In this document: piece by piece, positions 1-64,000 of the stretch
How positions within the stretch are numbered: position 1 is the stretch's first letter
Layout: each line of letters starts with the position of its first letter
Assembly (NCBI GenBank): GCA_964187785.1
Contig: OZ076413.1
Span: 58,032,001 to 58,096,000 of the forward strand
DNA from: Amphiscolops sp. MND2022
Lineage: Eukaryota
Reading direction: 5' to 3'
Length of the DNA stretch: 64,000 nucleotides
The notes under the pieces: generated by a model
Seen by the model: only the letters and a program-made list of their open reading frames with translations
What the model was told of the DNA's origin: nothing
Databases searched by the model: none
Translations under genes and position numbers: made by a program

Positions 1-373
1 TAGCTACCAAACACAATCGTATAAATCGAAGCAAAGAATGTGTCACGAGTCTACTTTGGAGACGGATTGGTCGGAAAAAAAGGAGACGACACTCACCAGC
101 AACAACCAACAGAGGGCCACAACACACTATAGCGTCGCTGATGAATATTGTTCAAATGCAGATTGTTGTCGCGACTCGTCTATTGGAAATTTTGCAACAA
201 CATTCTTCATCTGAAATTTCCACAACCACCACAAATGACATCAGCACAATAACCGAGTAATTTTCCTTTGCAAGCCTACCTTGCCAATTCAAATCATTAC
301 CTTTGTTCACTACCTACAGTTCAGTTGTTATTTGCTGATTCAAAAAATTTTGACAAAATAAAAAATTTTCATC

Positions 374-1009
374 ATGTCATCAACTGCTGTCATCAACCCT
401 GTTGATTGTAAAGTGTTGAAATGTTTTAAAGTTGAAGTTAGTACAAAACGTTACCTTTTAATTACCGTTAAAACCTATCCGTCTTCTTCAGAAAGCTATA
501 CAAGTATTCAACTGTTCAAGTTGGATGAAGAGACCAAGGAATACACACCACAAAAGTATTTGACTCTCAAGTTTCAAGAATTAAACAAAATTCCTTGGGA
601 CGACGTTTACACCAACGTTGTCAATGTCTTCGACTTTTCACTAGACATTCGCATGCCGTACCACAAGAATGATATGGACTATTTTGACTTCATCTTTGAT
701 GTTCAAGACTTTATCTCAAACAAATCGAGAGTCGTCAGAGTAGCTTCCAAGCGTTATCCTCAAGCAACCTACTTGTACTTAAAACTCTTTATTCAACATC
801 AAAAGCGCTGGAAAATGCAACAAACGATAGACATTTCTTGGATGGAGCTATCTCATTTACTGAGCGTTGTCAAAGAGATTCAGAGCTACCCAAATGGAAT
901 ACCTAAAGAAGGAAGTCCAATCACAGAGACTGGTTTATTTCGTCCAATCGCAACATTGACTAACCCAGAAATCAGCAGCAGCAGCAGCGTCAGTAGCAAT
1001 AACCATTAA
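374..1009 (+). CDS. Polinton accessory protein with two putative PC4-like (ssDNA-binding) repeats
   Basis: Intact 211-aa ORF. Two internally similar segments (KRYLLITVKTY..YTSIQLFK..EYTPQKYLTLKFQELNKI and SRVVRVASKRY..YLYLKLF..WKMQQTIDISWMELSHL) show a beta-strand series plus helix pattern like PC4. The fold call is inference. Confidence 0.55.
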   Translation: MSSTAVINPVDCKVLKCFKVEVSTKRYLLITVKTYPSSSESYTSIQLFKLDEETKEYTPQKYLTLKFQELNKIPWDDVYTNVVNVFDFSLDIRMPYHKNDMDYFDFIFDVQDFISNKSRVVRVASKRYPQATYLYLKLFIQHQKRWKMQQTIDISWMELSHLLSVVKEIQSYPNGIPKEGSPITETGLFRPIATLTNPEISSSSSVSSNNH

Positions 1010-1069
1010 CAAATTTTTTGAGTGCTTCATTACCTCTCTTACTCTTACAGAATTTAGTTGCTTGCTTGC

Positions 1070-1684
1070 ATGATGGCTGATTTCAACTACATTATTACGT
1101 TTGTTTTGGATGTGGAGTTTTTAGAAGTTGACGTAGTTAAAGAAATTAGTGTAACCACACCGTACCACTCTGTATCTTTATCATTCAAACCTCCCAGACC
1201 ATGGAAAGATCTAACCCGTGAAGAACAACTGGATTACAACAACAATAACAACACTCTCAATGTTCCGTGGGATGAAGGCGCTATTGACTATAAGGAACTG
1301 AGGAACGCTGTATACACCCTCATTCCACCAGGAGTCATGAAGTATGCAAAAGGAGTGCAAAAGTGTGACTTTTTCTCTCGTTTTTTCCATTTCAAAATTC
1401 ACAATTTGGAAGACATGGGCTGCCCTGACGCCTCTGCAATCCAATATTTGATAAATAAGAACATTAAGGAGAACAACGACAACGACGACGACGACGACAA
1501 GGAGAACAGGCCGTTGTGTCCCAATTTTCCCAAATATCCCAATCATTATGAAAAATGTGCAGCCATCAATAGTAAGCTTTATCTCAAGTGGTTAGCCAAT
1601 AAAATTAAAGAAGATCCTGCTGCTGCGGAAATGGCGCGAAAGACTTCCCCGCTGCGCAACGATGCAGCACTCATACTTATGTAA
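1070..1684 (+). CDS. DEDD/DnaQ-like 3'-5' exonuclease-fold protein typical of Polintons
   Basis: Motifs LDVEF..KEI, FKPPRPW, W.EG..DY, YAKG..K, NLEDMGCP and CA..N...LKW. ATG at 1070 is preferred to the TTG at 1058. Confidence 0.7.
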   Translation: MMADFNYIITFVLDVEFLEVDVVKEISVTTPYHSVSLSFKPPRPWKDLTREEQLDYNNNNNTLNVPWDEGAIDYKELRNAVYTLIPPGVMKYAKGVQKCDFFSRFFHFKIHNLEDMGCPDASAIQYLINKNIKENNDNDDDDDKENRPLCPNFPKYPNHYEKCAAINSKLYLKWLANKIKEDPAAAEMARKTSPLRNDAALILM

Positions 1685-1713
1685 TTATCATCATCATTTG
1701 TTAAATTTGCAGC

Positions 1714-1977
1714 ATGACTGATCAGCCGGACCTTGCAGTGCAAGAATTCGTTTTTGATGAGAATAACCAAGAACGCAAGCCTTGGACACTTTGCGGCAAG
1801 CCTATTCCACGGTCCGAAATTGTCTTTTTCAGTCAATTACTTGTCATTCTTATGGTTATCTCATTTTGTATTTTCAAACTTTCTGTATCATCTTCAAACT
1901 ATAAAGACAAGCCGGTTTGGATTGCCTTGCTGGCCAGTGCACTGGGATCTATTCTACCCAATCCGACACTGAAATGA
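1714..1977 (+). CDS. Small two-transmembrane Polinton protein
   Basis: 87 aa with two hydrophobic segments (IVFFSQLLVILMVISFCIFKL and VWIALLASALGSILPNP). Its stop overlaps the ATPase start (ATGA). Confidence 0.75.
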   Translation: MTDQPDLAVQEFVFDENNQERKPWTLCGKPIPRSEIVFFSQLLVILMVISFCIFKLSVSSSNYKDKPVWIALLASALGSILPNPTLK

Positions 1978-2708
1978 ACAAGGTCATTCCCACTGACAAC
2001 CATGTGTTTATGTCTCTTGTTGGTCCATCCGGCTCTGGAAAGACTACTCTTTTGTATAAACTTTTAACCTTGCCAGTGTTTCAACCAAGGTACCAATCTG
2101 TAATTTTTTTCTATCAACATTATCAAGAAGCGTACGAAAAATTGAAGCGAGATGTTGAAGAAATTGAATTCATACAAGGACTAGACTTTGATTTGATCAA
2201 TCAATCATTTACACATGACGGAAAAAAACGCTTGCTAATTTTCGATGACTTTTCAGAGGAACTTTTAAAATCTAAAGATTTCACTCGGATTGCTACCGCT
2301 GGTAGACACTTGGGCTTGCATGTTTTGTATATTAAGCATAATTTATTTCATAAATCACCCATTGGAAGAGACGTAGAGTTGCAGTTGACTCATATTGTGC
2401 TTTTTCAATCTCCCCGTGACATTAATCAAATTGAACGACTTGGGCAACAGTTGGGCAAGCAAAAATTTTTACCTCTATGCTATAAGGATGCCACATCCAA
2501 ACCTTTTGGATTTCTCATGATTGATCTGTCACCCAAAACATTGGATCTTTTACGATTTTGTACAAATTTGGAGCCAACAGTTTTCTATATACCCAGTGAA
2601 AAGGCCCGCATTACAGAGATTGACGATGACTACACAACAAGTTATTACGCTGCAGCATTTCAAGAGTCTTTCACTGGCCGACCGGTTGGACATGTTGAAA
2701 AGATGTGA
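1974..2708 (+). CDS. A32/FtsK-HerA family DNA packaging ATPase
   Basis: Walker A GPSGSGKT, Walker B LLIFDD, and downstream GRH and HNLF motifs. ATG at 1974 overlaps the upstream TGA. Confidence 0.93.
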   Translation: MNKVIPTDNHVFMSLVGPSGSGKTTLLYKLLTLPVFQPRYQSVIFFYQHYQEAYEKLKRDVEEIEFIQGLDFDLINQSFTHDGKKRLLIFDDFSEELLKSKDFTRIATAGRHLGLHVLYIKHNLFHKSPIGRDVELQLTHIVLFQSPRDINQIERLGQQLGKQKFLPLCYKDATSKPFGFLMIDLSPKTLDLLRFCTNLEPTVFYIPSEKARITEIDDDYTTSYYAAAFQESFTGRPVGHVEKM

Positions 2709-2931
2709 GGACAATTTCATTGAGTTTCTGGCCGAATCAGTTGTAAACATTTTGCAAGGTGTAGTGCCCGGAATCAGGCGGAAAGACATTGAAAAGTTCA
2801 AGCCACAAATTGTGCGAATCATTTCGACCAAAGCAACTCTTGCGGAACAGCGGGCCATATTCACTTCCCGAAAGGGGCTCTTGTTGCTAGATGTTATTAT
2901 CGAGCATGTTATTCAATACTTTTTAAGTTAG
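2626..2931 (+). CDS. Conserved small Polinton protein (probable virion component)
   Basis: Pattern FIEFLAESVVNILQGVVP..IEKFK..IVRI..G.LLL resembles the small ORF usually adjacent to the Polinton ATPase. It overlaps the ATPase 3' end. Confidence 0.65.
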   Translation: MTTQQVITLQHFKSLSLADRLDMLKRCEDNFIEFLAESVVNILQGVVPGIRRKDIEKFKPQIVRIISTKATLAEQRAIFTSRKGLLLLDVIIEHVIQYFLS

Positions 2932-2936
2932 TAGTA

Positions 2937-3656
2937 ATGGAATTGAAAAAATTTGTATTGATACCTTTTTCACAGTACAAGAGTCAATTGGCATCGAGTA
3001 GGCCTGTCAGCACAGTATTGTACGATTCAAAATTGACCAATGAGGAAAAGACTAAAATTTTGCCTACATTGGACAGAAAAAAAAGGAGAGCTGCTGCTGT
3101 TGTAAGCACGCCCACCACCACGGTCACTGCTAGCACCGTACCTGCAAGTAGTAGTAGTAGTAGTACAACAAAGACTATTGATCGTCAAAAGGAGGCAATT
3201 TTGTTGGATGTGGGTGGAAGCGAAACTACTCAAAGACGTAGCGCTTCGTTGTACGACAAAATTTTGTCTAACCCAAAAATAGAATTGACAAGTGAAGGTA
3301 CAATTAAGCTGGAAAATTCCGACACAGACATTCCTCTCAGCACATTTTTATATAGATTACAGAACCCTTTTCCAAAAAGTAGTCCAGTAACACGACAGTT
3401 TTTGGACATTGTTGAAAATGTGAAAATCCCCGAACACTTGATTGCAAATCAGTCTCTGTTGAAACATCAAAGAAGTAGACAAAATAAAGCTCCTCCTCCT
3501 CCTCTCGGTGGCTCGGACGACGACGCCGACGATGACGAAGAGGACTTTGAAAGCGTCGACGAAGGTGCAGGTAGCAGCAGCAGCAGGGCAACAAGCAGCA
3601 AGGAAAAGAAAGGAAAAGAATGGTATTCAGTCAAGGGCGAAAAGAAACAATTTTGA
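2937..3656 (+). CDS. Polinton protein of unknown function upstream of the integrase
   Basis: Intact 239-aa ORF starting MELKKFVLIP, with Ser/Pro/Asp low-complexity tracts. Its position matches the Polinton layout. Confidence 0.7.
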   Translation: MELKKFVLIPFSQYKSQLASSRPVSTVLYDSKLTNEEKTKILPTLDRKKRRAAAVVSTPTTTVTASTVPASSSSSSTTKTIDRQKEAILLDVGGSETTQRRSASLYDKILSNPKIELTSEGTIKLENSDTDIPLSTFLYRLQNPFPKSSPVTRQFLDIVENVKIPEHLIANQSLLKHQRSRQNKAPPPPLGGSDDDADDDEEDFESVDEGAGSSSSRATSSKEKKGKEWYSVKGEKKQF

Positions 3657-4584
3657 AAAAGACAGAGAAAAAAGGTTGTTGGAAAAGGCTTGGAAGAGTG
3701 GTTTCTCAGCATATGGATCGCGTCAGAATTTGCAAAAAGCTACAAAATTGTCCGTGAAAAAAGTTGATGCCTTTTTGCAAGGTAAAAACTCCTACACAAA
3801 ATTTTTCATTCCCCAGCGTAGATCCTATCCCCGATTGACGACACTTGCTTTCGACATTAACGACATTTGGTGCATGGACGTTGCTTACGTCGATAAAATT
3901 GCCATGCCAAATGATGGTGTAAAATTTTTACTAGTCTGTGTAGATGTCTTGTCACGCTACTTGAGAGTGGAACCACTGAAGCGCCTGACATCTGTTGCTG
4001 TGAAAGATGGTCTAGTTGCCATGTTAAATAAATGCCCGACAGTACATCCCAACAAAATTTGGACCGATCAAGGTCGAGAGTTTGAGGGAGAATTTCGCAA
4101 GTTTTGCAAAACTGTAGGAATACACCAATATAATTCGTTCAGCGGTACAAAAGCAGCGTTTGCTGAGCGAGCCATTAGAGCTTTGAAGGCCCAAATTGTT
4201 CGGTATCTCGAAGAGGAGTGGATGTGGCGCTATATTGACAAGTTGCCAGACTTTGTAAAAACTCTCAACGACCGTGTGAATCGATCAATTGGTATGGCAC
4301 CGTCAAAAGTTGAGAAAAAACATGTGCTCAAACTTATCGCACTCAAACAAAGGTCTGCAGTGATGAAAGAAAAAAAGGCCAAGTACAAGGTGGGCGACTT
4401 TGTACGCATTGCTTCAAAGAATGTACCCTTTAGAAAAGGATATCTGCAACAGTTTACAAATGAAATTTTTTCCATTTCCACCGTGTTCTCCACTCATCCA
4501 CCGTCTTACATTTTGCGCGATGAAAAAGGCCAAGAAATTCAGGGCAAATTTTACGAAGCTGAGATTATTAAAGTACTTAAGTGA
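3532..4584 (+). CDS. Retroviral-like (c-integrase) DDE integrase of the Polinton
   Basis: Catalytic triad in WCMD, WTDQG.EF and FAER; LVCVDVLSRY; C-terminal KYKVGDFVRI...KGY...GKFY region. The start is uncertain (GTG 3508 or ATG 3532). Confidence 0.93.
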   Translation: MTKRTLKASTKVQVAAAAGQQAARKRKEKNGIQSRAKRNNFEKDREKRLLEKAWKSGFSAYGSRQNLQKATKLSVKKVDAFLQGKNSYTKFFIPQRRSYPRLTTLAFDINDIWCMDVAYVDKIAMPNDGVKFLLVCVDVLSRYLRVEPLKRLTSVAVKDGLVAMLNKCPTVHPNKIWTDQGREFEGEFRKFCKTVGIHQYNSFSGTKAAFAERAIRALKAQIVRYLEEEWMWRYIDKLPDFVKTLNDRVNRSIGMAPSKVEKKHVLKLIALKQRSAVMKEKKAKYKVGDFVRIASKNVPFRKGYLQQFTNEIFSISTVFSTHPPSYILRDEKGQEIQGKFYEAEIIKVLK

Positions 4585-4626
4585 AAAAAATACATTTCAC
4601 AAATCATTTTTCAGCTTTAATCGACA

Positions 4627-5091
4627 ATGAGTGGTTCATTCCACAAACAAAACCCATTAAACAATTATTACCGTGGTCCCGTTAGACAAAGAGGAAGTGG
4701 CATTGGGTCTTTAGCCCTCAAAGTTGCACGTCATGCACTACCACTTTTGTCCAAGTACGTTTTGCCCTCTGCCAAAAGAGTGCGAAAAGATTTTGCTTTG
4801 AATTTGTTGCCCGAAGTATTTGATGTTGTCACCGGTCGTGGTGGTGAACCAGCAACATCTTCAAGCATTAAAAAGGCAGTAAAGCGTGCAGCGGGAAAAA
4901 CAGTAAAGAAACAATTGGGCACTGGTGCAGCAAAAAAGAAGAGACGACAACAGTCAGTTGGAAAGAGTTCCAAGACCAAAAACAGTCGCACAGCAAAAAA
5001 GGGCCGCAAAAAAACATCAGGAGGCAAAACAACAACAACAAAAAAGACTCAAAAACGCAAAAAGATTGACATTTTTCAAAACTTGCCTTGA
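4627..5091 (+). CDS. pVII-like basic core protein
   Basis: YYRG..RQRGSGIGS motif followed by a very Lys/Arg-rich C-terminus. It contains Gly-rich sites (RGSG, GRGG) resembling adenain cleavage sites. Confidence 0.75.
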   Translation: MSGSFHKQNPLNNYYRGPVRQRGSGIGSLALKVARHALPLLSKYVLPSAKRVRKDFALNLLPEVFDVVTGRGGEPATSSSIKKAVKRAAGKTVKKQLGTGAAKKKRRQQSVGKSSKTKNSRTAKKGRKKTSGGKTTTTKKTQKRKKIDIFQNLP

Positions 5092-5126
5092 CGGTCAATA
5101 ACATTCGTAATATTATTCTCAAAACA

Positions 5127-6425
5127 ATGACGACGACGGCGGCGCACATAATACCTAAACCGGCAACCCACTCTAGTCTGGACATTTTTTCTAAGCCAGA
5201 AGTGCTTGTGTCTTTTGATAACTCTTTTGAACAAGAAACGTTGCCAGTCACTGCACACGATGCACCAGTTTTTGAGTTTGTACTCACCACTGATCGAAAC
5301 ATTTACTTGGATTTGCAAAGCGTCGAATTAAAGTTGGAGGCAAAAATTGGAAAGGGCGCCAATGGCAATACTAATTTGGAGACGGAGTTGGCTGGAGGCA
5401 ACACTGTAGCTAAAGCAACCGACAAAGTCAGCTTCATCAACAACACTCTACACTCCTTCTTTTCCAATTGTGACATTTTAATCAACAATGAAATTGTACA
5501 CACGTCCAACAATTTGTATGCACAGAGAGCTTTTGTTGAAACGGAACTGTCCCACACACAGGGCTGTGCCACAACAAAGCTCATTACGCAAGGCTACAAC
5601 TTTGAGCCCGCCACCGGTGATATGCTTGCCCACCGAGAAACATGGACCTTAGGTTCCGCTTCAAAGACATTTTATGGAAAACTGGCGGTGGATTTCCTGG
5701 CTTGTGATCAACTTCTCATTCCCAACTGTTCTATGCGAATTCGACTGACACGGAACAAGCCCGAATACTTGCTGCAAAGTGCTGTCACCAACCCTGCCTT
5801 CACCCCAAAAATTGAACGAGTGTCAATTTTTGCTCGTTACTACACTGTTGCCGAAAACTATCACGTCAATTTACAACGATCTCTACTCAAGTGGCCTGCT
5901 AGATACAACTATTTTGAAGTACGCAGCAAGACATTTGTGATTCCAAGGGACCAAAGTCATTTCATTCGTGAAGATATTTTCAATGCAGAACCCATTAGAC
6001 GCATGGTACTGGCCATGTGTCCCAACAATCAGTTTACTGGACGTTGGACAGACACTCCGCTCGCATTCCACAAACACAATTTGAAGAAAGTGCGAGTATT
6101 GCGGAATGGTGTATCAGTGGTGGAATATAGCACAAGTTCCAACACTCAACTTTACTTTAAGACTATTCAAAACCTCCATTTCGATCAAGACGGTCCCCTA
6201 ATCAAGTTGGACAATTATGAAAATCACTACTATCTAGTTTTCGACCTTACCTCCACACTACAGTGCAATCAAGAAATTTACTACCCCGAAATTGTGGGAG
6301 CACCAATACGGATCGAGCTCGAATTTTCGACCAACACTAGCACGCCTTTGGAGCTGTTTGTGCTGGGAGAACGATTTACAACAGTTCAAATTGATCATAC
6401 AGGCAAAGTGTTGAAACATGGATAG
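5127..6425 (+). CDS. Polinton major capsid protein (double jelly-roll, hexon-like)
   Basis: About 430 aa with FEF...D..YLDLQS..L, FINN.LHS.F..CD.LIN, LLIPN..MRI.L.R and a C-terminal FDL....IRIELEF..L pattern. Gene order pVII-MCP-protease fits. Confidence 0.88.
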   Translation: MTTTAAHIIPKPATHSSLDIFSKPEVLVSFDNSFEQETLPVTAHDAPVFEFVLTTDRNIYLDLQSVELKLEAKIGKGANGNTNLETELAGGNTVAKATDKVSFINNTLHSFFSNCDILINNEIVHTSNNLYAQRAFVETELSHTQGCATTKLITQGYNFEPATGDMLAHRETWTLGSASKTFYGKLAVDFLACDQLLIPNCSMRIRLTRNKPEYLLQSAVTNPAFTPKIERVSIFARYYTVAENYHVNLQRSLLKWPARYNYFEVRSKTFVIPRDQSHFIREDIFNAEPIRRMVLAMCPNNQFTGRWTDTPLAFHKHNLKKVRVLRNGVSVVEYSTSSNTQLYFKTIQNLHFDQDGPLIKLDNYENHYYLVFDLTSTLQCNQEIYYPEIVGAPIRIELEFSTNTSTPLELFVLGERFTTVQIDHTGKVLKHG

Positions 6426-6843
6426 TGCAGCCTTGCTACAAGTTATTTCCAAAATTCCCGCACTAAAATATCGATACTTGGGTTGCTTCGACCCCAATAC
6501 TTTCATTTTCCCAATGCCAATAGACACTTTTCAAATTGTAAACACCACTACAGACGTTGAGGGACATTGGATAACGTTGATTCGCTTATCCAACGGTTTT
6601 CACTATTTTGGAGATTCCCTGAAAGCAACAAGTTTGAATCAGTACCCAATGTTGTTTACGCGACTGCCAGAACCGAAGACATCAACAAAAACAACATTAT
6701 TTCTACCTTTGAACACTTCAATAAAGCAGGTCGATTCCTTGTGTGGTCTCTATTGTATTTATTTTGCATGGAACTTGTTTGATAATACACCTAAAGTAAC
6801 GAATGACTTTGAATTGTATCAATTGTTTTGTAATCTTTTATAG
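6418..6843 (+). CDS. Adenain-like cysteine protease
   Basis: IVNT...GHW (His), FGDS (Asp) and Q...SLCGLYC (Gln, Cys) catalytic motifs. Confidence 0.9.
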   Translation: MDSAALLQVISKIPALKYRYLGCFDPNTFIFPMPIDTFQIVNTTTDVEGHWITLIRLSNGFHYFGDSLKATSLNQYPMLFTRLPEPKTSTKTTLFLPLNTSIKQVDSLCGLYCIYFAWNLFDNTPKVTNDFELYQLFCNLL

Positions 6844-6877
6844 AAAAAAAATGTTTGTAAAGAAAGTTTTTTTTTTT

Positions 6878-7777
6878 TCAAACAGTAATTGCAGGCACAT
6901 GTTTTTTGCGAAAATGTAAATTTAAAACAACAAGACCCAAACTGGTAAAGGGAATTAATTTTCCCTTCATATCTCGAATCTCAATCTGTATACTATTGAA
7001 ATTATCCAAACAAACATTTCGATACTGCAAATTGGAAAAGGATCGGTTGTCGTAAGGGTATATGACAATCAAATCCTCATTTTTCGTTCGTTGACGAAAT
7101 GTGAAGGCACGTAAAAGTTGGTTCTTCACATTGCCCACGTTACTAAAGTCTACAATATCACTGTATACAAAAATTGTGTGAAAACGTGCGATATCACAAG
7201 GGTAGGGAGCAATGATTTGGTTGGCTTCACAGTACACAGCATCCGTTCCCAATCCCAAAATTTGAGCCAAGTCATCACTTTGAATTTTGAAGTATACACG
7301 GCTCTGTCCTTCTGTAGTTCCTTCAAACGTGAATGAAAGGTTCAAAGTTTCCTCGTTGTAAGCAAAGGTCATTGTCCTCTCCATGTTTGTAAAAGTAGCA
7401 ATTTGAGAATTCATTGCGTCAATAATTTGACCAATTTCTGTGTAACAACCCTTTGGAATGTTAAAAGAACGATATTGATTCAAAAAGGGCACATCTGGAT
7501 AACTATTTATAAGTTCCTTGCTGACAGTATCAGGTTTGTTTACAACAACGCGATATCGTTGAAGAGTCGGTGTAGGAATATAGCCTAGCGTGAATTCACC
7601 GTCGGTGACATTGTATACTCGGTTTGGGAACGAAATGTCTGTGAGTGCAACTTCCCATTCACTGCCTCTGCCCAAATTGATTGGATTTGACATAAAGTTT
7701 GAGAAAAATGCCAGAGTATTATTTGGATAAATGTCCAAACTTGCATTAGACAATAGATCAATATAAAAGGAAGTCAT
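6878..7777 (-). CDS. Polinton minor capsid protein (penton-like)
   Basis: FYI.L.SNAS.D.YP.NT..F, WEVAL..ISFP, FVYSDIV...VG....LLR and I.IEIRD..G..IPF..G...L.LHFRK motifs. Confidence 0.88.
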   Translation of the reverse strand: MTSFYIDLLSNASLDIYPNNTLAFFSNFMSNPINLGRGSEWEVALTDISFPNRVYNVTDGEFTLGYIPTPTLQRYRVVVNKPDTVSKELINSYPDVPFLNQYRSFNIPKGCYTEIGQIIDAMNSQIATFTNMERTMTFAYNEETLNLSFTFEGTTEGQSRVYFKIQSDDLAQILGLGTDAVYCEANQIIAPYPCDIARFHTIFVYSDIVDFSNVGNVKNQLLRAFTFRQRTKNEDLIVIYPYDNRSFSNLQYRNVCLDNFNSIQIEIRDMKGKLIPFTSLGLVVLNLHFRKKHVPAITV

Positions 7778-7833
7778 TTTAGGGAACTGGATAGGAAACA
7801 CAGAATTTGATTGAATGAGAGTCACTCACTCAT

Positions 7834-8481
7834 TCATTCATCTTCACTGCTGCTGCTGGAGCCAATCATCAGCTTTACCCTCTTTAGATTTTTCTTTTTT
7901 GGTTGGCGACAACGTTTTTCGTCGTCGTCGACATCCGCCGCTGCTCTAGTTTCTGCGTTGCTATCTGTATTATCGGATATCGACCAATAAGATCGTAAGG
8001 ATTCTTCGTATTCTTGTGTTCCCAACTGATTCTCCGTAATGGGCACTAGCGTGTTTTCCAAACGATTGAACTCTCTTCTCAATTCCAGACTCAAACAACC
8101 TGGATGTGTGCACTCCATTTCTTTCCAGTCATACGTTTCCAACATTAAATCAACAGAGTATTGACGGGGCAGTTGTGGCGGACTAGGAGCTGTCAAGTCA
8201 AAAACACTTTGGTTATCAGTCTCACTTTCTCCTTCTTCCTCTTGCTCGTCGTTGTCGTCGTCGTCGTTCGATCTGAGCATTTTTTTTGCCGTATCAACTG
8301 TAACTTGAGCACTAATTAGGTGCAATAAATGTAGCGGTAGGAGAAAAGACTCAACAATTTTCCATTCATCATTTGTTGCTGAGTTTTTCACTTCCTTTAT
8401 TAGGATTGCCGACGCTCCGAAATGTGTCTTGTAGGCAAATATACGTTCGACATCATTACGTTGTGTGAATATGTAAATCAT
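7834..8481 (-). CDS. Polinton accessory protein with an acidic low-complexity middle and a possible N-terminal PC4-like domain
   Basis: Intact ORF co-oriented with the penton gene. ATG at 8481 (MIYIF) is preferred to the TTG at 8499. Confidence 0.65.
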   Translation of the reverse strand: MIYIFTQRNDVERIFAYKTHFGASAILIKEVKNSATNDEWKIVESFLLPLHLLHLISAQVTVDTAKKMLRSNDDDDNDEQEEEGESETDNQSVFDLTAPSPPQLPRQYSVDLMLETYDWKEMECTHPGCLSLELRREFNRLENTLVPITENQLGTQEYEESLRSYWSISDNTDSNAETRAAADVDDDEKRCRQPKKKNLKRVKLMIGSSSSSEDE

Positions 8482-9327
8482 TGTTTCCAACAACAACAAA
8501 TTTATTCTGAAAACAATAATGTTAAACTACTGCAAAAAAAACAATCATTTTGACTGTTGAAGGAGCTTCAGCAGTGACCAACAGAGTGGATGAGAGCTGC
8601 TTGCTTGAAGAAGCGTGTTTTTAATTGATGGGAAAAAAGTTTATAAAAATTATACATTCTAATGCAAAATTTTTTTTCGCAGTGTGGAAAAAGGGCAGAA
8701 TTCGTTATGTTATGTTGATCGTTGTGAATCTTGTATAGTTGTCGGGTGGTAAACAAGAGCTACTCTAACTGCTATTCTCAGTCAATAAAGATGAAAACAA
8801 AAAAAATTTTTTGAAAAAAAAATTCACATGAAAATATTGAGTGAACCCTAGACATGGGCACATCAAATTCGTCTAATTTTTCGTCCCAAATCTAAATTTT
8901 GCATCAAAACAGCGTTTCTTGTAAAACTGGAGTTTTTCAAAAATTTTGCCCCATGGGGGGATTTTTTCCCTTTCGGAAAATAATTTTTCAAGAGGGTTTT
9001 TTTTCGTCTTTCCAATGATATATATGACGATGGGTGTTCATGATAGTCATTGACAAGTGAAATTTCGAGTTTTAAAATTGAAAAAAAATGACTGAAACTA
9101 AGTTTTTCCGTGAGTCAAGACCATGCATTCATGTTTAAATTTTAATTCCAACCAGAATATGTCAATAAAAGCGCATTTCAGAATTTTTCATTTTTCTCCA
9201 TGATAAGGGGTTGTTGACGTTCCAGTGTTAACGTTAAACAAAGTAGTAATTGATTATGTACAAAACTAGATTCAAATCCAAAAAGTGAGTCTTTAAGATG
9301 TTAGTGTTAAATGAAGAAAACTACAAC

Positions 9328-10486
9328 TTAGCTATTAGTTGTTTTTGGAGACGCCAATTGAAGAACATCGAGCAAAGTTCGTTCCAAAAACTGCTCAGTG
9401 TAGTGAAATTGGTCAGTCATGTCGACGCCCCTGGTACGCATCTTGTGCACGTTCAAAGATTTGCACTTTTCGAGCTGTTTCTGCAAAACTTTATCGACCC
9501 TTTTCTTGTTCGAATTGGGAAGAAGTTGATTACGTCTCGCCAGACCAATCACTAGTTTGACACCTTTAGTTCTGCAAACTCTGTTCCAGAGCATTAGTTT
9601 TTCCGTAAGGTCTTTAGGTGACAGTGTTGAAACACTATTGTTCCCTTAAACACATTGTTTCCCAACCAACAATCTTTTTTTAATCGCAAAAAACTCAATT
9701 TTGTTGCTACGGGGCAACAGGGTTAGGGTTAGGGTTAGGGTTAGGGTTAGGGTTAGGGTTAGGTTTGAAAAAAAAAACAAAAGAGTACAACTAACTTGGT
9801 GGCATTGTGAGCGAATTGTAGAGAATGTCGGGAAAGATAAAGACGAACTGACACTCTGGTCGAGAAAGGGCTCGAAACAACAAGGAGTCAAGGGTAGGTT
9901 TAGAAGAGGAGGAGTATTCATGTCGACCGCCACTTTCGGCGAGAATTTGGATATGTTTATAATGAGATGAATCCTTAATGATTCTAGAAAGATTTGAAGC
10001 ACCAATAACAATCGCGTGCTTTTTTTCCATAAAACCTGAAAACAGATGATGTGTTATTTCATTGTCAGAGCAGAATAGTTTTGGTACTAGAACAAATCGT
10101 GCAAGTACAGACAAAAACAAAAAAACATGCAAATATTCATATTAGAACTGATTTTTGATACAATAATACTTATGAGAGTTGTTTATGCGTTTTTGGAGGG
10201 CCTGGAGGATACCCACATCAAGGGTACCTTTCCTCCAGGCCTCCACACATGCGCGCAGGAGCCCGCGCTCGTGCTTTCTGATCGCCCAGAAGGCGAACAG
10301 ATCGAGCACGGGCTCCATCGCAGTCCCATCGATGTAGGATTGGATTCCCTGCAGCAAAAAGGTATTGGTTTTTTTAACGAGTGTTTAACCTGAAGTTTCG
10401 AAAACAAAACTTAACGTACCTCGTGACGACAAATCATCAGCAAAGCGTCCCATGTCTCCGCCGATATTTCAGTGAGGCAGGAACCT
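9328..10486 (-). CDS. Spliced gene encoding an SGNH/GDSL-hydrolase-like domain; predicted exons about 10486-10420, 10348-10228, 10035-9796 and 9644-9328
   Basis: The GTTAGT...TTTAAG intron 9795-9645 joins the two largest exons in phase. This gives IVIGASN (block I), ESGG (II), PDILYNS (III) and DQFH (DxxH, V). The upstream GT-AG junctions are also in phase but less certain. Confidence 0.65.
9719..9763 (+). repeat. Interstitial telomere-type repeat, (TTAGGG)6 plus partial units
   Basis: Six perfect TTAGGG units at 9723-9758 with flanking partial units. Confidence 0.97.
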
Positions 10487-12049
10487 CTACATTTTTTGTT
10501 AATTAACCCCCAAGAATAATGATCCAAAAGGTCCATTTCTTGGAGATTTAACATTTTGTTTAGGAAATGGTCTCAAGAATTGTTGCTGGTAACTTTTTGT
10601 TGCTGGTTGTTAAGTATTGTTGCTGGTGTTTAAATTTCTGAGCAAGGAATGAATTTTCCGTGCTCGTCAGGCTCAACCCACTAAGCACCTCCTCCGATTT
10701 TTTCGAGTTTCACTTTTATCTGGGAAACATCAAAGATTTTAACCCAGGCACAATTTCCATATCTAATCATTTGGAAACTCGGATAAACAACCATATTCAC
10801 TTTTTAGGGCCCATAAGACCTCGATCAAAGGCTCGGCTATCTTTTGAACCTGCTTTCAAAGTGTTGCAGGGTCCACCTTTATTCCTTTGAAATTCAGAAC
10901 CCACCAAATTTGAGTTTCCAAGTGATGAATCAAAGAAAAGACCGACACTCTGTTAATTGGCATTGTTTTTTTTTTCAGTTATAATTAACAAAAAAATGTT
11001 GCCTTCACAATTCCAAAACAAATTAGAAGGCATTTTGATTGCTTTTTTTCCAAAAATTTAGCATTTTTTCCCGAAATTTTCATGCTTTTCTCAGACATTT
11101 TAGGTCATTTTGTCTCTTTACAGAATGTGAAAATTCGGTGTAAAAAGAAGCTGGGATGATTTCCATATGCTTGCTGGAATAGTTAATGACTGTTTCCATT
11201 ACGCAAATGAAGGCAATATCAGGGAAATTTGTTCCACAGCAATCACACTTCTAAAGAAAGGTAATATAATCTAAGAGCACATTCATTTCAAAGTTGCTAG
11301 ATTAAAAGAATTTTTATTGATTCCATTTCCTTTCATCCCATCTGCGTTCCATTTCCATTCCTAACAAACCACTCCTTCCATTTTTATTACTTTCCAGCAC
11401 GCCAAGGTAAGGAACTTTCCTTTCATTGCCTGAAATACGAACAAAAAATTATCGGGCCTGTATTTTGTTTTCGGATTTTGTTCGGCTCTCGGTGATTTTT
11501 TTTTGTTCGGATATGTCATGTTCGTATCGCAAATATTACGTAACGTTTCAGAAAGTTTTGTTGTCCATATTTGGTTACTCACTCAACCCCCCCCACATAT
11601 AATGCCACGTACATTTACTACTTGAGACCTTCATCAATTTACCGCGGTTTCGATGCAAATAATTTTCAGTCACATTATAAGTTTCAACGTAGCGTCATAT
11701 TCAGCGTGCTATTTGACTAATGGTGTTTACATGAGGTAGTTGCTTGAGAAACTTACGTGTGAAGAGAAAGTGATCACGGTGGTGAAGAAGTAGAAATGTT
11801 TTCAGTTTTAACTCAAATAGTGAAAGCTGCATAGTAATCCTACAAAATGCTTCCATGCATGGTCCCTGAATTTTCCATGTTTTATAAAAAAAATAGCCGG
11901 CATTTTTCGAAGGTGCCTGTAAAACTTCGCGGCAACTTCGACTAGGGGTGGCATGTTTTCTTTCGTCAGTTCAACCTTTTGTGCGTTATGCACTTTTTCC
12001 ATTTCTATTTAGTACTTAATTTTGAACGCATCCAAAGCCTCTAACATGG

Positions 12050-12388
12050 AAGAAAAAACCATTCCAAAGCAGAATGGTCCCTCCTTTCCACTTTTTTCGA
12101 CACTATGAGACTTTCCCTTTTTTCGGCTCTATGAGATCTTTTTTGAAAATTTTTCGATGTCTCCAAAGGGCCCCTCCTTGACCTTTTTTGATGTTTTACA
12201 ACAGAATGGATGTTGAAAAACCCCAAAGGGTCCCCCTATCAAATTTTTGCGGCACCGTGAGACCTTTCACATTTCTCAATTTTTCAATCGATGTTTTTTT
12301 GATGCTCCAAAGGGTTCCCCTTCGATTTTTTTTTCATTTTTTCTAACAGAATGAATGTTTGAAAAATTTGGGCCGTTCCCGGCTTGTT
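12050..12388 (+). mobile_element. Partial copy of the dispersed about 480-bp HINE-like repeat family
   Basis: Shares AAAGGGTCCCC subrepeats, ACAGAATGGATG and the CCCGGCTTGTT end with the 22768-23245 copy. Confidence 0.55.
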
Positions 12389-12840
12389 CTCTTTTGGCTA
12401 AATAATAGTAGGTGCTTCGAAAAAAGTTGTCAGATCGAATGACTAGCAACAGTATTTGAAATTGTTTCGAAAGAATTGTTGACAAAACATGTGTCACAAC
12501 CCCACTGTTGTGTTGGAGCCATGGGGCAATTCGTAAGGAAACTAGAATCTGCCAAACCCAATTTTTAGCAGATTATCAACTTTTCTTATTCAACAAGGAC
12601 TATAAACTAATCCCGCTAACATCATAACTTATTCATTTAACTTCATATTTGTTGTTCTTATTTCAAACTGAGTTCTGTTTTACATTGTTATACATTTGAA
12701 ATATTAGAAGCGTAAGTTTCATTCATCATTAGATACTGATCTGACTCAATTCTTGTTCACACAGTTTGTGAGAGCTAAATTTATGCTAATATGTGGAACT
12801 TGAACAAATTATACGTCACTATGCGGATCGAGCAAAGACG

Positions 12841-12915
12841 AGTATTCGGCAGTATGCGGATTACAGATGAAGAGTATGCGGCAGTATGCGGATTACAGAT
12901 GAAGAGTATGCGGCA
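12841..12915 (+). repeat. 32-bp tandem repeat, about 2.3 copies
   Basis: Unit AGTATGCGGCAGTATGCGGATTACAGATGAAG. Confidence 0.9.
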
Positions 12916-14078
12916 TCCTGCGGTTCGAGCAGTGACGTATCTTCGTCATTATGCGTTTTTACCTGGATTACCTATATGAAGTAACTACGTGATTCTCTGC
13001 TATTGGATAACTTTTGAAATACATTTCATATGATATTTAGTGCTATTTCTAGGGTTCTACCATTCGCTTTTCCATTCGTGTTTGGAGTATCACGCAGTTA
13101 CAATTAGGATATATATAGTATGACGTTATTTGACGTAATTCTATTTTTGTATTTTCTGAGGAATGACTTCAGGAAAAACGAGTGTCATGATATCATTTTT
13201 GGAGCTATTTTGCTGTAATTTGAAAACCCGGATCATAACAAAAACTACTTTCATAAAGTGCAGTCGTTTCACGAATTGACTTCTTTTCATAACTGCAAAT
13301 CCTTCGTGTACCGTCAATTTCATACTCTCTAATTTGATTTCCTCGAATTTGCTAGACATTCAAATTCGTCCCCGAAAAGCCAGAACCTATTTTCTGTTGA
13401 GCAAAGATGGGAAAAGAAGAAACAGGAGACAAGTGATATTGAAAAAGACCTTCGGGATCCAAAAATGAGAGGTCTATAGGAGTTCGCGCATCTAATAACA
13501 AAAATCCAGAATCAGAAAACGACAATAATCCTCTCAGAGCTTCAAAGGTGAAAGACTTGAAACATCCAGCCAAATCATTGTACCAAACCGAACTGAACTT
13601 AGAAGACAGAATAATAGCTTCAGAAGAGGATTATCACAACATGGAAACTTGGAGAGCTTCAAAAATCCCATAGTACCATCTTTAGAGTCACTTATATTAT
13701 TTTCTGAAGGTTTGAAGAATCCTTGATTGAAGATTACATTACACAGCGATAACTATATTTTTATTGATAGACTGAAGCAATGAAATATTCTCAGTACTTT
13801 GTTAGCAAATTATACTATTTTGAAGAGTAAAACTTAAAATGTGTTCAATTTCAGTATTTCATTTCGTTGTTCTTTGCATGTTTCACTACTGGAACAGAAA
13901 ACAACAAGACACGAAATTTCAACTTCAAAATTCGAACATTTGTGATAAAATATTCGTGAAGGAAATTTCTGTAAACAAAATACTGAGAATCATTCTACGA
14001 GGAGCATTTGAAGTGTAGCTCTCAATAGGTGGCTCTCAGCAAAAACTTCACCTAAAGATGGCTCGAAACTCAAAAATA

Positions 14079-14160
14079 TGTAGACGTCTTTAGCAGTTAC
14101 TGCGAAAAAACATTCACGCATCGCATTCAATTGATAAAGTAACTGCTAAAGACGTCTACA
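14079..14160. repeat. 23-bp inverted repeat with a 36-nt spacer
   Basis: TGTAGACGTCTTTAGCAGTTACT at 14079-14101 and its reverse complement at 14138-14160. Confidence 0.92.
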
Positions 14161-14369
14161 AAACGAAACGAAGTTAAACGTTTCGCAAAATTACAACGTG
14201 AAAAAACGAACGCATAAACTGTTTCGAGTTCAATGTTTGGAATCTTTGCCAAGAAGTACTTTATAAAGTACTTCTTGGCTAAGATTCCAAACATTGAACT
14301 CGAAACAGTTTATGCGTTCGTTTTTTCACGTTGTAATTTTGCGAAACTTTTAACTTCGTTTCGTTTTGT
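14158..14369. repeat. 212-bp spacerless palindrome
   Basis: Centre between 14263 and 14264 (AAGTACTTTA/TAAAGTACTT). The 106-bp arms differ at 2 positions by manual comparison. Confidence 0.95.
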
Positions 14370-14751
14370 GTGGACACATAATAATAGTTTATGTCTTGAG
14401 TTTTTGTCGCATAAATTCCGTATTTATTAACAAGAAACTGAAGGGTTCTGAAACGTTTCTGTCACCCATCCGGAATGGATCTATCATTATATAACCAGTA
14501 TCTGATCATAATGTCAATTCTAGTCGAAAGTATCGAAAAGTTTTCACCCCAAACGATAACCAGGCTGAAAATCTGTTTTCAACGCTGTTCGTATAGGTTG
14601 TTCACAAATGTTCTGAAACAGAACGCCCAAAAATTTATACTCGTTTCATTTTTTGGACATCTAGTTGGTGAACAAAATATCAGCATGTGTTCCGCAACAG
14701 GCGGAAATATGCAGCTGGACTGAGTTGTCACTCAAAAAATATAAATCACAA

Positions 14752-14941
14752 TTTTAAAGCTGGGAAAATCTCAAAGGAACAATTGTCATTGATTTGATGC
14801 AACTGTATTGTATAAATAGACCTTTTGGCAAGTGGAGATTTCTTTTTCTAAATTGAGCACAGTTGTGTTGTCCACAGCCTGTTGACACGATTCAAAAATT
14901 CAGTGAGGTTACGTAATCGTGACTGCTAGGGCTATGCCACA
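14752..14941 (-). repeat. LTR-like repeat (left copy)
   Basis: On the minus strand it begins TGTGG. It is similar along its length to 19630-19821. Confidence 0.6.
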
Positions 14942-17900
14942 CTAGATGAAAAAAAATCATGGGTCTATTTAATTTGCAAGAAATTGAAAGATTTACATGA
15001 AATGCTCTGAATGTAAGTACATGTGATGTGGATATATCATAATATGACAACAACATAAACAACATGCACAGTTTCTTTAGTTTAGTTTTGTTTGTTTTGC
15101 TTTAGCTTTTCCTGATTTCAGATGTCTTGGGAATTCTCTCTCTTCATTGTCCTTGTGTACACATGGGTTACCATGACGTCTTGTTTATAGTATTCGGGCT
15201 TTGCTCAATTTCTTTTTCTTCGTCTTGTTTGTAATTCCGCGTCTCTCCCGCTTCTGATCGCCTTGTCGTTTTTTCTTGAGTTGTTGGTTCTCTTCTTCAC
15301 TTTCTCTATTCGCTTCTTCCTCTTCTTCTGAGCCTCATTGTGTGCTTTTTTCCTGCTTCGATCGTTTCTTTCTGCCTTCTTTCACTTTCGTTTTTTTTCG
15401 CCTGCAAATGCTTTTTTCTTATCTTTTCTTTTGAGGTTGTTTGATGCTGCTGGTTGTCGTTTTTTGGTGCTTTCTTTCACACCATGTCTTTCTCATTGGC
15501 TGTTTCACTTTGTTGTGACAGCGTCTCTGTTCTGACTAAATCCTGCGTCTTACTAACATTCAGTGTCTGCCAACTCATTCTTTCCTGCCATATTATTCTT
15601 TTCTGGCTGTCTATTCTTTGTTGTCCGTTTTGAGCAGCACCTGTTGTTGTTCTGCTCCTCCTAAATCCCTCTTGAGGATTTATTTCGTGTGAGATTTTCC
15701 TGCTGGCAAGAACGTTATTGTGTGATCAGTTCGCTCAAACAATGCCTCCTTTCTTTTTCACATGCTCCTACCAGCTTGAATCCTCTAACACGCTCCTGGA
15801 TCAGAATAGTAGAGTCTTGTCCTGATTCAAAATCTTGAGTGTCAATTGGACATGTTGAGCTTCTAAAATGGACCGAGATTTATTAATTGAACTTTATTTA
15901 ATCGTGTTGGGTTCTTGTGTCGTGAATTTTTCGTCTGGTGATTTATTCTTGGCTCTTGGGTTCATTCATGCAGCAATTAGGATTTCGGAGTTGCTCGCCG
16001 AAGTTATTAGAGAGTTCACGTCTGAATATTGCAGCCCGGTCTGTTCTCGGTACCTGAGGAATTTCGAGCCTTGCTGTGTGTTCTTTGAGCAATGCGATTA
16101 CCTTCTCAGTATCCAGCTTTCGTAGACATTTTGCTTCTTGCCATTCATCAGAGTGGTCTTGTGAGACTGCTATCTATTTCGTCGTTCTTACATAGTTTTG
16201 AAATAACCCAGCAAAATTGATTACTATTTCTTGATTATTCTCTACGCAATTTTTCAATAGACTTATTTGGTTCTGTCTTGAAATTGGTTTGACACTCTTG
16301 TCGACTTACTAGCATTGTTGGTACGTTTTGGCAATTGCCACTATCTCGCGATATAGTTGTGAGCATCACACATTTGAGACAGTTGCGAGCATACTGTCTC
16401 GTCCAGGGTGTTCAGAATGTAGACTCCGTAAAATGATTGGCTGTAGTGCCTAAAGTACTACGACGAAACACGAGCTTCTCATCTTTGTACTGTTAATCAA
16501 TTGAATCTAGAATAAAACATCTTGACTTTTCTGTCCACGGTGCTGGCAATCTATTTCCGCGGGATACGGTTTCTTCACTAGGGTTTTCATTTTTTTTGTA
16601 TAAACTCAACAACTTTAACGTGCGCGGCCAATGTAATTTTGCCTAACGTTTGAAGAAGTTCCACCTGGTTTATCGAATTACAGACTGTAGTTTTCCACGG
16701 AGACTTGATAGCAAATTCAGTCTTCTCGGTCTCACAAAAGTCGCTATCGGAGTTAAAAGTACAAATTTTCTTAATTATGCGTCTGCTGTTGATGGAATTA
16801 TCATAGGAAATTTTGCCTTATTGTCATTTGTGTACTTCTTTTCTCAGTGCGTTTTAACTTGCCTGCTTCACTCCAGGCCGTCTGTTCTTTAACTTCTGCA
16901 TGTTGGCTTGTGAGTGGCTGGTTTGCATTTCTTCGTTTATTCTGCACGCCTAAAACAGGTTTTTCCATTTTGTTCCGCTTAAGGTAAACCAAATACTTGA
17001 TAATTACTTTTTTAGTTGGGTATTTTAAATACTAGGCGATGAATGCCTTGACAGGTAATCCGCTATTCACAGAGCTCTTCCCTTTTTGTATGGTACTGGG
17101 ATTTGGAGAAGCAGAAACATGTCTACCCATCTCATTTGTAAGCCCCATTTTGCTTTAATAGCGCTATTACTGCTTTGTGATCCAATATAACTTCCCTATT
17201 CTGTCTTTTTCATGTGATTTCTCAAGTTTCTACCGCCCACGCTACCGCATAAAAATTCGAAAGCATTTTGCTACTACTTTTGGTCAAAGTTAGTTAAGAA
17301 TGGCTCCCTGGCTTTTGCGGCTTTTTGGCGCAAAACGGCTCCCAATACACTTTTCTTGGCGCCAAACACAATCCTCAAAGGGTTGGCTCTTTTCGAAGTG
17401 CTGTAGTTTTGTTGTTTCCCTATGGTTTTTTTTTCTGAATGGCCCTGTTATTCTCTTTACTCCAATTGCACTCTTTCTGTTTTGTCAACAAAGGTCGTAG
17501 GGGTGCACATTGTTGTGCCAAGTTTGGAACGAACCTGCTCACCTGATTTAAAGCTCCCATGATAGACCGGAGTTCTTTCAAACTTTTCAGTTTCAATTTT
17601 TTTTGGCAGCCTGAATCATTTCTTCAATAGGTTTGATTCCATTCGCTGACATCTTGAATCCCAGCCAGTCTGTTGCGGTTTTTGAGAGTTTGCTTTCCCC
17701 TAGTTTCAACCGATTCCATCCCTCGTCAAATGTCCGAAGTAAATCTACATCTTTCTTTATGTGCTGTTCCTAGCTGTCTTTAATTACAATCAGAATGTTG
17801 TCAATGAATGCAAATGTTTTCCGAATGTTGTGCAAGATTCTGTTTATAGATTTCTGGAACTCTGGCGGCAATTTTGTCAATCCATAGTATCTATTGAACG

Positions 17901-19629
17901 TATAAGTTTCTGTTGCTTTTTGACTTTTAATCTGGTATTTGCTATGCATTGCTGTATCTGGGAGAAGTTCTGGTTGTCCATATGAGTACAACATTTCCAA
18001 GGACGTGAACATCATGGTTCCTTCTGGGCGTATCATCTCTTATATTTTTCTCATCAAATTATCCAGGTTTGGCATCTAGTACCTGTCCTTCTGTGTGTCA
18101 TTGTTCAAAGAATTGGAATCTAGCGCTATTTTGACAGTTTTGTCCTTCTTGGGTGCTGTCACAACTGGCCGTATGAAGGCTTCGTCAGTTCTTTATTGAC
18201 CAGTGGTATGTGCCTGTTTTTCAGCAACTTGGCGAATTCTGATTTCACTATCTCCTGTAGTTGCAGCGGCACTCTCTTCGCATTTTCGTGGGTTATTTTT
18301 GCGTTTTGCGTGATCTTGATTTTTGTTTGTCTTTTCTTTTTACTTGGCGGGTGATTCTACTGTGGATCTTTTGTTTCAATGTTCCAATGTACGATGTTAT
18401 TGCTATTCAAAAAATTGGTGTATTCACAGAACTCGCCAACATTGAAGTTCAACTTAGCTAGTCAATCTCTCCCAGTCAGTTGCTTCCATCTTTCGTAATT
18501 TTGATCCTTGCAGTTTTGATCTTTTTTCCAATTTGCGCTCCCGCTCGTGTGAAAATGGTTATCAGTGAACCTAAGTCTACAATGACAGAAGTGTTTCTTT
18601 GATGATCTTCCCTTTCATCACGATTGGTTGATTAACTCGGCTGACGTCAGTGTGAAGGACCATGTTGTCCTCTTCCGTTTCTCACGTTGCTGTTTCCTGA
18701 TTAAACATCGTCTTGTCCAATTAGGTTAAATCTCCGCATTACGTTCCTTTGCAGCTTCTGCCTCTTCCTCTGAAGTTGCGAGATTTCGGTTTTTTGCACG
18801 TTCATTCGGGGTGGCGAACTATTGCGCAATTTCGAAGTTTCTCGTTTTTTGCTTGACACACAGCTACATGACTTGGTGTGAATTACAGTCTCTATCTAGT
18901 TAACTGGTTCTTTACCTCGTTCACTACAAACACCGGTTCTTGTTTGCCTTTTTTCTCTGTGTTCTTTTCTCGGTACATTTTATGCTGGTCAAATCCTTAT
19001 TTGTACGCAACTGCAAATCGAAAAACACCTTGTGGATCATGTTCGGTTCAGTGCAGAGTTTTTAAGCACAATTTTGCTGTTCATGTTTTGAATAAACGTA
19101 TCCACCATCAACTCCACCAACAGTCTTTTTGATCAAGATCGCATTCGGCTGCTAATCGCGTCAACATGTGCCAACACAGTCGTAATGTCTTTTTTCTTTT
19201 CGCTTTCGAGCGATCAATTGGTAACGTTGTAATGTTCTGCTCCATTGTCTGCCGAATGCTTGCTTGCTTTTTCTGTTTCTTGTAAGGTCACTGTGGCCAC
19301 TATCATGTGCTAAAATTTGTTGAACAATATTTTTCTGCATGTTGTACCAAGTGATAGGAAAACAGACACACACCAATTTCCTTTCTGCTGCTTGCGCGTT
19401 CAAGGTATTGCTGAGTCTGCTTCTCGTGGACTCCGAACCGTTATCCTTCGTAGTACTTCACTATGTGATTGTGAATAGTTTGCATTTGCGGCGACTATAA
19501 AAAGGCCCCATCATTGCTCTCATTCTGTTGTAGGAGCTGTTGAATCCCAGTATGATGGCATCCCCGATAAAGCTGCCGAGCACCCAATTTTTGACAATTC
19601 TCGGCTGGTTGACGAATCTCCTAGTGCCA

Positions 19630-19821
19630 TGTTAAAGCTGGGGATGGCTTAAGAGAAAACTATTATTAATTTAATACATGTGTTTTGTCTCAATAAAGCT
19701 TGTGGCAACTGATGACTTCTTTTTCTAAGTTGAGCACAGTTGCGTTAGTCCACAGTCTGTTAACTCGATTCAGAAATTTAGTGAGGTTTTATAATCGTGA
19801 CTGCCAGCGCTCTACCTCACA
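19630..19821 (-). repeat. LTR-like repeat (putative 5' LTR)
   Basis: On the minus strand it reads TGTG...TTAACA and is followed directly by TGGCACTAG (PBS-like). Confidence 0.65.
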
Positions 19822-20089
19822 CGTTTCAAAATGTCTGTACCTATAAAAGTGTTATGATTTTCTAATTCAAGTTCCAAGTTCCCGCTTGTTCTGTTTGATG
19901 TTTTCCGCTAAACTGATGCTTCTCCGAATGCATGGCACAAAAATATACTCAGAACATTTTGGACTTGTTATTAGCAAAAGTTCGTTATCACATTTGCGAA
20001 TGGATAATTTGTAGTGGGGTTACCTATTACGCGTCTTTACTTCAATGTAGTCTTTTTTGAGCTCTAAGCAAGACATTTAGTTTGTTTTG

Positions 20090-20585
20090 CCAAGTCAACC
20101 CATTCTACTAAGCAAAAACAAAAGCAAACTTTTGGAATTTTTAACGTCCATTCCGTTGCAAACTATCAAAAAACTGAAGGAAGCCATTGAATAATTTTCG
20201 GGAAAAAAAGGAAAAATGAGAATTTTGAACTGTCTTTTAGTGCCGAATAATGTAAAAGGGGGAAGTTTGGGCCTTTTCAACATCCATTTCGTTGCAAAAT
20301 ATCAAAAACAATGAAGGAGGACCCTTTGAAGACATTTACATTTTTTCGTCAAAAAAGCCTCACAATACCGGAAGAAACTTAAGGAGGGACCCTTTAGTCT
20401 CACCCAATATTGTATGTTACGATGAAAAAAGGAACAACGTTATTAGTTCAGTTCCTTAGGCCAAAGGATCCAATTTGGCCCCTCAAAACTTTGTAAAAAT
20501 TCGTACAACTATTTTGGTCAGTTCATGTGGATTGAAAAAAAGAATCACTATGATAGTCGCGTTTCACTTCATGAAGCGCCGACTA
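20090..20585 (-). mobile_element. HINE-like non-autonomous repeat copy
   Basis: Ends in AAGCGCCGACTAAAAA, the reverse complement of the TTTTTAGTCGGCGC terminus at 22768 and 40738. Confidence 0.65.
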
Positions 20586-20957
20586 AAAATATCACAATGA
20601 ACATAAGAAAACTGACAAAAGTGATTGAAATTGACTTGTTAAATCAACTTATTTGTTATGTTGAGCATATCGTAGTTTTCTACTTTTAAGCGTTGAAGTA
20701 CTAGTTTCAAACTTTAGGAAGAACTTTCCGTGCTTGTGCTGATTAGACAAACACTAAAGCTGAAATTATTATAAGATGAAGAATTAGAAAACTTCATAAG
20801 AAATATATGAGGTCATGAGTTTTCATCCACGGTCATTCATGGCATCATGGCTTTCCATCGATGATCATACATGAATCATTTATAATTTTCTTTGATCATG
20901 AGTTCATATTCGGCTTGGCGAATCGATGAACGTTAGATGGAAAGCAATGAATAATTA

Positions 20958-21791
20958 CCCAGGTTAACCATCATGGCTAAGTCATGAATATTCATCCATG
21001 ATTCATCCATAATTCATGGATCGCCATGTCATGAATCCTTCCATGATCTTGGAAAGATATCCATGATTCATGGATGGAAACCCATAAATCATGAATGAAA
21101 ATCCATGATGCCGAGGATGATCATCGATGCAAATTAATGAGAAGATCCAGTTTTTGAACTTCCGTTAAATTGGATACACTAGATTCGATGAATTATGAAA
21201 AAAAATAAAACCATAAAATCCCGTTTTGGATTGATAAATTACGAAAACACCCTCAAAAACGATGAAAACACCTTAAAAGAGCACAAATTAAGCGGATATC
21301 ATCGGATTTGACATCCATTAAAACAAACAAATCAAACCTTCATTGAAATACACTAGAATCGATGAATTCTGAAAAAAGTGAAGCAATAATATCAAGTTTT
21401 TGATTGGGACGTTAACAAAAATGCCCTACAAAAAGCGAACATCCTACCTTTTTGCGGCTTCAGGATGCGCGATGCCTAAAAGCGCCCTTAATGCTACCCG
21501 GGTCCTTAAGGTAACCCTTAAATTCCATTAAAAGCAATTAACGACAATAAACAACAAATAAACCTTCACTTTACGAGAACCGACAGCACAGAAAGTTTTG
21601 CCTAATTTGAACGAATTTTTCAACATGGCAAATCGTGGATGAATCATGGATGACAGTCATAGGTGAAAATCCATGGAGCGTTACTCTGCCATGGTTCATC
21701 GATGTTTTTTTCATGAATAATTATGTAATGTGTTTAAAAATCCATGATCATGGATGCATATCCATGAAATAGCCATGTTGGTCAACCTGGG
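20958..21791. mobile_element. MITE-like element with 22-bp TIRs and a TA target duplication
   Basis: CCCAGGTTAACCATCATGGCTA versus TAGCCATGTTGGTCAACCTGGG (20/22 match), with TA on both sides and a CATG-rich interior. Confidence 0.7.
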
Positions 21792-22020
21792 TAACCTAGG
21801 AATGATGAAATGAGTGGTAAATAACAATGAAACAACACTGTGGAAACTCAAAAGTACGAAAACATCCAAAAACGATATAAACACTGCAGAAATGAAAATT
21901 TTGAAATTTTTGTTCGTTTTAGATAGTATTGAATTATGAAAATTGTACTTGTTGAACACTTTAGAACACTTAAACCTGATAAAAGATACATGAACCATTC
22001 TCTTTCGAGAAGAACAGCAT

Positions 22021-22416
22021 GGATGTAAGCTACTTTTTGTACTATCAAAGTTTCCGTCATCAATTATGACGCCTTCGGGTTTCTGCCAGAAATACTTGAA
22101 TTTTTCAAAATTACTTGGTTCTTTTTTACTTCAGCTCCTATATCTCATGACCGACACCAAATATGGAGTTTACGGTTTCGTTAATTTTACGAGGCTAATG
22201 TACGCTACATTTTAGGCTAAAAGTCACATCGAAATTTCTTTGCTCTGGAATTTTTTTGAGTCAATTTCTTTCCAATTTGTAGCTCATTTTGCTCAGAACT
22301 GAGAATAGACGAAAACCATTCTACCTCACAAAGTGAGGCAAGGATGTAGGCTACTTTTTGTACTATCAAAGTTTCCGTCATCAAGTATGACGCCTTCGGG
22401 TTTCTGCCAGAAATAC
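22021..22416 (+). repeat. 75-bp direct repeat pair (22021-22095 and 22342-22416)
   Basis: GGATGTA(A/G)GCTACTTTTTGTACTATCAAAG...GCCAGAAATAC, with 2 mismatches. Confidence 0.9.
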
Positions 22417-22767
22417 ATTTTTTCATTTTTCTCAAAAAATTAATTTTATCTTTTAGTTCTTTCATCAAAATGTCCTGATCTGAAACTAGTTATGTTCACT
22501 AGGTTTTGAGTATTGGGGTGTACTCATTTTGTAGCACCTTCTTCATACCATTGAACGTTACTGCTCGAGGCCAAGCGCGACATGTCGTCGCGCCTATGTT
22601 TAATTTTGGGGATTTTTTTCTCAGTACGGTTGCCCAATAGCTGGTGTTCCCATGCGTGCTGTTTTTGGCCGTGGGTGGAAATATGGGCAGAAGGAAACGA
22701 AAGACGTCCATGGGTCGTGCAAATGATTTTTCGACAAGCAAAACATTTGCTTGTCTCTTCTGATTTT

Positions 22768-23245
22768 TAGTCGGCGCTTTTTTAAAGAAAAAAGTCGACT
22801 ACAGTCATGGCTTTTCGTCAGTGTTTTTTACAATACAACCTGAAGTGGCCAAAATAGTTCTACCAAAGGTTCTACAAAAGTTTAGGCAGCCAAACTGTAC
22901 CTGATGGCTCAAACAACTGAACCAAAAGAATATACTTTTTTCCACGTAACATACAACAACGTTGATTCAATGGTTCACCGGTGAGACTAAAGGCCCCCTT
23001 TCAAGTTTTTCGGCATTGCGAGATTTTTTTCCACTTTTTTCCACCAAGGGGTCTCTCCTTCAATTTTTTTGATGATTTGCGACAGAATGGATGAAAAATC
23101 TGAAAGTGTTCCTCCTGTCGCACCAATTCGGTCCAACTTTTGGGTTTTTCGGGTAATGTAGAAGAGAATTTTTTGACACTTTGAAGTCCTTTTGCTATTT
23201 TTGAGCCTCAGATACGGCGTCGACTTGGGACATTCCCGGCTTGTT
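22768..23245 (+). mobile_element. HINE-like non-autonomous repeat copy
   Basis: 5' TAGTCGGCGC..GTCGACTA hairpin, internal AAAGG(G)CCCC subrepeats and 3' GGCGTCGACTTGGG...CCCGGCTTGTT. Confidence 0.7.
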
Positions 23246-23299
23246 ATTCTAGACATACAAAGACATACAAGAATATTGCAACAAATGCAACAAAATGTA

Positions 23300-24670
23300 G
23301 GATGAGGTAGGGCATGGATTGATTGTGGTAGATATATCCTAGTTCGGAATAGAGCAAATAACCTGCCCGGTGCGCGACCACAGGGGGTAAAATCGAGCCA
23401 CTGATACGAACCACAAATGAGCGGTTACGCGCGAATAAACAAATAATAATAAAAAAAGGATCAATCGGGGCTGTCTGAAATTCTGTATTCGTTGCGAATA
23501 AGTAAGAAGAAGGACGGCAAATCACCATTTGAAAAGCAAATGGGAAAGGAACCGAATACAGTAAAAACTAACTTAGTGTCGAAATTGTTGGATATTTCAG
23601 AGCAAGACCCGAACATCGAGTTTGAACAATCGGATTTTCAAAAAGACCTAAATTTTACGGTGCTTGTGCGTGAGAGGCCACGCGGATCAAAGCTGCAAAG
23701 CATATTCGAGAAGAAGTCGGGAAAGACCATCAAAGAGACAGGGCATACAATCACAATGTTGCCCAAAAATTCGTCGAAGCCCAAAATCTACGCTAAAAGA
23801 GATCTGGCACATCTGTCAAAAGAGCAAAAAGCCGTCATTGAGAAATCAGCAAAGGAGAAAAGGCAAAGAGGAGAATGGTCGAGCTCAGAAAGCAGCCAAG
23901 AACGCCCCATGGGAAAGAAGTCACAGAAAAGTAAGAAGAGCGCAGCGGTGGCGAAAGGCAGCACACCGACATTGGCGATTGAATTCAACAATGAGGAGGA
24001 AGAGAGACCGCCTGCGGTGGAGATTGAGAGACCACCAATTGTAGACATAACAAGCAGCACAAAAGGAGATCAGATAAAGAACAGCAGTGGAGCGCTAAAG
24101 TTGGAAAAGAGGAGAAAGAGGGGACTGAGCAAAACCCCGAAAAAGGACGAATCGTCATTACAGCTACAGCCAGATGGGAAGCCGAGAAAAAGCCGCAGAG
24201 TAATTCCTCAACCGGAGTAATTGAAAGGAAGAGAGTACCGACAAAAAGGTACGGAATTGATCTCGTACAAGCCGAGACTGAAGCTGAAAACTAAACCTTG
24301 CCATGAGACACTGCCTTGAAACATTTTTAGTATTGTGCAGTATATTAATCAGTTGTGTTGTGTACCAGTACTAAACCAAGTATTACCAGTGTTAAGTTAA
24401 TGTTGAAAAATTCGACGATTTAGTGTATGTAGCAATTCTCCTAAAACGGGGAGTGTGGTAGATATGACGTAACATAGTGTCAAAGTTGTAAATAGTGTTA
24501 AAGTACCTGTTAACATTTGTGACAGCTAAACTTAGGGCAACGGCCATTTGCCACAGAGCCTAGACAAAAGACAGAGAGTTCTTCAACAAGTTAATTCATA
24601 TCATCACAGAATACATTCTTAATCCTCTGCATCTCTTCAATTATATTTACAAGTTCGCTCCACGTTAACA
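23300..24670 (+). mobile_element. 3' fragment of a Gypsy element: integrase C-terminus, PPT and 3' LTR
   Basis: Relic of TG.VE..IRT, then LR....GKSPFE..G.EPNT in ORF 23492-24220. PPT AAAACGGGGAG at 24443-24453. LTR TGTGG...TTAACA at 24454-24670 has the same termini as the 19630-19821 repeat. Confidence 0.75.
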
Positions 24671-25548
24671 TTGATATTACTCGAAGATGAATTGTTCTTA
24701 CTTTGAAACGCCTGCATGCGTACAAAAAACCGGTTTCCACAAACTAAATGAAGAAATGTTTCAATCGAGGCTTTTGTAAGAAGTAGTGCAGACTTTTAAA
24801 GCATCTGTTTGTTTGTGGACGAGCAACGCGAAGCGAGTTCACATTTTTCAGTTACGAATTTGTGGCAGGTTTGAGTTGATAATCATGACTTTTATCTTGA
24901 ACCCGGATTTTTCCTATCCTCTGTGGATGCGCGTTTGCTTGGAGAATAATTTGGTTTGAAAATGTTCCAAAAAATGTCAACGTAACACTTTTTTTCATCT
25001 AACAACATGAGAAAATGGGGGAAAATTCTAATCATCCTTCTGGCGTAATTTGCACTTCGTTAAACGCTTTGCTCAGATGTTTTTTCTCCTTTCCCATATT
25101 TACAAGCCTACTACTGTCTCTCAACTGAAAACAATTACGGCAACCATTTATACGCATTCGAGACTGGAAATTTTCAAAATGTTTGGTCGTCAAGTTTATT
25201 TCACCTAAACAACTAGAAAGAAGCGAAATTTAATTTTTACTGCTCATTGTGACGTAAAGCTACTTGTTAAACGCCCTTCAAAAACGTAAGTCATAAAATA
25301 GTGGTTCTGCGAAGTTGCGCTGATGTAAAAGAAGTAGGTTTTTTGCGCAAGTATGAAGTTCTAAATCAATTCTTTGTACTTCTTCATATTACGTCATATG
25401 AAATGTTTCATCGACCTAAAATACTCTATATGAAAGTTCCAAAGTACAACATGGCAAACTTTTTATCTTGGCAAAGATTTTGACTTGCAAATCTAATCGC
25501 AAAAGCTCTAACGTTTGCCATACACTATTTGTTATGGCTCAAAGCGCA

Positions 25549-26148
25549 TTGTGAGGTCTTTTGATTATCGCAGTTTCTCGATAGCTTGGAAAATAGTTCA
25601 ATTTTTGAAGCTGAAACAAAAAAATCAGGAATATTTGGACGTTGCTCCAAATTAGTTCAAGATAGGGATTTGTTGCTAGGAAGCTTCAAATGCATTTTGC
25701 AAAGAACATTATCAACAGTAGGAGTATCGCTCTTATTTGTGTCCTTTATCCCGAGAAAGACGCCAGAAACCAAACAATAAAACCCAAGAAATTATAAATG
25801 CAAACACGGAACACACTTTGAAGAATTAAAATTTCTGTCAGACAATCGAAGATGTCTGACAAAGTTTATCTTAATACTTTAATCCCTGAATTTGTAATCT
25901 ATTCGAAAGAGGTTGTGTCAATTCGGAAAATATATAAATTCTATCAAAATAAAATTTAGTTCATTTGATACAACCAGTTTCAGTCGTAATATCATCCAAG
26001 CAAAATTCAGGTTCGTGTTTTTGAAAAAGCCTTTTCTTTCCAAAATCTAGCTACGGAATTCAATCTACGGAATTCTTTTTGTTCCAGCTTCAAAAATTGA
26101 ACATTTTCCAAGCTATCGAGAAACTGCGATAATCAAAAGACCTCGCAA
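25549..26148. mobile_element. Non-autonomous element with about 77-bp terminal inverted repeats
   Basis: TTGTGAGGTCTTTTGATTATCGCAGTTTCTCGATAGCTTGGAAAA... at 25549-25625 is inverted at about 26072-26148. No TSD was recognised. Confidence 0.75.
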
Positions 26149-26243
26149 GAATCTTTTCATGTTTTTGCCCGACAGAGGATTTTCCGAAATATTGATAAAA
26201 TGCATAGTTAAAATCATTCGAGTTGAGCTTTTTGAGGGACTTT

Positions 26244-26654
26244 TGTTGCGGTAGCAATATCGCTAATTTAAAACAAACAAATAATAAGACGGTTTAGTGT
26301 AGAGGTAGTAATACTAGCTCTCCAATCGAAAGGTCTACGGTTCGAATCCCGGACGGGTCCGTAAATGTTTCGGTTAAAACTTGTATTTTTACCATAAAAT
26401 ATATTCAAATAACCTTGAAAAATGCTCTTGAAAAGGCCTTGCTATTCAGTTCAAAAAGCGTTGTTTACTAATATTTGTTAATATTGTTTCGTTTATGTTC
26501 TTTTGCCGTTTGTTATTTGATTAAAACATTTATTCCTAAAGCATTGATACCTCGATTTATAGCCGATATCAGCATCAACCAAAAAATACATTGTTTGGAT
26601 CTTTTCGTTTCTTCAAAACGAACTTTAGAGAAGCTCGATCACTAAAGTTTTAAA
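26244..26654 (+). repeat. BEL 5' LTR
   Basis: TGTTGCGG...AGTTTTAAA. It differs from the 3' LTR at the 2 positions I could find (CTCTTG/CTCCTG and the terminal AAA/ACA). Confidence 0.96.
26288..26360 (+). ncRNA. tRNA-derived (Trp-CCA-like) module in the 5' LTR with A-box and B-box
   Basis: 73 nt with TAGTGTAGAGG (A-box-like), a paired D-stem GTGT/ATAC, CT-CCA-AT at the anticodon position and GGTTCGAATCC (B-box). The acceptor, anticodon and T stems are mismatched, so it is not a functional tRNA. Confidence 0.7.
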
Positions 26655-26671
26655 TGGTGGCCATAGAGAGG
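26655..26671 (+). promoter_or_regulatory. Primer-binding site
   Basis: TGGTGGCCATAGAGAGG directly after the 5' LTR. TGGTGGCCA is complementary to a tRNA 3' end ...UGGCCACCA (Ile-like, tentative). Confidence 0.8.
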
Positions 26672-26787
26672 CATTTCATCCTATTCAGCCCATTCATCCT
26701 CTTCAGCCCATTTCATCCTATTCAGCCCATTCATCCTCTTCAGCCCATTCATCCTATTCATCCTGTTCATCTAGTTCATCCTGTTCA
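26672..26787 (+). repeat. 18-nt tandem array in the BEL leader
   Basis: TCATCCT(A/C)TTCAGCCCAT about 4 times, decaying into 9-nt TTCATCCTG units. Confidence 0.9.
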
Positions 26788-26894
26788 ACAACCTACACGA
26801 CTTTCCACACAAATTTATTTCACAATTGGAATTGTAGAGTTCAATTCCACTAGAAATTTCGCATTGCAACCGCCATTTTCATAATCGAGGGGTC

Positions 26895-27090
26895 AGCAGA
26901 GGGTGTCCCCCCACAACTGAGGGTGTCTCCCACAGCAGAGGGTGTCCCCCACAACAGAGGGTGTCTCCCACAGCAGAGGGTGTCCCCCCACAGCAGAGGG
27001 TTCCCAGCAGAGAAAGTCCTAGGGGTGTCCCCCACAGCCGAGGGTGTCTCGCACAGCAGAGGGTGCCCCCTATCAGCAGAGGGTCCTTCC
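26895..27090 (+). repeat. About 19-20-nt GC-rich tandem array in the BEL leader
   Basis: AGCAGAGGGTGTC(C/T)CCCAC, about 10 variably degenerate units. Confidence 0.9.
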
Positions 27091-27586
27091 CCCCAGACCA
27101 GGAAGTCCCCCCGCAGGCAAAGTGCTAACCACTACAGCCCCCCTCGAAAGTCAGAAGTTGTCCGGAAACCCAGAAAATGCCCGAAGTCCCGAAGATACCC
27201 CAATCAACCCAGTAGAGGTATTTTTTAAACAGAAAAAACTGCTCCAACAACGTCCTTGAAAAACTTTGATGTGCGCTATATTTAGTCAAAAGCAAGACCT
27301 TTGAAAAAAAACAAATTTTTCGGAAATTTCTTGAATCACTGTGACTTTTTGAAAATAAACATCGGAAATGGCGAAGTTCGGAATACTTGCTTTCTATTAG
27401 AATTGCATCAGAAAGAAAAGACTTCTGTTCATTCTAGCAGCATTTTTCTTGAAAAATAGGTTGTAATAATACTTGAAAAAACCAACAAATTGCGAAACTT
27501 TGAAAAAAGCAGCTGGCGCCCAAAAAAGGCTCAAAAAACTTCGATAGTCTCAAAAAAGCAAGTGAAATATGCCGAAAAAATATTGA

Positions 27587-28189
27587 ATGGTTCGAATTTT
27601 GGCCGCCAGTTCGTTGCATCATGCAATAGAAACTGTTATCCCCGAAAATCAAAACGCTCTAAAAGAAAAAATTTATTCCATACCGGGCCTGAGTTTAAAC
27701 ATTAACGCAAAAAATCCTCGAAAAATTGTACAAAATCTGATTGAAAAAGATTTCAAAGACGAAAACGAACTGATAATTTGGCACGACGTAATTAATAACA
27801 GTATCTGTAAACATAAAAGCAACTTTTACCGTGCCTTGTCAGTGATTGACCTAGTGAATGTTCTGAAATCTTATCAACACAGAATCAGGGCTCTTGTGTA
27901 CTGCCAACGGAATCGAACGCCTGACATTTTCTTGCAATTGAAAGAGAAAAACATTCTTGTATTGAACATTGAAAAAGATTTTACTTCGCTGCGTAAGCAA
28001 AAGGATCCCGAATATTTGCAAAATTTGAAGGCGTTGCACCAGAGTCCTGACCTAGAATTGAAACATCTAAATCTAATTTTGAAACATGAAAACGATCTTC
28101 ACCAAATTACTGCCCGCAGTCGACCCAAACGTCCTTCTAAACGCGCCCGTAAGGCAATAAAAACCCAGTCACTTGCTGCTGATAACTGA
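27587..28189 (+). CDS. Extra ORF inside the BEL element upstream of gag-pol, SGNH-hydrolase-like
   Basis: Intact 200-aa ORF between the LTRs with RILAASSL, SIPGLS and IIWHDVINNS in SGNH block order and a basic C-terminal tail. Confidence 0.65.
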   Translation: MVRILAASSLHHAIETVIPENQNALKEKIYSIPGLSLNINAKNPRKIVQNLIEKDFKDENELIIWHDVINNSICKHKSNFYRALSVIDLVNVLKSYQHRIRALVYCQRNRTPDIFLQLKEKNILVLNIEKDFTSLRKQKDPEYLQNLKALHQSPDLELKHLNLILKHENDLHQITARSRPKRPSKRARKAIKTQSLAADN

Positions 28190-28426
28190 CTTCCCTCTTC
28201 ATCTCTGTGTTGTAGCCGCGTCCGGACTTCATTGTCTGGTTGACGCTGCAACCAGTAAAAGTTTCTTTTCTGTGTTGTGTCCGAGCTTCACTGCTCGGTT
28301 GATTCACAGAAAGAACCACCCTCCCGTAAAAAAGCAGCAGTGCATCCGTCCTTTTAATCATCTGTACGACGTGCAGATCATCGTAATCGTCCTCTTTTAA
28401 CCCAAACAAAAAAAAACAGAAGAATT

Positions 28427-31400
28427 ATGACTGACTTGCAAGAAAAAGTCCAGAAATTGCACGATAGCCGATTGAAGGCGCAAACCGAACTAAACAGCTT
28501 GCAACAGAAGATCTCTGATTCCATCACCAACGCAGACAGACGAGTAAAAGTTGAACGTCTCGTGAAAGAAGCTGAAGATGCGATGACGAGAGCATTCAGC
28601 AAAAACGAACAAATTTTTGCGCTTGCATCAAAAACTACTAATGCTGAGGCACTCAAAGCGGACTTAGAACAGTGGTTGAAAGAGGTCACTGAGCAGAACG
28701 ACGAAATTTTGAGAAAGGCCCGCGAATATATTGATGCTTGCCCAGCAGCTGATGAAAAGTCACATTCTTCGGTCGGCACTGTTAACGAAAAGGCTTCGAA
28801 ACGATCTTCGATATCAACGAAATCGAAAACATCAAGTCAGAAACAGAAAGAACTTGTTTTAGCAATGCAACGTCGGGAAGAACTGGCACGACAGAGTGAA
28901 AACGCGCTACGTTTAGCCAAGCAGAGACATGAGTTCGCACGGAAACGCTTAGAAGAAGAACAGGCTCTCCAACTGGAAGAAATGGCGGAAGAAAACCGAC
29001 GAAAACTTGCGGAAGCAAGAATTACCGAACTGGAGTTGACTGAAAACCTTTCTGAAGCGCCTGATGAATTCCACGAAACACTGTCTCGCATTAGCAAACA
29101 CAGTAGACAAACCGCATCCCAGAGAGTGTCCGACTGGGTCAATGATGTTAATTCGGAACCGCCACAAGCCGTAACTACTGAGGCCAACGCAGAAGCCGAA
29201 TCTTCAAATCCGCCAGTTGCTTCAACAACACTAATAACAGAAGTTGTTCAAAGCAGCTACCCTAACCAACTCGCAGCGCTTGCATCTGGACTGAACACTT
29301 TCCCGCCTGAACAGCAGCTCAACGTTGCCGCTGTCAACTTTTCCATGCCAGTTATACCAAACAGCTCTCCTCCGTCACTGGCTGCGGTCAATCACCTACC
29401 TTTTCGACACGTGCCGTCTGCAGCCGCTCCTACAACATCAACAACCGTGCCCCTCGTATCTCAGACCCCAAATTTGCCTTCGCAGACGCAACAGCCTGCT
29501 ATTCCGATTACAACACAGCCTCTGTTCACCATACCATCCAGCCATGCTGTTCCTAACTTGTCTGCTTGGACATTCCCGGCTGGAAACAGCCTTCCAATAA
29601 CACAATATACTGCCCCGCCACCTACTGGAGGACAATTCACTCTTTCAGGCAGCGTCGCAGCACCGATCGTGACTACCGCCAGTTCGGTTCCAGTTGTTCC
29701 AGTTCGAAGTGGAGGAACCACTTATTACTGCAACCCTCAAGCCGTTACAGTTCCTACAGTTACCGGACCAACAATACAACCTACATCGACACTGATACCG
29801 GCTCCTACTTTCCCGAACTTTCAAAATCCGATCGTTCCACCACCGACGCCAACGACAGTAACAGTGAACGATCTTGCTCAACTTTTGTCCGCTGCGAAAA
29901 AGGACCATCTTCCTGAGTGGAAACTGGCGCAATACAACGGAGATCCACTGCAATGGCATGAGTGGATAGGTCAGTTTAGGAGTGCCATTGACTCCGCACC
30001 ACTTTCGAATGATGTGAAGCTTACGTATCTGAAAACACTCGTGACGGGCAAAGCGAAGACAGCGATTGCGGAATTTGCGTACTGTGGGACTATGTACCAA
30101 GATGCACTGAAGACGCTAGAGCGGAAATTTGGGCAACCACAGGCAGTTGTGTCTGCTCATCTTGACAAACTGAATAACTTCCCGCCATTAAAAATGCATA
30201 ACAGCGATAATGTGATCGCATTTTCTGCAACAATTTCCGCTATGGTTGGCGTGTTCCGCTCGCTGAAATACGAACACGACTTGTCAAGCGCAGCCTTATT
30301 GGGTCAAGCTGTGCAGAAACTTCCTCCTAACATGAAGGAAGCTTGGTCTCTGCATACTGTGAAGAAAGATTGGAGCCGACCGACCCTTTTAGAATTCAAC
30401 GACTGGTTGAAAGATAAAGCCGAAGCACACGAAAGAATGAAAGTGTCTTCAGCGAAACCGAAGGCTGACGAAAGTGCTCCTACTGTTACACGCACCAAGA
30501 CTGGAGCGAAAGTGTTCGCCGCGGCTAGTTCTAGCGCACCTTCAACTGGAACTTCATCCAAGACAAATCGAGTGCAATTAGCTTGCATTGCTTGCAAAGA
30601 AAATCATCCTTTATGGCGATGTCGCGTGTTTCTCAGTAAAACACCTACCGAAAGAGCAAAGGTAGTTGCCGAAAACAAACTTTGCTTCTCGTGTTTTAAA
30701 GGAAACCACTCTTTCCGTCAATGTCCACAACCACGCAAGTGCAATAAAGATAACTGCTCAAGTTCTCATAATACTCTGTTACACGGTGCCGAACGAGTCT
30801 TCCAACCAAGAACCACTCCGAAAACGTCACGAAACCATGTAACTAGTTCTTGTAGCTCCACAACACCAAACAGTCAAACTGGTGAAAGTTCCGGCGTGTG
30901 CTCGGTAACCGACATGAAAGGACTTCTCCAAATCACAGAGGTCGAAGTACATACCGGAACTAACTCCGCAAAGGTGCTAGCTTTGTGTGACTCTGCTTGC
31001 AGTCACTCGTGGATTTCTGAAAAACTTGCAACAAAGCTTAACCTGAAAGGTGTACCAACCAAACTAACAGTCCATGGGATAAACTCACAACAGGTTGTTG
31101 ACACTGAGATAGTTGAGCTCAAGTTGACGCCCGTTCATTCGGGTGGCTCTTGCTCTGCTTTCAATGTCAAACCCTATGTGAGAAAGACTTTGCACGTTGG
31201 AAATGATGTCATCGATGTGGACTCTCTGAAAACAATCTACCCTCACTTGGAGCCCATTGCTCTAAAGACATACAGTTACGCAGATGTCGAAATGATACTG
31301 GGTCAAGACGTGTTCCATTCAATCCGCCCGTTGGAGTATTTTGAATCCGACCGAAAAAATTCTCCAATTGCCGTTCGAATACCGTTGGGTTGGGTTTTGA

Positions 31401-34400
31401 GTGGACCATTGCCTTCGACTTCAGGACTCGTTTCGACGTGCTTCAAAGCTGTGATCCAAAGTGAGAGTGACTCCCAGTTGACCGATCAACTTCGGAGTTG
31501 GTACGAAATGGAATCCTTTGCAGCGAAGAAACAAGTCGACCCTCGCTCAGCCGCCGATGCTAGAGCGTCAAAACTTTTGCAAGACACGACATATCATGAC
31601 GGATGCCGATATCAAGTCGGTATGTTGTGGGCTGATGATGACAGTAGTCTTCCGAACAACTACTTCACAGCACTAGTGCAACTGAAATCCCTTGAACGCC
31701 GACTCGAACGTACTCCCGATCTGAGAGCAAGCTACGCTCAGACGATAAAAGACGACTTCGACAAGGGATACATCGTTAAGGTCGACAAGTCCGACTGTTT
31801 CAAAGTTGACAACCCTCGTGAGTGGTACCTACCGCACCACCCAGTGTTACACCCACACAAGCCTGGGAAAGTACGCCGTGTACTCAATGGCGCAGCCAAA
31901 TTCCACGGTGTTTCACTGAACAACGCTCTACTTACAGGTCCAGATTTGTTGCAAACATTGATTCACGTGCTAATGCGCTTCCGACAACATCCGTACGCTG
32001 TCTCCGCTGACATAGAAGGAATGTTTTTGCAAGTTGGCGTGATTCCTCAAGACCGACCGTCTCTTCGTTTTCTGTGGCGGGAGGACCCAGCAACAAACGT
32101 CGCTGTGTACCAGTACATACGCCACATTTTTGGTTCAAAGGATTCACCAACTTGTGCTAACTATGCGCTTCAACGAACTGCACGTGATAACCGCAAGAAG
32201 TTTCCAGAAGCCGCGAAAAGTGTCGAAAGCAATTTTTACATGGACGATTACCTTGAGTCGAGCGCAACCGTTGAAGAAGCAACCAAGAAAGCTCATGACC
32301 TTGTGAAAATGCTATCGAAAGGCGGCTTCACGTTAACCAAGTTTGTCAGTAACGTTCCCAACTTATCTAACCGCCTCGACCCGAAAATCGAAATTGGTAC
32401 CAAAACCGATGAGAAACTCTTGGCAGCCGAAGACGAAAACTCTCATGTCTTAGGCTTGAAATGGAACCACCGGTTCGACACACTAGTTGTCAGCCGCGGA
32501 ACCAGCCCCGACTTGAACCGACCTCTAACACAACGTGTTGTTTTGAGCCTTGTCTCGGCAGTCTACGACCCCATCGGACTTGTTGCGCCATACACTGTAA
32601 CAGCCCGACTCTTGTTAAAAGATATTTGGCGCCTGAGCGGGCAACAATGGGACGATAACCTGCCGGAAGACATTTGTAAGGAATTCCTCGGTTGGGCTGA
32701 AGAACTTCCCACCTTGAGTACAATAACAATCCCACGTTGTTACTTTCAAGGCAACATTGCAACGGCTGAGTTGCACATATTCGGTGACAGCTCTCAAAAT
32801 GCGTTCTCGGCAGTTGCCTACCTCCGTGCGAAGGTGCACAACAGCAAAGGTATGACAACCGAACTAGCCTTTGTATTCGGGAAAGCTCGCGTCGCCCCAA
32901 TGAAGGCACTCACGATACCTAAGTTGGAGCTTCAAGCAGCTCTTCTCGCCGCCCGATTGAAAGAGGAAGTTCAAAAAGCACTCACCCTAACTGTCGAGCG
33001 AACGTTAATGTGGACAGACAGCACTACTGTACTACAATGGCTCCACTCCATTGACAAACAACCAGTGTTCGTCGCCAATAGAGTTGCCGAGATACTTGAG
33101 CTGACGACAATCGACGAGTGGAACCACGTACCAACAGTCGACAACCCGGCCGACGCAGGCACCCGTGGCCTGTCAGCAAAAGCTCTTTTAGATAGCTCAT
33201 GGCTGAAAGGTCCTGCCTTCCTAAAGACTTCTGATTGGCCCTTCAAACCATCAGACGAAGTTATGAAGTCAAAATTGAAGAAACTCGACCTCGACAATGT
33301 ACTTACTGAACCCAATTACCAAGAAACGACAGCAAATACTACGAATGTAGTCTTCAATGCCCTAACTCTTGAGTGGCAAAAGTACAGCTCTTACGAGAAA
33401 CTTTTGCGCATTTTGGCTTACATTTTGCGTCTTTTGCCGAAATTCTCTGGTAACCGAACAGAAACTGGTTTCATAACGGATCCTGCCGAAGTCGAAGTTG
33501 CTGAGCAGAAACTTATCTACTTGGTACAATCCGAATCATTCCCTAACGAGAAGAAAGCATTGCTGAAATGTTTGCCGATTTGTAAACCGTCAGTGATAAA
33601 AGATTTTACTCCCTTCATCGGTCCAAGCGGTCTTATCCGCGCACAAGGTCGAACGAAACAACTCGAAGCTGCCAGTTTTGACATCAAACATCCCATCTTG
33701 CTTGACAGTCGCCACCCTGCAGTTCGATTATTCCTTGAGCACCTACACGAGAAACACTGCCATCAAGGTGTAGAGTACCTGAGAGCCTTGATACAGCAGA
33801 AGTATGCCATTGTCAAATTGAGAACTGCCCTGCGAACGATACAATCCAGATGCGTAACTTGTCGCAAACGCAAAGCGGAAACTTTGACACCGATGATGGC
33901 TGATTTGCCAAAAGAACGCCTTGCCTTTGCATCGCCACCATTCACGAACACTGGATTAGATTACTTTGGTCCCTTCTACGTTTCAGTTAAACGCTCCACA
34001 GAGAAGCGGTGGGGATTTCTCTTCACATGTTTGACTACCCGCGCTGTCCATTTTGAAGTTGTGCCGTCTATGGACACTAGTAGTTGCGTCATGGGAATTG
34101 AGAGATTTGTTTCCCGTCGGGGAAACCCTTCCGTTATCTGGTCGGACAACGGGACTAACTTTGTTGCGACTGAGAAAGAACTCCTTCAGAACGTTCTTAA
34201 CTGGAATCAGCAAACAATCACTGAGTCCATGGTCAAGAAAGGTATCAACTGGAAGTTCAATCCTCCTAGCGCCCCACACCATGGCGGTGTCTGGGAAAGG
34301 CTAGTGAGAAGTTTCAAACACACTTTCTATGCGATACTTGGCAACAGACGTTTGACAGACGAAATCTTAACAACTGTTTTCTGTCTCGTAGAGCAGAGCC

Positions 34401-34849
34401 TCAACGCTCGCCCGTTAGTTCCAGCAAGCGCAGATGCCACTGATATGGATGCTTTGACACCCAACCACTTCCTGCTTGGAACCGCTGGCTCATCTCTGCC
34501 GTCTCATTCTAAGTGTGATTTCGACCACCGCAAGCGATATGCACGCGCGCAAGCATACTCTGATGCCATCTGGACCAGGTGGCTAAAAGAGTACGTACCG
34601 ACTTTGAATCGCCGCGCGAAATGGTCCGCACAGTCTGACAAACAACTGAAGACCGGAGATCTCGTTTGGATCGTGGAAGCCACAAGTCCGAGAGGCTACT
34701 ACCCTCTCGCACGTATAGTCAAACTCCACTTTGGCAGCGATGCCGTCGCCCGCTCGGCTGAAGTTAGAACCACGTCTGGAAACCTTGTCCGTCCGGTCGT
34801 GAAACTAGCCCCAGTCCTTCCTTCCCCTTCTCCTACGAATGAATTGTAA
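28427..34849 (+). CDS. BEL/Pao gag-pol polyprotein (Gag, 3 zinc knuckles, PR, RT, RNase H, IN), 2140 aa
   Basis: Gag LPEWKLAQYNGDPLQW; CIAC..H...C, CFSC...H...C and C....C...HNTLLH; protease LCDSACS; RT YLPHH, DIEGMF and YMDD; RNase H HIFGDSS; integrase H..H/C..C, DYFGP, SDNGTNF and GGVWERLV; Pao-type C-terminus. Confidence 0.97.
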   Translation: MTDLQEKVQKLHDSRLKAQTELNSLQQKISDSITNADRRVKVERLVKEAEDAMTRAFSKNEQIFALASKTTNAEALKADLEQWLKEVTEQNDEILRKAREYIDACPAADEKSHSSVGTVNEKASKRSSISTKSKTSSQKQKELVLAMQRREELARQSENALRLAKQRHEFARKRLEEEQALQLEEMAEENRRKLAEARITELELTENLSEAPDEFHETLSRISKHSRQTASQRVSDWVNDVNSEPPQAVTTEANAEAESSNPPVASTTLITEVVQSSYPNQLAALASGLNTFPPEQQLNVAAVNFSMPVIPNSSPPSLAAVNHLPFRHVPSAAAPTTSTTVPLVSQTPNLPSQTQQPAIPITTQPLFTIPSSHAVPNLSAWTFPAGNSLPITQYTAPPPTGGQFTLSGSVAAPIVTTASSVPVVPVRSGGTTYYCNPQAVTVPTVTGPTIQPTSTLIPAPTFPNFQNPIVPPPTPTTVTVNDLAQLLSAAKKDHLPEWKLAQYNGDPLQWHEWIGQFRSAIDSAPLSNDVKLTYLKTLVTGKAKTAIAEFAYCGTMYQDALKTLERKFGQPQAVVSAHLDKLNNFPPLKMHNSDNVIAFSATISAMVGVFRSLKYEHDLSSAALLGQAVQKLPPNMKEAWSLHTVKKDWSRPTLLEFNDWLKDKAEAHERMKVSSAKPKADESAPTVTRTKTGAKVFAAASSSAPSTGTSSKTNRVQLACIACKENHPLWRCRVFLSKTPTERAKVVAENKLCFSCFKGNHSFRQCPQPRKCNKDNCSSSHNTLLHGAERVFQPRTTPKTSRNHVTSSCSSTTPNSQTGESSGVCSVTDMKGLLQITEVEVHTGTNSAKVLALCDSACSHSWISEKLATKLNLKGVPTKLTVHGINSQQVVDTEIVELKLTPVHSGGSCSAFNVKPYVRKTLHVGNDVIDVDSLKTIYPHLEPIALKTYSYADVEMILGQDVFHSIRPLEYFESDRKNSPIAVRIPLGWVLSGPLPSTSGLVSTCFKAVIQSESDSQLTDQLRSWYEMESFAAKKQVDPRSAADARASKLLQDTTYHDGCRYQVGMLWADDDSSLPNNYFTALVQLKSLERRLERTPDLRASYAQTIKDDFDKGYIVKVDKSDCFKVDNPREWYLPHHPVLHPHKPGKVRRVLNGAAKFHGVSLNNALLTGPDLLQTLIHVLMRFRQHPYAVSADIEGMFLQVGVIPQDRPSLRFLWREDPATNVAVYQYIRHIFGSKDSPTCANYALQRTARDNRKKFPEAAKSVESNFYMDDYLESSATVEEATKKAHDLVKMLSKGGFTLTKFVSNVPNLSNRLDPKIEIGTKTDEKLLAAEDENSHVLGLKWNHRFDTLVVSRGTSPDLNRPLTQRVVLSLVSAVYDPIGLVAPYTVTARLLLKDIWRLSGQQWDDNLPEDICKEFLGWAEELPTLSTITIPRCYFQGNIATAELHIFGDSSQNAFSAVAYLRAKVHNSKGMTTELAFVFGKARVAPMKALTIPKLELQAALLAARLKEEVQKALTLTVERTLMWTDSTTVLQWLHSIDKQPVFVANRVAEILELTTIDEWNHVPTVDNPADAGTRGLSAKALLDSSWLKGPAFLKTSDWPFKPSDEVMKSKLKKLDLDNVLTEPNYQETTANTTNVVFNALTLEWQKYSSYEKLLRILAYILRLLPKFSGNRTETGFITDPAEVEVAEQKLIYLVQSESFPNEKKALLKCLPICKPSVIKDFTPFIGPSGLIRAQGRTKQLEAASFDIKHPILLDSRHPAVRLFLEHLHEKHCHQGVEYLRALIQQKYAIVKLRTALRTIQSRCVTCRKRKAETLTPMMADLPKERLAFASPPFTNTGLDYFGPFYVSVKRSTEKRWGFLFTCLTTRAVHFEVVPSMDTSSCVMGIERFVSRRGNPSVIWSDNGTNFVATEKELLQNVLNWNQQTITESMVKKGINWKFNPPSAPHHGGVWERLVRSFKHTFYAILGNRRLTDEILTTVFCLVEQSLNARPLVPASADATDMDALTPNHFLLGTAGSSLPSHSKCDFDHRKRYARAQAYSDAIWTRWLKEYVPTLNRRAKWSAQSDKQLKTGDLVWIVEATSPRGYYPLARIVKLHFGSDAVARSAEVRTTSGNLVRPVVKLAPVLPSPSPTNEL

Positions 34850-35026
34850 CTCGTAACATTTGTACTTTTTCTGTTTAACCACATGTATCTCTATGACTCA
34901 TGTAGCTTGTATTTGTGTAATGAACCGATCACGAAAAAACATGAAAAAAAAAGTTGAGAAAAAAAAGGAGTTCTTTTTTTGTTTTTTTTTTGTTTTTTTT
35001 TGTTTGTTCCGACAGATCATCTTCTT

Positions 35027-35038
35027 GGGCCCGGAGGA
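35027..35038 (+). promoter_or_regulatory. Polypurine-tract-like site of the BEL element
   Basis: GGGCCCGGAGGA immediately before the TG of the 3' LTR. Confidence 0.75.
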
Positions 35039-35449
35039 TGTTGCGGTAGCAATATCGCTAATTTAAAACAAACAAATAATAAGACGGTTTAGTGTAGAGG
35101 TAGTAATACTAGCTCTCCAATCGAAAGGTCTACGGTTCGAATCCCGGACGGGTCCGTAAATGTTTCGGTTAAAACTTGTATTTTTACCATAAAATATATT
35201 CAAATAACCTTGAAAAATGCTCCTGAAAAGGCCTTGCTATTCAGTTCAAAAAGCGTTGTTTACTAATATTTGTTAATATTGTTTCGTTTATGTTCTTTTG
35301 CCGTTTGTTATTTGATTAAAACATTTATTCCTAAAGCATTGATACCTCGATTTATAGCCGATATCAGCATCAACCAAAAAATACATTGTTTGGATCTTTT
35401 CGTTTCTTCAAAACGAACTTTAGAGAAGCTCGATCACTAAAGTTTTACA
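35039..35449 (+). repeat. BEL 3' LTR
   Basis: TGTTGCGG...AGTTTTACA followed by the TSD ACTTT. Confidence 0.96.
35083..35155 (+). ncRNA. tRNA-derived module in the 3' LTR
   Basis: Copy of 26288-26360 with no difference found. Confidence 0.7.
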
Positions 35450-35574
35450 ACTTTTTAATAGGGCGTAATGAATGTGAAGAGGTTGGGTGGTTGTTTAGAA
35501 CCGACGATGAGGACTTTTTAATAGGGCTGAATGAATGTGAAGAGGTTGGGTGGTTGTTTAGAACCGACGATGAG
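35450..35574 (+). repeat. 63-bp tandem duplication spanning the oxidase start codon
   Basis: ACTTTTTAATAGGGC...GAACCGACGATGAG occurs at 35450 and 35513. Confidence 0.92.
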
Positions 35575-38500
35575 CAAAAGTTCGAATAAACTTCGAGTAG
35601 CAGTGGTAGGCGGTGGCATTTCTGCTCTCTCCGCGGCCTATCGACTTCTGGATGCCCACTCGGATTGCTTGGATCTCCAAGTGCTATCTAGAGAAAAGTA
35701 CGAGAAAACTTGTACCTACTCAGCTGGCGGCATTTGGTTCCCCCTTGGCAACTTTGGAGCAGAAGCCGAGAAAAACTTTTCACGAATTAGAGGATGGTTC
35801 ACTGATACTGCAGGCTATTACGAGAAGCTCATTGGTATGTTTGAATCTAGGAAAACTAGTCAAAAACAACTGGTGGAAAATTTTCCGGCGGAAAACTCGT
35901 CGCAGAAAATCATCTCAGCCAAATATAGTTCTAATTTTGTGATCGTACTGTGTTATGATACTCTAAATTAATACGAAGTATTACACTGTTAACTATAAAA
36001 AAGATACATTTCAAGCAATTATATAACTAAAATGGCTATATTATGTGACAAATTCACGCATCAATAAAAATTGATCATTAGCACTGTGTAGTCCGACGAG
36101 TTTGTAGTCAATTATTATTCGACGAGTTTATTTTCGACGAGTTTTGCGCATACCGGTATGTTTATCAACACTTCATCAAACATGAAACGCTTTTCTTAGT
36201 TTAAAGAATGTTTAAAAATAAATATCAATTTTCAAAGCTTTTTGAAACACTAATGTCTATTATTAATTTCCTCAGGCACGTTTGATAAAGACACCCATAA
36301 AATCAATACGATAGACGCAACTTTTTCATTCAAGTGAGGAAAAATTGTTGGAAAAAGCCCGTACGTGCTCAAATTTAAGCAACTTCTGTCAGTATTAATT
36401 GTTGTAAAAACAAATTTCTATTCTTTAGCATTTAAAATAAATGAAATAAATGCTTTTTGAATTTCAGCCAGTGGACAAAACAGTGAACGAGGAGTGAGAC
36501 AACTGTTTGCCGTTCAAATTGTTGAAAAGGATCAGGAAATTTTGGGTATTCGCAGCGTCTACGATGGGGTTAGATCAAATTAATTGTAGCCGGCCGGTTT
36601 TTAAGATATCAGCATTCTCTAATAACACTCACCTAAACTTTGATTCCTTTTACCAGGTATTACTGTCGTAATGTTGTCTTTTACCAAGCGTAAAGTTTTT
36701 TGAAAAACCGAATTTTCAAATCAAACTTTTATACTTTTCTGTTGGTTCCCAGAACGAGTACACATCTGGAGTTGACTGCTGGCTTTTTGCCATTGCTCGT
36801 TTTCAATATTTTGGTAAAGCATTGTTTCAATCAAATCAATTTAACGTATTTTAAGTTACAATTTATGTCTATATGGGAGTTTCAGTGGGCGTTGTTGAAT
36901 CTCTTAAACTAAGATGTTAGTTGGAAATTATTACATGACGTTTTTCAAGAACATGAGTAAGATTATCCTTTCGTGCGAAAACTGTAATAGACTGATGAGA
37001 TAAGTAAGAAGTTGAATTAAAACTGAGATATCACATAGCAAATGTGCGTAGCAAGTCTAGTATACAAGACTAGAAGATTAACTGAAACGTATCTAACACC
37101 AACACTAAATGTTCATGTGGTAAAAGTGTTTCTGTAGGCAGGTACTGTGAACTTAATAGCCATGTGAATGGCATCTTCTTCTCGAAAACCTAGATCGTCA
37201 ATAATCTGTTCGTCATCGTGTTATGACGTAAAAGCTGGCATCAGTGCGAGAGGAGTCGTGATATAAGTCAATTAAACTATTCGGGAACGGCCCAAGTTCA
37301 AATTAGTAAAGTTTTTCAAACATGCAAAAGGACAGTATTGTTAAATTTTAATTATTTCACAGTGCCGAAAAATACCCGAAAGGATACGCATAAGACTCAA
37401 AAACCACTTTTTCCTCAACTGGAAACTTGCTTTCAAAACTTTTCATCAGAAAAAGTCCCATAGTGCCGAAAAAATAAAAAGGAGATCCATTAAACTTGCA
37501 AAACGCTTTTTTCAAGCCAAAAACATTCTCAAAAGTGGAGGGGTACCATTTTACCGAAAGAGAAATGTTTCGGAAAAAAAGGTCCGACTGTATAGAAAGT
37601 CTATTGAAAAGAATTGGCCACTTTTCGTATGTGTATTCTTGAGGACAGAAAAACGAGAGGAAACGAGCGTGGATACAACTGCAGCTATTTTCTAACAATT
37701 TAAGTTCCTCTTCAGCTCATTGCATCATGTTTCAGATTTACCCACTGCATAAGAAGCTGACCACAGAAGAACTGGCAAAGATGTACCCCCATGTCAACAT
37801 GTCTAATGTGAGTTACGGCAATTTGGTCCGGCTATTTGGCAGCAACCCCGACCAGTATCTCACCTGGTTGGAGAAGAGCATCGAGCAACTAGGGGGCACT
37901 ATTCGTTATGGTGTCAACGTAGAAAGTCTTAGCAGGTACTTGTGCAAAGGTACCTATGTGCAGTGAACTTTTATCTATTTCATGCAATTTATGACAGGAC
38001 ATGTATGCATTTGCATGTTTCACTTAAAGAGCACGTATGCATTTACATTTTTCACTAGAACAGCATCAATCTCAGAGTTCGGGGAAAAGTGCATAAAAGT
38101 AGGCTATATTGGGAAACTTTTCCTCGAATTATCTGACAGCAGTTCCGGGAGTCAAAGTTGTAGAAACAACATAGTTTGAGAGTGAATCTCGTTACCTCGT
38201 CAAAGTCTTTCAATGTCCCAAAAAGGCTTCTTCTCAAAGAAGCTACCCTACTAAAATCTAAGAATTGAATCAATTTCCGGGCAAAAACCATTTGTTGTTT
38301 AGAAAACTTTCTGAAAAGGAAAGCTTTCTAGTTATTTTAGGTTGAAATTCGCTGTCTCTGAATCCGTTCAGCAATGCTAAAGTTCGTGTCCGTTCAAGTT
38401 CGCCACTTCAGCTTGCAAATTTCCATTGGTTGAAATGTGGAGAAAATAAACGTAGCGAACTTATAGGGTGGCTAACTTGAACGTGGCTAAGTTTCACGGG

Positions 38501-40207
38501 CTAACTTATTTGTGGCGAACTTACAAGGGCACCCTAAAGTTTCTTCTGTATTCTGTGTCATTCGGGAATGCCAGCAAGTTTCAGTGAGCAAAACTCTTAC
38601 TAATAATTGACTTCTGTCTACGGTACAAACTACTAGGTGTACAAACTGAATCTGAATCAAGTACCTGCTAACAGTTTGAAGAAAGACTATGACGTCATCA
38701 TTAACGCAACTGGAATTGATGCTACCGAGCTTGCTGGAGATGACAAGATGGTGTCAATCAAGGGCCAGGTTAAGACTTTTTTCAAACTTCAGTGTCGCAT
38801 AGAACTGGAATTTATAAATTAGCTACAGTGTATAGCTATAAACAAGGCTATAGCTTTAAAAAAACACCTGGAAATTTCTACATGGAGTTTTTTAAAAATA
38901 TAATTTTTAAACATTGCAAAAAACATTATTTATATAAACATTTATATAAAACATTATTTTGTACACAGAGGAATCCGGTAGACATCTTTCAGCTTTGCAT
39001 TATATTTTCGAACTTTCTGAGAACTTACAATTCAAACAAGACGCTCCCAACCCACCATTGTACCACGAACCTTATCCATCACTTCGTTTTTCTTCCCTGA
39101 AATCAGCCAGTTTTCCTGCCCCAGCCATGGATCCCAATTTTTAATGTGTTCTTCCTATTTTATCTGAGATAATTGCATCGTATACAAAACCCACCTGTTG
39201 ACATACAAACCATAACTCACAAAGAGCTGTGACTTCTGGTGTGAATCAGAAAATATCGCAGTGCCACTGTACTTATTTTTTTCACAAAGTGAAATTGTTT
39301 TCAGTGCATGTTTGTGAAGGCCCCATGGATCACCTCAGCTTTGTATATGAGTCATGCGATCATCATTCCCACGGGAGATGGAACCGTGTTGTTGGGGTGT
39401 ACTTACGACAGGAACAACCGGGATCCACATCTGGAGCAACCCGTGAAAAAGAGCATTATGGAAACGTGCCAGACTTTAGTCCCATCTCTGAAGGTATCTC
39501 GAAATCGGACCGACTCCGCAAAACTTGAAAACTTGACTTACCGTTGAAATCACTTTCTGTGATCACTGTTGAAACCACCGTTTGAAACCACCGTTAAAAT
39601 TACCCGTTTTTGGAAAAATTACCTGGAAGTCTGAAAAATGCCAAAGTAAAAAAAGGAGAGTATATCAAGCCGGCATGGGCATTAGTCGGTTGCCCGCTTA
39701 ACCATGCGCAGGTTTTTACTGAGATTCTGGAAATCTAACGGTGTGAAATAAATACAAAAGAGCTCTCTTCGGACGTGGACTTACTTTTCAATATTTTCAA
39801 TGTTTTCACGCGTGTGAGGGTATAAGGAAAAAGTTCGCCGAAGGGGATCCAAAATTTCATCTCAAGCCGACCAAAAACCTATTTTTTTTAAAAAAAATGA
39901 ACTTTTCCCACAAATTTCGAACAACTTTGGGAGAGAGGAGAATACAGTGAAGAAAATACTTGTGTCGTCTTATTCTTCAGCTTGAAGCGTTTTTTTTTCA
40001 TTTCAGAATGCTCCTTTCATACGTGACGCAATCGGCCTGCGGCCCTTCAGAATAGGGGGACCCAGAGTAGAGTTGGAGCACTTGTCTGATGACGTCATAG
40101 TTATCCACAACTACGGCCATGGACCAGAGGGATACGGATTGCACTGGGGAACAAGTGGGGAAGTTCTCAGACTGTTTACCGAATGGAAGAAGAATGCCGG
40201 ACATTAA
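35570..40207 (+). CDS. D-amino-acid oxidase/D-aspartate oxidase family flavoprotein; exons 35570-35834, 36468-36568, 37736-37935, 38675-38768, 39305-39493 and 40007-40207
   Basis: Rossmann VAVVGGGISAL, T..AGG.W, INATG, KGQ, APW, GLRP.R and HNYGHG..G...HWG. All five introns are GT-AG and in phase. DAO versus DDO cannot be resolved. Confidence 0.92.
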
Positions 40208-40737
40208 TAGAAAACTTTTTCACCCCTCAAACTTTCACAATTGATCCTTATATTTATTCAACTGAAAAAGCACAACTGAATTCTCGTTTTGTTCATTTTA
40301 CAATGTTCAAATAAAAAACTTACTGTATTGAACTAATCGTTTTTGAACAAACGACGCAGTTTGCTTCCAGGATTTGGCCGAGCATGCAATGCAAAAACTG
40401 CTGGAGCAAAATTGCCTGAAACCGAATGCAATTTCACATGAAAAACTCAGATGACAACGGTTACCATGAGAAATACTTGAAGTATCTGAGAAATACCTCA
40501 AAAATGGAGCAAATTTGTCTAGGAAAAGCAGAAAAGACAGCATGAGAAATACTTGCTTCGGGCAAAAATATACATACTTTTACTTTTATATTTGAGGTAA
40601 GTTTTCACAATACCTGTAACGCAGGAGCAACTTTGCTCTCAAAAACGGAATCTCTGTACTCTACAGACAGTAATATTTTTTTCGGAAAAATTAAAACAAA
40701 TAATACTAACTTTTATGTTCACACAGAATCCAATTTT

Positions 40738-41210
40738 TAGTCGGCGCAGTTCTTGAGAAAAGAGTCGACTATAGTCATGGCTTTTCGTCTGTGTTTTTTC
40801 GATACACCTGAAGTGACCAAAAATATTTCTACCAAAAGTTCTACAAAATTTTCAGGAGTCGCTAATACGTACCTGTTGGCCCAGGAAACTGAACCAAAAA
40901 AGTTTTCCCTTTTTTACCGCGTAACATACAATACCGGGCGAGACTAAGGTCTCCTACCTTTGAGTTTTTCCGGCATTGTGGGGCATTTTCCTTGAAAAAA
41001 AATATCCTCAAAGGGTCTCCCTTCAACTTTTTCGGAGATTTGCGACAGAAAGGGTGTTGAAAAATCTCAAAGGGTCCTCCTTTCAGTTTTTCGGCATTGT
41101 GAAACTTTTTTCCCAAAAAAAAATCATCAAAGGGTCCCCAATTCACCAATACTTTGGCACTTTGAAGTCCTTTTGCTGTTTTTGAGCCTTTGATATGGCA
41201 CCGACTTGGG
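40738..41210 (+). mobile_element. HINE-like non-autonomous repeat copy
   Basis: TTTTTAGTCGGCGC..GTCGACTATAGTCATGGCTTTTCGTC start and GGCACCGACTTGGG end, collinear with 22768-23245. Confidence 0.7.
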
Positions 41211-42199
41211 AGATTCATTATAAAACAATTCTGGAAACCTTTGGATAACATCAGGAGAAAATGATTGCTATAAGATTGCTCGTTTTGTGGTGAAAATGAC
41301 AATTAGCCTCAAAAAACACTGTATGTTCATTTAGAGTTCGACTACATTATAGTAATTCTCAGCCTGTATTCGACTTACTTGCTACTCGATGAAACGAAAA
41401 TTGAGACTGTTTTACCGGAAGTAAACACGAGGACATTTTGTACCCCTGATTTCTCAGTTATTTTTACATGAGTTGGGGCTACTCAAAGCTAATTCCGGCG
41501 TTTTTACTACCGCTGTTTTCACTATTTTTTTCCTTCTTTCCCATCATTTCCTGCCAGAGAAGATGGGAAAGTACTTGACACTTGGTGCGGTGTTTACCCC
41601 AGGAGCCGGATCCAGCTAAACCTGGGAATCCCGCGGATGACAAATAATTTTTCTCCTTGGATTGCAAATGTAGAGGGAAGACCAAAGGGTCCCCCACCTA
41701 TCAGTCTTTTTTTGCAGTGGGACTTTTTACGAGATCTTTTTTTAGAATATTCATATTTCTGAGTTAGAGCCAGATAGACATTGCATCTAGGAGTGCCACA
41801 GAGCCGTTTGATTTTATCAAGTTTTGAACCATTATAAAGGTTAAATGATACCAAGAGCTAATTCCTTTTGATGCATATTACTATCCAGATTGTTATTAAA
41901 TTCATATCAAATTCACAGAGAAGCCCTTTTTCAATTTCCTAATTGAAAAACTATATCAAATTTCCAAATGTAGTATAGATTAATGTTGGGTCATATATTA
42001 TGGAGGATATATTATATCAAATTCGGAGGCTGTATCATTTTGAAAATCAAATCGTCCACTAACAGTCCTCTTAAGGTAACCTGAAATAAAATCACGGTTT
42101 ATATAGCTATGAAAAGATATCAATTCTTTTCAATATGTATTCGCCTCAATTTGCAATGAGCAAAGTTACACTGGAGTATTTGAACAGTCTGGCGAGAGC

Positions 42200-42420
42200 C
42201 ATCTAGAATCTTTCAAATTTAGCAAAGAAGAAGTGTTTTTTGCTTTCCCTAGGAAGCTGGAAGTGATCCCGACAAGATAATCCGGAAACAACCCAGAGCT
42301 TAACAGATGCGCACTCGCCCCATTTACCGTTTTATGTAACTACGTTTTGGAAAGAGGTGTATTCCCCAATCAATGGAAAGAATCTAACGGAACCCACTCT
42401 ACAAACAAACCGTCGCAGCT
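42200..42420 (+). pseudogene. Non-LTR RT N-terminal fragment
   Basis: Relic reading LCNYVLERGVFPNQWKESN, which matches the FP..WK...V motif of LINE RTs. Confidence 0.5.
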
Positions 42421-42559
42421 GTGTTTTTCCTTATGAACCCTTTAGAAACTTCAGCAAGCGTTCGTTGGTTTTGGAGCTCTTGGGTTTTGACGAACTATGT
42501 TTGTTTATTTTGACCTAAATATCAGAATGTCAGTATGGCTTAGAAAAACCAAATGCAGC

Positions 42560-43085
42560 CACTTTGCAGATATAGAAATTTGTAAGAATGCATCTTCTTG
42601 CAACGATAGTAGAGAAATAATGCATACACTTCATGTTGATGTACGACGTTGACGCCAAGACCAAAAATTTCGGCGTTGGCGTCAACGACGTACATCTTGC
42701 GATTACTGACTATGGATTGGATGTCCAAGCTGCATGCCGGGCTCTGAACTTGCATTACGTCCCTTGTTAGGGGAACGTTCTTATAATGATTTGTCAAACT
42801 TTTTGTCCCTGGTATTTCAGAGACGTTCAACAGATGGCGGATGAACAAACTACCCCTAATCCCGATTCTGATGATAGTGTTGTTGGTGAAGATGCAGCAT
42901 CTGGTGGGGTGGAACTTCAATTCTCTGATGTTGTTGAAACAGCTAAACAACTCACAACAAAGGTTCATCGAACCTCGTCTTTCCGCGACGAAATTCTAAA
43001 GATTCAACAAATCTTGAAGCTGCCATAATTGAAGGTTATCGTTGAGAACGCTACTCGTTGGAACTCACTGTTGTTAATGCTGTTA
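42560..43085 (+). pseudogene. Degenerate hAT-family transposase fragment
   Basis: AITDYG...AACRAL...VPC, then KVIVENATRWNSLLLML (hAT TRWNS motif), with in-frame stops. Confidence 0.7.
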
Positions 43086-43367
43086 CTATGTTAATATTTT
43101 TCTGGACAGAAATTGTTTCTTGTTTAGTGTGAAATTGAATAATTGATCAAGGAAACAATTTCCTGAATTATTTTGTTTCCAAACCCGCTGTTCAAACCCC
43201 TCAAAATTTTTGAACCCAAACTTCAAACACAGCTTCGTGTTTTCCATGGCGGTCAGAGTTTGAAACGCCTGGTAGGGATCGGAAGTGAAAGCAGTGTTTT
43301 TCAACATGAGAGGGTGTATTCCGTCTGGATCCGGTGCTTCACCAAGACATTTGATATTCGCCCCCAA
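43086..43367 (-). pseudogene. LINE RT fragment
   Basis: APDPDGIHPLMLK resembles the KApGpDGI...LK motif of LINE RTs. Confidence 0.5.
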
Positions 43368-45059
43368 AATGCACCATTCATTTGAACATCGCTCTTGTGT
43401 TCTGAGCTATCGGCGGAACATAGTTTTTTTCTACGCGCATCTTCCACTTTTCGTCGAAGTCCATTTATTGAGGTGATTTCCTGATAAAAATATTTCATTG
43501 GAGTAGTTGAACGTTTCCTCCGTTGTGCTGAGAACGTTTCCGCGGTCTATTAGACAACCCATAGGAAGACTGACTCGGTTGAGTTATTTTGTTTTTCAAT
43601 TTTCAAATAAGATCTCCTCTAGTTTTAATCAGTTGTTTGACAATTTTTGTGGAATTCAGCCGTATATGACTCCAGTTTTCCTTTGAATCGCTTTTTAATC
43701 ATTTCGAACGCACAACAGACAAAAATGTGAAAAACTTTGGCAAAATATCAATCGAATTCTCAGTTAGAGGGATGCCTCAGTTTATGGGTACTCATTTAGT
43801 AGTAGTAGTAAAGGCTTTAGGGGTCAAGCCCAAGAGGCATCAGATCCCGAGATATTTACGTCAACAGAACTTGTGCCTTTCATAGCGGTTCCTTGAAATA
43901 TTGCACCCACAGAGAATTCTCCACGTGCACCTGATATTCTCAGAGTTTTTGTCCAGACCGAAGTAACAGTAAAATGTTTGCAGCCGCCGTTTCAGACCCT
44001 TAGGTTCGTAAATGTTCAAATATTTGTTTACAATGTTCGCCAGTAGTGGAGCTCTGTATCAAAAATTGTTTGCGATAGCCTTTTTTTGCTTTCATGGGTA
44101 ATTTGGATGTTTTGTTTAAGGACTGTCTCGAAGAGCTTTCTACCAATTGCAGGAGGTCTTTCAAATAAACTAGAAACATCCTGTCCATGATTTCCGCTAA
44201 TAAGAGAAGTGTATGCATCTCGTTATAAAGATTGACTTGTAAAATGTTTAAGGATATCAGCCACTTTTTGTATGAGTGATGGGAAGCATCCACGGGAAGA
44301 ATTTACCGAGTTATTTTGTGCTGTACTGTTTCAACTTTCTTCACATGAGCCTTCTAGACTACAAAGTTGCGCCAGACGTCAGAATTGGCAAGGTGTGTCC
44401 ATAGTGAGCATGCAAATTTGTATTACCATTCGCAGAGACCGATTTTTCTTTTTATACTGAAAAACGTTTTCTTTGCTTTCATGCATCTGACAGCAGCGTC
44501 ATTCAAAGCTGACATTCTCTAGATCTTATATAGGAAAATAGACTTTTAGATTTTAGTTCTTTATATCTTAGTTACAGAAGTGCGATTCGATCTTATTCTT
44601 TAGATAGCAGTTTGTGCTCACGTTGATTGTGAAATATATACCAAGTTCTCTGAACGATTACACACTCAAAAGTAATTCGTCAATGGAGCGAATAAATCAC
44701 TTTCCAGCGGCACAGCTGAATTTACTTCGTTCCAACCAAAAATTGTTAAATTGGGACCACGACGACACGGCACGTGTTGTCCTCCAAATTTTCGTGGCTT
44801 ATTGCGGGAATTTCAATGTTGTTGTTGTTATTGTGAATTCCCAGCGCAGCTGAAGGAATCTCTTCCTTCAGTTTCCAATGAATCCAGCTTTTTCGACTTT
44901 GCGGGCAGTCGCATGCATCCTCCCAGGTACATGTGTAGTTGTCGTTATAGTATCTAGTGCAAAATTCGGAGAAGAATTCCAGAAGTCGAAATTTAAGTCC
45001 AACGGGATTGAAGAAATCTACGCTGTATGGCAGGTTGTTAATGAGTCATCTGTTCGGTT

Positions 45060-48000
45060 CTGACTGTTGAGAGTATAAATTTATGAATCATTGTTCGTTC
45101 ACATAATGGTGTTTCCCATAACTTGAAGTCACTCTGTTCATTATGATAAATGTTGGAGAGTTCAAGTAAATCTAATATTTGGAAAAAGAGTGATAGAGGA
45201 AGTCTCTTTGTCTTGGATAGAAGAGTAAGATAACTTGAAGCATAGTCGTTTAGTACCCATTTCAGTACACGTTTTTGGAATGTCTAAACTTTGCTTATCG
45301 AAGCTTTTGTGAGGTAAATGCATGGGGAGGCATAACTGATTGTGAATAGAATCAAAGATTTGTAGAGACTTAATTTTGGATGAGTAAGAGTCAATAGAGA
45401 AGTGTTTCGCTTAGCATAATGAAATAGCCGTACGGCTTTAGGCAATTGTTCTTCTATATGAGTACTCCAGGTCAGATCACATACACCCTGAGATCCCTCA
45501 TTAGTTTTCTGTTCCAAGACAAACAATAAGTTATCACCACGGAACTGTAAAAAGCCGTTCTTGTCTAAGGCAAAGTTCATTCCATTGTCCGTGTTCCATT
45601 TTTCGAAGCGCTTCAGATCACTTTTTATATGGGTGGTGAAGAATGTAAAATTTTGAAACAATTCGGGCAGGTCGTTCATAAAAATGCAAAACAGGGGTCC
45701 GATGATGGTTCCCTGTGGTACACCGCTTGTTATTTTCTTGGCTGACCGCCGGATGTTCCCTATTCCGACAAAGTGTTTACGAACTTTCAAGCATTTTTCC
45801 AATTTTCTCAGGAAGCAACCACCGACGCCGAGAATCTCCAGTTTTTTCAAAAGTACGTGGTGAAGCACTTTGTCGAAAGCTTTGGCGAAGTCTGTAGAAA
45901 GCTTTTGTGGCAGCTTTAGAATCCTTATCGCAACATGTTTGTTGATACGGACCTCCCATGATGAATCCTTGCTAATACTTGGTAACATGGTTCATAGAAA
46001 GTTTTTTCAGGGGTTCATACATACATCTCTCAAGTACTTTTCTCGAAAAATTCAAAAGGGTAACTGGTCTGTAGTTTTCGACATTATGTTCATCATCTTT
46101 CTTCGTGAATGGGCGTCACAGCACCAACTTTCCGCTCATCTGGTTTTGTCTTTGTTCTTTTGATTGCTTTAAAGATCAGATGCTGGACGTGACTCATTCG
46201 TTCAGCCAACCTTTGAAAAATTACAGGAGGTATCGCTTCGGGTCCCCTAGATTTGGTAATATCTGCATTCACAAGAATCAACTCGATACGTTTCTTTGCA
46301 ATGGAAAACTTCGTGAGTGCAGACTCTTGGTCGTGTTTCGGGTTCAAAACTTCTAACTTTGCAGACGAGTCCAGGGAGTACACCGATTGGAAGTATCGGT
46401 TGAAAAGCTCAACCTTCTCCTGGAAATTCGAGGCAGTTTCCTCACCAAACATTAGTTTGTCTGGAATGGTCGCAGTTCTATTTATAGACTAGAATTTTTT
46501 GAAAAGGAAGGTAATATTTCGGCTCAAAAATAATTTTCGCTGATATTCTGATTTGTCACGTTCAGCTTCCTCTAGTAAAGTCTTCTCCAACTTCTGTTTT
46601 CTGTAAGATGTCGGTTTTGCTTTGTACTGCTCACGCTGAGTTTGGAGGCGTTTAGAAAGATCGGAGGTGTTCGAGGAGTACCAAATTGGTAAGCTCTGTT
46701 GGTGTTTTGTTCTTCTCGGTACAAAATGATCTGTAAAACTGTTGCAGTACTCAGTATGATCAGTATTTATCTTGTTGACGTTGGTGTGACACACTGGTTG
46801 AAATGGGTGTGTTCATCGTAATCCGCTGATCCAAAACTAGTAGCATTCATATATTGGCTTTCTAACTGATAATATCAAGTTTATTTTTATGGATAATGGC
46901 TTATGGTTTGAGACGTCATTAACTTTTTCACAACTAGTGGTCACCTATGTTTCTGTGCAATCATAATGGGCATAGACTACGTCTAGAGTGTTTCTGCCAC
47001 AAGTGGGAACATGTACAATCTGTTCAGCGTTAGGATGTTCCAATATATTTAGCATATCAACTTCTTCCGAATCCATGCTCTAATTTGTGTTCCAATTAGT
47101 TTGGGAAAAAGTGATATCACCGCATAGTAAAAACGACGAGTGCTTATGAAGAAGCAAAGAATAAGTCAAAAGAGTAAAATTGGCAGTTGTGTGTCTATAT
47201 GGACTCTTTTTTGGAGGATTATAAAAAGCGCATATGATAAGTGGCGTTTCTAATTGAACAAGTACTGCCACGCATCACATTGGAAATTTGATGTTCAGTT
47301 TTGAAGCCGGAATGTGTTTGTTAATAGCAATCAATACCATGCCATGATTTGACGCTGCAGTTTTCGTGGGATCTCTCTCACTAGGAAATATTTTGAAGTT
47401 ATCGAGGTATAATTCAGCATCATTCACATTTTCAACGAGCCATAATTCGGTCGAACACAGTCCCACTAAAGGACTCATACTAATTGCAGTTGCTAATTTC
47501 ATTCTTCTCTCAGTGTCGATCAAACTTCCTGTATTAAGTAGTGAGCAATGCAAATATGATAGTCATGCAGTCTCTGCCGACTGAATGTCTTCCAATTCAA
47601 CGTTTTTATCGTTCATAAACAATTCGAAGTTTCGTACCTTCAGCTCAGATGGCGGAATGCCGTTATTCAAGAGTTCTTGCCGTTTTATCAGGCACAAATT
47701 TTTCCGTTTCGCGTCTTCGGCGGAAAGTGCAAGAAGAAAGTGTATGCCCATCTCTTTCATTCTTGTTCGTTTGTGAGAGCTTTTAGCTAGAACTTTTCGT
47801 ACGTCCTAATTATTGCTCAGGGCGACGATTGTGTTACTGGGAGTATTCCATTCCTCCATTGCTAGGACATCATTTTCTTCTTTATTTTTGGTCAGGTCTT
47901 CAGGTAGACCCCGTACGCGAAAGCTCGATAAAACATTGTGATGTTCCTCCGAATTTTTCATCGGGTTGCACTTTTTGTCGCAATGACATTGATTTTAGGT

Positions 48001-48400
48001 TCAATACTTTTTTCAATTTCAGTATTATCAACTTCTTCAATCCGACTTTCGCACTTTTCAAAAAACAGTTTCGACTCTAGTTTCTATAGATTGTTCAATA
48101 CTCCGCTCCGTCTATCGAGTTTTTCATTCAGTTTGTTGCTACATCGGTTGGTGTCCAATATTTCAGTTTTTCTGTTACTTTCGACCAAGTCGTCACAGAT
48201 CAAGGCGACACGACCACCTAGTTCTTTGATACCATTTATTGCAACGTTTGATATACCAGTGCAGGTGGTGTTCAAATGCGTTTTAGGTCCACTTGCAACA
48301 CACTGGAAGACAAGGTCTGTCGAGCTGATGTTTTTGCAGGTTTTACAGTGGGACTATTTGAAGGGTAAGTGTAAGGAGCTTCTGTGCAACTACACCGAGC
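45060..48400 (-). mobile_element. Decayed CR1/L2/Jockey-group LINE (ORF1 relic, APE endonuclease, RT)
   Basis: APE TELWL, R.....HG.VLIA and CGD..F; PIWYS; RT KSRGPEAIP, W....TPIHE, DFAKAFDKV and SGVPQGTIIGPLF..FMND. The reading frame is fragmented. Confidence 0.85.
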
Positions 48401-48458
48401 AGCCTACGCGAGAGTGAACCCAGAGCGAGGCCCCAAGGTACAGAAAAACTGTAACGTC

Positions 48459-49160
48459 AAGCTAACAGCTATATTTTGAGAGCGGGACAATGCCTAGATT
48501 GCTACAACAAGAGACCAGTGTCTTACAACAACCTAAACATTAGCTTTCAGTCCCGATAATGTCTCAATAGGGACTATCCACTTGTCTAAGGAGACTCCTC
48601 ATATTAGAGCTCCGTGACGTGCCGGCACACTCAAAGCCCGGACACATCCCACAAGCACGTAGAAACGGTCCTAAAGGTTCCTGCGGTCCTACATACCTCT
48701 GAGGTCCAAAAACAGGGGTTTGGCTAAAGCACATTTCAATCAGTTGAATAACGTCTAAAATCAAGACCTGCAAGGTCCGACATTAACAAGCACCTGAAAA
48801 TCTGCAAGAACACTACAGAACAGCACTGAAAAGACATTCTAAACAGTTCTCAAGGAGTTCTGAGTCTTGTGTACAATTCATACGAAAATGGTACTTTCTT
48901 CTTCATTCTCCTGTTCTGCTATTTCTGGGTAAGATGGCACAACATTGGGATATTGTCTCGTCTCAGCTTCTGGATGTCTTTGGGTGTCAGATTACACGAG
49001 TTTTTCGGTGTTCGGAGTGTGGATTGGGGAGTGGTGGGGGTTCTTTTGTCTTTTCTGAGTCCTCTTTACCAATTTCAACGACCTGCCAGGTCGATCATTT
49101 TGACTCGCACCTTTTCTGGTTCTTCATCGATTTTTTGGGTGTTTACTGGTGGACGTTACA
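48459..49160 (-). mobile_element. 5'-truncated 3' end of a LINE family also present at 60872-62610
   Basis: About 700 bp collinear and highly similar to 60872-61974. Both copies end at the same minus-strand GTTAGCTT. Confidence 0.7.
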
Positions 49161-52100
49161 TCCTCCCCGGGCGGTAGTTTGACGTCTTTGGCAAACGAGA
49201 GGGAATGCAAAATTACACACCCAGTGGGTTTTAGCAAAATCATTTCAAATGTTTTTTATTTTACTGCTGAAAAACTTTATCATTTTGGTAGCGTTTTACA
49301 ACATTAGCACTTTTGGATCTTTTGGATTTAGCACTTGTTCGCCATTTTAAAGGATAAAAACCAATTTCGCTACAAACTCTTCCGTTTTGTTTCAGTCTGG
49401 TTAAAACTTCTTTCAGGGGAAAGTTTCCTTACAACGACACTCAACCAGTAAAATATGGAACAGTTTTAATGCATTGTTTGAAATGCACCTTTTTTTGCAA
49501 GCAGGCAGGTACCAAGCTGGAACCTACTTACCAGGTAGTTATACTAATTCCGGTCGTAATTGTTTGAATGAACTAAAATTGTATGAAGTACTTCAACCAT
49601 TGCACTTATGTAGAAGTGTTTTCAATGATAGTTTTCTTGGTAAGTTTAGTTTGATTGCTAGAGTTCAATTCCAGTCTTTTTCACTACTCATTGTTTGCAT
49701 TGTCAGCAGCTTTAGCGTGGTCTTGTAGAGCTTCTCCCAGTGTCTCTACTAGTACGTCAGCTAGTGACCATTTTTGTTATTTAGGACTGGGAGCTCTATC
49801 AGCTCCAATTCAATAGCAGCAGCTTCTGTCTGTGATAGCTTGAAATCATTGTGGCGTCGCTATATCAGTAACGGGAGCAATAGGAGCGTTGTTGGTCAAT
49901 ACCTCCGTTTCTGCAGCTGCTAGGGTCTGCGAGGAGCAGGCTTGGCTCAGGCTTGAAATTATGGAAGTTGAACTACCACTGGCAGAGACCTCCGTGTGTC
50001 CTGTTGCCTGTCGTTCTGTGGTGGAGCCCACCGGGCGTAGTTCTGGCTGCTGGTGTACGTGCTTTTCAAATGCCTCTGTACTTCTTGATGGCGGTCAGGT
50101 AGCTCTCGTAAAAAGAGTTTCCTTCCTGCTTTTGTCAGGCTATCAAATCCAGGAATTGCATTGCCATCTTTGGATTGTTCGACATTTCGTTACTGATGGG
50201 CATTATCGTTCTGTTTGACTCCTTGGCAACCTTCGGCTTACCATATCTGGTATTGATGGTACATTGCCCGATCCACCTTTGGGGGTTCTGTCCAGCAAGT
50301 AGTCTTGGCTAGGATCATCGCGGTGTTGGATTGGAGTTCCGTTCGCGGAGTGTCCATTCTTGACGAGTTCGGTACTGCAGCTTTTGTAGCGTGGAGCCTT
50401 TCCTTCGTCCACCCAAGCCCTGTGTGGCATTGGTTAGCGTCCTCAAGATTGCTTCTTCGTCCCAACTGGAGAAATCCTGTATTGCACCAGTATTGGGGTT
50501 CATTGGCACGAGCAGCCATTCCACCGGGTGGAATTCTAGGGGCATAGGCAAGGCGCATCGCGCTTTGGCTCGGACTAACATTACGAAGTTGTGTTCGGTC
50601 TGCTTCTTGTCCTTAATTATGGTATACGCCATCGGAGGCCTGAAATTTGCAAATTCGCGTACTAACATCTGAAAATCAAGTGGTCGGGTGTCATCCTCTG
50701 GGTCTACAAAGTGTAGGATCGACAACGTGGGGGTGCTGATAGCAACTCTAAGAGGTTGTGTAGGGAATTGTAGTGCCATCACGGATCCGAAATTGGGCCA
50801 TACGATAGGAGCAACCATCGGGATCAGGTCGTCTGTTTCTACCAGCATCAAGCTTGCCACTTGAGACGGGAAGAGAAAACCTGATAGGGTTTTTCATTGT
50901 GTTGCTGATTCTGCGAGTCATCCAGGGTGCTCATTACACCCGATACATTCACCCATGCTGAATAAATCCAGGCTAGGATTGTCTCGACATTTTCGGAAAG
51001 GTGAGCACGCAGTCTCAATGCTCCTGCGGGGTATAGTAAGTTCAAGATTGCATGTATCGAACCTCTTTGGTTTCGTGCGAACACCAGGTAACTGAACAGA
51101 CTTGTTCAGGATTAAGTTGTGTACCAAATGCGCAGGACCTTGGTAAAAAGAACCTAAGCCGACTGCCATCAGGCTAGGATTTCACTGATCGTGGCTCTTT
51201 GCATCACTTCAATGTATAATTTCATTTCTTGTTCGTCCAGGCCACTTTCACACTGCACAATAGTTGGTACCCAGAACGGAGATATATTGTACAAGAAAAT
51301 GGGAAATGGTATTTGTCGTCCCTCTGCTACCTGTGCCAGGGTGTCTTGCAAAACTTCGTGCCAAGACTGGTACGAGTGTTCAGGATTAGCCAAATTTGCT
51401 GGTGCTACTTTCCGGGCAAGGACTGCTAGCAGCACCAGCTTAGGGGAGACCATGTTGGGTTGGCAGTCTACTGTTGTGTTTCCACAGGAAAGGCTGTGGA
51501 GTCTGTGTCAGTTTGCTTTATCTATTCAGTCCTCTTGAAGAGACCTAGCAGCTCCTTGTGAAACTTCGCGTCATGTGTCTTCTCGTCCTGGGTCGACTCA
51601 TCTTTCTTTTCAAACCACAGGTTGTTTGTCATTTTTGTTTTCTCTGCTTCGTTCGGCTCTTTGACCTAGCGCACTCCGTTCTCGTCGAACGTACGATGTG
51701 CCATTTGCATCCCAAAATCGAAGGCGGTTGCTTCGCCAACTAACAGTTGTGAGTTGCCCTCATATCAGGTGTAAGCCTGCAAGGCTTTCGACACCTCCGC
51801 TAGGAAGTCATGGCACTGATTCTCAAATTCGGAGCCACAATGTGGAAGTAGAGATTCTGAGCAGAAGCAGCTTCCGATTGCAAGTAGACGAACTGTTGCA
51901 GTGGCGTTAGGATGTATACCTACCTTGGGGTGATACAAAGAAAATGCCTGCCGTGGGCTTTTTTCTTTGCACTCGGCGAATCACGCTTCTCATTGCTTCC
52001 ATGTATGATACGACTTCGCCGGTCACCACTTCCTCGGTCAATCGTCTAATTCTTCCTTCGAGATATTTCAAGATTCCTCGGAGGGATAAGTGGCCGATTA

Positions 52101-52874
52101 CATCGCTGTATATCAGTAATGGTGGGAATGGAATCGTCTCGGCGGGATTGGCAGAGGGCCAAAGACTTTACAGGTGACCTCGGCCATATCATCCTCCAGT
52201 GAAGAGCAAGACAGGTTCATCACCCGAACGTCCATCAGTGTTTTGTTCAAGTTTGACGTTGCGTTCAAAGTTGAGTGTTTGAAAAAGGCGATTCTTGTTT
52301 TCTGAAGAACTTCTTTTCCCATGGGAAGTAGCGTAGTCAGATCCCTTTCAAAGGGGTATGCTTCGCAGCAGTTGCTCGTCATATCTGGATGGTCGCTCTG
52401 TTCCTAACTTTACCTTCGATGGTAGTGGTTTCACAAATGGAGATTTATCCTTGTGTAGATCTTCTTCCACAATCTCGAACCATGGGGGAGTGCGATCCAA
52501 AAACAATGTCGGCTTTTTCACGGGCCTGGGTAATGCATTCCAACTGAGGCCTTTTCTCATGTCTTTACATTCTCCGGTTCTCCCATGCTTGTGGCAGTTA
52601 CGAATTTTTGAATATCGAAACCTGAGTCTAGATTTCCCGATTGGACTTCCCGCTGCAGACGCACCGCGTCTCTGGCTGTAATGTCATACTGTCGTGTGTC
52701 CGTCTGCGACAGGAGCTCTTCGGAAAACCTCACTCTTCTAGCCTCCGGCTGTTGCAAGGGGGAGGGGTTTGGGCTTAAGCTAGCAGCATCTGAATTTGCA
52801 AATTCTCTTGCTCTCTTTTTCTGGACCAATTGCTCTAGTTTGATCTTCTGTTCCTTCCGATTCAACACGTCTTT

Positions 52875-55255
52875 TAAGTCTATCGGCGCGTTTGCCGCTT
52901 GTTTTTCTGCTTTATGCTGTTCCTTCTGTTGTTCGTGCAGCTCCGGGTTGTTCTGGAAACCAATTAGATGTCGCGGGTACGTCGAAGGCTTTAAGGCATC
53001 GTACCAATCTTGGACCTCAGTCAAACTCTTCGTCATTGGTACGTCGTAGGGGTTTCGCATTGCTGTGGTTCTTCGTCTCTCGTTCGTCATCGTTTTCTTT
53101 TCCGCTGAATTGTTGGTGTGTTGCGCAGTCGTGCGCACTTCTTTCACCTCTTCCCCCCTGAAAGAAGAAGGGAGCATGAGTTCGGGGTTGTCGGGTTCCA
53201 AGCGTCTGGCAGACATATATCGCGGAAAATTTCTTAGTCAACATTGGTTACAGCTACTAGCTATCACTTTCTGTCGTCAAGTCAAAATTCGCTCATTGGA
53301 AAGACACTCATACGTTCGAAGACCCGTGACCGTGCTAGAAGCACTCTCCGTAGGCCACGATTGGTCTGGTACGAACATGGGCAACAGACAGCTACGCCGA
53401 ACAGTATGGCAAGACAGCAAAGCCATACTGGAGCACCTCGCGCCAAATCAAGAAAATCAAAGCACCCTCACGGGAAAACACGTAACAATGAATACCAAGG
53501 TCAAGCCGAATTACTTACCACCGTGGATAACCTACGACGAAACTGATATCCTGCAAGCACGTGGTACCGTGGTAGTGTGCTGTACAGCGGTCCTTATATC
53601 ATACTCAGCGATGACTCGCTACGTCATCCGTGAATACGGACTAGACGAGATTTTTAAACTACGACCAGTCGTTGGAAAGGCGATGCACCTAGTCAAGTCA
53701 CCAAATGCCCCATGGAACAATAACATTTATCTGTTATCTACCAGAGCCTCCAGCAAGCATCCCATGCTGCATGATGTAATACATTTATGTCTGACAGATC
53801 TAGTACAAAAGGTTACTCAAGCTCACACCATACAAGTTCGCTTCCCTATCTTTGAACCCGAAAGGTCAATCAACATAGTACCAGCTTGGTATTCAATGTT
53901 GAGAGATCATTTCATCGAGTCAAACATCGACATCGTTCTCGACGATAGAGTCTACGTGTCGATCGAATCAGTAAACGCATATCACAGCAACCCGAAGCAC
54001 AAATTGGATCGAGAACCAATAACCCCAATAAATTTCACTTCTGGAGGCAAATCGCCTTCTTTTATGCATGTGTCGTTTTAAGTAATACCTGAACTGATTT
54101 TTGAAGTGAACTGTTGCATTCGATTTACAAAAAATCTTTTAAGAATAAATTGGAGTGTACCTAACTTGAATTCATCTATAGAATGTTTTAACCCAAATTT
54201 GATGTCTGTTTATTTTCAGTTCAGTCCTGTCCTCTCGCTACTACGCGACACTCCCAGTCACATATCATCTTTGCTGTCACTCAGGAAACGTTGCAATTTG
54301 AAGGTGCTACCATTGTTACATATGGAACAATCCTCTCGCGCTAGAATGCCACTACCATCCGTATCCAACTCACCGGCTAGTACCAGTCACGATGAACAGA
54401 CTGGAGCTCCAGCAGCAGCTGCGCCAGAACCTCCAGTGTCCTCGCCACCTGTTGAAGATCTACATGGTAGACTAGACCAGCTTGGTCTTGTCCAATCCCA
54501 ACTTCAACCCGGAGCTTCACCGACCCTCGTCACCGGGATGGTAATGCTCATCGCCCAGATGCAATCGCTGGAAGAGCACTCAGACTTTGTTTTATCCTTT
54601 TCCGAAGGAATCGCAATTCCGCTGAACCGCGAAACTTAGCAATGGAGCTTGGCATGGACATGCCCTTACTCACCGCTTTGATGTTCATCGATCGCACTTA
54701 ACGTATGGTGAGCCGGCTAGGCCTCCCATGGAACAGCAACGACCCCTACACCTCTCACCGACACATGCAAACAGTAACAGCCATAATGCCACCAGATCCC
54801 AGCCCAAACATCTTGCCAACTTTACATCCGCCGGCACACCAATTTACATGTAGACTGCCCGTTGTGCCCCCGCCTGTATTGACACCGCCGCCCTTTACTG
54901 CATCCAATAGCGCTACACGCTTGAAACCCGACAACCCCGAACTCAAGCTCCCTTCTCCTTTCAGGGGTGGAAGAGGCCAAAGAAGTGCGCACGACTACGC
55001 AACACACCAACAATTCAGCGGAAGAGAAAACGATGACGAACGAGAGACGAAGAACCACAGCAATGCGAAACCCCTACGACGTACCAATGGCGAAGAGTGT
55101 TGACTGAGGTCCAAGATTGGTACGATGCCTTAATGCCTTCGACGTCAGCGGACCCGCGACATCTAATTGGTTTCCAGGCCAACCCGGAGCTGCAAGAACA
55201 ACAGAAGGAACAGCAGAAAGCAGAAAAACAAGCGGCAAACGCGCCGATAGACTTA
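52875..55255. repeat. About 335-bp inverted repeat pair (52875-53205 and 54917-55255)
   Basis: Both encode PDNPEL...EVQDWYDAL...KAEKQAANAPIDL, on opposite strands, with many substitutions. Confidence 0.9.
53377..54081 (+). CDS. OARD1/TARG1-like macrodomain in an inverted segment of the Gypsy element
   Basis: ITYDETDIL..VVCC..EYG..VG....IYLLST....P...LCL..FP..W..ML..F....IDIVL aligns by eye with the OARD1 pattern. The Gly-rich loops appear lost. Confidence 0.65.
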   Translation: MGNRQLRRTVWQDSKAILEHLAPNQENQSTLTGKHVTMNTKVKPNYLPPWITYDETDILQARGTVVVCCTAVLISYSAMTRYVIREYGLDEIFKLRPVVGKAMHLVKSPNAPWNNNIYLLSTRASSKHPMLHDVIHLCLTDLVQKVTQAHTIQVRFPIFEPERSINIVPAWYSMLRDHFIESNIDIVLDDRVYVSIESVNAYHSNPKHKLDREPITPINFTSGGKSPSFMHVSF

Positions 55256-58200
55256 GGAGACTTTCAGTACAGTCTAGTGCTGGGGTTTCCAGCGTTGTCA
55301 GGATTTGCTTTTTGCCACAAGTCACGACCACCGGGCGTGACGGACCTCCTTCTTCTGAAGTCGAGAATACTCGTATTTGATCATCAGCGTCAGCAAAGTC
55401 CGCCGAGTTTGTGACAGAGGCGTTCCACGCCGCTTTCACTTGTTCTTCTGTTACTGCATTCTCAGGCACCATGCACTCTGATGCCGTGTGGCGCAATTCA
55501 CGCAGAATGGCGTTGTTCCTTGTTCTGGTGGTGCCGCAGGTACAACATCTTTATTCATGCCCTGAGGCTTCGAAGGGCAAATCCAATCACCGGCTGTGTT
55601 CGTACGACATGAGTTGACTGCTTGTTGTACCGGTTTCCGTGCTCGGTCTTTCAGAGGGCAATCTATCACAAAATGCGATAGGTCACCACAGTTGAAACAT
55701 GCTTGCTGCGGTTGCTGTGGAGGTTGCTGCACGTTGACGACTTGGGGAGCTGCTGCTGGTATCTGGTTTTGTTGACTTGTAATTACGGGTTGTTCTTGCT
55801 GCTGGGGCGCGGGTCAGGCCACGCATACGGAAGTATTGTTGTACCGTAAATCGTAGATCTTCCACTCTTGGAGGTGTATCCACGTATTGCTCTTGTGCGT
55901 ACATGAGTGCAAAGTTTCGCTTCAACTCGAAGCTGCGTATCCCTTCGATGAATCTCTGGATGATTTCATAGCGTCTCACCGTCACCTCCTCGTTAGGGAA
56001 ACCTTGGCTGCGCAAACCTTCGAGTACATCAAGATATCGCTGGTAGTCTTCATCATTGGATTGATTGCATCCATGGAGTGTGCGGAATTGTTGTTGTATT
56101 TGGACCTTGTTGGATCTCGTGCCAAATCGCCGCGCAAGCAACGCAGAGATCTTTACGTCCGTGTCCCGTTCGGCCTCGGATTTGTTCGTAATGTAGTCTC
56201 GTGCCTCGTTTTCTAGGAATTCAACTATGGACTACGGGTGGTCCATGCTCTGTCTAATGGAGTATCCTTCGCGTGTGCCTTCATCAGATAGCGGTTCATG
56301 AGCATTTACCAACCAGCTACTATCCCATCACGCGTACCGCCGTATTTGGTCGGTTTGTTTTTGATTTCTTTTTCCGCTAGCAGCGATTCCAGACCTTTGG
56401 ATATCGCGGTGGTTTTTGCTTCAGCCATTGCCTGACTGTGTATTGCTTTCGGAACGTTGTCCTTTGCACTTTCTTCCACCGTCTCTAGATTTAAGCTTCT
56501 TTTCGAGGTGGTTTTACTTTGCGTGCTGGAGACCAACGGTCTCAGTTGTACCTGGCTGGTGAACAACGCTGGTTGCTTCGTGTTGGGGTTCGAACAGGCG
56601 GCTGTTTGGTACTCGGTGTCTCCCTTTGTAGTCCTTGTTTTCCTGGTCATTAGGCCACTGGCCGCCGAGTAGTAATCTCCAGTTGTTGAGACACCTCTAG
56701 CATATGGATCGCATGAAAGAGGGCCGGATCTTTCACAACGTTGCAACTCGGTGTGACTAGCTGTTGCGACTTGAGTTTTTACGGGTAACCTCTTGTACGT
56801 TGCGGGTGGTTGCAACTTTGGCTGCGCGGTAGGGTTTTGATCCGCTCTGGCGTTGAGGTACTTCTTTATAGGTGGGTTGCTGGGGTGGAGATGCGATTGT
56901 AAATGATATGCTCGCAGGGTTTAGCGCCACCGGCACAGGAGAAGGACGACTTGGTACCGTCGCCACCACTGCTTTAACCCTTAGGGTTAAATCTTGAACT
57001 GTAGTCATGAGGTCCACCATGCGCTTGTCGACATCTAAGTCTCTGCGATGCATCGTTTCGGACATGATTTTCAGACGCTCATCAGCTTGTCAATCTCTCT
57101 GCGCCATCGTTATTATTTCCGACATGCGCTTTTCGGTCAGACTCTCTCTTTGTCTAATTAGATCTTTGATTGACGCAATTGACGATTCTAGCTTCTCTTG
57201 AAAAACGCGTCATTCCGCTTTTATTTCAATCAATGCTCGCGTCGGTTCCTCCACTTTCGTCATTAAGGTTTCAGCTCGATGAGGATAGTTGCTGTTTTCT
57301 TGAGTTAGTTTTGCCTGGACTGGTTTCAACCGGGCCATGCTCCGTCCAAAGTCTTCCTTTATGGCTTCAGTCTCCTTAATGCCACTTGTGATGGTCGAAT
57401 TTGAAGACGCTACGCGATCTGAGCCGGAATGTTTTGAAGTTGCTGTGCGTTCTAGTCGTAGCGTGCTGGGACCTAGCAATGGCGGTGTGGTGAAGGTATA
57501 GTTCTGGAGATTTACTTCTTTCCTTCTCGTCTTCCGGCCTTTTGAGGGATTTGGTTGGCTGGCGTGCGCGATTCGCGAGTTTCTTTCGACGTTAGATGCG
57601 TTATCTGACATGGCGTCGTCTAAAAACATGTTCGTGACCACGTAATCTATTGCTGCTTCGGCACGTGTACTAACCCTGTATAATTCCTCTATCTTGCTCG
57701 CGAATGGATTGGTGGCATGAAAGCCATTGGATTCCCCGGACCACTCATTCAAAGGTATCAATTATTCGCCTTCACTACAACTGATTGATTTTCACTCACT
57801 CTGACTTCCACATTTTAAACTGATCCACTTTTTTGTAGCTTTTTTCGTAGCTCTCTCACTCCTTCCCTCTAGAAAGATGAAGTTAAAGACAATTAATTGG
57901 AAGTCTTGGTATTGCACCTTCTAATACTCAAACTAAACTATTGCACCATTACGTTCTGGAGCTTGCAGTTCACGGTTACTTTCTCGGTTCTAAATCAAAA
58001 AGAGCTAACCCACAAACTATATATTCTGGATTACATGCACGGGTGCTAACCACCGCTAATTAAGCAAAAAGTTTGCGCTTCTCCAGCAGCTGGAGATAGT
58101 TATTCTATGAGAACAAAATAATTTTTTTTGAAGTAAAACTACTGAGATTATTACAGTTATCTCTCACTAATCCTACGCTTTGTCCAGCCACAAGCTAGGC

Positions 58201-60871
58201 AGTTGGATCCAACAGAAAGGTTTTGGCACCCTTAATGAGTTTTACGGTGATTTATTAAAGAAATCACGCTTTGCTCCCTAGGCGTATGCTAAGTCACTCG
58301 CACTGCCCTTCGGTTAGAGGGCACAAGTGGGGTTGCTACAAAAGGGGATGTTGGAAAATAGACCTTGGGGGTGAGTAGATGCGAGGATTTTTGCTAACAA
58401 GAGAGGTTTACTATTCAGATAGTAGCACGATCAGGGGAAGCACAAATCTTCACACTTCTAAATGCTACTATTCAGGCTGTTCTGTTTCGAGACGCGCTGC
58501 GTCCAAAGTCTAAGTTTCCTGGAGTACCCTTACACGCGTTTTAGCACTTGCACGGCGCTTCTAGGTTGGAGTGTGCGTGAATGCAACTGTGTTTTCGCAC
58601 TCAAGTGACTTTGGTTTCTATTGAGAGAGAAAACACTGTTTCCGTGTCTTCGCTTCTGCGTCTCGAAGACGGGTTTTATGAAGAACCCACGATCTCAGGG
58701 TTCAACTAGCTCAGTTCAAAGTTCTTCAATAGAACGTGCAATGGGTGGGTAGAGTATTACTAGGGTTGTTTTTGCCTTCGCTTTTAACTACATCCACCAA
58801 AACAGTGTGACTTCTTGCAAAATTTCAGAAAAGTATCAATTTTTTTGTCGATAAGCACGTCTGGGAAAAGTGAAAGTCACTTCTGGAGCTAATAGCGACC
58901 TGAAAATTTCACACCGTCTACTACAGTAGCCACATCGTGGGGAATTAACCTCCGATTGCGCTAAAATTAATTCTACTGGTAATACAGCTGTTCAACAATG
59001 TTCACTGAAAATTAAACTATGTCGTGAATATCGCAAAAGTTTGTCAAACTCGACTTCCAGGCGTCCTAACAACCTGAAATGTTGTGTGCGATCGTAACTT
59101 GTACTCATATATCATAATAACACGGCGGCGGGGTGCCCGGATCAATATCTGACGATCCGAAGTAACAAAACTGTGATGTACCCTAGGTACTAATTTTTCG
59201 GGCCAAAATTCACAAAAATGTCAATTTCTCCAAATTGGATTGTAGCAGGCTGTTCAAAATCCACAAATGGTCGGAATCTGGTACCGTATGCACAAAGTGA
59301 CAGAATTTTAGTGCTAGTATACCTGCAAGGTACTGCACTATGCTCAACTAAAATTCGATTTTTTCAACAACTTCGCACAATTTTTGGGCAGAACTGCGGC
59401 TAAGATTTCTCAATCACTAGTACTGGTAGCGCTACGAAAATTACACCACTAACGTAACTTTTTATGGTCTACACGATTGTGAAACTTGTTTTGAGCTGCT
59501 CCTACTATAGATTTTGACGTGTCTTAGGAACGCTATTCCAGTGTTCCGAAATTGTCACTGAAATAACACGTTTTTGGCTATTTCTCGGCAACTACTTGAG
59601 GGAATCACTCGCGGTTTTCTGCGTTTTCAACTTTTTACTTTACGCTAACGGAAAATAGGCAAGCAAAACCTGGCAGGTTCCACCTAAGGCCTCTCAAAAA
59701 ACTTTCAAGTTACACCATTTACACTCTTGGTACAATGTGAAAAATACGTGTTTTCCCAAAGAACTTTTTATTTCTCGGTTCCCAGATGTTCGGAATAGTT
59801 CTAAACATAACGCAACAAGGTGTAATAATTTTATTCAGGGGACTGGGGTCGTTTCAATTATTCGTTTTTTTAAAACTCTCAGGTCTATGGGGTCCTCTAC
59901 TCAGGTCTATGTATATAAATCAAAATCAAGGAGTAAAGTTTCAATTTTTTAGGGGAGGTTCAAAAACGCTGTGGCAGTAGTGTATCATACTACCAAGCTC
60001 AGGAACTATCGTTTTGGGTTGATCTAAAAGTTTGGGAACAATTGCTCAAGGCTTCGCCCTCACCAAGTTTGGTCCTTTCGACCAAATTCGATGTTTTTTC
60101 AACAAAAATCGCTACATTTTTCAATGTTTCAACAATTTAGCCGAACAAATTTTTCTGTTCCTGGCCTAACAAGTCTAGGGAAACATTTTTATTGTATTCC
60201 GACTAGCCGTATTCTATTCTACGAAATTTTGGCTTTCAAAATTAGCAAAATAGAAATTTGGGCGAAATACGTTGTAATTCTCTAAGTTTCCGCGGTCACA
60301 TTTTTTAACAAACGGTCCAAACACCCACAAGGTTTTTTTCCCAGTTAGTTTACTTAAGAATAAGCCTGGAATTACCCTTTTTAGGTTAGTAAGTAGGAAA
60401 ATTTGCAGATGTAACTCAATTGACGAGGGGATGCTTCAATCACAGGGGTGCAGGAGGTGTGGTCGTGTATGACGTCACGTCTTCGTGTCAGTTCGCGTGA
60501 AACTTCACTGCACGTCTTCTTGGTCCCCATACATTGCAACTTTGCTAAAATGAGGCTACAGAACCCTTTAAAACCAAATCCGGTGAAGCCGGATGGTTAA
60601 TTTTGACAAGCAGCAACGGTATTTATACGGTACTTTGCTATATATCAGTCATTTCTCATTTCAGACCCCGGAAACACTTAGGAAACGCAGAAAATCTACT
60701 AGTACAAAACTTGAAAGGCTAGAAAAAGGCAAAAACAACTAGGACCCTCTGTAAAGTTTTCCTAGATACGGACCTTACAGGGTCGTAAAGCAGGAAAAAC
60801 TCCAATTTTGACGCAAAATTGGAAAAATGTCCCTTGTGGGGCGCCATGAAAACTATCCTAGATGTAATCTG

Positions 60872-62610
60872 AAGCTAACAGCTACATTCTGAGAGCGGGA
60901 CAATGCCTATATTGCTACAACAAGAGACCAGTGTCTTACAACAACCTAAACATTAGCTTTTCGTACCGAAAAGGTCTTAGTAGGGACTTTCCATTTGTCT
61001 AAGGAGACTCCTCATATTAAAGCTCCGTGGCGACGCGCCGGCACATTCAATGTCCGGACACGTCCCACAAGCACGTAAAAACGTTCCTACAGGTTCCCGC
61101 GGTCCTACATACCTCCGAAGTCCAAAAACAGGTTTTCCGCTAAAGCACATTTCAATTAGTTGAATAACGGCTAAAATCAAGACCTGCAAGGTCCGACATT
61201 ACCAAGCAACTGAAAATCTGCAAGAACGCTTCAGAACAGCACTGAAAAAGCATTCTAAACAAATCTCAGCCATTTTTGAGTCTTGGGTACAACTCATACC
61301 AAAATGGTACTTTCTTCTTCATTCTCCTGTTCTGCTATTTTTGGGTCAGATGGCACAACACTGGGATATTCTCTCGTTTCAGCTTCTGGATGTCTTCGGG
61401 TGTCAGATTACACAAGATTTTCGGTGTTCGGGGTGGGGATTCAACATTCAATGTCCGGACACGTCCCACAAGCACGTAAAAACGTTCCTACAGGTTCCCG
61501 CGGTCCTACATACCTCCGAAGTCCAAAAACAGGTTTTCCGCTAAAGCACATTTCAATTAGTTGAATAACGGCTAAAATCAAGACCTGCAAGGTCCGACAT
61601 TACCAAGCAACTGAAAATCTGCAAGAACGCTTCAGAACAGCACTGAAAAAGCATTCTAAACAAATCTCAGCCATTTTTGAGTCTTGGGTACAACTCATAC
61701 CAAAATGGTACTTTCTTCTTCATTCTCCTGTTCTGCTATTTTTGGGTCAGATGGCACAACACTGGGATATTCTCTCGTTTCAGCTTCTGGATGTCTTCGG
61801 GTGTCAGATTACACAAGATTTTCGGTGTTCGGGGTGGGGATTGGGGAGTGGTGGGGGCTCTTTTTCCTTTTCTGAGTCCTTTTCAATTTCAACGACCTGC
61901 CAGGTCAGCCATTTCGACTTGCACATTTTCTGGTTCTTCATCGAATTTTCGGGTGTTGACTGGTGAACGGTACAAACAAAAGCTATTTGACTTACACTTG
62001 ATTGGTCTCAATTGATCTTCTCTGTTCCTTTCGAGACTTCTTTTTAACTTTTGATCATCTTCGTCCAGGGGGTGAATTGAATAACTTATGATGAATTTGA
62101 GGAGACGTCTCTTGGATTCAGCTGAGGGATTTAGTTCTGATAGATCAGCAAGAACAATGGGATCCTTATTTTTCCTCCTCGATATCAAATGTTTTCTGAC
62201 TTCGATTATCTTTATTCCGCACCTGTGTCCGTTGTCAAGGTGCTACCAAACTTCCGCTGACAAGGAACAATTCCGATGACATATCCTCCTTTGATTTCTA
62301 TGAGGATTTCAACCAAGTCTGCAACTGTGCAAGGGGTATTAGTGTTTGATGGATGGGGAGTGAGGGAAATGTTGACTACGTCGTGCCAGATGAAAAGTTT
62401 GTTTTTCAATGTTCCTTTCAGCAGATTTTGAAGGGTTTTATAGCGATTCTTGGCGTTGGGGTTCAGGGATAATCAAGGTATGGCTGTTATGCGCCGTCTT
62501 TCTCGAGCTCGTAGTCGGCTGCTTCTTTTGTCCTTCAGAGATTTGAACTGGCTGCTACGATTTAGATCATACAGTTCTGTCTCGCTGGGACTCAAAATTA
62601 ATCCCAAGAA
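60872..62610 (-). mobile_element. 5'-truncated LINE copy (RT C-terminus plus 3' region)
   Basis: IAFLGINF near 62600, then relic coding sequence running into the 3' region shared with 48459-49160. Confidence 0.65.
61043..61842 (+). repeat. 399-bp tandem duplication, period 401
   Basis: 61043-61441 is repeated at 61444-61842 with a CA junction. The ORF track shows identical peptides offset by 401. Confidence 0.95.
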
Positions 62611-63989
62611 ATGCAATTTTTTTCCTTGGGGACATCACTGAAAAATGCCGATCGACAATTTTAGCATCTTTCCAAAAGCTTTGCCCCGGGATCAAAACAC
62701 CAAAGAAAGATGAACTTATCTTTCTTGGTTCACCGCTCGGCACGAAATCACAAGCAGAATTATTGAAAAAGATAATCAATGAACTGGAAATTGTTAATGG
62801 AATTGTTGAAAAACTAGATGCGTACTATGGTTTTTTTATGTTGAAAAATGCATCGGTCTGCCAAAGTTGTTGTACTTCCTGAGAACCAGTACATGAAGTC
62901 ATCCAGCTTTCTTGAAAAAGTATGACAAAACCGTACGCGACGGGCTTTTTCAAAGTGTGTAATGTGAATTTCACAATTTTTCGAGTACTCAGCTGGCTCT
63001 GCCCGCTGAAATGGGTGGTCTTGGGGTGTCATCCGCATCATTATTAGCACTTCTCGACTTTTTGGCCTCAGCTTTTGGTGCGAGTGACTTTCTCACGACA
63101 ATTTTCTCGGACACTTTTGAAGATGTTTTGTTTACAAAAGCGCTTGAGAAATGGTTGAGTTTAATGAATGAACAATTGAAAACCCAGAAAAGTTGGACAC
63201 AACCTGTCTTCGTCAAATCCGCCCAAGATTTGATTTCTAGAATGGATGACAAACGTTCGAAAGTTTTCAACGCTCATCAAGGTAAATTTGGGTCTCAATG
63301 GCTGAACGTCGTTCCCTGTAAGAACCTAGGCCTGAATCTTGATGATCAGCAACTTCGGATTTCGATTGGCTTACGTCTCGGAGCCAACATTTGTGTTGCG
63401 CACAGGTGCCACTGTGGTAAAAGAATCGAACGGGACAATTTACACGGTCTTTCTTGCACCAAGAGTGCTGGTAGCGTCTCACGTCATGCTACTCTCAATT
63501 TTTCTCATAAAGCAGACGTTGGGATCTCTCGACTTGCCTTCAACGCTCGAACCGCGCGGACTGTACCGAACCGATGGCAAACGCCCAGACGGTTTTACCA
63601 TGATTCCTTGGGAAATGAGTAAACAGCTGGTGCGGGATGTCATGGTTGTGGATGCTCTTGCATCCAGTCGCCTGAATCAAGGCTCTTTATGTAACTCGGG
63701 AACCACCGCTAACGAGACTGAAGCGCGTAAAATTTAGACGTATTGCGAATTAATAGACAACGGATACTTTTTTCAACTGGTGGCCTGGGAAGTACAGGGT
63801 TCTTTAGGCGAGAGCAGTGAAATTTTTATCACGCGTCTCTGTAAAATGCTCTGTCGTTCGCACGACGATCAACGAGCTGGCAGTTTTTTGAAGCAGCAGA
63901 TTTCAATGGTTGTTCAGATCGGCAATGCGGCCTGTGTTCTAGGAACTGTGAGCGACAGAGATGCGTTCGAAGAAATTTATTACATATAG
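62610..63989 (+). mobile_element. 3' part of a CRE-type (RLE-encoding) non-LTR retrotransposon, degenerate
   Basis: RT end FLGSPLG and LP..MGGLG; WL.VVP...GL.L; CHCG..H.LSC zinc motif; RH..LN; EP.GL...DGKRPDG...PW...L..D..VVD restriction-like endonuclease. Frameshifted. Confidence 0.85.
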
Positions 63990-64000
63990 TTTTTTTAATG

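Follow-up and report, generated by a model that had tools for sequence, protein, structure and literature searches.

The window analysed here, a stretch of 64,000 nucleotides, begins with a virus-like element in which seven genes follow short spacers, and it raises the question of how each of these genes is started. An earlier note had pointed to a pyrimidine tract followed by CAG ahead of at least six reading frames and had proposed that the downstream genes are expressed from a shared leader, by alternative splicing as in adenovirus or by spliced-leader (SL) trans-splicing. As far as our literature search reached, transcription of the virion genes of Polinton/Maverick elements is apparently undescribed, and no description of Polinton core promoters or SL use was found in the literature searched. 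The one paper found on Polinton trans-splicing (10.1101/2024.01.15.575659) deals with eri-6/7 splicing mediated by repeats, rather than with SL joined to genes of Polintons.

Gene content of the element

The element is of the Polinton/Maverick type. It encodes a retroviral-type integrase (3532..4584, plus strand; rve E 5.5e-12), an A32-like packaging ATPase (1974..2708, plus strand; Pox_A32 E 3.1e-10) and a double-jelly-roll major capsid protein (MCP; 5127..6425, plus strand), which stand with a putative adenain-like protease (6418..6843, plus strand, overlapping the MCP stop by 8 nt) in the compact block usual for these elements (adintoviruses). The MCP was assigned by a structure model (pLDDT 82) and Foldseek, with matches to the capsids of iridovirus, PBCV-1, Sputnik and mavirus, the best being the iridovirus capsid (E 3.7e-17); by sequence, its profile gave no match against solved structures, and its cluster holds 167 near-identical members. 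The window protease has no Peptidase_C5 match itself, and its orthologues in the related elements L021 and L018 reach E 0.0009 and 0.002, just under the cut-off.

The plus strand further carries ORF 374 (374..1009, 211 aa, no Pfam family), ORF 1070 (1070..1684, 204 aa, with homologues in related elements), ORF 1714 (1714..1977, 87 aa with hydrophobic stretches, its stop overlapping the ATPase start by 4 nt) and ORF 4627 (4627..5091), a basic protein of 154 aa without a family match, which by position and composition we take to be a pVII-like core protein. On the minus strand lie a putative penton (6878..7777; the label is that of the earlier note, and the protein has homologues in relatives and no family match) and ORF 8481 (7834..8481, 215 aa), which opens the minus-strand unit. 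Most relatives have the penton between the integrase and the basic gene, whereas here it is on the opposite strand. No reading frame for a protein-primed DNA polymerase B was found in the window part of the element, whose left part lies beyond the window, and a 1402-aa frame of L021 gave no polymerase match. A repeat search of positions 1-9800 against the rest of the window returned no match, the left end of the element being outside. A search of viral contigs gave no relative of the MCP or integrase and four distant ATPase loci.

Initiator and DPE pairs ahead of the genes

The spacers contain two words known from Drosophila core promoters, the initiator (Inr, TCAKTY) and the DPE (DSWYVY), which occupies +28 to +33 at a strictly set distance, as given in PMC4581360 (Table 1) and PMC8384218. 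Before ORF 374, TCATTA (A+1 = 296) is followed at +28 by the DPE-like AGTTGT (323-328), a 6/6 match to DSWYVY (pair at 294..328, plus strand), and before ORF 1070 the same initiator (A+1 = 1029) is followed at +28 by AGTTGC (1056-1061), again 6/6 (1027..1061, plus strand). The pair of ORF 4627 (4604..4638, plus strand) joins TCATTT (A+1 = 4606) to GGTTCA at +28 (4633-4638), in codons 3-4 of the gene, and its spacing is identical in the relative L002, whose leader has no AG. The predicted MCP promoter, TCAGTT (A+1 = 4956) with AGTCGC at +29 (4984-4989), is placed within the coding sequence of ORF 4627 (4954..4989, plus strand). On the minus strand, TCATTC (A+1 = 7816) with AGTTCC at +29 (7788-7783) precedes the putative penton (7783..7818), and a weaker ACAGTC (A+1 = 8555) with AGTTTA at +28 (8528-8523), a 4/6 match, precedes ORF 8481 (8523..8557). 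ORF 1714 has an Inr-like TCATTT (A+1 = 1696; 1694..1712, plus strand) without a good DPE, the word at +29 matching 4/6. The leader of ORF 374 also holds a second, overlapping pair (A+1 = 291, with its +28 at the AG 318-319), and that of ORF 8481 an upstream ATG.

A pair precedes 6/7 spaced genes of the window; the TCAKT core occurs at 6/7 sites and ACAGTC at the remaining one, and the DPE word stands at +28 in four, at +29 in two and poorly in one. The strict pair has six hits in the window, and the five on the sense strand all precede genes. A TATA box at -30 is absent at 7/7 window sites. The host part of the window has no clear peak at +28 (9/174 and 6/133 sites, against 1-7 at other offsets).

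The spacing was scanned over 113 gene starts from the window and from 17 of 42 loci picked against duplication, which gave 66 TCA[GT]T sites at most 80 nt upstream. The word RGWY followed in 18/66 at +28 and in 9/66 at +29, while the remaining offsets between +10 and +40 each gave 0-5; for relatives alone the counts were 15/59 and 8/59, with a background of 42/657. Before the spaced genes of relatives TCATT was found in 21/50 cases (null 6.4, antisense 2). The pair recurs in elements with 32-86% capsid identity and precedes the MCP in 19/20 non-redundant loci (antisense 0/20), although these loci share ancestry and such conservation counts are therefore not independent. Its form before the MCP, CA[GT]T..AGTC, is spaced at +28 in 16/21 loci, at +29 in 3/21 and at any other offset in at most two. 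Two held-out loci fetched later, L047 and L048, both have the pair at +28 before the MCP, and all three sense-strand hits of L047 lie 25-74 nt upstream of a start codon; a loose pair occurs on the antisense strands too (three hits in L047, four in L048). The ATPase, ORF 2626, ORF 2937, the integrase and the protease showed no conserved pair, the count at +28 (0-3 loci) being similar to that elsewhere.

At the MCP site the initiator falls on Ile or Ser codons of the preceding gene, and the intervening bases are variable and purine-rich. The C-terminal Ser-Arg is coded AGT-CGN in 13/14 loci, against 0.156 expected per dipeptide, and the fourteenth, L009, has a different peptide yet retains the DPE match. 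This codon choice and the L009 case indicate a constraint on nucleotides. Depletion of upstream ATGs in MCP leaders (15/16 free, 3.9 expected) was set aside as support, the control upstream of the initiator being equally free (14/16, 5.4 expected).

We consider it probable that the spacers are primarily TATA-less Inr-DPE core promoters and that most spaced genes and the MCP are started separately, which would make a shared viral leader unnecessary. Each TCATT or TCAGT initiator would offer its A as a start point to host RNA polymerase II, giving one transcript per promoter. These initiators stand 18-78 nt upstream of most spaced genes and, for the MCP, 171 nt upstream of its ATG inside the previous gene, and the DPE-like word at +28/+29 would position initiation without a TATA box. 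The ATPase, ORF 2626 and the protease, whose starts overlap the previous stops, would probably be reached by coupled translation from the upstream transcript. Since AATAAA signals are scarce within the units, the RNAs are probably nested, with a common end near 6700-6800. The same two words, the +28 spacing and the absence of a TATA box are shared with the Drosophila type as described in PMC4581360 and PMC8384218; the differences are that here, in a virus-like element, the putative promoter pair is repeated per gene, that pairs overlap start codons or hide in coding sequence, and that the +29 class is common. Against the promoter reading stand the MCP and penton pairs, whose +29 spacing the Drosophila rule does not allow, and the poor or weak pairs of ORF 1714 and ORF 8481. 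The genes that lack a conserved pair, the antisense hits of the loose pair and the missing +28 peak in the host part of the window also count against it.

Acceptor-like CAG sites

The six AGs listed in the earlier note are all real, each with a preceding C. On the plus strand, 318..319 (54 nt before ATG 374) is the DPE position of the alternative initiator at 291; 1049..1050 (19 nt before ATG 1070) is +21/+22 of its initiator, 1711..1712 (1 nt before ATG 1714) +16/+17 of the Inr-like TCATTT, and 4613..4614 (12 nt before ATG 4627) +8/+9, none of these three being part of a DPE. On the minus strand, the AG at 7788-7787 (9 nt before the penton ATG) forms the first two DPE bases, and that at 8507..8508 (25 nt before ATG 8481) is +48/+49, not DPE. 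A seventh CAG, at minus 8531-8530 in the leader of ORF 8481, had been overlooked. So had the Inr-DPE signature, of which the T-rich tract is a component, as are the AGs at 318 and 7788; a T-rich leader and the AG of the DPE would thus produce part of the acceptor look. The resemblance to host acceptors held in part: all sites are CAG, as are the ends of 5/5 introns of the host oxidase gene (judged by eye), but TTTCAG ends 4/5 of those introns and only 2/6 of the Polinton sites.

A CAG was scored as acceptor-like if its 14 upstream bases included 8 or more pyrimidines and the preceding 15 nt were free of AG, a cut-off set after the sites were seen, which makes the P values optimistic. Such sites occur in 6/7 spacers, where the null mean was 0.86 after base shuffling, 1.55 after dinucleotide shuffling (P=0.0006) and 0.85 in GC-matched host DNA (P=0.0002), and in 0/7 on the antisense; stricter cut-offs leave 5/7 and 3/7 spacers (P 0.0014-0.028 against the dinucleotide null). 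Enrichment over shuffled sequence, which the note had proposed as a check, was therefore borne out. It had also observed that the MCP and the ATPase lack an obvious motif. The MCP spacer alone is without a site, its predicted promoter pair being inside the upstream coding sequence, and the ATPase, whose start overlaps the preceding stop, has no spacer at all. A CAG falls between initiator and DPE in 5/6 window leaders (null 0.61-0.67 in shuffles keeping composition, Inr and DPE), and in 4/5 if ORF 374 is excluded (null 0.53, P=0.0004).

Relatives have not kept the CAG ahead of their orthologous structural genes (3/30, null 3.2). Over all spacers the comparison is 6/7 in the window with 13/65 in relatives (Fisher P=0.001), for non-DPE sites 4/7 with 10/65 (P=0.023), and a CAG stands between Inr and DPE in 8/34 of their leaders. 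Some excess appears before the accessory genes of relatives (7/18, null 2.6, P=0.0095) and before their abutting genes (16/51, null 6.0, within coding sequence), where we infer codon constraint. The excess of acceptor-like sites in the window is genuine, and it is specific to this element.

Weighing of the explanations

The major late unit of adenovirus serves tandem virion genes from a single promoter and leader. A similar unit here, with one leader exon spliced alternatively in cis to each acceptor, would suit the tandem virion genes, the unpaired acceptor-like sites ahead of several of them, the excess before accessory genes of relatives and the donor-like words 32-225 nt upstream of 1711, 4613 and 7788, and the left part of the element outside the window leaves room for a plus-strand leader. 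We nevertheless judge it very unlikely. Genes on both strands would require two leaders, and the 300 nt ahead of 318, 1049 and 8508 contain no donor that matches even the weakest host donor, the best for the minus unit (before 8508) scoring -1.5 against 0.4-3.5 for five host donors on a generic matrix. The MCP has no acceptor, and the structural genes of relatives lack acceptors yet carry Inr-DPE pairs; with promoter signatures at most spaced genes and at the MCP, the earlier proposal that the downstream genes need one common leader finds no support. Cis introns of 63 and 62 nt, starting at donors 257 and 989, were rejected, with low donor scores and first acceptors that, by eye, give no open fusion. 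A different objection, that TCATT and the +28 word are a branch point paired with its acceptor, or mark 3' ends, or reflect coding alone, can appeal to the fit of TCAT to the branch word TNAY 17-30 nt before five window AGs, and to the conserved Ser-Arg at the MCP site. It is very improbable in view of the fixed spacing, the many +28 words that start GG and not AG, the 27 nt between the MCP words, which are purine-rich and contain other AGs, and the codon choice and L009 case, which indicate constraint at the DNA level.

Four CAGs outside the DPE are not accounted for by the promoter reading, which would also accommodate a layer of SL acceptors. That these CAGs are unused by-products of T-rich leaders and after-the-fact picking comes close to an even chance: they number only four or five, their positions are unfixed (+8 to +49), one is missing in L002, relatives have similar CAGs, and significance drops under stricter cut-offs, but the count is seldom reached when sequences are shuffled with composition, Inr and DPE preserved. 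Somewhat less probable is that promoters exist and the CAGs double as trans-splice acceptors in this host lineage. Read-through RNA, implied by the scarcity of internal AATAAA, would offer an unpaired acceptor near the next ATG, to which the host SL would be joined, giving capped single-gene mRNAs. This would agree with the excess that persists with Inr and DPE fixed, the higher frequency than in relatives, the missing donors before 318, 1049 and 8508, and the TAG acceptor-like words before the host oxidase start. Among the 120 listed relatives of a neighbouring Pao element one match carries a name, that of the acoel Convolutriloba (51% identity), and by this single transposon match the host would look acoel-like; in the ESM Atlas this element found generic Pao families only, and a search with the first exon of the host oxidase gave no match. 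Acoels possess SL, and Symsagittifera roscoffensis trans-splices 30.2% of its genes according to PMC9911081. A comparable arrangement is described for C. elegans in PMC3730108, where the acceptor follows a start site by a few bases and initiation farther upstream supplies the true outron; the main start of 154 genes lies at most 20 bp from the SL1 site, and 76% of those also have upstream starts. Against SL use, an outron from a gene's own initiator would measure only 9-49 nt, compared with 51 nt for efficient C. elegans trans-splicing in PMC4691747; L002, the closest relative (86% MCP identity), lacks an AG in the ORF 4627 leader; and the motif was chosen after the fact. The acoel SL word is absent from the window. 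More tentatively still, we propose a two-layer system in which clade-wide per-gene Inr-DPE promoters were supplemented, in a lineage living in an SL host, by CAG acceptors gained in the stretch from initiator to start codon, with SL turning nested read-through RNAs into single-gene mRNAs.

The fixed signature yields start-site predictions at the level of single bases and provides a marker for true gene starts and for judging intact copies. If it acts as a promoter, the capsid module would depend on host polymerase II and TFIID, and not on a giant-virus helper or on splicing to a late leader. Should the CAGs accept the host SL as well, the element would be an example of virus-like DNA whose leaders have adapted to the RNA processing of its host.

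The element and its surroundings

Positions 1 to about 8600 of the window are taken up by the virion and integration genes of a Polinton/Maverick element, whose left part lies beyond the window edge. Family matches identify an A32-like ATPase and an rve integrase, and a model with structure comparison identifies a double jelly roll capsid protein (MCP), which falls in a cluster of 167 near-identical members; orthologues suggest an adenain-like protease. Two genes, the putative penton gene (6878-7777) and ORF 8481 (ORFs are named by start), lie on the minus strand. The penton gene is convergent with the protease gene in the window and closer relatives (L017, L033), and is placed between the integrase and basic (ORF 4627) genes in more distant ones. 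A capsid profile search of metagenomes yielded 42 related loci, of which 17 were used in gene-start tests, avoiding duplicates and very short pieces. Locus L021 carries a 1402-aa ORF (9461-13669, minus strand) without a polymerase Pfam match and with weak nuclease-like matches. Capsid loci L047 and L048 sit in a bacterial metagenome-assembled genome, most likely as eukaryotic contamination.

The host is an animal, and its genes contain spliceosomal introns. A Pao/BEL retrotransposon (26244-35447) keeps a single uninterrupted frame of 2163 codons and has 409-bp repeats (26244-26652 and 35039-35447) that are 99.8% identical, and therefore represents a recent insertion; the sole named relative among the 120 matches listed is from the acoel Convolutriloba (51% identity), which hints weakly at an acoel-like host. 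The six-exon host gene at 35449-40207, which we take from its motifs to be D-amino-acid-oxidase-like, has a 63-nt tandem duplication before its start, and TAG acceptor-like words stand 5-9 nt ahead of ATGs. An interstitial (TTAGGG)n array of about seven units (9717-9762) lies about 1.2 kb past the last Polinton gene, and a spacerless palindrome with 106-nt arms, 98% complementary (14158-14369), adjoins a 23-nt inverted repeat.

Candidate core promoters

The initiator-like (Inr) word TCATT is conserved in relatives, preceding 21/50 spaced genes (null 6.4, antisense 2); here and below, counts over the related loci overstate independence, since these share ancestry. RGWY serves as shorthand for the downstream DPE word. 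Measured from the A of TCA[GT]T, RGWY lies at +28 in 18/66 sites and at +29 in 9, and at every other offset from +10 to +40 in 0-5 of the 66 (background 42/657). This spacing equals that of the known Inr-DPE core promoter, given as +28 in PMC4581360 (Table 1) and PMC8384218.

In the window, ORFs 374 and 1070 (plus strand, DPE at +28) and the penton gene (minus strand, +29) have pairs matching DSWYVY at 6/6 positions; the pairs of ORF 4627 (plus) and ORF 8481 (minus) match at 5/6 and 4/6, and ORF 1714 (plus) has an Inr alone. None of the window Inr sites has a TATA box. L002 keeps the Inr-to-ATG distance and DPE of ORF 4627, though its leader is without an AG. No conserved pair was found before the ATPase, ORF 2626, ORF 2937, integrase and protease genes, the majority of which begin within or directly next to the preceding gene. 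Loose pairs also occur on the antisense strand, and a test of upstream-ATG depletion in MCP leaders was void, as a control stretch upstream of the Inr was equally free of ATGs.

The earlier note had found no obvious motif at MCP; no acceptor precedes this gene, but a pair (A+1 at 4956, DPE at +29) is present inside the preceding coding sequence. Such a pair lies upstream of MCP in 19/20 non-redundant loci, with none antisense; of 21 loci, 16 place the DPE at +28 and 3 at +29. A further two loci, retrieved later and without megablast similarity to the earlier set, both have a +28 pair before MCP. The Inr coincides with codons for Ile or Ser, the intervening 27 bases up to the DPE are variable and purine-rich, and the conserved Ser-Arg at the DPE is written AGT-CGN in 13/14 loci (0.156 expected per dipeptide); L009 has another peptide and keeps the DPE match. 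An acceptor reading of this site fails because a pyrimidine tract is absent and further AGs intervene.

Acceptor-like CAGs

The six AGs reported earlier (318-319, 1049-1050, 1711-1712 and 4613-4614, plus; 7788-7787 and 8508-8507, minus) are all in place and all preceded by C. With a cut-off chosen after the sites were seen, CAG following a pyrimidine-rich, AG-free run occurs in 6/7 spacers, against 0.85-1.55 in three nulls (P <=0.0006); the antisense strand has 0/7, and tightened cut-offs leave 5/7 and 3/7. The proposed likeness to host acceptors holds for CAG, which ends 5/5 host introns, and less so for TTTCAG, which ends 4/5 of those introns but stands at just 2/6 Polinton sites. AG 7788 forms the first bases of the penton DPE and AG 318 falls at +28 relative to a second possible Inr at 291; those at 1049, 1711, 4613 and 8508 do not belong to a DPE. 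Once Inr and DPE are fixed, a CAG still lies between them in 5/6 window leaders (null 0.67), or 4/5 without ORF 374 (null 0.53, P=0.0004), compared with 8/34 leaders in relatives. In the leader predicted for ORF 8481, an ATG (8548-8546, minus) that opens a frame of 8 codons stands upstream of both CAGs, and splicing at either would remove it.

In relatives, CAG is not conserved before structural genes (3/30, null 3.2). Accessory genes show a modest excess (7/18, null 2.6; L021, L019, L008, L016, L018), possibly real 5' introns, and abutting genes have 16/51 (null 6.0), within coding sequence. Several elements also have a CAG 25-38 nt ahead of where the ATPase or ORF 2626 begins, still within the coding sequence of the gene before (window 1936 and 2595; L003, L009, L018, L019, L021, L028), which may reflect either codon constraint or real sites. 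Acceptor-like sites are more numerous in the window element than in relatives, as CAG lies within 60 nt before the ATG in 6/7 against 13/65 (P=0.001), and non-DPE CAG in 4/7 against 10/65 (P=0.023).

Expression of the genes

Whether the CAGs are used is finely balanced. Spliced-leader (SL) trans-splicing at them, added to the promoters, is a serious but somewhat doubtful possibility, marginally less probable than their not being used at all. The surplus of CAGs in window leaders favours SL use, as does the rarity of AATAAA inside both units, owing to which RNA started at promoters further upstream probably reads through the CAG sites; PMC3730108 discusses 154 C. elegans genes with this arrangement. 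From a gene's own Inr, however, the outron would be just 9-49 nt, below the 51 nt given in PMC4691747 for efficient trans-splicing in C. elegans. In the acoel Symsagittifera, 30.2% of genes are trans-spliced (PMC9911081). The cis leader shared between genes, also proposed earlier, is very improbable: on a generic matrix the best donors within 300 nt upstream are weak at 8508 (-1.5), 318 (-0.2) and 1049 (-2.4), against 0.4-3.5 for host donors. In its favour, donor-like words precede 1711, 4613 and 7788, and the plus-strand upstream region falls beyond the window.

Our literature search, mostly outside subscription papers, found neither Inr-DPE promoters nor SL use described for Polintons, Mavericks or adintoviruses. 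From the sequence, the best reading is that the genes would be expressed one by one from Inr-DPE promoters that lack a TATA box, overlapped genes being translated by coupling, and we regard this as quite likely.
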